This document shows positions 1 to 64,000 of a DNA stretch of 64,000 nucleotides, piece after piece. The DNA lies in assembly GCA_047495785.1 (NCBI GenBank), contig JBLDXI010000054.1, positions 930,001 through 994,000 on the forward strand, in the 5' to 3' direction. The position numbers and the translations under genes were made by a program. The DNA is from Lepidodermella squamata (Eukaryota; Animalia; Gastrotricha). How positions within the stretch are numbered: the stretch's first letter is position 1; each line of letters opens with the position of its first letter. Under the pieces are notes generated by a model. That model did not search any database and was not told where the DNA came from. It saw only the letters and a list, made by a program, of their open reading frames with translations.

Positions 1-1
1 A

Positions 2-1237
2 TACGTAGTGGCTAAAATCGCGAATGACTCAGTCCTAACTTCGAAGGTTATTGGGATTCGTGTTGGGCTAATGGCCTATTCACCTGATGGACAACCTCTT
101 GGGGATATTCAAACTGTAGCTCATTGGACCAATGAGAAAGGCCTCCAAAACATCGCATTCATCCGTCAGGATTCAGATAGGTTCACCTATGAGAGTTTTA
201 GCCTCAAAGCTGTCAGCCGCATAAGGTGGATTACTGGTAACCCTCCGATTGACCACCCTACTTTAGGACGGATTGATAAGCGTCTGCCAGAAGGCGTTTT
301 CCCGGCTGCAATTGTTTTCTGCTGCATTTCAACGCTTCTTCAAATTTTCGGAATGATTGCAGTCCTTATAGGACGGAATTCAAGAATTTCTCAGTTAGCA
401 TGGGCTAAATTCTTTGGATTTTTCGGATGTCTAGTTCTAAATGCTTCTGCTTTGCTATTCGCTGTTGATAGGGGTATTGGAAGTGAGAAGATTGCAATAT
501 TCTCGATTGTTACCTTGTTCATTGGGCTCACAATTGTATTCGCCTTTTTGGCAGCTCGAGTGATTTTGGTTCTCCAATTCGTAAGGTTCTCGAAGCGGAA
601 GAGATCACGCACGACCCTAAAATCTAGCATGACTCTCACAGCCACACACAGGAGCCAAGGGTCATTTGAACGGGGCCGTAGCTTGGAGACTCCTCCTGAA
701 CTGATGACTGATACCATTCAAGTGATTTTAAACTCAGAAACCTGGGCTAGAATGGACAAATCTGCTGTGAACGTCATTTTCGCTCTACTTTTCATCGTTT
801 CCATTGTTCTCACTGGCTGGTTTGCAAGTCAAGACATGGCTTGTCACTCAGACGTTCTAGGCAAACCTGTTTACGATGAAGCACGAGACGTGATCGATGA
901 AACTAGGGTACTAAGTTGTTCCACGTCTAATGCGAGCAGTTTCCTATTGGCATTGGGCAGTCTTCATGTTTTGATCCTATTCATAGCAGCCTACGCTTCA
1001 TATTTATTGACGAAAATTCGAGGGATAGCGAAAGCAATTCCTGACTTGAGTTATTGCCGACTAGGTGTAGCGAATGCTGCTATAATTTATTTGGCAGCGA
1101 TTCTCATATTTCTCATCTTGTCCGACAGCGCTATCGAGCAGCAAATTGCTTTGATATTCTGCGCTATTGCTCTGTCGCTGAGCACTTCTCTAACCTGGAT
1201 CATCCCGATGGTGTCACGCGGAAAAACAGGAAGTTGA
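2..1237 (+). CDS. Class C (GABA-B-like) orphan GPCR, intronless clade; 5' part lies outside the window
   Basis: End of Venus-flytrap domain, stalk WITGNPPIDHP, seven hydrophobic segments, ECL2 C-x24-C and TM7 IEQQIA...TWIIP, all clearly paralogous to the 766-aa ORFs downstream. Confidence 0.85.
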   Translation, partial: YVVAKIANDSVLTSKVIGIRVGLMAYSPDGQPLGDIQTVAHWTNEKGLQNIAFIRQDSDRFTYESFSLKAVSRIRWITGNPPIDHPTLGRIDKRLPEGVFPAAIVFCCISTLLQIFGMIAVLIGRNSRISQLAWAKFFGFFGCLVLNASALLFAVDRGIGSEKIAIFSIVTLFIGLTIVFAFLAARVILVLQFVRFSKRKRSRTTLKSSMTLTATHRSQGSFERGRSLETPPELMTDTIQVILNSETWARMDKSAVNVIFALLFIVSIVLTGWFASQDMACHSDVLGKPVYDEARDVIDETRVLSCSTSNASSFLLALGSLHVLILFIAAYASYLLTKIRGIAKAIPDLSYCRLGVANAAIIYLAAILIFLILSDSAIEQQIALIFCAIALSLSTSLTWIIPMVSRGKTGS

Positions 1238-1597
1238 ACAGACAGCAGACATAGTTTATGCTACATGACATAGTTTGCTAAAAACTTCCGTTGAAGCTTT
1301 CGTGCAACGTCTTTACTTCATTTCATGACTTTTGAACATTTTTTGATAGATTTTTAATTCTTAAAACAGAAATTTTGATAACCAACTTACTCATTGAGTT
1401 ACTCATTAGGTTGTTCCAAAATCAGATATAGGATCCTCTGCGAACAAATTAATCTCGCACAATGCTTTGACAATACAAAATACAAAATAAAAGGAATCCC
1501 AATACTTTTTTCTATGAAAATAGGCTTCGTTCATAGATCGCGAAAAGTTGTGAGCAGCAACTCTACGATATGTGACCAGTGACCAGTCATCTATCTA

Positions 1598-1795
1598 CCG
1601 TATTACCGCGCTTTGAGTGTCATGCCACTATAAAGTGAAACATGATTTTTGACCCCTTTTGAATTTCCTCGATTATAGTGGCACCTAATGTTTTGCATTA
1701 AAATTCAATCTGGCATGTCACTATAAACGGGGCATAGTGACATGCCACTGTAAAACGAGCTATAGTGGCATGACACTCAAAGCGCGGTAATACGG
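1598..1795. mobile_element. Tc1/mariner-pogo-type MITE, 198 bp
   Basis: Perfect 35-bp terminal inverted repeats (CCGTATTACCGCGCTTTGAGTGTCATGCCACTATA) flanked by TA at 1596-1597 and 1796-1797; internal copies of the ATAGTGGCA motif. Confidence 0.9.
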
Positions 1796-2160
1796 TAAAT
1801 CAGAAAAAACTCGAAAGAGGCTGAGTCTGTTTTGAGGGCATGGAAAATGACGCGTATAGTGATCCCCGACAGTTCTCGAGAAGCTCCGTGGACTAATTGG
1901 TTAATGTCTATTTGAAACATTTCACTAGAAAAAATGTATAGATTCTATTGATAAAATCGGAATAATTGTACTGAACTCAAGAACTAATTTTGGCACTCGA
2001 TTCATCTCTGCAGATACGTACACCGTGAACAACAAGTTAATTAATACGTACATGCAAGTACTCGCCTCGAAAGATGAGCGCCCGATATCACAGACAAACC
2101 CACGTATGTCAACTCTCGTGACATTCGTTACTTTCAAGACAAATCGTTAGCATGAGCAAG

Positions 2161-2190
2161 CCAATTTAGGTTATAAGAAGTTAGAAATAC
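2161..2190 (+). promoter_or_regulatory. Candidate core promoter (CCAAT + TATAA) of the class C gene at 2230
   Basis: CCAATTTAGGTTATAAGAAGTTAGAAATA is identical upstream of the paralog (about 12066-12094). Upstream similarity spans about 1837-2229 vs 11715-12135. Confidence 0.45.
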
Positions 2191-2229
2191 CCTTTCCACA
2201 TTCCTTGAGAAGAATAATTTAGCAAGAAA

Positions 2230-4530
2230 ATGTCCTTAACGGTCACATCCTTATGTACACTAGCATTAGCAGCAACCTTCCATGGTGAAGGCCAAGCTGC
2301 GATATCGAAACCAAAAACACTCCAAGTGCTTCGATTGATGCCGATGGCTGATATTGATCCTAGCCAGGTTGCAGCTATGCGATTCGGCTCCCAACTTGCC
2401 GCGGACCAGGTCAACGCAAGGCGAGATATTTTACCAGACTATCATATCGAAGTGGTTTTCAGTGATGAATCTCTCGGCCTGCAAGCCCCGAAAAGGCTGG
2501 TCGAGTTCCGCAGACAGGCGGAGTTGAATTCGAGCGTAATCCAATCTCCCATAATTGTCGGTCCCGATTTCTCTTCAGGCTGCAAATCAGTTGGAATGGT
2601 TTTGCCGCACGTGAAAACAATAGGTCTATCAGCGTTTTGCTCCGCCCCTTTCTTTGCCGATCGCCCATTTAGGAATTTGTACATATCTCTGACGACGGGA
2701 AAGACAGTAGCCATTTCTATGCTCCGATTCATTAAGGAAGTTGGGAAATGGAACAGATTTGCTATTCTCACAACTGCATTGAACCCATCCGACTACGGCG
2801 TGACGTTTTTCTTACAAGAGCAAGCCATGGCAACAGACTCTTTGGTTCCTTGGTTCGATATGGTAACCGATATAAACCCACAATTAGTCGCTTCTCTAAA
2901 GATGAGTGGTTTGAGAATAATCGCCCTGGCCCTTGGCAATTCAATAATGGCGGCTAAATTTCTATGCGAAGCTTATAAACAAGGTTTGACAGGACAACGT
3001 TATATATTCTTCAACTTACTCATTGGCTATTCTTCATACCAAGCCGCGGGATGTACCCAAGAACAGCTCGCTAGTCAGTGGAGGCAAACCATTCTTTTTG
3101 GTAACACAAATCGGCCAGGTAACTACAGTGTGGCATCAGATTTAGGAACAACAGCCGGGGATTTTGAAAATGCCGTTCTTCGTGAAATGAATGCAACATC
3201 AATGGATTCTTACCTTCTTGCCTACAACTCGTATGACACTTTTATGAGAGCAGCTTTCATCCTTCATAACACAGAAGTAAGGTTGAAATCTGAGTTTAAT
3301 TCGACTTTGGCCGAATACAGGTTTAGCCCGGATTTTGTAGTTCGAGTAGCAAATGAAAGTCTTCTATCGACTAAAGTCACCGGAGTAAGGGTCGGTATGC
3401 TTTCCGTCTCATCAGCAGGTCAGATCCAGGGTGATATCCAAGCAATTGCTCAGTGGAACCCCGAGAAAGGAGTTGAAAATGTAGCACTGCTGAAGCGAGT
3501 TTCAGGTGAGGATAAAGATGAGTTTTCCTACGATAGTTATGATATAACCATCCTTCGATCTATTTACTGGCCAGCCGGCCATCCTCCAAGGGACCAGCCA
3601 ATTTTGGCGAGAGTTGAAAAGCAGCTCCCAAATGAAGTCTTCGTTTCTGCTGTAGTGATCAGCTCCATTCTTCTGCTATTTCACATTCTCGGAATTATTT
3701 TGGTATTATGGAAACGGAAAAATTCATGGTGCCCGTTAAGTAGGAGCATAGGATTATTAGGCTGCGTGATACTCGACGCATCAGGAATATTGTTTTCCTT
3801 GGATCGGGAACTTGATAGTCACTTAATACTTGTTTCTTCGATAGTGACTTTGACCGTTGGAGCTTCACTCTGTTTCGGGGTAGTTTCTTTCCGGATGTCA
3901 GTTATTACTCGCACGATTCCTTTGCCTTCAAAACGGGCGAGCCCAAATCGGCCTCGTTTAGATACTGCAGGAAGTGTGTATCGGAATAGACTGAACACCG
4001 AATCTTCAAATTCAATTCAATTCATGTTCACTGATGAAAGCAAAGCGTCGATCGATAAATCTGTTGCTAAACTAACAGTTTTACTCGCACTTTTGAGTTC
4101 AGTAATTTTACTCGGCTGGTTTACCACGCAGGAAACGATCTGTACCACTTCCCATCTTGGCCAGCCTGTTTATTCCGAAACCACTGATACGATTGTTGAA
4201 ACGTCAGCTGTCAAGTGCTTCACGGCCAATATGATAGGTTTCACGTCGGCCCTGTGTTGCCTGAACATGGTATTCCTGTTGATTGGAGGTTTTTATTCGT
4301 TTCGGTTAAATCAGATGAAAAGGGTTCCTCATGAAGCAATAGATTTCATCCCGGCCGTTTTCGGTCTGGCTAATTGTGGGGCGATTTTCGTTGTTGGAAT
4401 TTTGATCTCTCTTATTTTATCGACCCACTTGATCGAACAGCAAGTAGCTATTGTGTTGTTAACTCTTGCACTTTCGTTGTCATCTTCTACCACTTGGTTG
4501 TGGCCCATGGTCACCGACTTTCAGAAATAG
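2230..4530 (+). CDS. Class C (GABA-B-like) orphan GPCR, intronless, 766 aa
   Basis: Signal peptide; ANF-receptor/Venus-flytrap motifs (VNARRDILPDYHIE, IVGPDFSSGC, KWNRFAI, RII, LCEAYKQGLTG); GABA-B-like stalk WPAGHPPRD; 7TM; very short C-tail. Confidence 0.9.
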   Translation: MSLTVTSLCTLALAATFHGEGQAAISKPKTLQVLRLMPMADIDPSQVAAMRFGSQLAADQVNARRDILPDYHIEVVFSDESLGLQAPKRLVEFRRQAELNSSVIQSPIIVGPDFSSGCKSVGMVLPHVKTIGLSAFCSAPFFADRPFRNLYISLTTGKTVAISMLRFIKEVGKWNRFAILTTALNPSDYGVTFFLQEQAMATDSLVPWFDMVTDINPQLVASLKMSGLRIIALALGNSIMAAKFLCEAYKQGLTGQRYIFFNLLIGYSSYQAAGCTQEQLASQWRQTILFGNTNRPGNYSVASDLGTTAGDFENAVLREMNATSMDSYLLAYNSYDTFMRAAFILHNTEVRLKSEFNSTLAEYRFSPDFVVRVANESLLSTKVTGVRVGMLSVSSAGQIQGDIQAIAQWNPEKGVENVALLKRVSGEDKDEFSYDSYDITILRSIYWPAGHPPRDQPILARVEKQLPNEVFVSAVVISSILLLFHILGIILVLWKRKNSWCPLSRSIGLLGCVILDASGILFSLDRELDSHLILVSSIVTLTVGASLCFGVVSFRMSVITRTIPLPSKRASPNRPRLDTAGSVYRNRLNTESSNSIQFMFTDESKASIDKSVAKLTVLLALLSSVILLGWFTTQETICTTSHLGQPVYSETTDTIVETSAVKCFTANMIGFTSALCCLNMVFLLIGGFYSFRLNQMKRVPHEAIDFIPAVFGLANCGAIFVVGILISLILSTHLIEQQVAIVLLTLALSLSSSTTWLWPMVTDFQK

Positions 4531-4831
4531 CGAGATCCTCCAACCTGAACATCAAATCACAGCACTTCATCAATAAACATTTTTTAATTTGATTCTCCAC
4601 ATTAATTATAAAGCATCGACGTTTCGATATACACGTTTTTTATTTTGCATTTCTATAATGAAATTACGATAGTGAATTAAGTGAATCTATTAAAAAGTTG
4701 AACAATGCATACATTTAAAAGTCTTTTCCCAAATTGATTCAATTGAAACAGCATGTAGAATACTCTACAGAATCAAATTTAATGAAGAGTCCGTTACTTT
4801 CAGCCTGACATCGATTCTTTCTGTATCCTCC

Positions 4832-5266
4832 TTAGCAGGCATCCTCCTTAGTGTCGATTTTATCCTTCGCCATCTTCTCATTAAATCGATGTCTAGCGAA
4901 CCAACACTTTACTCTTTTCGGGTCGAGGTCCACCTTGACGGCAATCTCCATAATTTCAGCATTAGTCGGGCGAGGGTTCTCCTGGAGGGCCTCTTTCAAT
5001 GCAGCAAACGGCCGTGTTTTCGCTTTGATGCTTTCCTGTTGCGCTTTCTTCTGAGCAATCCGCAATGAAGAGGTTGGTCGGTGAGCCGTGATCCAATCCT
5101 TAACTCGTGATGGCGACGATTTAACGGCCTCGGCGATAGCAAGTAAGCGTTTTGCATAAAGCCGTTCCGGTTTCATAGCTTCTGTTTTCATAATGTCGAT
5201 CTGCCACGGGTAAAACCTTGAGCGTTTCTCCAACTTGGCGAAAGGACTGTTTCGCGACATTTCAAC
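4832..5266 (-). CDS. Exon encoding two divergent homeodomains (last exon of the multi-homeobox gene, or exon 2 of a separate gene starting at ATG 7996)
   Basis: Acceptor TTCTTTCAG ending at 5267; homeodomain-like RSRFYPWQIDIM...RVKDWITAHR and LKEALQENPRP...RVKCWFARHR; phase-0 compatible with donors at 8297 and 7993. Confidence 0.65.
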   Translation of the reverse strand, partial: VEMSRNSPFAKLEKRSRFYPWQIDIMKTEAMKPERLYAKRLLAIAEAVKSSPSRVKDWITAHRPTSSLRIAQKKAQQESIKAKTRPFAALKEALQENPRPTNAEIMEIAVKVDLDPKRVKCWFARHRFNEKMAKDKIDTKEDAC

Positions 5267-5299
5267 CTGAAAGAAGAACATTTTGAAAAGATTAACCAC

Positions 5300-7962
5300 G
5301 AGTTCTCGGTGTTCACTTGGACCCTAAACTGACGTGGAGAGTTCATGTGGACAAGGTCTCTGACCGTTGCCGCAGAAATCTGGGTTTTTTCAAACATCTC
5401 ATGTTCACCCCTGGTCTGTCGCGCCGCTGGCGCCGCACCCTTTACTTGACTCTGGTCCGTTCGTGCTGGTCTTATGGGACCATTTGTCAGGCTACCGCCT
5501 CGAAGCAACAGCTTAATCGTCTCGCAGTCATCCAAAATGATAGCCTGCGTGCAATGCTCCACATTCGTCGGGACACCAGGGTCCGCGTGTCGGAGTTGGA
5601 ATCTCGTTGCCGCATCCCGAGTGTCCCTCGGTTTCTGGAACAGTGCCAGCGCCGTTATGTTGCCAAAGCCGCTCAGTTTGTCCTGCCGCTGCGCCAGGGC
5701 CCCGAGAGCGTCCGCCTGATGGCCCGCCCCCCTCCGCGCTCGCCCTTCGTGCTGTTGAGCAACAGACTTCCTCGTGGTCCTCTGCCCGACTTCATTGGCT
5801 AGGCTGTTATTCTCTTTTCTCCCATCTTCTCTCCTAAATCTTCCCTCTTCTTTTCTTCACCTCTTCTTTCATGTTGTTTTTTTTTCCTCTACAGGCTGCC
5901 TTGCTTTTTTATAAAATTCCTCCGTTAGCTACCGTTGTCTCCGCCATATTATCTCCTTTTTACTCTTACCGCAATTCTCTGTAATGTGTTTTTCTCTGCT
6001 ATCGATAACTACCCTGCAACTGATAAAACCCTCGCCATCTCCCTCTCCGTCTCTTACGTGCCCATCAATATGATGAGCATGGATACATCTTACTAGCACG
6101 CGCCTCTTGTTCCATAGTATTATTAGAGAGTTATTTTGTGTATTTTGTTACAGTGCTCCCTCGATAAAAGCACTGGGTCGGGAGCCAGACGCGGTCTTTA
6201 AACAAGGGAAAGCTATAACGAGGGCTGTAATTGAATGCAGGAGCTAAAAATAGACCGTTTCTAAGTCTTAAGACAGTTGCCATAGCAAAGCGCTAAAAGA
6301 GACGGACACAGATTATGTGTAATTGCAAAATTTGCTCGCTGAAGGCTGTTAAACAATAACGCGATGAGTCATAAATTCGTCGACAATTGTTCTTTCCTTA
6401 GTTAAGGCGTGATTTGACTGGTTAGCCATTGTTTTAACTCTGATTTTCAGTCCTGCCTGGGATTAACGAACTCACTATAAAAACAGAAGCTGGAATCGCA
6501 TATGTACTTCAATTAGCCAGCTAGTCTGATTAAAATCGCAAAAACATTCATTCAAAATCACAGCTTAAACAATTAATCACCTTGGTCAAGATTGACCAGA
6601 ATACTTCTGAATAAATCACCAGCAAATTCAGCCTAACCTTCTCAAGACAATGCAGCGTTCAATTCAGAACTCATGCTTCGCCTAAAATTCGTAGAATTAT
6701 TTAAAAAAAAATACTAATTAATATGAAATTTGAAAAAATTATGATGAAATATGTATTTTCGATAATTTTTTCGCGGTTAACCTGACTTTTTCTTTTTTAA
6801 ATTCATGGCATTGAGCAATCACGGACCAATTTCAAGGCATAAGACGTGCGTTTCCGTCAAGAGGGTACGATTCGATAGGTGTTTAGTTTGAATGGAATAA
6901 ATTTGTATCTTCTCAGGCGTGATCTGATTTGCATTCGACTGGCCTATTAGGATCAGAGCAAGGTACAAAATCGGGCAGAAGCTCCCGCCGCCCCTCCTCG
7001 GGATGTTGCGATTTTCAAAGTCAAAATCGAATGATTAACAGTTGTGAAAAAAACCCGGAAAATTGCCAGGGCGTTGAGCAATGAAATTGTAGAGTAGTGG
7101 CAGCCAGTTTCGTGGTAGATCAGGCCTATAGACTATCGAAAATCGGCTAATAATTCCGATAACTTAGGACAACTGGAACGAATGAAAACGATCTAATTTT
7201 ATGAGAATAAATCCACGTATCGGAATTAAAATAAATCTTAAAACAAGGACGTGATTCTTCATGATTACGCAACACAGCCGGGAACAAAATAGGGGAAAAC
7301 TTTCTTAAAAAACACGATTTGATCATGCTAATAATGCCGGTAAATTTCAAGAGATTTTCTGGCCGGGAAAAAGCTAAAAAATGAAAAATAAGGGCAATCC
7401 AGATGAGTCTTTTAGTTGATCAGCAATTGACCTGAGGAAAAATCTGCAAATCAAGAAGATAGAAGATTGACGGGCATTCTTATAGTTGGTGAAATGAATT
7501 GCTGATTTTGTCTGATAAACTGGCGTAATTTCTGATGGAAAAGTTTAACGAAAAAGCAAGACGACTCGCAGCACGACTTGAGTGGCAGCTAATCCACGCA
7601 CTCTGTTGCATAATCACATTCATTTCAAAGCCACAAGAACAGCTTAATGCACTGCTTATCTTTCAACTCGTTTGAACTAACCTTGAAATAACTGGATCTC
7701 TCAAAACCACGACACCGCGCCGCTGTTAGGTTTCCAGGAACGCTTTATTATTTTAATTTTTCACGCTTAATTCTTTTAATTTATCGAATAATTATTAAAA
7801 ATTCAGTAATAAATTTTAATTAAAAATTTACAAATAATTTATTTAGCAGGGTCCAAAATTACGGTCTATAAACGAGGGAGTTCTTTTAAGGAGGGTGCCA
7901 CTAACGAGGGAGCACTGTATTTGGAAAGAGGACAACAATAAAGATTTTTATGTTATGTTATG
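5300..7962 (+). mobile_element. 5'-truncated non-LTR retrotransposon (LINE, C-terminal part of RT ORF) with a nested DNA transposon
   Basis: FLGVHLDPKLTWRVHVDKV...RTLYLTLVRSCWSYG...LAVIQNDSLR (typical post-RT LINE ORF2 motifs, 5303-5802); pyrimidine-rich 3'UTR; AATAAA at about 7937 then a (TTATG)3 tail; 8-bp TSD TTAACCAC at 5292-5299 and 7963-7970. Confidence 0.85.
6151..7917. mobile_element. Non-autonomous Tc1/mariner-pogo-type DNA transposon nested in the LINE 3'UTR
   Basis: Ends CAGTGCTCCCTCG...CGAGGGAGCACTG flanked by TA; removing it rejoins the LINE 3'UTR. A right-end-like copy also lies at about 6191-6228, so the element may be composite. Confidence 0.7.
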
Positions 7963-8225
7963 TTAACCACTCGATATAAGTGGTCGTATTTACCATGTAC
8001 TGTAAACACTCGTTCTTAAGGCTAGTCTTATGATTGAGCTTTAGTAGTACGAGCTTTTACGACAGAGAGATTTCACGGCCTCCGTTTCATGTAGCTCTCT
8101 GCAAGCTTTTTTGATACTGTTATCTGATTTACAGTTGAGCTCTCAATAATGGGGACAATGTTCCCTAAAAATTTGCGCCCCCAATTTAGCAGATTAATTT
8201 ATGAATGTTGTGAAATCCCCCCTTG

Positions 8226-9862
8226 TTAAAAGAACAGGTCTGGCTCTGGAACACGTGCTTTTATCAAAGGAGTAAAAACATTTCTCCTAAGACAAACCTC
8301 CATGGAATCCATGTTTTCTCTCATGAGAATTTTAGCAGCTCGACGTTTTCGATAGAACCAGGTTACTATATGCTGCTTAGGACATCCAATCAGCTTAGCC
8401 AGTTCATCTTTCCGACCTTTACTCGGGGAAATGTTAACTGAAAATTCCTGAATAACAGCAAAGCTCGCTTGAATAAATAATCTACTAAATCCACTCAAAT
8501 GACTTACTTTCTCCAGGATCTCGCGATGGCTGCATTTTTCATTATGAAGGGGTGAACACCTAGAACGATGTGAGTTGAACCACTCACGGACCTTAGTCGG
8601 TGTTAAACCAGTCAAATCGGCAAGTCTCCTAATTTCCATGGGTTTCGGTGACATATCACTAGCGAATGACGACGTCAATGCTTCAAGTTGTGTGGGCGAT
8701 AACCTGATCATGTTCCTCTCCTTTCCAGTTTTATAGATACGATTGTAAAACCACCTTCGCACTCGGTTCGGGGTAGTCTTCAGTGCTTCGGCAATTTCTA
8801 GAAGTCGCTTCGGATGGAGTTGCAGCGGATTAGCGAACTCCTTTCGAAGAATTTCCAGCTGCCAACTCTCAAAATATTGTATGCTATTCGAAGGAGCCGA
8901 ATCGCGGTCGTTCAGTTGTCGAATCTTAAACAAAGATGATAAGACGATGTCGGAATTTAGCCTTTACATAGATGGCTTGAGGAGTATATATTTCAAAACA
9001 ACAGATTGAAATTGCAAATTCCCCTTATCCCTTACTCGGTTTTAAACGTAGCACAAATATTACGAGCAAAAACTATTAGTTACATATCCGCTATTCGAAC
9101 CCCATCCAAGTACGAATAGACGGAAAAGTGTAAAGTGTACTACGTATTTCGAATGTAGCGATCCGAAAAGCAATAACGGATTCAAGACTATATATGGAAG
9201 CTGAAAATTACTTTTTCATGGAGAGCTGCGTCTTTCAGCAGTTTAACTTCTCGCGCGGAGCGTTTTCGCTTGAACCAACCAGCTATGATAGACCTTGAAC
9301 AGCCAATCAATTCAGCGAGCTGGGATATCCGTTCAGGAGTTGGTGAGATATTCCCCTCGAACTCCTTGAATTTAATGCTACCAATTAGACTAAAAATTAG
9401 AATAATTTCTAAAAATACCTTATTGAGTAGCGCAATATGTTCCTCAGAGAACTTGAACCACCTCGGTTTCAAGGAAGCTGAATCGAGGCATTTGTCCTTC
9501 TTACGGCGACCTTGCATCCAGTTTTGCACTCGAAATGCTGGGATTCCAACTTCCCGCGATAATCGTTCGATCTCTTCACCTTTAGGATAGGCATTTCTTA
9601 GGTATGAGTCGTTCAAAATGCCACATTGCGCCGTTGAAAGAACTCTCTGTGGCGTCAATTTGAGTTCTGCGATATCCGCGTATTTGTGGTTTTGAATCCA
9701 TGAGTAGACGCGAGCTGGCGTTTCACTGATTCTCTCTGCCGCTGATTCAGCAATCGATCTGGTCAAGGGACAATTCTTCGTGCCATCACGCCTTAGTTTC
9801 CACCACTTCTCAAGGTAATTGCACAAGATCTGGATCTGATGGGGTTCGAAACCTTTCGTCAT
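8226..9862 (-). CDS. Divergent multi-homeobox protein, six homeodomains (exons 9862-9419, 9364-9212, 8924-8508, 8447-8226; about 411 aa), possibly extended to the 5266-4832 exon via a donor at 8297
   Basis: Six helix-turn-helix repeats ending RVYSWIQNHK, RVQNWMQGRR, IIAGWFKRKR, RVRRWFYNRI, KVREWFNSHR, HIVTWFYRKR. GT-AG phase-0 introns at 9365-9418, 8925-9211 and 8448-8507; the first and third sit at the same codon of homeodomains 3 and 6. Confidence 0.7.
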
Positions 9863-10054
9863 TAATTTGATACTTATATGAACAGCCTATTGGGAAAGAA
9901 TTACGATTGATCAACGGAAGAGGCTGTATTCATCCTTTTCTGTCAATCGATACGTGAGGAATCTTTTGGAGCGGATTTGAAGCGCTGTCGCTAGATCTAG
10001 TCTGTTGTAAACTTTCCCAAAATCCTCGTTAAATTGGGATTAAATTTAAGAAAT

Positions 10055-10157
10055 CAGTGACGAAAATGCTTCTTCAAAAAACGGTAAAACCTCGAAAATA
10101 GCATTTTTCAAAAATGAACTTGTTCACCAAAAATCACAAGAAGCATTTTCGTCACCG
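10055..10157. repeat. Short inverted-repeat element (MITE-like)
   Basis: CAGTGACGAAAATGCTTCTT and its reverse complement (19/20 match) about 100 bp apart; no clear TSD. Confidence 0.5.
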
Positions 10158-10184
10158 CAAGCGGCCGGAAAAACCGAGTTTGCG

Positions 10185-10913
10185 GAGCTACTTCAAAGAT
10201 CGACCTCGGAAATAGCAAGCAAGCGTTTTGCATGAAGCTGTTCGGGTTTCATAGCTACTGCTACTGCTACTGGTACAGGTCAAACCTGGAGCCTTTTAGA
10301 CCTCAGCGAAACAGCTGTTGCTCAGCGTACCAGCCTTAAGCCTTATGAAAAGCAGAATTGAGAAATTATTAGTTTATAGATTGAAACTTTACCTCAATGA
10401 AATCCATATTATCGTTCATCGAAATATCAGCAGCTTGACGTCTCCTTTTGAACCACCCGATACCCGATTAGAAGAGACCCCGGACAATCAACTGTTCCGA
10501 TGTTCAGTCGGATGTATATTAACTGAAAGTTTTGGAAAACAAGATTTCAATTATTGAGTAGAGAGTAGAGCGATGTCTCCCTCAGAGATCATTAACCATT
10601 AAGCATTAGGCTCAATTTTTAGGTATGAATCTGCATGTTTGCATCTCTTCCGCCGAGAGCACAGCCAGGTTTTAACTGGAGATGTGGTAATTCCAACTTC
10701 CCACGGTAATCGTTCGATCTCTTCAGCTTTAGGATGGGCGTTTCTTGGGTATGAGTTTTTCAAAGAGTTTTCCGCAGTTGCCAATTTCATCTCAGCCAAT
10801 TTCTTTCTCGAAAATCGCGAGCAGCGAGCAGCAATGGCAGCAATGGAAGAGATATTGGGGATAAACTTAAGACAATTGACAAATATTTCCGAAAACTGGG
10901 AATACCCGGCCAA
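10185..10913 (-). pseudogene. Decayed copy of the multi-homeobox gene
   Basis: In order: NSYPRNAHPKAEEIERLPWEVGI (like HD2), FSVNIHP...GWFKRRRQAADISMNDNMDFIE then GT intron (like HD6 end), then NSCFAEV*KGSRF...AMKPEQLHAKRLLAISE (like the 5266 exon). Contains stops, frameshifts and a (CAGTAG)3 expansion. Confidence 0.7.
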
Positions 10914-12135
10914 AATATTGACGTTTCTACTTCATATATATATATATATTCTCATAGTCCAAATTAGTCAAATCAATTACACTTGTCACTTGCACTATAA
11001 ATGCGCACCCTGCCTCCGAGTATAGCAATCAGGCTATCAGGCTAAATTCAAATATTTAGTGTTCATTGACATCATATAAAAAAGGGGAGACGAAATAAGT
11101 TTAAGATATCAATGACGCGGGGTCGCAAGATTACATCCGCTTGCCGCAGCACCAGCAGAAACACAAATACGTGTAAAAACCTCAGAAAATTTAATATTCA
11201 ATCGCAGATATTTCAGGCAATCTCTTTCTTCCTGCTGCACTCCTTCTGTTTTCTGTTCTGACTTCAAAGGGAGTGCGCGAATGACGTGCGACGATTGCGC
11301 GAACGACGGTTGTCATAGGCTGAATAGTTGAACTGAGGTACCCTGCAAGACGTAAGAATGGATGTTGCCTCGTGACAAATTCTACGAAATCACGGAATGA
11401 CGTGTACATAAATAACTTAAATAACCTTAATTTAAATTGCTTGGACACGTTCTATAATGCCAGAGATGAACATCGGACATTTAAATAAAAACTTTGATGA
11501 GTTTTGATATTGAAAGACGCGCACGGGAAGTAAAGTCAGGTCTCCGTTGCATAAGTCATGAGTCTCTTTCAAATAGTCTTGAGAAGCCTAGTCTTGAATA
11601 GCAGCCAACTTTCCCCCATTTTTCGAGGTATCATTTTTTTGTTGTATAAAAGCCCGGGTTAGTATTTCGGTAACAACGGTATTTCATCTTTGGGAATTTT
11701 TTTGATGCTAGGCAGGCGTGGAAGAATGTTGTGGATGTCGATCACCGACAGATCCCAAGTTGCTCCGTGAAATAATTGGGTCAGACACATTTGACACGTT
11801 CAACATTGCAGAATCTATTGAAAGCATCAATAGCGAGGCATTTCACAATTATTAGAAGTACTGTACTAAAGAAATCATTTTGGCACGCTTTTTCGAGCTA
11901 AAAGTTATATTTTGGAACACCATGAACAACAAGTTAATTAATACGATCATGCACTAACCTCGAAAGATGAGTGCCAGTGATGAGAGAGATCCGCATGCCA
12001 AACCCACGTAATGCCAACTATCGTGCTATTCGTTACTTTCAAGTCACATTCTTAACATGAGAAAGCCAATTTAGGTTATAAGAAGTTAGAAATATCCTTT
12101 CCCGCAGTCATCGAGAGGAATAATTTTGCAACAAA

Positions 12136-14436
12136 ATGTGGTTATTCGCCACAGCTTTACACATTTTAGCATTAGCAGCAGCTTCCAATGTGGAAGGCCA
12201 AACCGCGATTTGGAAACCAAAAACAATCCAAGTGCTTCGATTGATGCCGATGGCTGATATTGATCCTAACCAGGTTGCAGCGATGCGATTCGGCTCCCAA
12301 CTTGCCGCGGACCAGGTCAACGCAAGGCGAGATATTTTACCAGACTATCATATCGAAGTGGTTTTCAGTGATGAATCTCTCGGCCTGCAAGCCCCGAAAA
12401 GGCTGGTCGAGTTCCGCAGACAGGCGGAGTTGAATTCGAGCGTAATCCAATCTCCCATAATTGTCGGTCCCGATTTCTCTTCAGGCTGCAAATCAGTTGG
12501 AATGGTTTTGCCGCACGTGAAAACAATAGGTCTATCAGCGTTTTGCTCCGCCCCTTTCTTTGCCGATCGCCCATTTAGGAATTTGTACATATCTCTGACG
12601 ACGGGAAAGACAGTAGCCATTTCTATGCTCCGATTCATTAAGGAAGTTGGGAAATGGAACAGATTTGCTATTCTCACAACTGCATTGAACCCATCCGACT
12701 ACGGCGTGACGTTTTTCTTACAAGAGCAAGCCATGGCAACAGACTCTTTGGTTCCTTGGTTCGATATGGTAACCGATATAAACCCACAATTAGTCGCTTC
12801 TCTAAAGATGAGTGGTTTGAGAATAATCGCCCTGGCCCTTGGCAATTCAATAATGGCGGCTAAATTTCTATGCGAAGCTTATAAACAAGGTTTGACCGGA
12901 CCACGTTACATATTCTTCAACTTCCTAATCGGTTTCTCATCGTTTCAACCTTCTGGGTGTACCCCAGAACAGCTCGCTGTTCAGTGGAGGCAAACAATTC
13001 TTTTTGGTAACACAAATCGGCCAGGTAACTACAGTGCGGCATCAGATTTAGGAACAACAGCCGGGGATTTGGAAAAAGCTGTCCTTCGGGAAATGAATGC
13101 AACATCAATGGATTCCTACCTTCTTTGCTATAACTCATATGACACTTTTATGAGAGCAGCTTTCATCCTTCATAACACAGAAATCAGGTTGAAATCCGAG
13201 TTCAATTCGAGTTTGGCTGAATACAGATTTGACCCTGATGTTGTAAGTCGAGTCACTAATGACAGTCTTCTCTCGACCAAAGTAACAGGAGTAAGGGTCG
13301 GGTTGCTTTCCGTTTCTTCAACAGGCCAAATCCAGGGCGATATCCAAGCCATTGCTCAGTGGAGCCCCGAAAAAGGAGTTGAAAATGTAGCACTGTTGAA
13401 GCGAGTTTCAGGTGAGGATAAAGATGAGTTTTCCTACGATAGTTATGATATAACCATCCTGCGAACTATTTACTGGCCATCCGGCAATGCTCCAATGGAC
13501 CAGCCAATTTTGGTGCGAGTTGAAAAGCGACTCCCAAATGGAGTCTTCATTACTGCTGTAGTGATCAGCTCAATTCTTCTGTTATTCCAATTTCTCGGAA
13601 TTATTTTGGTATTATGGAAACGGAAAAATACATGGTGCCCGTTGAGTAGAAGCTTGGGATTGATGGGTTGCCTGATACTCGACGCATCAGGAATACTATT
13701 TTCCATGGATCGAAAGCTTGATAGTCAAACGATGCTTGTTTCTTCGATAGTGACTTTGGCCGTTGGAGCTTCGCTCTGCTTCGGGGTAGTTTCTTTCCGG
13801 ATTTCAGTTATTACTCGCACGATTCCTCTGTCTTCGAAAAGGATGACACCAAATCGGCCTCTTTCACAATCTGCAAGTGGTACGAATCGAAAAAGGTTGA
13901 ATGCCGAAGTTTCCATTTCACTTCAATTCATGTTCACCGATGAAAAGAAAAGGTTGATTGACAAATCTGTTGCTGGACTAACGATTGTTCTCGCGCTTTT
14001 GAGTTCGCTAATTTTACTCGGTTGGTTTGTCACCCAGGAAACGACATGTACGACGTCACATCTTGGCCAGCCTGTTTATTCCGAATTCACGGATTCAATT
14101 GTTGAAACATCAGCTGTCAAGTGCTTCACGACAGATATAATTGGTTTCACGTCGGCCCTGTGTTGCCTGAACATTGTATTCCTGTTAGTAGGTGCTTGTT
14201 ACACATTTCGATTGAATCAGATGAAACGAGTTTCGCATGAAAGCGTTGATTTTATTCCGGCTGTTCTCGGTCTGGCAAATTGTGGGGCAATTTTCGTTGT
14301 TGGAATTTTGATCAGTCTTATTTTATCGACTCACTTGATCGAACAGCAAGTAGCTATCGTCTTTTTAATTCTTGCACTTTCCTTTTCATCTTCAACTACT
14401 TGGTTGTGGCCCCTGATCACTGATTTCCGGAAATAG
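12136..14436 (+). CDS. Class C (GABA-B-like) orphan GPCR, intronless, 766 aa; close paralog of 2230-4530
   Basis: Same length and motifs as the 2230 gene, including a 614-bp identical tract. Confidence 0.9.
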   Translation: MWLFATALHILALAAASNVEGQTAIWKPKTIQVLRLMPMADIDPNQVAAMRFGSQLAADQVNARRDILPDYHIEVVFSDESLGLQAPKRLVEFRRQAELNSSVIQSPIIVGPDFSSGCKSVGMVLPHVKTIGLSAFCSAPFFADRPFRNLYISLTTGKTVAISMLRFIKEVGKWNRFAILTTALNPSDYGVTFFLQEQAMATDSLVPWFDMVTDINPQLVASLKMSGLRIIALALGNSIMAAKFLCEAYKQGLTGPRYIFFNFLIGFSSFQPSGCTPEQLAVQWRQTILFGNTNRPGNYSAASDLGTTAGDLEKAVLREMNATSMDSYLLCYNSYDTFMRAAFILHNTEIRLKSEFNSSLAEYRFDPDVVSRVTNDSLLSTKVTGVRVGLLSVSSTGQIQGDIQAIAQWSPEKGVENVALLKRVSGEDKDEFSYDSYDITILRTIYWPSGNAPMDQPILVRVEKRLPNGVFITAVVISSILLLFQFLGIILVLWKRKNTWCPLSRSLGLMGCLILDASGILFSMDRKLDSQTMLVSSIVTLAVGASLCFGVVSFRISVITRTIPLSSKRMTPNRPLSQSASGTNRKRLNAEVSISLQFMFTDEKKRLIDKSVAGLTIVLALLSSLILLGWFVTQETTCTTSHLGQPVYSEFTDSIVETSAVKCFTTDIIGFTSALCCLNIVFLLVGACYTFRLNQMKRVSHESVDFIPAVLGLANCGAIFVVGILISLILSTHLIEQQVAIVFLILALSFSSSTTWLWPLITDFRK

Positions 14437-14832
14437 CAGAAAAAGCTCCCGCCTGAACCTCATTATTAAATGCATTTCAATATCATTTTCAACATGAATT
14501 AGCGGCTCCAAATAAACATCCTTTAGGAGAATTCGCGTACAGGCCGACCGGGGCAGAATTCGAACTCGGCCCAAAACATTATTATTTATAATGATAACAT
14601 AATCATTTACTCAATTACAATCTTTTTTGACAGCCGGAAACTGCGATAAAAAATGATCGATGTCCATGAGAACGCACATTCATGAGAAACAGGAAATGAT
14701 TCAGTATGTTTTCTGTACTCGAATGCAAGCCGAAATTGCTCCGTGAGCTTTTCTCAACTTACACACTTTCAGAGAAATCAGACGTGGACACCCTGGAGGA
14801 GGAGGTGGACTCAGATGCATTTTAATGTTTAT

Positions 14833-16081
14833 TCAAAAACGGCGTGGTTTCACGCGTCCTCGAGTCAAACTGATTGAAAGCCTTTTCCGGCCTTTGTTAA
14901 GCCTATCAAAAAATGACTCCATATGAGCTGGTGTGATACATTGCAATACTGAACTGATCAGCGCCCCAATGACTATGAAGAGAACCGCCAATTTCCTTAC
15001 CCATGCAAGTTCTGCCCGCCACGCACCCAGTGGCCACATACTATCTAGGAAAGTCGAGCAGAATCCTGGTTTGTTTACCCCCCTTTCCCCCCGTACTCGG
15101 AGCACTGAATTTAACTGATGACAAAGAGTATGAACAACCCCAATGACATTTTGGCAAGATATATCTCTCTACGCTGCCAGTCGCCCAGGCGGGCCCTGGA
15201 TTTCAAGACGGAATAAAGAGACATCGGTTTTGCTTGAATTGCAAGCCCACATCTAGTTTTCTTCATGTGATCAATGGCTTTGAAAATCGTCCAATAATTG
15301 TTCGCCACAAATACTGATGTGCTTGCGAAAAGAGATACGTAGTACATGACGCCTAAGAAGGTTGTGTCAAAATCGTCATAGAAGCTGTAGTCGAAATGAC
15401 CACAAATGAGAACAGGCTGGGTTGTGTTGAAGCTTACCAGTATCACCCATTTCGCGGCAAAGGTGTTCCATGGCCACCAAGCGAAGACAGCACTAAGCAG
15501 CATTAAGCACAGCAAATAGAAAGATCCACCGAAAATCTTGAATAAACTTTGAAGCCTCATTAAATATTGACGAAATCATTAACATACCTTTAACCCGCTC
15601 GGTTTGTAGTTGACTTTGTTTGAGGAGATGCAGAGGCGTCTTTCGTACGAAATTAAAGATTTAATGAATAAACCGAGCCCGCCAGTGGTCCAAAAGAGCC
15701 ACAAAGAGGCCGTGCAAGCTAAAGGCGATGCCTCCCACCAACCTGTTCTGAGGGTAATAAAGAGCCCATAGCAATACGAGCAGGCGAAAACGGCATCTCG
15801 TATGTGCAAGCAGCAGGTAAGAATGAAGAAATCGATTTTTACCCTTCGTTGGACGTTCACGATGACATTCACGATGACGCGATGATCGAAAAGGTGGTGA
15901 AAAGGGTACAAGCTACAACACAACCCAATCGGTCTTCCATGGTTGTTGATGTAACATCGTGGTAAAACGCAACGTAATAAGACTTCGAGCGGCCGTAGCC
16001 TCGATCTGGTAGGTCAACATCGATCCAACCACCGTTGACAACTCGAGCGATAGGGTACGTTGAATTAGTCAGATTGCCCAT
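14833..16081 (-). pseudogene. Class A orphan 7TM receptor pseudogene (close paralog of 25079-26294)
   Basis: Intron 15537-15587; 1-nt deletion near 15875 in exon 1; TAC>TAA at 15111-15113; 38-bp insertion 15070-15107 in TM6. Confidence 0.85.
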
Positions 16082-16105
16082 TTTCCCCTGCGGTGAAATT
16101 GCAAA

Positions 16106-16628
16106 CAGAGTGGCTATTCGTACATATATATGTACGCCATTTTGGCTATTCGTACATATATATGTACGCGAAAATGGCTATTCGTACATATATATGTACG
16201 TAATTTTGGCTATTCGTACATATATTTTTAGAAATAAATTGAACTGATGCGATGTGTACAATTTGTGAGATAACGCGTTGAATTTTTTACTACAAATCGG
16301 AAATTGGGTGAATTTAGAACCCTGAAATTTTCAGCTCCGTGGGCACATCTCTAAGGAAACTAGAGGGGTAAATGATAAATCGGTTTTAGGCCCATCCCGA
16401 AAGGTAGGTTGGTCCCAGCATGTCAAATTTGTTGGCACAACTTCTGCACAATTAGGCACATCTTCCCCTAAATTCTCAAGTCTCTATGAGCTACCGCTAA
16501 AATTCAGCATCAAATTCAATATCAGCAAAAAATCAGCTGAAAATATGTACGAATAGCCATTTTCGCGTACATATATATGTACGAATAGCCAAAATGGCGT
16601 ACATATATATGTACGAATAGCCGCACTC
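16106..16628. mobile_element. MULE/foldback-like MITE with tandem-repeat inverted arms, 523 bp
   Basis: Arms made of GGCTATTCGTACATATATATGTACG units (4 left, 3 right, inverted); 9-bp TSD AATTGCAAA at 16097-16105 and 16629-16637. Confidence 0.85.
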
Positions 16629-16806
16629 AATTGCAAATGACTAAGAAAAACTCAAAAAAGCTTGAATCTTTTGTCAACCCCGGAAAAGTACCTATACCTC
16701 TTAGTCTCTCTCTCTATCTCTCTCAAGAGCCTATTTTCATTGTGGAGGCGGGAAACGGGAAACATTTCCGATCTCTCAAGTTCTGTCAATAATCCAATGT
16801 CTAATA

Positions 16807-16870
16807 CAGTGCTCCCTCGATAACTGCACCCCCGCTATCAACACACCCTCTTTAATTGCAACACGTTTAT
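16807..16870. mobile_element. Solo left end of the CAGTGCTCCCTCG DNA transposon family
   Basis: TA followed by CAGTGCTCCCTCGATAACTGCA, the same terminus as 6151; no matching right end seen nearby. Confidence 0.5.
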
Positions 16871-17701
16871 GGACTCTGAGTGGTCGCGTGGCGAAAAAAA
16901 ACACAAATCGCTCGTAACTGTTTCGCGGTTCCCACTCATTAAGGCGCCGCTAAAGGATAGAAAGATAGAAAGATAAAAGGGCGGCAGACATTAGGGCGGA
17001 TGGTTTGAAAGGCGCTGGAAAAAAGGGCGTCCGAAAATTTGAATATTACGGCTTGTTCGGAATTTTTTTCAAGACAGATTTCGAAACAAATTTATTCTGC
17101 GACGAGTTACAGAATAATTCGATGACGATGATGATTGATTAAAAACTGCGACATTAAAGACTTGAAAACATTGATGTTTTCGTTTAAAAGCAAACCTCAA
17201 AGAATAGTTTTCAACTTTGCTCTCTCAGAAACATCAAGATGCGAGGCATCTGCCTATCTCTAACCAAGCGGTCTTTGTCAGGTCCGGCTTGGCAGAACCG
17301 TGGCAGCCTCCAGTGTTGTAGCCGCTACAAATGCAAATGGTCAATGTTGCTCCGCCGCCCAACCTTCGACCAACGGCTTTGCAACCGCTGCTCCAAGCTC
17401 GGGACAAAATTCCAACTGGTTTCCAGCTTTAACTTCCATTTTATCATAAACTGCAGTAAGCTACGTGAGCGTTTGTTCATAAATTAATGTTCAATGTGCC
17501 TTAACGCCAATGTCCATGAAAAAAGCGATCAAGTATGTTTCCATCCCTCAGATGTACGCTGAACATAATTTATACTTACAATACAATAATATACAAAGTT
17601 TACAAAGTTATATTATTCATATATGTATAACAATTCATTATTCAAAATATGGCGAAGAGGAGAAGTAGATATTTCCGAATATAAATGCTACTATGGGTTA
17701 T

Positions 17702-18896
17702 TCAAAAAACGACGACGTTCACGCGCCTACGAGCAAAATTTACCAGCAACTTTTTTCGTCCTATTTCAAATCTATCGATAAATGCCTCTATATCAGCCGG
17801 CCTGATACACTGCAGCACTGAACTGAGTAAAGCGCCAATTACTATGAAGAGAACGGCTGCCTTTCTGAACCAAGCGGGCTCTGTCCGCCACGCACCCAGT
17901 GACCACATACTAACCTGCAAATTCGTGACGAATCCTGGAATGTAACTGATGACAAAGAGTATGAACAACGCGACCGACATTTTGACGAGATAGATCTCTT
18001 TACGCTGCCACTCGGCCAGGCGGTCCCCTGATTTAAACGTTGATCGTGCTGAAACTCCACTTCGAGTTGACTTCAAATGGTCAATGGTTTTGAAAATCTT
18101 CCAATAATTGACCACCAAATAAACTGTTGCGCATGAGAAAAGAGATAAGTAGTATACGATGGGTAGGAAAGATGTGTCGAAATCGCCATATAAGCTGTGG
18201 TCGAAATTTCCACAAATCAGAACAGGCTGAGTTTGGTTGAACTCCTGCATTATGACCCACTTCGCAGCATACGAGTTCCATGGCCACCAAGCGAAGACAG
18301 CAGTGAGCAGCATTGACAAGCACAGCATAAGAAATGTTGCGCCACCAATCTTGGAATAATTTTAATTAAACCTTTAAAAATATGATCCTATACTTGCATA
18401 CCTTGAAACTGCTCGGTTTATAGTTGACTTTGTTTGACGAGATACATAGGCGCCTTTCGTACGAAATCGAAGCTTCGATAAGTAAACCGAACCCACCAAC
18501 GGCGTAAAAGAGCCACACTGAGGCCGTACAGGCTAGAGGCGATGCCTCCCACCAGCCAGTTCTTAGAGTGGCATATAGACCGAAACAATGCGTCCAGGCA
18601 AAGATGGCATCTCGAATGTGTAAGCAGCAGGTAAGAATGAGGAAATCGATTTTCACCCTTCGATGGACATACACGGCGATATTTAGAACTGACGCGATGA
18701 TCGACAGGGTGGCGAAAAGGGTACAAGCTACGACCCAACCCAATCGGTCTTCCATGGTTGTTGCCGTGACGTCGTGGTAAAAGCCAACGTAATAAGGCTT
18801 TGATCGGCCGTAGTCTCGATCCGGAAAATCAACATCGATCCAACCACTGTTGAGAACTCGAGCGATAGGGTGCGTTGAATTATTCAGATTTGCCAT
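17702..18896 (-). CDS. Class A (rhodopsin-like) orphan 7TM receptor, exons 18896-18402 and 18349-17702, about 380 aa
   Basis: TM2 LHIRD, ECL1 GWW, TM3 Cys and SISYERRLC, ECL2 ICG, TM6 KEIYLVKM...FVISYIP; 52-nt phase-0 GT-AG intron 18350-18401. Confidence 0.85.
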
Positions 18897-19593
18897 TTTC
18901 TCTCGAAATTACGAATCACGGCGTACAATACGTTTACGGAATACTGTGGAGCACAACGGAAAGCTTTCATGATTTTGCAGCCGCCGGAACAGCATCATTG
19001 CGAGAAAGGACATTTTTTCTTCCTGTGTTGCCTCGACATGCGTGGCCTGACGAATCTCGAACAGAATGCGTGGGGAATGAACAACGTGGTGAGTAATCTC
19101 GTAGCTTAGCTGCAATGCTCCAAGTTTCACCGATCAGCTTTAATGGGCGGAAGAAGAAATTCGATCATCAAGAATGCACAACACTCAAGCAGAGACCAAT
19201 TCGGCAGCTATTTCCTCTCTCTCCCTTCACTCCTGTGAAAATATTTATTTTCTCAATATCGCGAGGTGGGCGCCAAAACGACTTCGAAAAAGCTGTCGTT
19301 CAGTTTTTTTTAGCTATTTGGCTCAAGACTTGCAGCTTCTGCATAATGATTTACGGACATGCAATGAATTAGTGAATTGAAAGTTGTCGAAAGTAAATTA
19401 TCACTGCGAGACGAAACGACGGGAAGGCTATACAGTATTTGCAACAGGGATGAATATTTACATGTAGTTCATCGTTCATCAGTTTTCCAATGCTTTTACT
19501 TGAAAACAACTTGAAAACAACGTAACAGTCGATTTTTACATGTAATAACATCAAAAATATGTAAAAGCTAATTAAGCTTTCGCGATAATTATA

Positions 19594-19708
19594 CAGGGCT
19601 TTCGCGTAATAATACTCCTCTAAAAATAGCTTTGCTACTTTTTGCTTGCATTTCAGCTTTATGTAGCTATTTTTAGCTCACTCGGAGTATTATCAAGGGA
19701 ACGCCCTG
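19594..19708. mobile_element. Tc1/mariner-type MITE, 115 bp
   Basis: TA-CAGGGC...ATAATACTCC / GGAGTATTAT...GCCCTG-TA imperfect TIRs plus internal inverted CTAAAAATAGC. Confidence 0.65.
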
Positions 19709-20770
19709 TAGATCATAATTACCGGTGAAGACATGGTGTCATGACATGGTGTCATCACCGCGGTCGATTGCAAGGCGCGAGCTCTTAAAAGACTTAAAAA
19801 TGATAAATGTCCTTACTTTTTAGAATCATGAAGTATCAATTTGTCATTGTCGGACAGCAAGCCTAAGCCGAAGCTTACCATGATGATGATGACCTATCAT
19901 TTGGGCAATTAACAAATGCTTCTAAAACTTATGCCCGCCTATTCTTCATTCAGCCTTGTCCGTAGCTATAACACAACAAGCCTACTGGACCAAGTTCAAG
20001 TCTCAGCCGATTTGTTAAATCACCAGCAAAACGCCGATTTGTCGACGTGATGACTTCACTGTACAAAAGTGTACGTAATGGTATTGGTTTTGAGGAATCG
20101 ATATTTTCCAAAGCTGATTGAGTGATTTTGACATCGAAATCTTTTTCTGATTTGCCTTGATCCGCCAATCCCCCTGAAATTCGCACACTGCGTTATGCCT
20201 TACCTTAATCCCCCGGAAAGGGCCTATCAAATACCAATTACATAATCAAATGATCAACAAATTTTCGATTCGGAGAACAACACATGACACTGGAGCATCC
20301 AGCTAAAATTAACGGCTAAATTTTAGGTGTCATAACTAACTCAGATTCCGATCAGCAGAAAAAGTACCAGAACAACGTTCGCGAGTGAGAAACAAGTCGT
20401 GAAAGCTGATGTGAGTAGTAACAGGTAATCAGCTCGAAGTTTGGCATTTGGCACGGCGATGATTATCTTTATCTTTGCAAACTTTGCAATCTTTACAAAC
20501 GGAGCCATGTTTCTGGCGTAATTGCCTCTGAAAGTTCGCTTCAACATCTGTGAATCCTCAGAATTCAGTCGTAATAGATAAAGGAAATGCTCAGGAAAAA
20601 GGAAACTTTCATCTGAATCACGGCGATTCGTTAGAACTCACTGGTAAGTGCTTCGACATCCCCGAACGGTATCTTGAATTTCCCCATATACAGAAAGCGG
20701 CAACAATCAGGTGTTTGCCACCTCGAAATTGGACCTCAGATTCCCCGCTAAACTACTTAGCCCCTTCGTT

Positions 20771-20892
20771 TCGGAGCACTCGTCTTCGATAAAGTTTAGG
20801 GTTTATAATAATTTGGTTAATAAATTATTAATATTCAAGTTCATAATTTGGTAGCCAACTGGGACCAATGCGATGCCTCCCGCCTCGCTGCA
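20771..20892. repeat. Dispersed repeat, second copy at about 23812-23922
   Basis: Shared TCGGAGCAC.CGTCTTCG.TAA.GT.TAGGG...AGTTCATA.TT.GG.AGCCAACTGGG...CCAATGCGATGCCT.CCGCCTCGCT. Confidence 0.6.
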
Positions 20893-21621
20893 AGGCTGCC
20901 ATAGGGGGGGGGCGTTGAACGTCAAATGCAGGGATGTCGGCAGGTCAAATACAGGCATGGTTGAGATTACAACAGGCATTAAAACGTTGTGTTCGTCATA
21001 TGGCCAGTTTATCTGTCGAAAACGTCTTTTCTCTTGCCCGTGGTTATAGCTTATAGCGCACACAATTCCACGCACTCACTCGCGCTTTCCACGGCTTTCG
21101 GTCCCGATTTGGTTGCCCAACTGCTCGCGCACACAATTGCACGAATTTCTATTGAAACCGCGCGGTTTCCATCGTTTTCCACGGCTTTTTTACCACTACA
21201 CACCGCCATCCATGGCTTTTCATAAAATCCTTCCGCTTCTTGCATGGCGTTTAATTCGGCCTCATTCCTAAAAAAACCACTTTAAGTGCTTCTTCGATTG
21301 TCAGTCAATTGTCAGTGTATTCATATTTCCAGTATACGAGAAAAACCAGTATCGACGTGCCAACGACAGGATTGCTCCTGAAACCACAGGGGGAACCCTA
21401 TGGTTACGCCCCTGAAAACACCTCATTTGCAGAATTCTACTTTACGCAATGATCAGCCCTTATTCCCATGAAGTTGCATGAGTAAATCAAATCAGAAAAT
21501 TCCCAAGGTCATAATCAACATTAGGGCGGCAATAATATACAGAAGTTACAATTCACCAATTTATATATTTCGCACGCATTTATCGCTAACAACAGTAAGG
21601 TCTTTCGGTCGAAGCCTACCA

Positions 21622-23084
21622 TTAAGGAACGCCAATGCGATGTGTCCGCATTCTGACGATTGGAATGACCCGAAACCAGCCGCATTTCATCGCTGAAATT
21701 CTATCGACCAGAGCTTCGACGTGAGACGGGGTGATGCATCGAAGAACGGCGTTGAGAAAAATGCCGGTCATGCAAAAGAACACTGAGAACTTCCGTATCC
21801 AAGCATACTCCACTACCCAAGCCCCGGATGTCCAGGCTACCATGGCGACAGCCGAATAAAAAGCAGGTACGTAACTCGCGACCAGGATTAAAAAACTTGC
21901 TATCGACATTTTAACCAAATAAATCTCTTTCCGCTGCCATTCGGCCAGGTAAGATCCAGTTCGTGATTGTATTGTTGGAAAAGATTTAACAGTCCCAAGC
22001 GTCGGAGTTCCATGCGTTCCAGGCGACCAATTACGTGATTTCTTCAAATGGTCGATCGCTTTGAAAATCTTCCAGTAATTCAAACCCAGGTACGTGGTGC
22101 ATCCAGGGAATACAATGAAATAGAACAGCAATTTAATGCATGAAGTGTCGAAATCTCTGTAGAGACTGTACTCCCAGTCGCCGCAAACTATAACTGATTG
22201 ATTTTTATTCACCCCAGCAATGACAACGCGTTGTACTAAAAGGGTTTGCAATGGCCACCACGTGAAGGTAGAAGTAGCAATGAAACAAGCCATCAGCAGA
22301 AGAAAATTAACTCCAGCAATCTGAAATTAAAAGAAATCAAAATAAATTTCTTCTAGCGAGACCAATCTTGAATGTGCCAAATGACGGAGAATTTCGAATT
22401 AATTAATAGGATTTTTTAAATAATCATCGAATTTCGGTAAATTTTAGAAAATGCAGAACCTGGGCTAATTAGTTTTGTTCCACTTTCGGAAAAAATTCTT
22501 TCCTCTATTTCACTAAAAGCAGGACCTTTACAAGAAATACTGATTCCCGGAAAAAAATGCTGATTCATAATATACACCTTAAAAGTATTCGGCTTATAGT
22601 TGATCTTGTTCGAGGTGATACAGAGCCACCTTTCGTAAGAGATCGACGCTTCAATGACCAGGCCATAGCCGCCAACTGCCCAGATCAACCACGTGCTGAT
22701 CGTGCACGTTTCTTGAGGTGTTTCCCACCAACCAGTTTGAACAACAGAGAACAAGCCGTAGCAGAAACTCATTGAGAATAACGCATTACGGATGTGGAGA
22801 AAACATGTTAGCATGAGAAAGTCACGCTTTACTCCTCGACGAACGTATATGTAGATATTGACTATCGATGCGATGATTGCGATGATGGTCATTATTGAGC
22901 ATGCGATTGCCCAACCGAGTCGGTCTTGCACGCTCTTCGAAGCAACGTCATGAAAGACACCGACGTAGTAAGGCTTAGCTCGGCCATAGCCTCTTTCGGG
23001 TAAATCTACCTCGAGCCATGCGCCGTTCAGTATTTTCGCTTTTGGTGCAGCAGTTATAGATGTGGCATTGACCGATATATTCAT
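21622..23084 (-). CDS. Class A orphan 7TM receptor (most divergent copy), exons 23084-22578 and 22320-21622, about 401 aa
   Basis: Same family motifs (GYGRAKPYYV, SISYERWLC, KEIYLVKM, SYVP); phase-0 intron 22321-22577 at the same codon with a TTTCAG acceptor. Confidence 0.85.
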
Positions 23085-24037
23085 TGTAATATCAAGCAAG
23101 GTTCAAAATATAACTTGATAAATCCGCGTGAAAGATAGCTATCAACATTTGCCACGAATGCGGCTAATGGTATAGGAACATCCGGATTGCCAGCGATTGC
23201 ATGCGTTTAGCGGCGTTACTCATTTCACGTATTGCTTCCTGTATTCAAATGTTTCGACATTTCAACCTTTCGGTATGACTTCTCTTGTCAGACATCGACC
23301 TATCTTGACTACTCATCCCTTACGCTTGAGAAATTGTGGGGAGCTCCCCATCGTCACTAGGCAAATTCTGTTTCCGTATGTCAAGTAGCAGGGAGGATGA
23401 GTGTTTCGAAAGGTAATCCAACATGACATGCAGCATGCAAGTACATATGCAGATTGTGCACATCGCATTGCGGCTGGAAATTGTACCGAATTGATGCGGC
23501 ATTTGACGGAAGTTGAGCTACCGGCCTGCATCCTGTTTATCCTCTTGAATTTCTTACACACTCATCCTAAGACGGAAATCAGTGGATCTAAAGCTTCATG
23601 CATCGTGCTTAGATCTGAAAGATTTTTTCAGGCAAAAGACTGCCATTTTGTTCTGCTTTTCCGGGTCAAAGTCGATCATCACCACTTGGTCGCCGGGTGG
23701 CTTAGTCGCACTGCCAAATAGGTATCATCGCCACTCATTTATAGAGTAGTAGAGTAGTAACAGGCGTCGACCAAGGGGTGACGATGGACTTCTCGCACGT
23801 ACTATTTGCATCGGAGCACGCGTCTTCGCTAAGGTCTAGGGCGAAGGACGAGTTCATAGTTCGGCAGCCAACTGGGGTTAGAACGAAGTTGGTCCAATGC
23901 GATGCCTTCCGCCTCGCTCGCTACAACGCCCTATAATGGTAAATCGCCGCCGTATCGACACCATCTTGAACCCGATTTCGATAAAAAACGTCATGACTCA
24001 TTCATAATAATAATAATAGTAATAGTACATAGTAATA

Positions 24038-24822
24038 CCGTGGCGTGGGGTAACTTGGCCGTAAAACTTGCCTTCTGGACGATTTCACATCGAGACAATC
24101 TTTTCATAAGAGCATTCCTTGCCACCTGAGCTACAACTCCCTTTTTACCGAATTCGAAAATCTTCTTTTAAATGACAAGGTAGGTTAGTACCAATTCGTT
24201 CATTTTAGGCGCTGATATGTTTGAGCATTTAAAATTTTTAACAATGAATCCTGTGATCGCATGAAACCGCCGTTTTCTTAGAAAGATTCCTCCCGGTGAT
24301 ATCTTTCAAATGACACCTTGAACTCAGAAAACTGATGTCGCAATCGCGAGCGGTAATTACCTGAATTTTAACGTGCGAAATATGCGCAACAAAAATTTGG
24401 CCTAGACAAGTGAGGGCGTGATGAATCATCGTCCTAGTTTCTGCCAGATTGTTCATCATCAAAAGAAATAGTCATGCACGCTGCCCCAGCTCGTCAAAAA
24501 CTACACTTTCAGCAGAAAACTGTCATCAGACAAACTCTCGCTAATTTGCATATTTAGTTTTTTTTATTTGGGCAGTTAAAAGGCCCGAAATTGTCGCTCA
24601 GGGATGCGGCCAAGTTACACCACTCACCGGCCAAGTTACCCCACTTGGTCAAGATCACTTCGACCTCCACAGAATCGATTGATTTTATCGGTCGTCGACC
24701 AGATTTTGACCAATCGATCGACAATTGAACGGGGATTTAAAATTTTAAGCGAAACAAGTTACCGGAGACACAAGAGTTTCAAAAAAAAACCATACTTCCG
24801 GCCAAGTTACCCCACACCACGG
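24038..24822. mobile_element. pogo/Tc1-mariner-type non-autonomous element, 785 bp
   Basis: 24-bp TIRs CCGTGGYGTGGGGTAACTTGGCCG (1 mismatch), TA on both sides, subterminal GGCCAAGTTAC repeats at about 24608-24645. Confidence 0.9.
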
Positions 24823-25078
24823 TATATTCATTAGGTTCTCATTACAAACTTTTTCATTGAATTGATCGACATCAATTTCAAGTAAAAAAACAGCCGGAAA
24901 CTGTGATGTAGGATGATCGATATCGATGAGAAACGGGAAATGATTCAGTATGTTTTCATTACTCAAATGCTCGCCGAAATCGGAATGTGAGGCTTTAACA
25001 ACTTTCAGATTTCGTAATTTGAGAGAAAGCAGACGTAGAGACCCGTGAAAGCAGCGGTTGATGACTTTTTATGTTCAT

Positions 25079-26294
25079 TCAAAAACGGCGAGGTTTCACA
25101 CGTCCTCGAAACAAATTGATGGAAAGCCTTTTCCGGCCTTTGTTAAGCCTATGAAAAAATGACTCGATATGAGCTGGTGTGATACATTGCAACACAGAAC
25201 TGATCAATGCGCCAATGACTATGAAGAGAACTGCCAATTTCCTAACCCAAGCAAGCTCTGCCCGCCACGCACCCAGTGACCACATGCTCACCAGCAACGT
25301 TGAGATGAATCCTGGAATGTAACTGATGACAAAGAGTATGAATAACCCCAATGACATTTTGACGAGATATATCTCTTTACGCTGCCATTCGGCCAAGCGA
25401 GCCGCAGATTTAAAGGCGGAGTAAAGCGATGTAGGTTTTGCATCTACTACAAAACCACCTCTAGTCCTTTTTAAATTATCAATGGTTTTAAAAATATTCC
25501 AATAATTGATTGCCAAATAAACTGATGTGCATGTGAAAAGAGAGGCGTAGTACAAGACGCCTAAGAAAGTCGTGTCGAAATCGCCATAGAAGCTGTAGTC
25601 GAAATGACCGCAAATTAAAACGGGCCGATCAGTGTTATAGCCTTCCAGTATGACCCACTTCGCAGCGAAAGTGTTCCACGGCCACCAAGCGATGAAAACA
25701 CTTAGCAGCATTGACAAGCACAGCGTAAAGAAAGTTCCACCAAAAATCTTGGATAAACAAACATACCTTTATTAAATATTGACGAAATTATTAAAATACC
25801 TTGAATCTGCTCGGTTTGTAGTTGATCCTGTTTGATGAGATGCACAGGCGTCTTTCGTACGAAATTGAAGCTTCAATGAATAAACCGAACCCGCCAGTGG
25901 TCCAAAAGAGCCACAAAGAGGCCGTGCAGGCTAAAGGCGATGCCTCCCACCAACCTGTTCTGAGGGTAATAAAGAGCCCATAGCAATACGAGCAGGCGAA
26001 GACGGCATCTCGAATGTGCAAGCAGCAGGTAAGAATGAGGAAATCGACTTTCAACCTTCGTTGGACGTAAACGATGACATTTACGATTGAAGCGATGATC
26101 GAAAGGGTGGTGAAAAGGGTACAAGCTACAACCCAACCTAATCGGTCTTCCACGGTTGTTGAAGTGACATCGTGGTAAAACGCAACGTAATAAGGCTTCG
26201 AGCGGCCGTAGCCTCGATCTGGTAGGTCAACATCGATCCAACCACCGTTGACAACTCGAGCGATAGGGTACGTTGAATTAGTCAGATTGGTCAT
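25079..26294 (-). CDS. Class A orphan 7TM receptor, exons 26294-25800 and 25747-25079, about 387 aa
   Basis: Family motifs as above; 52-nt phase-0 GT-AG intron 25748-25799. Confidence 0.87.
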
Positions 26295-26539
26295 TTTCCT
26301 CTTAAATTATGAATCACGCCGAAAAAGACAACGAATGCATACATAAACGACGGGAAGCTTTTATCATTTCTCAGCCCACGGAACAGCATTGTTGCGAGGA
26401 GTATCCCCACCCTGGCGACTGCAGACATCCCTTTTCCTTCAATTACTACTGCGATCGGCAATACCTATCAATACCTCGCACAGAATGCATGAAATTCGAT
26501 CATCAATCGTCCGAAGACGTCCAGAACTCAGCAACTCTA

Positions 26540-26568
26540 TCTCTCTCTCTCTCTCTCACACACACACA
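26540..26568. repeat. Compound (CT)n(CA)n microsatellite
   Basis: Read directly from the sequence; about 250 bp upstream of the class A start codon. Confidence 0.85.
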
Positions 26569-26908
26569 CCCACATCGATTAACTGAAACTATTCAATTCT
26601 AAATGTGATTCTGATTCACATTTCACATTGAATCGGGTAGCTAACTATAGCGTTGTTATTCAGCAGTGTTCAGATATAGCGCATACAGCTGGGGATTTGA
26701 GAACTGATGATCCACGAGCGTTGAATGCATGGCCGTGTTAGTTAATTTGTCATCCTTACATATCCCTAGAACAAGTTCAACCGAAAAAGAGTTTCAATGC
26801 CCAAAATGATTCTTGAATTGGCAAGGGATTTGCATCACGATCAGCGACACGCTCCAAGAGTGACAAGACTCTCATAAGTTTCAGGAGACATTCAACATTC
26901 AAAATACA

Positions 26909-27166
26909 CAGTGTGTGACTTTCAGGGGGGATGGGAGGGGGGAATCACCCCTTCCCCCCTTCCCAGCTCGGCCTGGCCAGACGACAAAATGAGAATTTAT
27001 CCCCCTATTTCGTCAATTTTCAGAGGTTCTGGAGCGTGTTTTAGTGAAAAATCTGCAAAATGTTCTCGCTTCGCTCGGTTATCCGCCAAAATAACTAGTA
27101 ATTTTGGCAAATACTGAAAAACAATTTTCCATCCCTGGCAGCTCCGAGATCCAAGATCGCACCCTC
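26909..27166. mobile_element. hAT-like MITE, 258 bp
   Basis: Imperfect short TIRs (CAGTGTGTGACTT / AAGATCGCACCCTC), 8-bp TSD AAAATACA at 26901-26908 and 27167-27174; related copy at about 56370-56561. Confidence 0.7.
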
Positions 27167-28248
27167 AAAATACACTTCCGTCTTTCGTCTTTCGTCTTTC
27201 ATCCACGGATGATGTTGATGATGATGCCATTCTCGCAAGGCACGTTTATCCTCGAAAGCAAGTCTTTACTTGTGATATGAGGTTCGATTCTGAAGCAGTG
27301 TCTGAAGCATTTTGACCCAGCTAAATGCGCTAATGAGTGCGCTAATGAGGAAAAGTGTTGAAGTAAAACTAACGTGCCACGCATTTTTTACCAAGACATC
27401 AATGACGACGAGTTCAATCAGCCTAATTGAATCGATGGTTTTGTGCCAAAGTCACGTCACAGCCTGCTAGCAGAATTTTGCGAAACGACGTGTACTGGTA
27501 AGCGATATAAACATTTGTATTTGGTTTGCTTCGAAATATCGTATTTTCGTGAATTCGTTTTTGTTTTACAAAGTCCTTAGCAAATTCCTTGATAGTTGAT
27601 GCGACGTGGCATCTGATTCCAACCCATATTCCAGCCCATTTTGTAAAATAAAATTAGGTGGAACACAACGTCTCATTTACAGCAAGTATTAAATACGCTT
27701 TTAAAATGGTTGCCTCTCGATACCTAAAACAATTTAAAAAACAATCGACTTTTCGGACGTAGAGCAGTCGTGGTCCCTCGACCTTCGACATTCCACTGCC
27801 CCCCACTAGTGGGCAGTTATCGACGAAGTGCTGTATTTAGCTCGAATCAGGACACCAGCTTCAGCGTGTCTCATATTTACATCGGCTTCCATTCAAGTGG
27901 CCCGCTTATGTTTTCTTGACCCAGTGATACTTCCTTTTAAAGAAACGAAACTGCGAAATTTATCCTTGCTCAGTAATGGATAATGGATACACCATAGGTA
28001 CTCGTTTACTTCCTAATTCGAAGTCTATTGATTGAAGGGATACACGCGTCCCCTTATTTTGCGGATCATTAAATATTACAGGCGCAGTCGTATATTCATT
28101 CAATATCAATATGTAAGCATCTCGCTAGGGCAATTAGACCACGCTAGAGCATGACGGAATCGTGGACGGGGGAAGGTGAGCCATCTAATTTACTCCGACG
28201 TTGCCTCGTTCAAGTGTCCCTCAGTTATCATTTTTTTAGTTTTAAAAT

Positions 28249-30507
28249 ATGTTTTATCTCATCATTGTGACAATGCTACTGTCTCCGGCTGTAGCGCAAA
28301 CAAACGCCAGATTTCCGAAGCCGAAAACTATTCAGATCCTTCGCATCATACCGATTTCAGGTCTTGACGTGAAGCAATCCACTGCTAACCGTTTGGCATC
28401 TCAACTGGTCGCTGATCGAGTCAATGCCAGGCGTGACATTTTACCCGATTACCACATCGAAATGGTGTTTCGTGACGAATTGCTAGGCAACGCGGCTGCT
28501 AATCTGATCGTCAACTTTCGGCGAGATGGCGAGAACAACCGATCTGTAATACAAAGCCCGCTGGTCATCGGACCCGAATTTTCAACTGGCTGCAAGGCGA
28601 TTGGCCCAGTGATTGGATACCTCAATACTATTAGCTTGACCGGTTTCTGCACGGCCCCGTTTCTAGCAGACCACAACAAGAATCCAAATCTTTACCTTTC
28701 ACTGACAACCGGAAAAACGACTGCAATTTCAATGCTGAGATTCATGCGAGATGTTGGGAAATGGAACAAATTTGCGATTGTCTCGAACTCACTCAGCGTG
28801 AATGACTACGAAACAGCTTTTTTCCTCCACAACAGAGCAACGGCGTTCGGGTTCACTATTCCTTGGTTCAATATGGTAACTGATATCGACATTGAGATTG
28901 TTCAATCGCTACATCAAAGTGGAATAAGAATCATCGTATTGAGCATAGGAAACTCATTGACAGTTCTCAAGTACCTATGCGAGTTCTACAAAATCGGAAT
29001 AACTGGCCCCAGATATGTTTTTATGATCCTCAGTGTTGGTTTTTCCACAGGCGGTGTACCGGGATGCTCTAGTGATCAATTATGGGCACAATGGAGACAG
29101 GCTTTCATCTTCGGAAATACTAATCGGCCCTATAACGCTACCGGCTTGAATGATTTGGGCTACAACGCAATCGAGTTCGAATCGATCATGAAGCAGCAAA
29201 TGAATGTCTCTTCTACTGACTCGTTTCTGGTTGGTTACAATACTCACGATACTGTCTTGAAAGCTATATTGGCTCTTCATAATGCTGATATTACGCTGAA
29301 AGCTCGCTTAAACCTCACTTTTTCGGACTATGGGACTCAACCCGAAACTGTTGCTCGGATCGTGAATGAGACTGTCTTGGCTTCTAGTTTCACAGGAGTT
29401 AGAGTCGGTATAATGTCTTACTCCCCAAGGGGACAAATCCTGGGAGATATACAAGCTGTGGCCCAGTGGAGACCAGATACTGGAATGCAAAATGTGGCAC
29501 TTGTCCGTCAAACGTTTGATAGTCGCAAGGACGAATTCTCATACGAGAGCTACTCCCTTGAAATAGCTCGCCAGGTATTTTGGATATCTGGCAAAGCCCC
29601 AATCGATCAGCCGATAGTGGTTATTCAAAATATTCGAATGCCAGGCGGCGTTTTTGTTGCAGCGGTTGTAACTGCTGGTCTCAACACAGTTTCTCAAGCA
29701 GCTGGAATCTTCGCTTTGTTCATGACAAGACGTAACATCTTTACTACCTTCTACATCACAAAGATCTTAGGCATTCTTGGTTGCTTAATTCTCAACGCAA
29801 GCGCAGTTCTGTTCTCCGTCAACAATGAAGACGGAAACCCGAGCTTGATCATCGCTTCGATTGTAACGCTATGCTTTGGAGTTTCGATTGTCTTCAACAG
29901 TGTATCATTTCGAATAATTGTCATCCGACGTAAGATAAAGAGCATTGCTAGTTACGCTCGCAAGGTCGCACGAACGGCGAGTGCAGCAGATGATTCACAA
30001 CGATCAAGTGCGATTGGAAGATCGCAAAAGGTCATGCTTTTAATTGACAAATTATCGGCGGCACTGTCCTTGATCGCTAGCCTGGTTATTGCGGTTATTT
30101 TGATGGCTTGGTTTCTCAGCCAAGAAACCATTTGCGAGTCTCAACTCATCGGCAGCCCAGTGTACTTTGAAGAGGCCGATACTCTTGTCGAAACCTTTGC
30201 TGCAAAATGCACGGTTCAAAATGGCATCGCATTCCTGGCAGCGATGGGCTTTTTCGAGCTCCTTGTCTTGTTGGCGGCTTCGTTTTTGGCCTATCATCTG
30301 AACCATGCTAAATCGGCCATTGATGAGTATCTTCTCACATGTCTCGGAATAGCTAACTCGGCTATGCTTTTTGTTGCGACTATCCTTATTGCATTGAGTC
30401 TAGCCAACAGCTTGATTGAACAGCAGATTGGAATAACCTTTTCTGCTCTCGCTATTTCGGCTTCGACTTCAGCTACTTGGCTGTGGCCGATCCTCCAAAA
30501 AGCATGA
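28249..30507 (+). CDS. Class C (GABA-B-like) orphan GPCR, intronless, 752 aa
   Basis: Signal peptide, VFT (VIGPEFSTGC), stalk WISGKAPIDQP, 7TM, ECL2 C-x24-C. Confidence 0.9.
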   Translation: MFYLIIVTMLLSPAVAQTNARFPKPKTIQILRIIPISGLDVKQSTANRLASQLVADRVNARRDILPDYHIEMVFRDELLGNAAANLIVNFRRDGENNRSVIQSPLVIGPEFSTGCKAIGPVIGYLNTISLTGFCTAPFLADHNKNPNLYLSLTTGKTTAISMLRFMRDVGKWNKFAIVSNSLSVNDYETAFFLHNRATAFGFTIPWFNMVTDIDIEIVQSLHQSGIRIIVLSIGNSLTVLKYLCEFYKIGITGPRYVFMILSVGFSTGGVPGCSSDQLWAQWRQAFIFGNTNRPYNATGLNDLGYNAIEFESIMKQQMNVSSTDSFLVGYNTHDTVLKAILALHNADITLKARLNLTFSDYGTQPETVARIVNETVLASSFTGVRVGIMSYSPRGQILGDIQAVAQWRPDTGMQNVALVRQTFDSRKDEFSYESYSLEIARQVFWISGKAPIDQPIVVIQNIRMPGGVFVAAVVTAGLNTVSQAAGIFALFMTRRNIFTTFYITKILGILGCLILNASAVLFSVNNEDGNPSLIIASIVTLCFGVSIVFNSVSFRIIVIRRKIKSIASYARKVARTASAADDSQRSSAIGRSQKVMLLIDKLSAALSLIASLVIAVILMAWFLSQETICESQLIGSPVYFEEADTLVETFAAKCTVQNGIAFLAAMGFFELLVLLAASFLAYHLNHAKSAIDEYLLTCLGIANSAMLFVATILIALSLANSLIEQQIGITFSALAISASTSATWLWPILQKA

Positions 30508-30512
30508 CAGCA

Positions 30513-30747
30513 ACTTGAAATAGAAGAAAGAATTTGGCTGAGTGACTCAGTTTATAACTTCTTTCTATATACTGCTCTGGAAGTAAAATCAAACTGAGGC
30601 GGTTGTCAGTTAATTAGAAACAGTGTAAATGCCAAAGTCGAGGCAAATTTGCCTCTAAATGAACGAGAATTGGTAAAGACACCACACACATTAAATATGA
30701 ATCCTCATTTGAAGTTTGTTATTCACGTTTTATCGATTGATTTGAGC
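30513..30747 (-). pseudogene. Relic: last five codons, stop and 3' flank of a lost copy of the 37838-40198 gene
   Basis: 30513-30747 aligns with 37622-37855; the minus strand reads AQINR* vs AEIMR*. Confidence 0.75.
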
Positions 30748-31269
30748 ACTTTTGCTCAATTGCACAACTTGTGCTCAAATTGCCTAACGAATGCTCAATT
30801 CGTGCTCAATTTCTGCGCAATTCGTGCTCGACGGCTGTCGGAACCTATTGCGAATGCTCAATTTGTCCTCAACAGCATAACAGGATCTCATTGAGCACTC
30901 CAAAGATTACGAAGATGAGTGTGAAGGCCGTGGTTCGATTCCGCAACTGATCTTTTTATATTTTCTCAATTATTTTTTCCATGGCAAATGAAGGGCAAAA
31001 GGAACCAATTATGTCATTAGCGATCGGTGCTTAATGTAATGCTCAAAATCTGCTCAATGAGTGCTCGAAGAATGCTTCAAGTCGCGCAATGTGCTTAAAG
31101 AAAGGTTTCAATTCGAGCTAAATGTACTTTTAGCGCACTAAATGTACTTCGACTTTGAGTAGTCGAAGTCGAAGTCAAATGAGTCCACTTATACCCTCCA
31201 ATTGCGCAACCGACGCGCGCGCGCCGGACGGAACTACGATGGGCCCGGAATTGAGCTGAAAAAACTTTG

Positions 31270-31478
31270 AAAAAATAAAAAAATCATTTGAGCTGGAGTC
31301 GAACCTCTGGTTTCGAATGCTACTGCTCGAACCACTAAACAAGAAAGCTTTAACTGTGACCTATATCGATTAAATCTAACACGGGTTACATGTGTCTCCT
31401 GTGTGGTTTAGTGGTTCAAGCTATAGCTCAGGAAACCGGAGGTTGATAGTTCGACTCCTGCTCACAACATTTTCTTTA
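31270..31478. repeat. Divergent pair of tRNA-like (Pol III A/B box) units, SINE-head-like
   Basis: GTTTAGTGGTTC...GTTCGACTCC.GCTCA followed by a T-run on both strands (31270-31340 minus, 31399-31478 plus); a third B box GGTTCGATTCC at about 30932. Confidence 0.5.
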
Positions 31479-32129
31479 TATTGTGTCTTCATGGTGACGA
31501 AATGACGTAACTACCACACTAGCAACAACTTAAAAGTTTAGTGTTTTGATCACACGCCTTGATCACATGTGCACGCGTGACCTTTGACCTGCAAAACGGA
31601 AGCATAATATTACCACTGTCGGCCAGACGGCCTTTGACAGTTGACGGGGAACTCCCAGCTCATTAACATGTTGAATTATTCATAATACACAATTGTAGTC
31701 TATCGGCCGATCTCATCATGAAAACCATCCGTACGAATTTCAGTACCCTTTCAGCCCTTTCAGTCACGGACATTTTGTATTACTCCGTCACTTCTTCAAG
31801 CACGTGGCACGTATGACCTTGAACATGCACAACCTAAGACCTAAGTATAACGTTTTCGTGCACATCTTTGACTTGCTGCCCAGCTTTGCGCATAATCATG
31901 TAGCGTTGCCACGTCGCACATGCAAAAATAGTATGGGCGGTTCCCGTCAGCGCTACTCATTTTGCCCGACCCAGAGTAAACTTGAGTTTGCGAAACACGC
32001 AGCATGAATAATGTGTATGCACCATGTAATAGGCGAGCAGATCACGTCGCGAAAACGGTCTCGCGAGTCAGCATGTCAGCCCATGTTGTCGTCGATGTCG
32101 TGCGCACAACTGCACTTGGCATTGACTGG

Positions 32130-33085
32130 CATCCCGGCAGACAGCACATTTTTTACTGGCACGCCCTAATCCTCCTGTGAATGGGATTCATTTTTTACCC
32201 CCCCCCCCCTACTGTTTTTTTGCCGTCGGACCGACGTCACACGACAACGCATTTTTTACTGCTACGAACACATCCTCCTGAAACAAGGACTCATTTTTTG
32301 ACAACACTAACACACGCCCACGCTGGTATGGTACCTTCCCGAAGGGATTGCCAGTGTTTTACGGGTGGTTTTTTACAGACACACCTCTATCCTCCTCGCC
32401 ATAGGCCATAGGCGATGGAGGCAATCCATTTTGTATTGCCTCCTCATATCCTCCTTGACGAACGACGAACGAACGACGAACGACGAACGAACGAAGGCGA
32501 CCCGTGACAACGGGGAGTTCCCCGTCACAAGTATAATTAGTGTCTCTATATATATAAAAGACCTCGATTGCCAACGACCAGTTGTGCCCTTTTTGGTCTC
32601 ACTGTTACACCGGTGCATCGGTCGGGAAGTGTGGCGGTGATGCCACCGCCTTGTTTACTGTTTTAGCCACATCTGTACGGCGCGTGCTGCTTGACAGCGC
32701 GCGCTCCATCTGTTGCCTTGAACTGGCTATAAAAAGCCCATTTTTACTTGAAATTAGCATCTTCCGTTTTTGGAGATCATGAATTAGCCTAGCCTTAGAA
32801 ATAATAAAACCGCCTAGTTTCTTAGTTTGTCGGGAATTGTTTTTGCCTAAATACAAGTCGGGTCGTCGGTCATGATCCCGTGATCGCGAGAACCCGTCAA
32901 CGTTACGCTCACTTTTCGTCCAGTGACCTAGCTTCGATCTTTCGAGCTTTTTCGACATTTTCATGAGGATAGCCGTTCAAGAATCCGGGACAATGTGATT
33001 CCCAGATACGTTATCAACATTTAACCTGTTTAACTTTAGGGATTTGCGCGCTCACACTCACACTCATAGCGGGCTTCAGCTTGAG
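32130..33085. mobile_element. Possible non-autonomous Helitron-like sequence(s)
   Basis: (CGAA/CGA)n microsatellite at about 32458-32495, hairpin CCCGTGACAACGGG, and a TCTATATATATAAAAG start-like motif at 32545; no intact CTAG end found. Confidence 0.25.
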
Positions 33086-34114
33086 AAGCTATCTAAGATG
33101 CGACATCGGGACCATTCGAGCGACCATGGTTGGCCCCTTATTTCAGACTCACAGAAAATGTGTGTTTTAGTTGCATCATGGTGCACCATGCGCTTTTAGT
33201 TTCTATTCGAGTCGTATGGGCGAATCGTATTCCACAGACACGGCACTTATTAGCAGGCGGACCGAAAGCACTTAATTAGTGGAAAGTTGTTAATAATAAA
33301 ATCTGAATACTTGCCAGTGCACTAAAGGAAATTTGACACGAAAAATGTTAGCCAGACTAAGTTTTGATTTGTTTGCACAACAAGGGATGGAGACGATTGA
33401 GACTATAGCCGCGCCATGTGATCTCGTACGATTTCAAATGAAAGGGTCCTATCCAAGCGAAAGATTAGAATTTGAAACAGCCGATCGCTATAATTATATA
33501 GTGCGGAGTCACCCTGCATGTGTGACGAAACCAATTTAATGCGGCGGGTCTTTCTTCAGTTTCCTGAAATCCATGTAGCCTAACATCTCATGGCATCCTT
33601 CCGCTCAAAATCCAGCTATCAAAGCATCCCTGTGCCTTTTTCATTTTGCGAGAAATGAACTTGATGAGTTGTTACTTTGTCTTTATTATTCCGGTGTTCC
33701 GATCGAAGCAATACGGTAGGAGTTTATTAGACTACAACAAGCTAGAGTGCAACGGGCTCGTTTGGATATAAGCGCAAGCCATCTAATGAGACCGTCCACA
33801 AGAAAGACTATAGCCAGGGTTCGAAGTACAGGGGTGCTGATGTGTCGCGACACTCCAGCTCCGGGACTACAACCGGAGGAAGGCTGAAAAAACCACAGGA
33901 GGGACCCTTTGGTTTCTTCGGCTGGTTGATAGAAATCAAGTAGAAAACACCTCAGCTCCTGGATCCTATTTCGCACAGTGACTATAGCACCTCGAACAAA
34001 GGTGCTATTGTGTGCGGTCTCCTTGCTTATCTGGCAGACACTCTAAATTCCTTATTAATTCCCTTCAATTTAATCAAATTCATAAACAGTGATAGCTTAT
34101 AGATTATAATTCAA

Positions 34115-36412
34115 ATGTTTCACATCGCCATCGCTGTTATGTTACTGTCTCACACGGCCATCGCTGAAGATAACAGGATCTTTCGAAAGCCAAAAAACCT
34201 TCAAATCCTTCGCATGCTACCGATTTCAGGTCTTGATGCAAGTCAATCCACAGCTAACCGTTTGGCATCTCAACTGGTCGCTGATCGAGTCAATGCCAGG
34301 CGTGACATTCTACCCGATTACCACATCGAAATGGTGTTTCGAGATGAATCCCTGGGCAACGCAGCTGCTAATCTGATCGTCAACTTTCGGCGGGATGGCG
34401 AGAACAACCCTTCTGTAATCCAAAGCTCGTTAGTCATCGGACCGGAGTTTTCAACTGGCTGCAAGGCTATTGGCCCAATTGTTGAATACCTCAATACTAT
34501 CAGTTTGACCGGCTTCTGCACGGCCCCTTTTCTGGCTGATCACAGCAAGGATCCGAATCTTTACCTTTCGTTGACAACCGGAAAGACCACTGGAATTTCA
34601 ATGCTGAGGTTCATGCGAGACGTTGGAAAATGGAACAAATTTGCGATTCTCTCGAACTCACTCAGCGTGAATGATTACGAAACAGCTTTTTTCCTCCACA
34701 ACAGAGCAACGGCGTTCGGGTTCACTATCCCTTGGTTCAATATGATCACCGATATCGACATGGAGATTGTTCAATCCTTGCAGCAAAGCGGAATAAGAAT
34801 CATCGTATTGAGCATAGGAAACTCATTGACAGTTCTCAAGTACCTATGCGAGTTCTTCAAGATCGGAATCACTGGCTCGAGATATGTTTTCATAATTCTT
34901 AGTGTTGGATTCTCAGCCGGCGTTGTACCAGGATGCACCAGTGATCAATTATGGGCACAATGGAGACAGGCTTTCATTTTCGGAAATACAAATCGGCCAT
35001 ACAATGCTACTAGCCTGAATGATTTGGGCTACAACGCAATCGAGTTTGAATCAATCATGATGCGACAAATGAATGTCTCTTCTACTGACTCGTTTCTGGT
35101 TGGCTACAATACTCACGATACTGTTTTGAAAGCTGTATTAGCCCTTGATAAGGCTAATATCATCCTGAAAGCTCGCTTTAACCTGACTCTGTCGGACTAT
35201 GGGACTCAACCCGAACTAGTCAACAAGGTTGTGAATGAGACCGTATTGAGGTCTAGCTTTACAGGCGTTAGGGTAGGTCCAATGTCCTACTCACCACATG
35301 GGCAAATCCTGGGAGATATACAATCTGTTGCCCAATGGAGGCCAGATACTGGCATGCAAAATGTTGCACTTCTTCGGCAACATTTCGAAAGTCAAAATAA
35401 CGAATTCTCATATGAGAGTTACTCCTTTGAAATAGTTCGTCAGATATTTTGGATATCTGGCAAAGCCCCAATCGATCGACCGAATCGGTTTATTCAAAAT
35501 ATTCGACTGCCCTTCGGCGTTTTTGTTGCTACTATTATCATAGCTGGTCTCAATACAGTTTTCCAAGCATCTGGAATCTTCGCGCTTGTCATGACAAGGC
35601 GTAAAATCACTACAACCTTCTGTTTCACAAAGGTTATCGGTTCTCTGGGTTGTATTGTCCTCAACGCCAGTGCAGTTCTGTTCTCCGTCAGCAATGACGA
35701 AGGAACTTCGAGCTTTTTTATCGCATCGATTGTAACGCTATGCTTCGGTGGTGGGATTGTGTTCAACAGTATTTCATCCAGGATATTTGTTTTTCGACTT
35801 GAAATACTAAGAAATGAAAGGGCTGCTAGTCGCACGGGGCGAAGCCATGATGGTTCTGCAGGTAATGCCACACGAACGGCGAGTGTGGAATTTTTCCGCA
35901 GATATCAGCGACGTAAGATTGGGAGGTCCAAAATGTTTTCAATGGACATAGCTTCGGCAAGACATTCCATACTCGGAAGCCTGATAATTGCTAGTATTTT
36001 GATTGCTTGGTTCCTCAGCCAGAATACCGTCTGCAGGCCTCAACTTATCGACAGCCCAGTGTACTTTGAAGAGACCGACACGATGGTCGAAACATTTGCC
36101 ATAAAATGCTCGGCGCAAAATAGCATCGCATTCCTGGCTGCGATTGGGCTTTTCGAGCTTGTCATCTTGGTGACTGCTTCGTTTTTTGCTTATCATTTGA
36201 ATCACGCTAAGAGGACCATTGCTGAGTATGGTCTCATATGCCTCGGAATAGCCAACTCGATAATGCTTTACATCGCGGGTGTCCTTATCGCGTTGGTTCT
36301 AGCTGAGAGATTGATTGAGCAGCAGATTGCGATTATTTTTTCCACTCTTGCTATTTCGTCATCAACTTCAGCTACCTGGATGTGGCCGATTCTCCACAAA
36401 TCAGCACTTTAA
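34115..36412 (+). CDS. Class C (GABA-B-like) orphan GPCR, intronless, 765 aa
   Basis: Close paralog of the 28249 and 43367 genes with the full domain set. Confidence 0.9.
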   Translation: MFHIAIAVMLLSHTAIAEDNRIFRKPKNLQILRMLPISGLDASQSTANRLASQLVADRVNARRDILPDYHIEMVFRDESLGNAAANLIVNFRRDGENNPSVIQSSLVIGPEFSTGCKAIGPIVEYLNTISLTGFCTAPFLADHSKDPNLYLSLTTGKTTGISMLRFMRDVGKWNKFAILSNSLSVNDYETAFFLHNRATAFGFTIPWFNMITDIDMEIVQSLQQSGIRIIVLSIGNSLTVLKYLCEFFKIGITGSRYVFIILSVGFSAGVVPGCTSDQLWAQWRQAFIFGNTNRPYNATSLNDLGYNAIEFESIMMRQMNVSSTDSFLVGYNTHDTVLKAVLALDKANIILKARFNLTLSDYGTQPELVNKVVNETVLRSSFTGVRVGPMSYSPHGQILGDIQSVAQWRPDTGMQNVALLRQHFESQNNEFSYESYSFEIVRQIFWISGKAPIDRPNRFIQNIRLPFGVFVATIIIAGLNTVFQASGIFALVMTRRKITTTFCFTKVIGSLGCIVLNASAVLFSVSNDEGTSSFFIASIVTLCFGGGIVFNSISSRIFVFRLEILRNERAASRTGRSHDGSAGNATRTASVEFFRRYQRRKIGRSKMFSMDIASARHSILGSLIIASILIAWFLSQNTVCRPQLIDSPVYFEETDTMVETFAIKCSAQNSIAFLAAIGLFELVILVTASFFAYHLNHAKRTIAEYGLICLGIANSIMLYIAGVLIALVLAERLIEQQIAIIFSTLAISSSTSATWMWPILHKSAL

Positions 36413-36829
36413 AATCTTCAATTAATCTGCATTACATCGATACCGCAAATTTAATCCTTTCGCCATGAATTTCACTTATATCCATAGATATCGTTAATGT
36501 ATATGAAAAAGTAAAATGTTGCGGTTAAATCTGTCACAATGCTAATTGATATAATATGTGATTGATATATTTATTAGTTCAGTCCCTAGCAGAGCGGAAA
36601 TTATCATTTTGTTTTCCGGCCGATTTTATACATAGGATTTTATACATAGGATAGGGGAAGACTTAATGTACCATAAACCACGACCTAGTACTAGTGCGCA
36701 ATGTTCTAGCCTCATGAGTCATTTACCAGGTTCCTACTTAAACTACATGATTGTTTTCTTTAATTTCTTTACCTTTTTTGGTTTTTTGTCGTGAGATCAC
36801 GAAACGACAAAGAAACGCTGCCTGGGAAT

Positions 36830-37505
36830 AAGCTAGTCATGCCACGTGACCATGCAGACGTTGATACGGAAGTGTAGTGCAGTTATTCTTCTTCCTGCCG
36901 ATTGATTGCTGTCAGTCGCCAATGAACCAGTCTTATATGTTGCTTTAGATTTATTATTTCAATTCTTGGTTATTTTCTTCGAGTCGGCACGCACGGGATT
37001 CATTTTATGTAAAAAAAATAAGGGAAAAATTGCGATCGTGATGTAGGCGGCCTTTCTGAATCAAACTGTATACCCTAGTAACAATATCTCAATGCATTTC
37101 CACGCTGTAGACAAAATGGCCTTGCATGAGAATGCATAGCGGTTGTAACTTGGCTTGTATGGCCATGCAGCTGAAGTTATTCAGCTGTTACTTAGACATG
37201 CGTTGCCGATGCATGGTGCTTTGGTTTGCTCTGCCAACGCAGGTTCAATGTCCATGCATTTTTCGCTAGGATATTTATTAGTGCGTAGTCAACCTGCATA
37301 AGTGACAAAACAGAAGTTTTAGGGATCATTTTCACGCGGCGTGTCGTCTCTCAGTTTCCTGAAATTCGTGTAGCCTAAGCTCTCATTTGTCATGGCATCC
37401 TTCCGCTCACAATCCAGTCACAAAATCATCTTTTTTGTCTTTTTCATTTTCGAGGAACTATATAGGTAGTTGCCTTCATTCTTTCGGTGTTCGCATTGAA
37501 GACAG
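36830..37505 (+). repeat. Orphan copy of the upstream module of the 34115/43367 class C genes
   Basis: Aligns with about 40945-41553 plus 43159-43190; its 3' part aligns with about 33540-33712 (GTTTCCTGAAAT...CCTTCCGCTCA.AATCCAG). Confidence 0.7.
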
Positions 37506-37837
37506 CGTTCTTCTTGCTAGGCTAGGCTTGCTTTGAGTCTAGCTGGCAGTTTGACTGAACAGTAAATTGGAATAGCCTGTTCTGCTCTCGCTTTTTCGAC
37601 ATCAACTTCCGCTACTTTGAATTTGAAATAGAAATAGAAGAAAGAATTTGGCAGGCTATCTCAGTTTTAACTTCTTTCTTCATATTGCTCCGAAAGCAAA
37701 ATCAAACTGAGGCGATTGTCAGTTTATTAGAAATAGTGTAAATGCCGAAATAGTGACAAATTTCTCTCTGAATAAACGGGAATTGATAAAGACACCACAC
37801 ATTGAATCCATCCTCATCTGAAGTTCGTTGTTCAGTT

Positions 37838-40198
37838 TTATCGCATGATTTCAGCAAAGTTTGAACGAGCTGGCATTAACCCGTTCGGACAGCGACGCTT
37901 GAGGACCGGGTACAGCAATGCAGCCGATTCGAGAATTGAGAATACCATTGTTGCAAAACTGATTGCTGATTGCTGATTGGCCGGAGTCGCCTCGAATATC
38001 ACAGCAATCAAAACACCCGCAGGCAACACAGAGGCCCCGGTAATAGCAGCCATGCAAGTTGCTGGAAACTCTCGGCAATGCTCCGAAACACCCCGGATTT
38101 GTTTCAGCTGAAATGCAACCATCAACGAGTAGATAAGCATCAACATCTGAATGACCCCGAGCGATCCTAGCAGGGCAAGGCTAACTCCCGACCAGGCGCA
38201 TTTGACAAACCATGTTTCCTCTATCGTGTCAGAAATTTCATCGTAAATTCGACGCTGACTTGGCTGTTCAACGCATTTTGAGCTCTGATTTACGACTAAC
38301 CAGGCGATAACCAGACATAAACTAGGGCAAGCTACAACTGGCCCGTAAATAGCTGTTTTGCGGTCAAATGTTTCAAATGACACGGATGTAAATCCAAGTA
38401 TCGGTTTTTGCGATTCAACCGTGGATCGATGAAGACTTGTTGCTGCAGACGGGCGTGCAACGCTAAATCGCGATCTCCTTAGCGCATCGCGAATGTTCGA
38501 TTTGACATACGAATTTATGACAGACATTCGTGCTGTGATCATGCCGCAAACTATGATCAAACCGAGCCCTAGAAGGAAAAACGAGGCGTTGTCAATCACG
38601 GCACTTCCTGCACTTCGGTCCATCACGAAAAGGACTGATGCTGCGTTGAGACTCAGACAGCCGATCAAGCATACAATTTTGAAACGTCCGAAATTCCAAG
38701 GGCCACATTTCTTGAAAAAGATCGCTGTCAGGCCTAACAGCTGAATACAGGACGTGAAAGCCACCAAGGTTAATATAATCGTAAACACTGCTGTTGAAAT
38801 TCGGAGAAACTCCCTCCGCGAAATTGGTTGATCAAGTGGAGGAGTTTGCAAGATCCAATTTGTGAAATAGGCCGATTCTAGTGAGTAACTTCTTAGATCG
38901 AATTCCTCCAGACTTTTGTTCAAACTTTGCTTGACTAAGTACACAGTTTGCATTCCTGCTGACTGACTCCATTGAGTCACAACTTGAATATCCCCTACCA
39001 GTTGGCCATTTTTACTGTAAGAAGTTCTACCGACTCGGATTCCATTCGGTTCACTAGCAAGGATAACCTCTCTCGCTATCGAAGCTACTAATTCTGGCCG
39101 GGTGTTGTAGTCTCTCAGGGAAAGGTTAAACTCAGCCTTCAGCCTGCGATCTGTCTCATTCAGAGCCAATGCAACGGCTGTATAAACCCCGTGGAAGTGA
39201 AATGAGGTCAAGTATTCATCCACAGTGAAGTTTGTTTTTCGGCTAATGAAAGTCTCAAATTCATCCGCTGTATCTCCAAGGTCGGAAATTCTGTCGCGAA
39301 TCGTAGGTCGTTGCGCATTCCCGAAGTAGAAGGTTTGTCTGGCTTGGTCTCTCAGCATTTCCGAACTGCAGCCGGGTAATGGAGTCAATGAGAAAGCTGT
39401 TGAACGCGCGAGGAAGACAAATCGCGGCCCAGTTATTCCAGCCTTGTATGCCTCGCAAAGGAACCTAGGAACGATCTCTGAGCTGAAGCTAAATATGGCT
39501 ATAATTCTCAGCCCTGATTGCTTCAAGCTTGCGGTTAACTCGGGTGTAATTTCATTCAAAAGGCTGAAAAATGGAACTTCAACCCCTGCCGCAATTGCTC
39601 GATCGTTGAAAAACAATCCGGTTATTAAATCGTTAGCTTCAAGGGTTGATGTGAGCGAGGCAACCTTGTCCCATCTACCCACCTGCTTTATAAAGGTCAA
39701 CATTGCCATGACAGTCGTTTTTGACGTTGATAATGTCAGGAAAATATTCGGGTATAATTTCTTATCCGTCAAAAAGGTGGCGCTGCAATAGGACGATAAT
39801 GAAATTGAGTGAATGTGGCTCAGAAAAGGCCCTATAGTCTTGCAGCCTGTTGAAAAAGCCGGTCCTGCGACGATCGGTGATTGCAGCCCGATGGACGGGT
39901 CCTCTCTGCGGAAGTCAATCAACCGGGAAGCTGCTTTCATCCCGACAAACTCATCAATTATTTCAAATTCGATAAAGTAGTCGCTTAGGACGTCGCTCCT
40001 CGCATTTATTCTATCTGCGACATATCGAATGGTTAATATACCGGCTTGTACCTGTTTCGGGTCGATCAGGTAAATCGGGAATAGCGATGCTACGCGGAGC
40101 TTTTGAGATTTGAACCCCGAGTCAGCCGTTGAATGAAATGCTGAGAGATGCGAAAGTAGAATAAACAAAAGTTTGACGAACGTTTTTTGAACCATCAT
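37838..40198 (-). CDS. Class C (GABA-B-like) orphan GPCR, intronless, 786 aa (divergent member)
   Basis: INARSDVLSDY, VAGPAFSTGC, LCEAYKAGITGP, stalk WILQTPPLDQP, 7TM, ECL2 C-x24-C. Confidence 0.9.
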   Translation of the reverse strand: MMVQKTFVKLLFILLSHLSAFHSTADSGFKSQKLRVASLFPIYLIDPKQVQAGILTIRYVADRINARSDVLSDYFIEFEIIDEFVGMKAASRLIDFRREDPSIGLQSPIVAGPAFSTGCKTIGPFLSHIHSISLSSYCSATFLTDKKLYPNIFLTLSTSKTTVMAMLTFIKQVGRWDKVASLTSTLEANDLITGLFFNDRAIAAGVEVPFFSLLNEITPELTASLKQSGLRIIAIFSFSSEIVPRFLCEAYKAGITGPRFVFLARSTAFSLTPLPGCSSEMLRDQARQTFYFGNAQRPTIRDRISDLGDTADEFETFISRKTNFTVDEYLTSFHFHGVYTAVALALNETDRRLKAEFNLSLRDYNTRPELVASIAREVILASEPNGIRVGRTSYSKNGQLVGDIQVVTQWSQSAGMQTVYLVKQSLNKSLEEFDLRSYSLESAYFTNWILQTPPLDQPISRREFLRISTAVFTIILTLVAFTSCIQLLGLTAIFFKKCGPWNFGRFKIVCLIGCLSLNAASVLFVMDRSAGSAVIDNASFFLLGLGLIIVCGMITARMSVINSYVKSNIRDALRRSRFSVARPSAATSLHRSTVESQKPILGFTSVSFETFDRKTAIYGPVVACPSLCLVIAWLVVNQSSKCVEQPSQRRIYDEISDTIEETWFVKCAWSGVSLALLGSLGVIQMLMLIYSLMVAFQLKQIRGVSEHCREFPATCMAAITGASVLPAGVLIAVIFEATPANQQSAISFATMVFSILESAALLYPVLKRRCPNGLMPARSNFAEIMR

Positions 40199-41553
40199 GA
40201 TCTAATGATCAGTTAGAGAAAAACGTAAAATACTAATTGTCGGGGTTTGAAACCAAGAACTTCCGCTTGCATTGGAGCAGAAGTGTAGGATAAGTTGTTT
40301 GTCAAATCGATATAAAGCCCTGCATGTTGTCAAAACCGATAAAGATGCCTCGACGTCTCGGTCAAATTTCATTCATGGCAGGGCATTTCCCATGAAAATT
40401 TTATCAACGCAATACTATAGTGTTGTCAGTTATGATCTCATCCTGCATCGCCACATTTAATATCGGCTTGCTTTTCTCCCGAAAAATGAGAAAACAAAAC
40501 ACGGGCGGTCCGCAGCCCGCCCTGAATCGATTCTAAGGCAGAACTCCCCAAACATAAACCTCAATAAATCATCGCTCTTCATAGATTGTTACCTATTTTA
40601 GTTGATTTACCTTATAAGGCGAGCTACCCTGCCAAGCTGCTAAAACCAAAGTGCTGAAAATCTGATTCAAAACATGCATGAAATTACCTTTGCTGTCCTA
40701 ATTCAAAGAAGAGAATTATTTGAATACAGTATGGTCAATGGTCAACATGAATGAGACTCCGCTTTTTCAGTTTTAGTTTATCACGCCCCAGAGCAATGGT
40801 AAATTTCGCTCCTTTTTGCTAATATTAATTTTTCGCCGTGAGATGAAGTAAAAAAAAGATGAAACACAAGGCTGTAAAACATGCGAAAATAGCGCACTTG
40901 GCGCACCCTGGTTGCAGCCCTGATGAAACAACCTTGGAACTTTGATAGTCATTGAAGCCACGTGACCATGCAGACGTTGATCCTGCAATACAGAAGCGTA
41001 ACATAATTACATATAGTCTTATGTAAAGTTTTAGATTGATTATTCCGATTCCTGGCCGTTGTTTTCTTTTGCAAGAAGAATTTTCAAAAAGGCCAGCCCG
41101 GGCTTGTATAATTCGTTTGGTAAACAACAAGAAGGAGAAAGTACTGATCGTGATTTGAGCGGTTTTTTGAATGGCATTCTTATTAATACATCTTAACGCA
41201 TTAACATGGGAAAGCCACGTAAATGCATTGCGGTTGCGACTTGGCTAGCATGACCATGCGTTGAAGATCTTCAGCTATTGAACCGACATGTCTTGCCGAT
41301 GCATGGAACGTCCAGACGCATGTCCATGCCCTTACTTTTTCCGCTATGATATGCATTACTGCGTAGTCAACCGGAATGAGAGACAAACAACAGAAGTTAT
41401 CGGGATCATTTTCATCGCTTGTCGCGTTTCCGTTTCCTGAAATTTATTTATCCCTCGCTCTCACGGCCTCCTTCCGCTCATAATCCAGTCACCAAATCCT
41501 CCCTGAGTCTGTGTCATTCTACGGGAAAGGAACTTATTAAATAGGGGCTCTAT

Positions 41554-43150
41554 CATAGACAATGATGGTACAGATCGGACACTCACGCACTTCGCATTGA
41601 AACACTAATTATGCGTGGATCGGCCATTATAAATCCGGCCGAAAAGTCGTTGTTCTCCTAAATTCTTGAAAAAAATATCGAAAAATCGGGCATTTTTTTA
41701 CGTTTATAATGATCCAAGTCCCGTAGTGCGGTTCGATTTCGTTGCCGAGAAAATCAATATCGAAAAATCGATTACTCACACTCTGTATTGTTGTGTTGCG
41801 TCATCGCGTGCCATGCTCACTCAATAAAAATAAGCATTCGAAAAATGTAAAGTTGTTGTGTGCATGTGTCATTAAAGTCAGCACTTCAGAGGAATTTTTT
41901 AAGGACGATTTCTTGAAATCTATTTCCTACCCATTTTTATTGAGTTTCATTTGTTGCGACGATAGCAGCCAAAAGGTGAGTGATGATCCTCCTTAAATTG
42001 TGCTCATTTTTATTTTTTTTCCAAAATATTGAAACCGATAAAAATATTTAGTATAGGCTGCAAAATTGTGAAAGAAATTTGAAGTAGGTTTTATTATAAA
42101 TCTATGAAACAAAATCTCATTTAATGGAAAATAATTCGAAAATTGATTAAATTCAATTTAAAATTTAAAAATTGATTTTTCCATAATTTTTTTGAATTTT
42201 TCGATATTTTTTTATTCAGACCAAGGTTGATTTTGCCTCGATAATTGAGACTTGAATTATATGGAGATTTGTTCTTAACAACTTTATTTTCTTCTAGGTT
42301 GCTGAGCTTCATGATTTAACTGAATGGGACGAAATTGAAGCTGAAGACGAGTTACTGCAAAGAGGAATGGAGTACGAAGCAACGCTCCCCTAATTGGGGA
42401 AGAAATTATTGCCAACATTGGTGGATTTTGCGTCAAAAAACTTCTAACTGACAAGCTGAAATGCCCCGGCTGTATCGATTCCCTGACACGCGATTTCCTT
42501 CTGACTCCATGCCGTGTGATAAAGGGCTTCAGTTTCCGAAAACAAGACGGGAAATTATGGTAATAAACATTTTGCTTGGAATTCGCTATCTAAAAGTTGT
42601 ACGATTTCAGTCTCACTCGCCCGTCATTGACGGTATATCGAATCGTGAAATCAAGCTCAAAATGGGGCAGGTGGCTATGAAGCAACCGACGAAAAGCCGT
42701 AAAGCGGCTCAAAACCAAAACACGTGAATGAAAAATGAAAAACGCTTCAATTTTTTTCTATTTTGATATCTATCTACTATTTTTCGATCAACTTAAATTA
42801 AAGCTGAAAAATAGCAATAAAAATGGAGTATGCCACAGATGTTCGTTTTTCGTAACAATCAAATTTTGAGTGGCGCTAAAAAAAACTTGAAAATAGACTT
42901 AACAACTGACAAAAATCGCTACAATCTTTTTTCCTAATTTAAAAATCATAGGGAAGGAACCGCACCTCGAAGTTTGCATCACTAGCATCCTTGAAAGATG
43001 TGGAATTTTTAGGTCCAAGTTTCAAAAAATTCCGAGGCCTACGACTATTTACACCTTTTAAATCAATGCATTCAATTTAGTGTGCAAATTTATGGTTTAA
43101 CGTAAACAGGCAAGTGCGTGAGTGTCCGATCTGTTACATCATTGTCTATG
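41554..43150 (+). mobile_element. P-superfamily DNA transposon, internally deleted, 1597 bp
   Basis: 39-bp TIRs starting CATAGACAATGATG (2 mismatches); 8-bp TSD GGCTCTAT at 41546-41553 and 43151-43158; frameshifted remnant at about 42299-42560 with an acidic stretch then IIANIGGFCVKKLLTDKLKCPGCIDSL, resembling the C-terminal region of P/THAP9 transposases. Confidence 0.8.
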
Positions 43151-43366
43151 GGCTCTATCTTTATTCTTTCGGGTTAACTTTGAAGAAAGTGTCTGGGTGA
43201 TCTGTATTGGAGATTAGGGTAGTGTGCCACGATAATTAATAAGTAGGTTATAAGCCTGAAACTAGTGAGAACACAAATGGTCCGTTCATGGATGAGCACA
43301 AGCCATACAATTCACTTCAGATTTGCATGCCATTGATAATCCATTTTAAAAGTATTTTTAGCTTCG

Positions 43367-45670
43367 ATGATGATTCATATTGCTGTCGCTGTGATTCTAC
43401 TGTCACACAGGACGATTGCACAAGAGAACAGAACCTTCCGAAAGCCGAAAACGCTTCAAATACTTCGTATGATACCGATTTCGGGTCTTGATGCAAGTCA
43501 ACCTATAGCTCACCGCTTGGCGTCTCAATTGATCGCTGATCGAGTTAATGCAAGAAATGATATTCTGCCTGATTACCACATCGAAATGGTGTTTCGCGAC
43601 GAAAATCTAGGAAACGCAGCTGCTAACCTCATCGTCAATTTTCGACGCGAAAGTGAAAACAACCGATCTATCATTCAAAGCCCCTTAGTCATCGGACCGG
43701 AGTTCTCAACTGGCTGCAAGGCAATTGGTCCAATTGTTGGATACTTGAATACTATCAGTTTAACCGGCTACTGTGCAGCCCCTTTTCTAGCAGATCACAG
43801 CAAGAACCCTAATCTTTACCTTTCACTGACAACAGGCAAAACAACTGCAATTTCAATGCTGAGGTTCATGCGAGACGTTGGGAAATGGAATAAATTTGCG
43901 ATTCTTTCGAACTCACTCAGCGTGAGTGACTACGGAACAGCTTTTTTCCTCCACAACCGAGCTACTGCGTTCGGATTCAACGTCCCTTGGTTCAATATGG
44001 TCACCGATATCGACATGGAGATCGTTAGATCGCTACAGCAAAGCGGAATAAGGATAATCGTATTGAGCACAGGAAATTTAAATATAATTCTCAAGTACCT
44101 ATGCGAGTTGTTCAGAATTGGAATTACTGGCCCGAGATATGCTTTCCTAATTCTTAGTTTGGGCTTCTCAACCGGCACTGTGCCGGGTTGTACAAGTGAG
44201 CAATTATGGGCACAGTGGAGGCAGGCTTTCATCTTCGGAAACACAAATCAGCCCTATAATGCAACCGGCCTGAATGATTTAGGCTACAACGCAATCGAGT
44301 TCGAATCGATCATGATGCAACAAATGAATGTCTCTTCTACTGACTCGTTTCTAGTTGGCTACAATACTCACGATACTGTTTTGAAAGCTATATTAGCCCT
44401 TCATAAGGCTGATGTTAGCTTGAAAGCTCGCTTCAATCTGACTTTATCGGACTATGGAACGCAACCAGAGCTGGTTAACAAAGTTGTGAATGAGACAGTC
44501 CTGACGTCTAGCTTCACTGGAAATAGGGTTGGTCTAATGTCCTACTCACCACGGGGACAAATTCAGGGTGATTTGCAAGCCGTGGCTCAATGGAGACCAG
44601 ACACTGGAATGCAAAACGTGGCACTTCTCAGGCAACAAATGGATAGTCAGAAGGACGAATTTTCCTACGAGAGTTATTCCCTTGAAATAGTTCGCCAAGT
44701 GTTTTGGATATCTGGCAAAACCCCGATCGATCAGCCGATTCGGGCTATTCAACAAATTCGACTGCCAGGAGGCGTTTTCTTTGCGACAGTTGCTATAACC
44801 GGTCTCCTCACAGTATTCCAAACATCTGGGATTTTCGCGTTGGTTAAAACGAGACGTAACATCTCAACAACCTTCTGTTTCACAAAGATTATCGGCTTTC
44901 TTGGTTGTTTAATTCTCAACGCCAGTGCAGTTTTGTTCTCCTTCAACAATGATGACGGGAAACCGAGCCTGACCGTCGCGTCGATTGCAACGCTATGCTT
45001 TGGAGGTTCAATTGTGTTCAACAGTGTATCATCCAGGATGATGGTTATTCGAAGAGAAATGCAAAGTAATGAAAGGGCTAAGAGTCGTACGGGGCGAAGT
45101 CTTCACGCTTCCGCTAGTAATGCCTCACGAACGACAAGTGTTGAAATGTACCCTAGACATCGAAAATCAACCAAGATTGGGAGATCGCGGATGCTTTCAA
45201 TGGACAAAGCTTCGATGGGCATATCAATAACCGCAAGCCTGATTATTGCAGGCATTTTGATTGCTTGGTTTGTCAGTCAAGATACCGTTTGCGAGTCTCA
45301 ACTAATCGGAAGTCCGGCTTATTTTGAAGAGATTGATACCATGGTCGAAAGCTTTGCTGAGAAATGCACGGCGAAAAATGGCATTGCATTTCTAGCTGCG
45401 ATTGGGCTTCTCGAGCTTCTCATCTTGGTGGCTGCATCGTTTTTCGCGTATCATTTGAATCACGCTAAGAGGACCATTGACGAGTATGCTCTCATATGCC
45501 TCGGAATAGCCAATTCGTTTATGCTTTACATTGCGGGTGTCCTTGTCGCGTTGGTTCTAGCTGAAAGATTGATTGAGCAGCAGATTGGTATTATCTTTTC
45601 TATTCTTGCTATATCTGCTTCAACTTCAGCTACCTGGCTCTGGCCGATTGTCAAAAAAGCAGAATTTTGA
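43367..45670 (+). CDS. Class C (GABA-B-like) orphan GPCR, intronless, 767 aa
   Basis: Close paralog of the 28249 and 34115 genes with the full domain set. Confidence 0.9.
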   Translation: MMIHIAVAVILLSHRTIAQENRTFRKPKTLQILRMIPISGLDASQPIAHRLASQLIADRVNARNDILPDYHIEMVFRDENLGNAAANLIVNFRRESENNRSIIQSPLVIGPEFSTGCKAIGPIVGYLNTISLTGYCAAPFLADHSKNPNLYLSLTTGKTTAISMLRFMRDVGKWNKFAILSNSLSVSDYGTAFFLHNRATAFGFNVPWFNMVTDIDMEIVRSLQQSGIRIIVLSTGNLNIILKYLCELFRIGITGPRYAFLILSLGFSTGTVPGCTSEQLWAQWRQAFIFGNTNQPYNATGLNDLGYNAIEFESIMMQQMNVSSTDSFLVGYNTHDTVLKAILALHKADVSLKARFNLTLSDYGTQPELVNKVVNETVLTSSFTGNRVGLMSYSPRGQIQGDLQAVAQWRPDTGMQNVALLRQQMDSQKDEFSYESYSLEIVRQVFWISGKTPIDQPIRAIQQIRLPGGVFFATVAITGLLTVFQTSGIFALVKTRRNISTTFCFTKIIGFLGCLILNASAVLFSFNNDDGKPSLTVASIATLCFGGSIVFNSVSSRMMVIRREMQSNERAKSRTGRSLHASASNASRTTSVEMYPRHRKSTKIGRSRMLSMDKASMGISITASLIIAGILIAWFVSQDTVCESQLIGSPAYFEEIDTMVESFAEKCTAKNGIAFLAAIGLLELLILVAASFFAYHLNHAKRTIDEYALICLGIANSFMLYIAGVLVALVLAERLIEQQIGIIFSILAISASTSATWLWPIVKKAEF

Positions 45671-46776
45671 AATCAATAATAACACAATATATCCACAATA
45701 TGCACATTATATCTATATCGCTGCAGTAGATTTAACTCGTTAACCACGTATAATGTGATTTATTGATTGAATATTGTTCATTAAAATATTACGAGTTCAG
45801 CGTGATCTCGGGCGTGTGTCCCTACCGTCAATGTCGCCGAATTCACTAATATTTCTATGATAAAAAACAGATTTTCAGGTCAAGACATTTTAACAGAGAA
45901 AATTTCCATGGTTCTCAAACTGTTAATAACAAGTATAACAATTAACAATACCTTACAAATTAAAAAGGCTCTTCAAATTCGTCTTCTACTGAAGAATTCC
46001 AATTAATTTTAAGTTCGAACCTGTCGTAAATACTTTGACATTTACGTAGCTCTCTTTTCCTGGATTCGCGTCTTCACCATCACTTCTACCTCATCTCAAT
46101 CACTAACTAGGCCAGCTAATTGAAGGTATGAAAGGCATACCGATTTAACACTGCCAAAAATACACTGCGAGCTCGAAACGGCAAAGTTTAGGCCATGACC
46201 CGGTGGCTCCTTTGACACCGAATTTGGGGCCAACGATAGGAAATCGCGGAGGTTTCGGCGCGTCAGTATTTTCGTGACTTTTGTTTCCGTGCTAGAATAA
46301 CTCGAAAATAGGTATGCATGCTGCCAAAATTTCGACCCATGACCTACGTTTAAATCAGCCCGGATATCGCGATATCGCGACTCAAACAGCCCGGAATAGC
46401 AGAAATTATTCCGAGCTGTTATACCGTATATTTTCCACGATGATCCGGATAATCACAAATATACCTCGGTGTATATTTTCGAAAAATACGGTATACACGT
46501 GATATTCACTAGTTTTTTGGCAATTTAATGGTTTTGACTCTTTTGCATAAGTATATTTGACTCCGGCTTTTGACTCGTGATTTTCTGATCGTGGAATTGC
46601 TGTAAGAGATAACCCCCAAAAGCTAAGGGATAAAATTGCTACAATATGCTAAGGGATACAATGTTTGGCACATGATTTTGGCATTTTTGGCTCAAAAACT
46701 GAACAAGACCATTCCTCCCCTTCGCCTCCTTCCTCTGACAACAACGTAGGTGGCTGGAGGCTCAGCAGTCAGAGAG

Positions 46777-46990
46777 TATCAGCTCCATTTGCGCCGAGAA
46801 TTTCGCTCATCAACTTACAACCCGAACGATACTGATCAATAAATAATCAGTAAGGCCGCATTCAACCATGGAGGCTCTATCCAGCCCATTGGGCCCATTT
46901 GTACTGAAGCAACATATTAGACTTGTCCTCGATAGCGTTAAGAGAATGAGCATGATACCTGGGTGTGAGCTGGCTGTCGAGGGTATGGTA
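46777..46990 (+). pseudogene. Decayed exon-1 fragment of the 56934 class C gene
   Basis: Aligns with about 56992-57212 (CAACTTACAACCCGAACGATAC...ATTTGTACTGAAGC...CTCGATAGCGT) with indels and stops. Confidence 0.8.
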
Positions 46991-47645
46991 TGTTTAATAG
47001 GTTGGATAGTATGATTGGTTTCGTAGGTTAGTAGTACTGAGTTAGGCTTCACAAGCTCATGGCACCCGCGGAAACTTGAGCGATGTAAGGGGGATCCTTA
47101 CCTATATCCCCCTTTCAGTAAAATTCCCATCTTCCACACTGTCCAGGCATCTTGACATGAATATTTCTTTCATTTCCGCTTCCTCCTCTGTTAACGGACA
47201 ATTCAATGACGATGGAGGCGGAGATGGCAAGCAGTGGAAAGCAGTAGGATCTGCAGTAGGTTGGTTCAATTTGGTGACTGAAATAAGCCCAGAGCCCAGA
47301 GATTGTTACTTCATTAAAGTGCAAGCTCGGCTGCCATCATAATATTCAACTACCTTTATACATATACTGTATATATGAGATAGACGATTCAGATTTTATT
47401 TTGAATGTCTACTTCACCCAACGGATTTGAGAAATTGCTACATATGTATTGATTCGAGCCCTTTCTTTTTTCGAAAACGAGTGCTTCGCTAACTGATGCA
47501 TAATCATTGTTGTGCAACTTCCATGTTTATTTGACGAGTGAAAAGTTTGAGGAAAGGGCGAAATCAGATGCTACAGACGTCTCTCATTTTTGTTATATGA
47601 TAATACCCAGACGTCAATCGCTTCAACAGTGAAAGCAGTACAATT

Positions 47646-48852
47646 TTATGATATATTCACACGCCTACGAGAAATATTGCTTAACAACTTTTTCAGGCAT
47701 TTGTTGCGCCTATCAAAAAATGATTCGATATGAACTGGCCTAATACACTGCAACACTGAACTGATAAACCCCCCAATTATTATGCATAGCATCGCTAGCT
47801 TTCTCAACCAAGCAGGCTCCGCCTGCCAAGCACCGAGTGACCACATACTGACTAATACAGACGAGCAGAATCCCGGAATGTAACTAATGACAAATAGTAG
47901 GAATAACCCGAACGACATTTTGACCAGATAGATCTCTTTACGCTGCCATTCGGCCACGCGGGTTAATGATTTCAAACTGGGACAGGGTGACGCGGCGTTT
48001 CTTTGACTTGCAATGCCTCTTAGAGATACCTTCGAATGGCCAATGGTTTTAAAAATCTTCCAATAATTTATCCCTACATATACTGAAGAGCCTGCGCATA
48101 TAGATAAGTAGTAAATTAGGTATAAGAATGATGTATCGAAATCGCCATAGAAGCTGTAGTCAAAATTTCCGCAAATCAGAACAGGCTCAGTGTTGTTGAA
48201 TTCCTCTATTATGAACCATTTCGCAGAAGAACTGTTCCACGGCCACCAAACGAAAGCCGAACTAAGAAATGTAGTTAATCCCAACAGGAGAAAAGTCACA
48301 CCACATATCTGTGAAGTATTTCATCGATCACATTTATTGATGGGATCATAATATACATACCTTTAAACTGTTTGGTTTATAGTTGCTCGTGTTTGATGAG
48401 ATACACAGGCGTCTTTCGTAAGAAATCGAAGCTTCAATCAGTAAACCGAACCCACCAGACGCCCAAATGAACCACAAGCAAGTCGAACAGTCCAGAGGAG
48501 ATGCCTCCCACCAGCCAGTTTTAAGGGTATTGAGCAGCCCATAACAATACGAGCATGCCAGGACGGCATCCCGAATGTGTAAGCAGCAGGTAAGAAAGAG
48601 GAAATCGATCTTGACCCTCCGCTTTACATACACGATGACATTCGTTATTGATGCGATGATGGACAGGCAGGTGAACAGAGAACAAGCTAGCAGCCAGCCT
48701 TGTCGATTTTCCATAGCAGCTGTGACGTCATGGAAGAAAGCGATGAAATATGGCTTCGATCGGCCGTAGCCTCGATCTGGTAAATCAGCTTCAATCCAAC
48801 CACCGTTGGCAACTCGAGCGATATAATAGAATGTATTACTTAGATTACTCAT
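47646..48852 (-). CDS. Class A orphan 7TM receptor, exons 48852-48361 and 48308-47646, about 384 aa
   Basis: Family motifs; 52-nt phase-0 GT-AG intron 48309-48360. Confidence 0.87.
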
Positions 48853-49010
48853 TTGTCAGGTTGCGAAATAGAACGGTCCAGATGAAAAATCAAATGAAGA
48901 TTGCCCACAATATGCTGTGTAGCTCATTGTGAAAAAAGCTTTCTTGCGCGAAGTATCCTGGTCCGGCGGAAACACTAACATGCCATAAGTCATAATATTC
49001 ATCCTGTTCA

Positions 49011-49492
49011 AGATTTACCTGTACATGCACAACAGATTCTGCACAAAAGCATTCTGCACAAATGCAGTTGCACAACATATTTTGCACCAAAACTCCATTT
49101 TCATATCAAATATTATCATCATTCAATGCGTAGAAAATCTGTCTAATGCAAGGGCAGTGCAGTCTTGAGTGATAGTAGCAGAAAAAATGGGCATGACATC
49201 ATTTATTGATCGATTTCAGCTTAATTTCATCAATTCATCTTTGCCCTAGGTCCGAACGTGAAACTCGCCACCGCTTATAATTTAAACTCGAATCGGACGC
49301 ACTAAAGTATCTCAAAAAGCAGGGCCCGAAACCAGTCTTTGATGCCAATGGGCTTCGTCTTCAATTTGGTATATTAAATTTTCTTATTTAACTGGATTCC
49401 GCTTGAAAAATGGAGTTTGTGCAAAATATTTTGTGCAACTGCATTTGCGCAAATGCTTTTGTGCAGAATCGTTTGTGCAAGTACGGATATCC
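49011..49492. mobile_element. MULE/foldback-like MITE, about 480 bp
   Basis: About 80-bp inverted arms built of TGCACAA repeats; direct repeat CCTGTTCA at 49003-49010 and 49493-49500. Confidence 0.75.
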
Positions 49493-49804
49493 CCTGTTCA
49501 GTCAGAAGTAGGATGGGAAGCGTAGGGCACAGGCGCGCATCGTCCTGATTGCTTGAAACACTGGGGACATGGGACATTACATGACTGGGCAAAATACTGT
49601 CCTTGACTTTGATTAAAAATTCTCATTTTTAATTCTCGTTTAATTCCTCAATTCTGGTAAAATGTTTTTATCAGCAATCGGTAGCTCATATCCATCACGG
49701 AACACCTCCCAAAAAACTTCAAAAGCCTCCTCTCTGGAACCCCTCGATTCGTCGTAGTTTAAGGAGACAATTCATAGTTTTCTACGCAAATTGCCTTATA
49801 GTGG

Positions 49805-50040
49805 GGAGAGATGCTTCCAATGGACAAAGCTTCAGGCATATCAATAATCGCAAACCTGTTGCATGTTGCAGGTATTTCGATTGCTTGGTTCCTCAGTCAA
49901 GATAATACTAGCGTTAATATTGGCTGAAAGATTGATCGAGCAGCAAATTGGCATTATCATTTCCATTCTTGCTATATCTATTTCCTATTTCGACTTCAGC
50001 GACCTGGCTGTGGCCGATTGTCAAGAAAGCATCGCCCTAA
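49805..50040 (+). pseudogene. Internally deleted 3' fragment of a 43367-type class C gene
   Basis: Matches about 45180-45285 (TM4) joined to about 45545-45670 (LAERLIEQQIGII...TWLWPIV) with frameshifts. Confidence 0.8.
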
Positions 50041-50224
50041 TATCAATTCAAGGAAATCTATATATATGCTATCCTGCCATAGATTTATTCCTTTCTAACT
50101 GGGAATTGACGTATCCATTGATATTAGTATTAGTGAGATTTATATAACAATTTGAAATGCTGTATTAAAATATAATGTCACATGCGATTTAATATTAGTT
50201 TTTCTCGGTAAAAATATTATAACT

Positions 50225-53100
50225 TCAATGTCTTATGCCATTGACAGTTGGGATGTTCCTGATGAAGAACTAGGAAGAGCAATTTTTTGATTAATGATAA
50301 TATGCAATAGAAAATTACCTTCATAACAGCAGATGAAATGAGATTGACTGCAACAAAAACAAGGGCAATGCCCGATACAAGAGTGTAGGAATTCTCGCCC
50401 TCCCTTCCACTGCGCTCTGTATCGAAGTCGAGGCAGCCTTGGGGTACTCGCACAGACCCCACTCCATCATCCGAAATGGCAAGTGTAGCTAGGAAACCAC
50501 CGGCGACAACTAGCAAGATCTGGCAATAGATACCAATTGCCATATTCTTCAAATCTGAAGCCCTATCCTAATGGAAAATTTTTTTTAGGATTACTGAAGA
50601 AATTCCTATTATTTATCTTACCACCCCTTGTCGACCATGGTAAGCGCCATAAAAGCAACGTAGAAGAAAAGGATAAGCTCAGTACCAATCAAGATCGAGA
50701 TAAGGCAAAGTCCAGCTATATTCCCAAGCAGGTCTTTGACAACGTTGCACTCATACTGATATGGCTGGAATGACATGGCTGCGTCGCTCTTGTCCATTTC
50801 AAAACAGGCGATTGACGTAGTAATTGGCTGAATGCTGATTGCAGCTGTTAACAGGCCAATTTGGAAGACAGTCCAACACGCGGCGAAAATGCCTTTGCTG
50901 ATTAGCTTCGAAATTAGGCTCATGGTGTTATCGATCGATAAACCTGATAAGACAGAAGTAGCTCTTGAAATCGGGCGATGAAATTCTGCTAATGAATTTG
51001 CAGCTGATAGACGATTGTCAGCTCTATAAACTCGCAGCCACGGGCTGTTATGGAAATTTGCCGAGTTCCTCGGGATGAAGAGCATCGCTCGACCTAGCTT
51101 TGTAAGATAACCACCGAGTATTGTCGAAATGCCAATCACAACTAGGTAAATCATCGTTGAACAATTTCCTCGCATTGTCTCCTCGACGCTTTCATCCGGG
51201 AGAGCGAATGCATGGCTCAGAAGAACTATATCACCAACTAGCACGATGAAATCACCGCGATAGAGGAAAAACGATTTGAGTAAATGGCTCTTTATGCGTT
51301 TGATGCTACCGCAAATGATGAAACTAAGGCAAAATGCGATTTCCAGGACAGAAATGACAATCAATATCGATCGGGACCTTGGACGTACCGCAGGTATCTT
51401 GATGAGGCTGATTAGGGCTTCATCTCTTGGAGGCAAGCCATCCTTTGTGTTCCAACGAAGGTCCAGTATGTAGATACCTTTAGCATCATTATTTTTGTAA
51501 TACGCAGCTACGCGAGATTCATTTCCGTATCCGACAGATTGGATGAAAGTGATTGGAACGTAACCGAAAGTTAGATTTGTGTCTCTACTAATGCCATACT
51601 CGCCTTTGATGCCTGAGAAGTTCATAGAGTAGAGAGCTTCGAACCAGATTGGGCCCATCTGACTTCCGTTTTGCTTGAAATTCTCCGTTGAAGTGACCCA
51701 GTCCAACAAAGTTTGATTTCCTGTCCAAACAAGCATAAATTAGTATTACAGATTGATCTACTCATAATCTACTAACGTTTATTAAGGTAGCTTTCAGCCG
51801 ATTGAAGGAGGAAACCAGTGCTTAAAGCACGGTCGTAGCAAACCTGAGGCCAATATTGCCACGAAGGATGCTGCTCTGGATTATCGATTCTATCCTTCAA
51901 TTCAGAATCAAGCTTTGCCTGTGTGTTTCCGCTTGAATCCGGGTAGTCGACGCCGAAAATATCTGAGAGCTGAGTATCTCCATAGTAGAAGATATGAATA
52001 CCACTCATTAGAACTTCGATGATCATGTCGCTTGTACACCAAGGCGTGGCGGGCCAAATCATAGCTGCGGGGGAAACTCGTTCATTCCAAGATAAGGCGA
52101 ATAGAACGTATTGAGGGCCCATCATTCCCAGCCTATGCATCCAGCATACGACCGATATAGGGGTTCCGCCATTGATTATGATGATCCTTGGATCACGTCG
52201 CTTCATCTCGTTCATGGTATCTTCCATGCTCAACATCAAGTTGCCATCGGGATAGGACATTACGACCTTCCCCATCCAAATAATTTCGATGTTCTCTTCC
52301 TCGAGTTGATCGATCAAATCAGGGTCCATCTAAAAAAATGGATTAAGCATAGGAATTTGCTTTTAACTTCATTACCATGTTGAAGAATGTTTCAAGATTT
52401 GAAGGTATCGCAACCTTTCGCCATCCCATAGCTCGAAAAAACTTTGCTAAAGCAATGTACTGAATGTCCCCTCTGTGGCCTAGGCTTGCGTAGTTTTTCA
52501 GACGTTGCCTCTCCTTGAACAAGCGAACTGAGCTTTGGGTAAGGGTTATCTGAAATATCAAGTAAAATATCGCAGTTGAAAAGGCGGAGGAAAACGAACA
52601 CCTAGGAAGTTGTATTGTTGCGTAAGAGCTGCAGTGGTTAAAATTCCTCTCTCATTGTCGCATTCCCCAATGACTATCAGAGGCATCAGGTTGTCAGCTT
52701 CAAAACGATTCTCCAAAATTTCGGTAAACTCGTTAACTATCAATGGGTCTGAACACTGAAAATAATTTTTTTATGATTCGAGTAATTATTAAATAATATT
52801 TACCCCGTCATCAACAAAATCGAGCACTAGTTCGTATTTTGTTAACATCCCAGGCATTTTCCGGAGTTGGTCGAGAGCGATACGTTTCGCCTCTAAGCAG
52901 GGAACACCTAATGAGATTGTGCAGTTGAAAGAGATAGCCATGATGACGTGGATTTTTGTTCGATTCATCTGTTCGCTCATGTTGTAGGCGAATGAGGTTC
53001 CAAACTCTGGCAGTGGAGCGCTGAAGGGATCCAACTTTTTCCCAGCACAAATAGTACCGATGACTATCGGCAATAGCTGCAACAATGAGCTTGATTTCAT
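50225..53100 (-). CDS. Class C orphan GPCR, seven exons (53100-52804, 52755-52600, 52549-52376, 52329-51777, 51720-50622, 50567-50319, 50269-50225), with an apparent 1-nt frameshift at about 50651-50654
   Basis: Signal peptide, VFT (MGWRKVAI, DPRIII), stalk WNTKDGLPPRD, 7TM. Six GT-AG introns of 46-56 nt at the same positions as the 59784 paralog; exons 2-4 have identical lengths to that paralog. Confidence 0.75.
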
Positions 53101-53853
53101 GATTAGGGAATTTATCAACTTTCAGTGAGATCTAATGTTGTTATGCTGCTGATCGGAAACTTTTGAATTGAAGCAATTGAAGCAGCAAACTGGAATTGAA
53201 GTTAGCTATTTGATGTCAGCTCGAAGGCACGCTGATTAGCCTTGTTATCTTTCATTAAACATCTCATCTGACATTCAATTAATGAAAATAAATTTGAGGG
53301 ACAGATGCAAATTCTGTGTCGATTGCACTGTATAATTCTTAATAAGAGCAGGAAATCAAAATTTTCCCCGGGTCACATCGCTCATCATTTACGCTCTGGA
53401 AGATATAATATCATCTCGTTTCTCATAGCTTGGCCAATCAGCTGCTGGCCTGTTTTAAATATCGGCATAGATTCTTCTCAAGCGCCGCTCAAGCTGAAAC
53501 AATCAGTACCTTTATTCAGAATATTTAGAATATTTAGGAAGAATGAACGATCCTCTTCTGAATTGTTCTGGGTTCTACAATCAATTGTACATGACCTATG
53601 CACTTTAAACTTGAGTTACCTGTCCAGTAAGCTCTAATTTTTAATGGACTTTGCTGTATGTATTCAATGTAGAATTGTATTATGACACATCTCAGGCGCA
53701 CCAGATGCTAATGTTCAAATATTACAGATCATAGATGTAAGACTTTCGCAGGAGCTTACTGGTTGGAGTTAGTAAGCGGCACAAGAGAGACATATCAATG
53801 CAGAATCCAAAAGCATCACAGGCGTTAGGTATGAGTCAATTTAGGGTTTAAAT

Positions 53854-54066
53854 TTAACACTGCTCGTCAAGCAAGAACTGGTCATCTCCACAATTGGCTT
53901 TTGAGCATTTGCATTCGTCTCGTCTAGCTCCGAAGTACTGGTCCTCTCCATAATTAGCTTCTTGGTACTGGGGTCCGCCTTGCCTAGCGCCGAAGTAGTG
54001 ATCTTCCCCACAATTTACCTCCGGGTTCTGGTCTTCTCCACGCTTGTCTTCCAATTCGCTTCCCAT
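53854..54066 (-). repeat. Degenerate 60-bp tandem repeat (about 3 units) within a 70-codon ORF
   Basis: NCGEDHYFGARQGGPQYQEA / NYGEDQYFGARRDECKCSKA / NCGDDQFLLDEQC. Confidence 0.55.
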
Positions 54067-54497
54067 AATGGAAAAACTAATAAAATTGCGAATTTTTAAC
54101 AAGAGAACAGTTCAGTTTAAGTTTGAATTTGTTAGCTTTGCTCATTAGTATTCAGTAAACATGCCACCAATGTTTTTTGCTGATGACTCCGCTCCTAAGA
54201 TAATCAGCTGTCGTGTGGCTTTTTCATGTTTTCTTTTGTTTTTTCTTTCCTTCATGCAGAAGCTAAGTATGTGCATGTTGTCTGTGAGGAAGCAAGGTAA
54301 AGTTTACGCAAAAAGACATTCCTATCATCACAGCGGAATCAAAATATGGCGTAAATTATGAGTCTTTTGCCCTCGACAAGGATCGAAGGAAGCCCATCGA
54401 CAAAAAGCATTGTTACGCTTGAGTTACGTTGAAAAATGAAACTTGTAGCTGAATAATGTCAACTGAAAGAATTGCGTGGGAAATGAAAGCATCAGAC

Positions 54498-55130
54498 GTG
54501 CAGATTGCAGGCATCTAGAATAGAATCCCTTGGACTCAAGCAATCGACTGAATCAAAATCCGGACAACCACGTTTTTCATAAGCGCGCTTCCCTCGGAAA
54601 CATTTCGTCTTTTGCTAACAATTTAGGATGCTGCGGAGGATGTGCATCCAACCGGACGTAGCAAGTAGCGAGGACGTCGCATGTCTCCATCCACATTCTT
54701 GTATCTAGTATATAAGCGACTGGCATAACTGAATTCAGCACAGCTTGAGCAATGCTTTTCATGTACACCTTACTATTCCTCTATGGCTATGCTTGCGCTA
54801 AGATACCAATGTCAGCTTCAGTTGAGCCGAGGCAAAGCCGAGGCTAAACTCGACAGGCCTTTGTCTCGCCCGGGATCAAGCAGGAGGCAAAACTATATTG
54901 AACGCACTAAATCGCAAATTGTGTTCACCTCTTAATAATACGATGTCACTTGTCACGTGATGCTATTTTAGACGAATATGCTGAACCATAAAATTGCCAA
55001 AAACACCGGCTATCTCATTTACAACGTGTCAAAACCTTTCCTTTGAAGACCTTTATAGCGTATAGCGCACGACGATCATATCGGGTGACATTTCAGCTGA
55101 AAAATAAAAATCGTGAGAGGTTGAAGGCAA
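54498..55130 (+). pseudogene. Internally deleted duplicate of the 56934 gene (promoter, first 26 codons, last about 30 codons, 3'UTR)
   Basis: Near-identical to about 56677-57013 joined to about 59452-59738; residual ORF 54752-54847 MLFMYTLLFLYGYACAKIPMSASVEPRQSRG*. Confidence 0.85.
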
Positions 55131-55664
55131 AGTTTGAAAACATCCTGCTTTAGAAAATGTTCACGAAAATCGCGGGTGGGATATATGCTTTCAAGTTTGA
55201 ATTAGGTTACTCTAATAATAAATAATAATAATAAATCCCGTGCGTTATTTGTACAAAGTGTAAACTATTTATAAACATGCGGTTTCGAAGCAAATGTGCC
55301 TCATAAGCCGGTTTATTTACCGAAAAACACATGTTATGTCGATATGGGAAATTAAATCACGTAAGACAGTCCGTGCGTCCACCTCTTTCAGTGTTCATCA
55401 ATCAACAAAGTAGAAATATTTTTGTCCGAAGTTTGAAGGTGCAATTTATTGGATTCAAAATGCGTCCGTTAGAGCGAGTTAAGAACTGAAACGATTCCTG
55501 AAGATTTATCCACCTTGAGAGGACGTTGAGCAACAAAAACTAGTTATTATAGTCAGTTTATTTTGAAAAATTGAAGCGATAAATAATTTTTGATTGTGCA
55601 CTGTGTATGTGTGCTCTTCCTTCTTGTTGCCCTAAATGGCTATACTGCTTTTACAAAGGAAATA

Positions 55665-56123
55665 CCGTAAATACCGAATTATAAGAGAGTGCCTTATAAT
55701 AATTTCAAATGCCCCAAAAGTCCTGCCTTGTAAAACGGGTCTGCCTTTTATTTCGGGTCTGCCTTATATTTATTTTTACCGAGCTCGAGAAATTCATTCA
55801 TCATCATCACCAGTTATAATTTCAACCTCATCGACCCGCACCTGGGAGGCGCCTGCGTTCTTTACCTCTTTTGCTGCTAGCGACTGTGTGTAAACAAGGG
55901 ATTAAATTCCTCACAGGTGGATTAAGTACTATTTACGCTCTATCAAGTGCGCGAGATTAAGCTTCTTCCATTTGCACAGCTGACGCTCACTCAAGCCGGA
56001 ATAAGAGGCACGTGCCTTATATTTCGGTTCTGCCTTATATTATTTCAATTGACCTCTGACCTCTGCCCTCAATCCCGGTCCTGCCTTAAATTTAGGTGAT
56101 GCCTAGTAATTCGGTATTTACGG
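55665..56123. mobile_element. pogo/Tc2-like MITE, 459 bp
   Basis: 17-bp perfect TIRs CCGTAAATACCGAATTA, TA flanks, and several internal TGCCTTATA/TGCCTT repeats. Confidence 0.88.
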
Positions 56124-56369
56124 TATGTTTCTATTGGTTCATAAAGAATGGAAAGCGAAAGATGTAATCACACAAGATGTATTAATAAACTGAATACAAT
56201 ATCAATTGAGAGTTATCCTGGTTGCGTATACGATCGCCCGAAAACTTCTATTGCATGAAATCAACAGTTCTGCCGCTCTTCATGAAAATCTAAGGAGAAA
56301 TATTGGTATGAATCAATAGGACGAAAAAGGAACGGACTAACCTTCATAACTGCGCAAGAAATGATGTTG

Positions 56370-56561
56370 ACCGAGACGAATACCAGGACGAGGCTTGACT
56401 GTTTTGTTAATTTTGGAAGGTTCTGGGGCCTGTTTTATTGGAAAATCTCCAAAATGTTCTCGCTTCGCTCGGTTCAAAGCCCAAATGACTCTTCATTTTG
56501 GGAAATACAGCAAAAATTTTTTTCCATCCCTGGGAGCTCGGGGGTCGAAGATCGCACCCTG
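56370..56561. mobile_element. Truncated copy of the hAT-like MITE at 26909
   Basis: Shared AAAATGTTCTCGCTTCGCTCGGTT...TTTTCCATCCCTGG...AAGATCGCACCCTG end. Confidence 0.65.
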
Positions 56562-56890
56562 CTTGAGATTGAGAGGAGTGGGTGTCTAAAATAGGATGAA
56601 AAGTGTCGCTGGATAATATCAATTAAAAAGTTGAGTTACGTGGGATTTCTCTGCAAGACAACTGGAAACATCAAAAGTGCAGATTGCAGGCATCTAGAAT
56701 CCTTCCCTTGGACTCGAGCAATCGACGCAATCAAAATCCTGACAATCACGTTTTTCATGAATGCGCCCTAACAGCGCTTCCTCCGGAAACAGTTCTTCTC
56801 TTGATATCAGCTTAGGATGGTGCGGAGGATGTGCATCCAACCGGATGTAGCGAGGACGTCGCATGTCTCGATCGAAATTCTTGGATCTAG

Positions 56891-56897
56891 TATATAA
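56891..56897 (+). promoter_or_regulatory. Candidate TATA box of the 56934 gene
   Basis: TATATAA 43 nt upstream of the ATG; also present in the duplicate at about 54709. Confidence 0.45.
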
Positions 56898-56933
56898 GCG
56901 ACTGGCATAACTGAATTCAGCACAGCTTGAGCA

Positions 56934-59543
56934 ATGCTTTTCATGTACACCTTACTATTCCTCTATGGCTATGCTTGCGCTAAGATACCAATGTCAGCTT
57001 CAGTTGAGCCGAGAATTTTCTCTTCAACTTACAACCCGAACGATACCGATCGAAAAGTGATCAGTATAATGGCCGCATTCAACTATGGAGGCTTCGTCCA
57101 GCCCATGGGGCCAATTTGTACTGAAGCTATTAGACTTGTTCTCGATAGCGTAAAGAGAATGAACATGCTACCCGGGTACGAACTAGCCGTGGATTTTGTA
57201 GATGACATGGTAAGTGGAATAATTAGTGAAATAGTCTATATTATAACTGTGAATTTCCCGTGACAGTTTTCAAGGCCGATTGGAGTAAATAAAATCATAT
57301 CCCAGCTTCAGTGGAACGACTCTGTGTCGGATCGACTACCACTGCTGGTGGGTCCGTTCAGCTCGGGAAGCTATCACACCGGGCAAATTCTTCAACACTT
57401 CGATTACATTGGAGTCATCTTGGGAACGCCCCAAAACGAGCCTCATAATCTGAGGTCTCGTTATCAAAACCAGTTTGTCGTTCAACCACAACTTATCGTC
57501 TGTTACAACAGCCTTCAGGAGTTTCTTAACTTAATGAGTTGGCGTAGAGTTGCGATTCTATCCGAGGGAAGTGACTACTTCGGGCAAATCGAAACGCAGT
57601 TCATCACGAACTTCGAAAATAACAACGGTTCGAAGGTCTTGGGAGTATTCAAAATTCCCTATGTTGTCGGAAGCCCGCTGGAACCTCAGAACATCGAACT
57701 CGCAGTTTCGGATTTGAAAAAATTGAATCCTAAGATCATTATTCTGAACGCTATAAACACAGCTCGAGCAGCTTGTTTCCTACATCGATACAATTTATAT
57801 GGGCCAAATATTGTTATATTTGCAATCGCATCAACAGTTTTCAGTCCGACCGACCCATCTCGCTTTGCATGGTGCACTGAGAGCATGTTGGAGGAGGTTC
57901 TACAGAGTGTTGTTACTTTCGGGTGTAACAGCCTGATGGACTTGCGGCTTGACAATGAGAGGGATTCATTTGGAAATACAGGATCAGGCTTAAACGAATG
58001 GCTGACCTCACGAATCGAAAAGCCAGAGGTTTCCACTACTTGGGCCGCCACGCGACATGTGTGCTACGACAACACTATGGTGGCAGCTTTCGTACTAAAC
58101 AAAGCTGAGAGTATTTTGAAGCTCAGTAAGCTCTAATTCCAGCGCTTCAAACTTGTTATTACTCGTTTTTATAGGCAATCAAACGCTTTCACAATGGGTG
58201 ACTAATAGCGATCGGTTCAAGCTGAATGGCAGTTCTATAGTCCGTTCTATTAAGGATGCTTTCTACTCGAGTCGCCTCAAAGTCAATGTGGGAGATGTCG
58301 CTTTTGAGAGTAATACAACTGCGAACACAGGTGGTAATCCAATTCAAGGCATCATTCAATATCGACGGGATCCAGTGACAAACAAAGTCAAGTCTTATCC
58401 AATATGCATTTACTACTCCAAGCAACGTTCATTGAACTGCAGTCTCTCGCCTATAGTTTGGAGAACATCGGATGGGAAACCTCCGTCGGACACGGTTAAA
58501 GTTGAGAAAACAATCGCCCCACTTCTGAATCTTCCCGCATACATCGTGATAACAACGATCGCGATTGTGCTACTCGCTACTTGCGTGTTCATTTTCGTAT
58601 GGCATGAGAAAATGCGGCAGAAGACTGAAAGAATTGCGACATCAGTCCCTGAGCTTGGCCGATTCGTCTTGGTTGGGAACATCCTACTTCTAGCTTATGT
58701 GCTATTTCAACCAATGCTATTCAATTCTAGCTTCCAAGGGCTGATGTCCCTTGCGAATGGATCGCTGTTTCTTGGAATTACATGTCTCATCTTCGGTTTG
58801 GCAGGGAAATTGGAATTGGCATCTGCAGCCTTGAAAAGAGCTGCCTTACAAAAGTTAGGAAGCGATGGCAGAGTTTCGAGGAAAACCAACTTTTCCTCAG
58901 TCAAATCTGTACGCATATCAGGCTTCGGAAGCTTGAGAATAGCGATAGTTGGTATTGGGACGGCTTTGCTGACCTTATTCTCAATAATGCTACTGATTTG
59001 CTTTGTTGTATCACCGCCAACGGTTGCCGCAATGATTAGCACAAGTTTCATCGATTCATCGATTGAGAGGGAAGTGGTTACATATCGCATAACCTTTAGA
59101 TCTGTTATGTCTCAATTTATCATTTCGGCGACGGCATTCATTAACGGAGTTTTTACTTTGAGAGGATGCTTCCTCGCGCAAGCTCTCAGATCGGTGAGTT
59201 TGAATATTCCGATATAGATTCATCTATATGACGCTGATTTATCTAATTGCAGAAAACAATCTCAACTATAACAGATTTGAAAGTAACTGCTGCGTGCTTT
59301 TACGGAACGGTAATGCTTCTCGCTTGCGGAGGCATCATTGCTGGTGCGATTTTCGTTGAGAGCTCCAACCAACGCATCACGTTGTCAGTTATGCTATTCT
59401 TCTGCATCACATTGAATCTGGGCATGCTCTTCTTCCCAAAGATGAGAAAGCCTAAGCTCGACAGGCCTTTGTCTCGCCCGGGGTCAAGCAGGAGGCAAAA
59501 CTATATTGAACGCACTAAATCGCAAATTGTGTTCACCTCTTAA
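56934..59543 (+). CDS. Class C orphan GPCR, four exons (56934-57209, 57267-58125, 58175-59193, 59253-59543), about 814 aa
   Basis: Signal peptide, MLPGYELAVDFVDD, LLVGPFSSG, SWRRVAI, NPKIII, stalk WRTSDGKPPSD, 7TM ending LFFPKM; GT-AG introns of 57, 49 and 59 nt keep frame. Confidence 0.85.
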
Positions 59544-59783
59544 TAATACGATGTCATTGTCACCTGATGCTATTTTAGACGAATATGCTGGACCATAAAT
59601 TTGCCGAAAACACCAGCTATCTCATTTAAAACGTGTCAAAACCTTTCCGTCAAAGACCTTTATTGCATATAGCGCACGACGATCATATCGGGTGACATTT
59701 CAGCTGAAAAATAAAAATCATGAGAGGATGAAGGCAAATCTACGTCTCATTTCTTTTTTTCAGCGTGAGAAACTTGATCATTC

Positions 59784-62662
59784 ATGATGGCATTCCTTCT
59801 TGTTTTCGCTTCATTGTGTTCAGCTCCAAGTCTAGCTCAAAAGCTGGAACTATCTTCACCGATGCCGGAATATGGCAAATCGTTCGCTTACAATCAGAGT
59901 GCGAGTTCCAATCGAACGGAGATTCATGTATTAATGTCCGTATCCTACAGTGAAGAAAACTTGCCTCTAGGCCCGGTGTGCAGCGAAGCGCAAAATGTCG
60001 CTCTCGATCAGCTGTCCAGAATGCCGAGCATGTTACCAAAATACGAACTAGTGCTCGATTTAATCGACGACGAGGTTTGACTTAATTTAAAAAATAACTC
60101 ACTTGATTTAAATAAGTTTCTTTCAGTGCATAGACGCCACGATAATCAATTCATACATGGCAAGGCTCGAAAACAGTAACGAAGCTCGCAATTTGTTACC
60201 ATTCCTAGCAATAGCAGAATGTGATATGGAGGTGGGCCAACTTAATTCAGCTGCTATTGTTCGCCACTACAATTTTCTCGGGGTACGGATCCATTCTCAT
60301 CATAACCTGTTTTCAGTTTTCCTTCTTACTCAGATAACTATGGCTCAAGGAACGATCCGTTTATTTAGGGAAAGGAAACGACTCAAAAATTACTTTACGC
60401 TTGGCCATCGCGGTGATATCCAGTTTATAGCTCTCGCGAAGTTCATCCGATCAATGGGATGGAGAAAGGTGGCAATCCCTTCAGATGTCAGCCCCTACTT
60501 CAACATGGTTCGTACTTTCAAACCTCATTACATTCATTCAATTTTCTTTCCAACAGATGGACCCTTCGTTGATTAACCAACTTGAGAATGAAAAAATCGA
60601 AATCGTTTGGATGGGTAAAATTTACCTTAATACCGGTGATCCCTACGGTCCTGAGATGGAAGATACTTTCAAGGAGATGAAACGGAGAGACCCTAGAATC
60701 ATAATTTCGTCAGGCAGCGAGCATATATCCCTAGTGTGTTGGCTGTACCGAATGGGTATGTACGGGCCTCAGTATGTTATGTTTGGCTTGTCTTGGTTCA
60801 CAAGAGTGTCGCCTGACGCAGAGATTATGAAGACAACTGATAAATGGTGTACTATGAATATGGTTGTCAAGGTTCTCCTAAGTGGCATTCATATATTCTA
60901 CTACGGCGATTCTCAATTGTCTGATGTCTTCGGCCTCGATTACCCGGACTCCAGCGGCAACACTGAGTCGAAACTAGAGGATCAGTTGAGAAATCGCATT
61001 AATAACGCTGAGCAGTCGCCCTTTTGGTACTATTGGCCTCAAATTTGCTACGACCGGGCGTTGAGCACTGGTTTCATCTTACAACGAGCAGAAGAAATTC
61101 TGAATCAAAGTAAGATATTGAAATTGTGATAGATTTGATCTATTTTTAAATCAACAACACAGGGAACGAAACTTTGTCTGATTGGCTAACTTCTTCTACA
61201 AATTTCCAAGAAAGAGGCCATGAATTGATGAATGTGTGGACAGAGGCGCTGTACACGATGAATTTCACAGGCATGAAAGGCAAATACGGCATTGACAGAG
61301 CGACTAACCTGACCTCTGGGTACGTCCCTATAACATTCATCCAATCTATCGGCTACGGAAATGAATCTCGCGTTGGAGCTTACTACAGGCACAACGATCC
61401 TAACAGCGTACATATCCTTGATTTGAGATGGAATACAAGAGATGGGCTTGCTCCAAGAGATGAAGGACTAACGATTCTGTTGGAAATCCCCCCGGTTAGC
61501 GTAAAATCTCACATAATCGTAGCAGTCATCGCCGGAGTGGAAATCCTGGCTATAGTAGGATTCCTATTAGCCGCTGCGGTGAAAATTGTACAGCCGCAAC
61601 GTTTCGGGAGGTACTTTATCTATCGAGGCGATGCCATCATTCTTGTTGGTGGCTCTATACTCATATGCCATGTTTTTGCAATTCCGAGTTACGCTTTCAA
61701 ATCAAGCATCACTCGCCATTGCTCAGCCATGATGTATCTTATAGTCATCGGCATCTCTCTGGTTTTCACGGGATATATGACAAAGTTGGGCCCGCTGATC
61801 GTAAAGCGAAGCCGTTCAAGTGCAGCTCCGAGGCATAGCTCTAACGTTCGCCCTTCAAGTGGGCAGAAAAGCTCAGTCGTAACCCCACTAACGAATCGAT
61901 CAAGTTTGGCTCCGTTGCATGCATCCTCCTCGGAAATGAGATATTCCACTGATGTACAACCAATCTCGCAGTTCCGCAGGTTTATCGCATCGGGTGGATT
62001 TTCCGCTGTTTGGACAACTGTCCAGATAGGCCTGTTAGTGATCATTTCATTGGTTACCCCAATAACGTCTTCAGTCACTTGCTTTGAGCCTGATAATCGT
62101 GATCCCTCAATCAGCATTCAGCCGTATCAGTATCAGTGTAATTTTTTCGATGACATATTCGCAAGTCCAATCAGTTTAACCTTCGCTTTAATCCTGGTTG
62201 CATCGGATTTGATGCTCTTCTGTTACACCGCGTATTCATCATATGCGTGTTGGCGAGGCATGGTGAGATTTCTGAAGTTTTCTAAAAAGGTTCTCATCTA
62301 TTTCCTTCCAGTCTAGCAATTCGATCCCCCTTCAAGATGCCAAAAACATGTCCACCTCAATTTACTGTCAGGTGCTGTTACTGATTGCTGGAGGTTTCCT
62401 CGCATCTCTAAGTTCGTCGAGTAGCTCGCTCGCTGTTGAGGTACCACGCGACTGCATTGGGTCAGATTTCGAGAAGGGCTCTTTCAGCCAAAGCGAATTT
62501 CTGTCTAGCCTCGTCGCTAGTGTTTCCGTTGCTTTCGTCTTCATAAATATTGTTTCATCTGCAATTATGAAGGTATAATTTTTGAACAAATTCTTCATGT
62601 AGTTACTGATATTTGCGTCATTTCAGTGTTTCCTAAAACCGCCGTCTGCCGCGCGACGCTGA
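59784..62662 (+). CDS. Class C orphan GPCR, seven exons (59784-60074, 60127-60282, 60334-60507, 60557-61109, 61163-62262, 62312-62572, 62627-62662), about 856 aa
   Basis: Paralog of the 53100 gene; six GT-AG introns of 49-54 nt give one continuous frame; VFT, stalk WNTRDGLAPRD, 7TM. Confidence 0.87.
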
Positions 62663-63526
62663 AAATCGAAGGTTCTAGAGGTGCAGTAATCCTATTTTCA
62701 CTTTTTACTCATCATCTTTTGCACCCATGCTAAGAAAGCTTTAAAGTAAAACGACACCAGAAAAAGCCACGCTCTTAAAATTAATGCATAACCGATCAGG
62801 TTGCAACATCTGTGAAATTCACTTATGTTCACAATCGGAAACTTCTCTGAAAATTGTACAATCCTGGAAAAGCGAGACAAAATAACGAGAGATGCAATAA
62901 GATGCACTGCCTATTCTCCGAGTTGAGTCTGACCATATTATTGCTGCCGTTCCACTCGCCGAACATCAATATATCATTAATATGTGTGGAAACCAGGATC
63001 GCAGCTCGCGCGGTAGGAAATTGAATTACAAAATTATGATATTGCGATAAAAACAACGGATACCTAACATAATAAATAATAGCTAATCAGGGCTCCCACG
63101 AGGCCATCACTTTGTTGCTGTACGTTGATTAAGCGCACGGTGGGCGAGGACCGACAAAGCGTCTGGAAACTGGGTGGTGCGTGAACGAAGACTTGAAGAA
63201 TATGGTACAGGACTTCCGCTTGGTGTTTTCGAATATTGCAAATATAAAGCCCAGCCAGTGCGCGAAGTAGGATCCTGGGGATATTTTCGTGCCCAAATAT
63301 TATGACCAAAGGCCCCCTGTGGTTTTTGAGGGTTTTCACTTCGGTCTTAACTGGGGCTACGATAAAACGATTGAAATAAGGTTCTGCTCAGGGTTGGGGG
63401 TCTATGACCGTGAAAAATTCAAGGGAAATAGCTATTCAAGTATTTAAGTTTTCACGATCTAAACAGAGTAGTGGCAAGCGGCTGGCGGCTGCTCAGAGTC
63501 TGAAAAAGCTGTACAAGGCTGTGTTA

Positions 63527-63549
63527 TTGCAGTTATCTGTGGAGCACTG
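63527..63549. mobile_element. Solo right end of the CAGTGCTCC transposon family
   Basis: TGCAGTTATCTGTGGAGCACTG-TA matches the reverse complement of the terminus at 16807. Confidence 0.45.
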
Positions 63550-64000
63550 TATCAGCAAGCAAGCAATTATTTGGACAGGAATAGGGTGGGTCAATAAAAG
63601 TAGCGTGGGTTACTATTTGCGGCGATATGGTATAGGTAGCGGCCCACTAACACGCATAGCAATATCGAAAAAGCTAAGTGATATTTGCAACACAGCTGCG
63701 TAAAGCAATCTATTGAGCATGCATTGTGTCATCGAAACCCGCCTTATCGAACTTCGAACATTGAGCTTTGCTTGGGCCCAGTGCCAGCGATTTCGTTCTC
63801 TATATCGCGAATCGCGAGTTCCGTTTAGCGACTGTAAGTATTGCTATTCCGATATTTCATAGTAATCATATTTTGGTATTTACTTGCACGCCTTCAACTT
63901 CCGCGGGGTAGATAGCATTCGCGCTGCTTCAAGCGTGGTTTTAATATTTATAATTTGAATTCGTGAATTTGGACGCTAACTTGAGCCTGCAGAGGAGTCT

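Follow-up and report, generated by a model that had tools for sequence, protein, structure and literature searches.

A predicted gastrotrich gene encoding eight tightly packed homeodomains that probably grew by duplication of a three-domain block

Proteins with many homeodomains are rare. Vertebrate ZHX1-3 and Homez, which belong to the ZF class, carry 3-5 homeodomains together with N-terminal C2H2 zinc fingers (ZHX) or a leucine zipper (Homez), and some ZHX homeodomains mediate dimerisation and partner binding. The mammalian PRD-class protein DUX4 has two homeodomains, each bearing Asn51, and an activation domain at its C-terminus. This asparagine reads the TAAT core, and its loss normally cripples base-specific homeodomain binding. 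In Caenorhabditis elegans, CEH-100, CEH-83 and CEH-99 contain 12, 5 and 4 homeodomains, respectively (Hench et al. 2015, PMC4448998). These domains are tightly packed and divergent, some being shortened to about 55 residues, and the genes are lineage-specific, with orthologues missing even in close relatives and an origin by intragenic and local duplication (PMC4448998). For gastrotrichs, the homeobox search in a genome paper was limited to Hox genes (PMC11660948).

Here, we analyzed a locus within a 64,000-nt stretch of the Lepidodermella squamata genome (hereafter the window; contig JBLDXI010000054.1, positions 930,001 to 994,000). Three minus-strand ORFs are present (9188-9862, 8226-8933 and 4832-5299), which were joined into a predicted gene of five exons running from 9862 to 4832, with all introns in phase 0 and bounded by GT..AG (Table 1). 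The joined CDS of 1599 nt is stop-free and specifies a 62 kDa product of 532 aa with a pI of 9.9, in agreement with the length of up to about 532 aa given in the original prediction. This product is made up of eight tightly packed homeodomain units (HD1 to HD8) and little else. The reading we favor from the sequence, with a probability of roughly 0.6, is that of one five-exon, minus-strand protein-coding gene with the arrangement (ABC)(ABC)(AB), grown by duplication of a block together with its introns.

Table 1. Features of the predicted gene and its surroundings. Positions are those of the window unless given in amino acids (aa); a slash marks a splice junction.
Feature	Position	Strand	Details
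Candidate 3' splice acceptor (ttctttcccaatag/G)	9887..9900	(-)	Sequence reading; 24 nt 5' of ATG, in frame with ATG
Exon 1	9419..9862	(-)	ATG at 9862; HD1, HD2 and helix 1 of HD3
HD1 in exon 1	aa 1-62		A-type, Asn51, 10-aa insertion
HD2 in exon 1	aa 63-125		B-type, Gly51
Intron 1	9365..9418	(-)	54 nt, GT..AG, phase 0, in frame, stop-free
Exon 2	9212..9364	(-)	Remainder of HD3 (C-type, Arg51), linker to ...ALHEK
Intron 2	8925..9211	(-)	287 nt, GT..AG, phase 0
Exon 3	8508..8924	(-)	HD4 (A-type, Asn51), HD5 (B-type, Ser51), helix 1 of HD6
Intron 3	8448..8507	(-)	60 nt, GT..AG, phase 0; codon position as intron 1
Exon 4	8298..8447	(-)	Remainder of HD6 (C-type, Arg51), linker to ...DSME
Intron 4	5267..8297	(-)	3031 nt, GT..AG, phase 0, high-copy repeats throughout
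Exon 5	4832..5266	(-)	HD7 (A-type, Ala51), HD8 (B-type, Arg51), tail, stop TAA 4832-4834
Decayed partial gene copy	10201..10764	(-)	tblastn, blastn, junction alignment; directly upstream of gene
High-copy repeat	9874..10271		Depth 730-1040, opposite-strand joint; between decayed copy and ATG

The homeodomain nature of the units was assessed with profiles and structure models. All three ORFs scored above the gathering cut-off (22.9 bits) of the Pfam Homeodomain family PF00046, with 60.1 (9188-9862), 80.4 (8226-8933) and 42.5 bits (4832-5299). Scored singly, four of the eight units exceeded this value (HD2, 41.5; HD4, 32.2; HD5, 40.7; HD8, 34.5 bits), while HD7 reached 12.5 bits and HD1 gave no match; HD3 and HD6, each scored with its intron retained, reached 21.5 and 18.0 bits. 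With a profile built from outside proteins only, every unit scored (17.7-60 bits), including HD1 (17.7), HD2 (57.1), HD7 (24.8) and HD8 (43.7). On the same profile, HD3 gave 49.6 bits in one alignment when spliced vs. 39.4 bits in two pieces when unspliced, and HD6 gave 48.4 vs. 37.8 bits; splicing thus gained about 10 bits for each and produced one continuous alignment.

In line with these scores, AlphaFold modelled two three-helix bundles both for HD1+HD2 (pLDDT 84.1) and for HD7+HD8 (pLDDT 86.6), and Foldseek matched the two models to homeodomains with rmsd values of 0.5-0.9 A. The best matches were the DUX4 double homeodomain for HD1+HD2, and tandem engrailed and DUX4 for HD7+HD8; DUX4 also came first in a sequence search against solved structures (6e-15). 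The HMM scan and structure prediction proposed with the original prediction hence both spoke for homeodomains, in all eight units by profile and in HD1-2 and HD7-8 by modelled fold. The long insertion reported for HD1 is also present: it spans 10 residues and is modelled by AlphaFold as a longer helix 1. A mini-intron at this place was rejected, as no in-frame GT..AG of workable length was found and the insertion is placed within helix 1.

Regarding the splice model, the joins proposed between the ORFs at 9212/8924 (ALHEK/IRQL) and 8298/5266 (DSME/VEMS) proved exact, in frame, in phase 0 and of the GT-AG type. Reading through intron 2 leads to a stop after 10 codons, and ORF2 offers no ATG ahead of its well-conserved HD4, whose translation thus requires splicing of exon 3 to exon 2. 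Intron 1 cuts HD3 between homeodomain positions 18 and 19, and the intron codon claimed to be common to HD3 and HD6 was indeed found at that point in both (LNK/EFEGNISP and LEK/EFSVNISP). Further, the exon 4/5 junction occupies the same module position as the exon 2/3 junction. The 5' end of the gene is unsure because of the acceptor-like site that precedes the ATG, which could, judging from its sequence, be a spliced-leader acceptor or the relic of an older upstream exon. Exon 5 carries an ATG of its own (5260), 6 nt past its acceptor.

The repeat structure was examined with a tree of the units, which fell into the classes A (HD1/4/7; 86/89), B (HD2/5/8; 80/87) and C (HD3/6; 84/85); the observed within-class score was reached by only 2 of 560 label arrangements. 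In-register matches between modules (E = 8e-14 and 3e-13) were far beyond chance, and the motif FxxWQ...KRLLxIAEAxK was present in both HD4 and HD7, as had been noted. Of the pattern (ABC)(ABC)(A+D) described earlier, the duplicated three-domain module was retained, but the last unit, HD8, is of the B type and not a new D, which gives (ABC)(ABC)(AB). The tail of exon 5 aligns with the beginning of a C unit. The modules share only about 30% identity, which marks them as old. The gene would have grown by tandem duplication of a block of three homeodomains together with its introns.

Directly upstream, the partial copy contains stops and frameshifts and consists, in order, of an HD2-like segment, the 5' half of an HD3-like unit, the 3' half of an HD6-like unit, a 51-nt GT..AG intron and an HD7-like start. 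Its blastn identity was 82.5% to 9515-9617, 78% to 9425-9460, 73-74% to 8410-8446 and 8296-8360, and 86.7% to 5125-5184, and its B unit still scored 27 bits on PF00046. An origin as a retrocopy was ruled out by the retained intron remnants. A second copy of the gene has decayed at this place; the locus holds one intact gene and one remnant, not an array. As read from its sequence, this copy, which was absent from the original prediction, is the best evidence for the exon 4/5 join. The intron homologous to intron 4 measures 51 nt in it, so the 3-kb last intron of the intact gene was once short and was later filled with high-copy repeats.

In a genomic DNA run, unitig depth ranged from 250 to 10,500 in intron 4, compared with about 45 in the exons, and the unitigs across the locus included no spliced form and had repeat-derived joints only. 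The high copy number makes the intron 4 repeats probably young. At 3 kb, this intron is disproportionately long next to the other three (54, 60 and 287 nt). The high-copy repeat at 9874-10271 holds a perfect 18-nt inverted repeat (10057-10074 / 10138-10155). A plus-strand ORF in intron 4 (5317-5802) looked like a non-LTR reverse transcriptase tail, an identity that Pfam did not support.

The repeat-filled intron may have broken the gene. It is possible, though unlikely, that two transcription units exist, namely a six-homeodomain gene made of exons 1-4, ending by read-through of intron 4 (...DSME, 24 codons and a stop), and a separate or orphaned exon 5. The latter would be either a two-homeodomain gene starting at ATG 5260, possibly spliced-leader trans-spliced at 5267/5266, or a remnant severed by repeat insertions. 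The disparity between the 3031 nt of high-copy repeats and the 54-287 nt of the other introns would fit such a split, as would the position of the exon 5 ATG just behind an acceptor, which resembles that of the exon 1 ATG, 24 nt past the candidate acceptor. However, the frames agree across the 8298/5266 join, the exon 4/5 junction has its homologue in that of exons 2/3, which is obligatory, the decayed copy has both parts 51 nt apart with GT..AG borders, and exon 5 is still fully open with a good predicted fold, all of which favors a single five-exon gene.

The locus as a whole could also be silent or dying, having been inactivated recently within a birth-and-death family, with its frame still undecayed. 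In favor of this, the adjoining copy is already dead and repeats lie both in the last intron and directly 5' of the ATG. Nevertheless, this explanation seems improbable in view of 532 stop-free codons, four intact GT..AG pairs, modules old enough to be only about 30% identical, and fold-determining residues retained in all eight units. The intact 532 codons next to a stop-riddled copy rather argue for selection on the intact copy.

We then considered the residues that contact DNA. Trp48 is conserved in all units, Phe49 in five (Ile or Met in the others), Arg53 in six and Asn51 in two, and helix 3 is strongly basic with many Lys and Arg. As predicted, Asn51 is confined to HD1 and HD4, with G, R, S, R, A and R at position 51 of HD2, HD3, HD5, HD6, HD7 and HD8; the view that most units may be non-canonical was likewise upheld as to Asn51, which six of eight are without. 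Positions 47, 50, 51 and 54 vary between units. The retention of Trp48 (8/8) and Arg53 (6/8) and the Lys/Arg-rich helix 3 fit continued contact with the DNA backbone, and from the sequence we infer that the protein would be nuclear and bind DNA as a chain of homeodomains. Given the restriction of Asn51 to HD1 and HD4 and the variation at 47, 50, 51 and 54, two canonical reading heads are expected, which would be HD1 and HD4. The other six units might bind with weak or changed base specificity or with none, or act as spacers or in protein contacts.

By analogy with some ZHX homeodomains, the protein could instead be mainly a protein-protein or RNA-binding scaffold and not a sequence-specific DNA binder. 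Consistent with this, six of the eight units lack Asn51, several are without the usual residues at 47, 50 and 54, and weak similarities to Homez and ZHX were found. We consider this role doubtful, since Trp48 in every unit, Arg53 in six, the basic helix 3 and the pI of 9.9 fit nucleic-acid binding, and two units are canonical at Asn51.

Similarity to the described systems was of a general kind. ZHX proteins and Homez share with this product the presence of several divergent homeodomains per protein, and ZHX homeodomains were among the sequence matches; however, no long linkers separate the packed units here, similarity was no better than to generic homeodomains, and the Pfam match to Homez was weak (E 0.052, 13.8 bits, under the cut-off of 21). 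Neither zinc fingers nor a leucine zipper were detected by Pfam in any of the three ORFs. DUX4 was the best sequence and fold match for two adjacent units, but at 15-22% identity, a match explained by generic homeodomain similarity counted twice. By their published description, CEH-100, CEH-99 and CEH-83 resemble the product in having many packed divergent homeodomains, in being lineage-specific and in being born by duplication. They differ in that what is repeated here is a block of three domains whose C unit carries a conserved intron, and as the phylum is not that of C. elegans, an independent origin is almost certain.

A search for orthologues among 1.8 billion proteins returned none, with a best identity of <=26%, in keeping with the earlier description of the factor as fast-evolving, and a word-index protein search with ORF2 gave no match. 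The nearest proteins (P0004, P0005, P0006 and P0008) are encoded in a tandem array (locus L002) of the environmental ENA assembly ERZ26273096. They resemble the product in length (515-595 aa), number of homeodomain units (8-9), pI (9.2-9.8) and the retention of Trp48 and Arg53 with Asn51 in only 0-1 units. Their genes are arranged head to tail. In contrast to the gene here, they are intronless, identity is only 21-26%, and their source is another organism (GC 36.5% vs. 42.5% here, no DNA similarity). As unit comparison revealed no unit-to-unit collinearity, no orthology is claimed; the likeness may reflect either common descent or convergence. The claim of a novel factor holds only in a qualified form, as similar proteins (eight-homeodomain, basic, Asn51-poor) occur in another organism and a 12-homeodomain gene, ceh-100, has been described (PMC4448998). 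The predicted gene is of a real kind, for which precedents exist.

The gene would belong to a lineage-specific poly-homeodomain expansion; alone, it adds one more member and not a new principle. The locus offers a small, clean case in which three domains were duplicated as a block along with their introns and a dead sister copy puts a date on the enlargement of an intron by repeats, and its eight units form a natural series of helix-3 variants that bears on how Asn51-less homeodomain chains meet DNA. If expressed, the poly-homeodomain genes of this animal would amount to a large group of candidate regulators in Gastrotricha that has gone unstudied. It is a long shot that such genes, including this one and the environmental-assembly look-alikes, read DNA together in a modular way, much as polydactyl zinc-finger arrays do. 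Chains without Asn51 and variable at 47, 50, 51 and 54 would then read long composite sites, and duplication of blocks and death of genes would keep renewing the repertoire, perhaps in answer to the abundant genomic repeats.

Finally, the surroundings of the gene were inspected. Scanning the window for Rfam families and tRNAs yielded nothing. Regulation of the flanking receptors by the gene, raised earlier as speculation from position, was unsupported: the receptor duplication (2020-4554 vs. 11917-14462, 88%) leaves the homeobox gene out. For ten other ORFs in the window, the sole Pfam matches were two weak ones to 7tm_1, and a word-index protein search with a flanking receptor gave one weak, unnamed match.

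The minus strand carries three open reading frames, from 9862 down to 4832, which score 60.1, 80.4 and 42.5 bits on the Pfam Homeodomain profile (cut-off, 22.9 bits). The splice sites of the original prediction were located exactly, all being GT..AG and phase 0, and the joined coding sequence of 1599 nt yields a predicted protein of 532 aa, the upper length it had proposed (62 kDa, pI 9.9, 104 Lys+Arg vs. 65 Asp+Glu). A single eight-homeodomain gene (units HD1-HD8), the upper end of the six to eight predicted from the sequence, is the reading we favor, with a probability of about 0.6.

Predicted homeobox gene, its units, the decayed upstream copy and the receptor ORFs (window positions)
Feature	Position	Strand	Details
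Exon 1	9862-9419	-	predicted
Intron 1		-	54 nt
Exon 2	9364-9212	-	predicted
Intron 2		-	287 nt
Exon 3	8924-8508	-	predicted
Intron 3		-	60 nt
Exon 4	8447-8298	-	predicted
Intron 4		-	3031 nt
Exon 5	5266-4832	-	predicted
HD1 alone			no Pfam match
HD2 alone			41.5 bits (Pfam)
HD3 alone			21.5 bits, intron retained in scored sequence
HD4 alone			32.2 bits
HD5 alone			40.7 bits
HD6 alone			18.0 bits, intron retained in scored sequence
HD7 alone			12.5 bits
HD8 alone			34.5 bits
Decayed copy	10201-10764	-	four parts
Part 1			HD2-like piece, DNA 82.5% identical to 9515-9617
Part 2			5' half of HD3-like unit, DNA 78%
Part 3			3' half of HD6-like unit and tail, DNA 73-74%
Part 4			start of HD7-like exon, DNA 86.7% identical to 5125-5184
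High-copy element	9874-10271		inverted repeat arms 10057-10074/10138-10155
Receptor ORF 1	8-1237		cut by window start
Receptor ORF 2	2230-4530
Receptor ORF 3	12136-14436
Receptor ORF 4	28249-30507
Receptor ORF 5	34115-36412
Receptor ORF 6	37838-40198	-
Receptor ORF 7	43367-45670

Eight Trp48 anchors, spaced 54-79 residues apart, mark the units. Against a profile of exclusively outside origin (344 homeodomain units, themselves selected with a profile of the gene's own units), all eight matched at 17.7 (HD1, in two pieces flanking its insertion) to 60 bits. On this profile, the spliced forms reach 49.6 bits (HD3) and 48.4 bits (HD6), up from 39.4 and 37.8 bits unspliced, and each aligns in one uninterrupted stretch; this supports introns 1 and 3, the two short ones, being real. 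AlphaFold modelling, which covered exon 1 (HD1+HD2, pLDDT 84.1) and exon 5 (HD7+HD8, pLDDT 86.6), returned two three-helix bundles in each case; Foldseek matches to these models comprised the double homeodomain of DUX4, tandem engrailed and numerous single homeodomains (rmsd 0.5-0.9 Å).

Strong in-register matches link modules 1 and 2 (E 8e-14) and modules 2 and 3 (E 3e-13), and three-way alignment of the modules revealed a repeated three-domain block. A tree of the eight units, with long branches and none starred, groups HD1/4/7 (class A, 86/89), HD2/5/8 (class B, 80/87) and HD3/6 (class C, 84/85), and the observed within-class score was reached by only 2 out of 560 label arrangements. This places HD8 in class B and makes the pattern (ABC)(ABC)(AB); the duplicated module described initially holds, but its terminal (A+D) has to be replaced. 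The C-terminal tail (…NEKMAKDKIDTKED) aligns to the start of a C unit.

HD4 is well preserved and has Asn51, and the frame holding exons 3 and 4 (ORF2) offers no ATG ahead of it, so that splicing of exon 2 to exon 3 is obligatory. In position, the exon 4/5 junction is the homologue of this obligatory junction in the module alignment, which argues against a six-domain gene with exon 5 (ORF3) separate or orphaned. We regard that alternative as rather unlikely, despite intron 4 being far out of scale with the other introns and exon 5 having an ATG 6 nt past its acceptor. It is also opposed by a decayed copy, absent from the original prediction, to which a tblastn search of the window with the model (further matches at 10200-10800, upstream of the live gene) and DNA comparison led. 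This copy contains stops and frameshifts, although Pfam still recognises its B unit at 27 bits, and it reads as a whole-gene copy that lost both ends and HD4-HD5, the latter perhaps by recombination between its two C units. Its HD6-like tail is followed by a 51-nt GT..AG interval and then by a stretch homologous to the exon 5 start. Exons 4 and 5 thus lay ~50 nt apart at the time of copying, and the interval provides the best available support for the ORF3-ORF2 join of the eight-homeodomain gene. That the locus is silent appears improbable.

Intron 4 of the live gene consists of repeats, with unitig depth, taken from a genomic DNA run, of 250 to 10,500 vs. about 45 in exons. The patchwork spans 5297-8082 and peaks at about 10,500 in bin 6093-6291; in one contig of single-copy depth, 6139 and 7916 are connected through 12 other nucleotides, and the 1776 nt separating them here are missing, which could represent an insertion-free allele or a further repeat copy. 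Summed depth is also raised in the HD2-HD3 region (185-220 vs. about 45 at 9277-9674), partly because the decayed copy cross-matches there (9579 C>G 'variant'); the remainder may reflect further close copies of that part elsewhere in the genome.

The 5' region has a good candidate acceptor (ttctttcccaatag/G, AG at 9888-9887), placed 24 nt before the ATG, in frame with it and directly preceded by an in-frame TAG. This site may serve spliced-leader addition, or may be what remains of the junction still used by modules 2 and 3. The stretch separating it from the decayed copy is occupied by a high-copy element whose 18-nt inverted repeat is perfect; this element, directly upstream of the ATG, has a unitig depth of 730-1040 vs. 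about 45 and looks MITE-like.

All units retain Trp48, and six of eight retain Arg53. Asn51, as originally stated, is confined to HD1 and HD4; the other six carry Gly, Arg, Ser, Arg, Ala and Arg, and positions 47, 50 and 54 vary from unit to unit. The protein would be a nuclear, highly basic homeodomain chain along DNA, in which HD1 and HD4 could recognise TAAT-like cores via Asn51. Since base-reading positions are new while backbone-contacting and fold-determining residues are kept, the remaining six may bind with altered, weak or absent base specificity, or act as spacers or as contacts for partners, like some ZHX homeodomains.

Multi-homeodomain proteins are rare but known: the initial observation is confirmed, its interpretation as a novel factor only in part. 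C. elegans has the lineage-specific ceh-100 (12 tightly packed homeodomains), ceh-99 (4) and ceh-83 (5) (PMC4448998), and the few multi-homeobox classes comprise Hdx, Compass, Zfhx, Zhx/Homez, Mux and Dux (PMC6118893). A gastrotrich genome paper looked among homeobox genes for Hox genes only and leaves poly-homeodomain genes unmentioned (PMC11660948). What the present analysis adds is the logic of the modules, the decayed sister and the history of intron 4.

A three-module profile scored against 1.84 billion proteins gave 2625 matches, with 7-14 matched stretches in the top ones. None exceeded 26% identity to the model in BLASTP, so public protein data hold no orthologue. Among the best were two proteins (P0004, P0005) of ENA assembly ERZ26273096, and P0006 and P0008 are further ENA proteins of this type; the matches also included Timema stick-insect proteins and fused predictions across mammalian homeobox gene arrays (Dux-, Mix-, ZHX-like names). 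The four ENA proteins have 8-9 units, with Asn51 in 0-1 of them, a pI of 9.2-9.8, and Trp48 and Arg53 retained. In that assembly, intronless genes of about 515 aa are arrayed head to tail, and the organism is another one (GC 36.5% vs. 42.5%). Neither DNA similarity between that locus and the window nor unit-to-unit collinearity with the live gene was found. These are proteins of the same kind, compatible with common descent or convergence. The eukaryotic array (L002:8001-16479) comprises four genes for basic proteins of about 505-517 aa, one split into pieces, with 8 units counted in P0004, and adjoins the housekeeping genes Mog1 and ribosomal protein L13.

Seven paralogous ORFs of about 766 aa occur in the window, and the live gene sits between two of them; the proteins of these two neighbours are 87% identical. 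The corresponding DNA duplication (2020-4554 vs. 11917-14462, 88%) ends short of the homeobox gene, and the role in receptor regulation speculated on earlier finds no tie beyond position. The duplication is recent, spanning just one receptor gene and about 200 nt upstream; by sequence identity it looks similar in age to the decayed homeobox copy (82-87%). The seven ORFs (about 750-786 aa, apparently intronless, pairwise identity 28-87%) combine an ANF_receptor ligand-binding domain with a hydrophobic C-terminal half, and a word-index protein search with receptor ORF 2 (2230-4530) returned a single weak outside match (23% identity). Two ORFs of about 210 aa, 17702-18328 and 25079-25717 (-), match rhodopsin-type 7tm_1 weakly (E 2e-4 and 2e-3) and probably represent another family of receptors, interspersed among the ANF-type genes.
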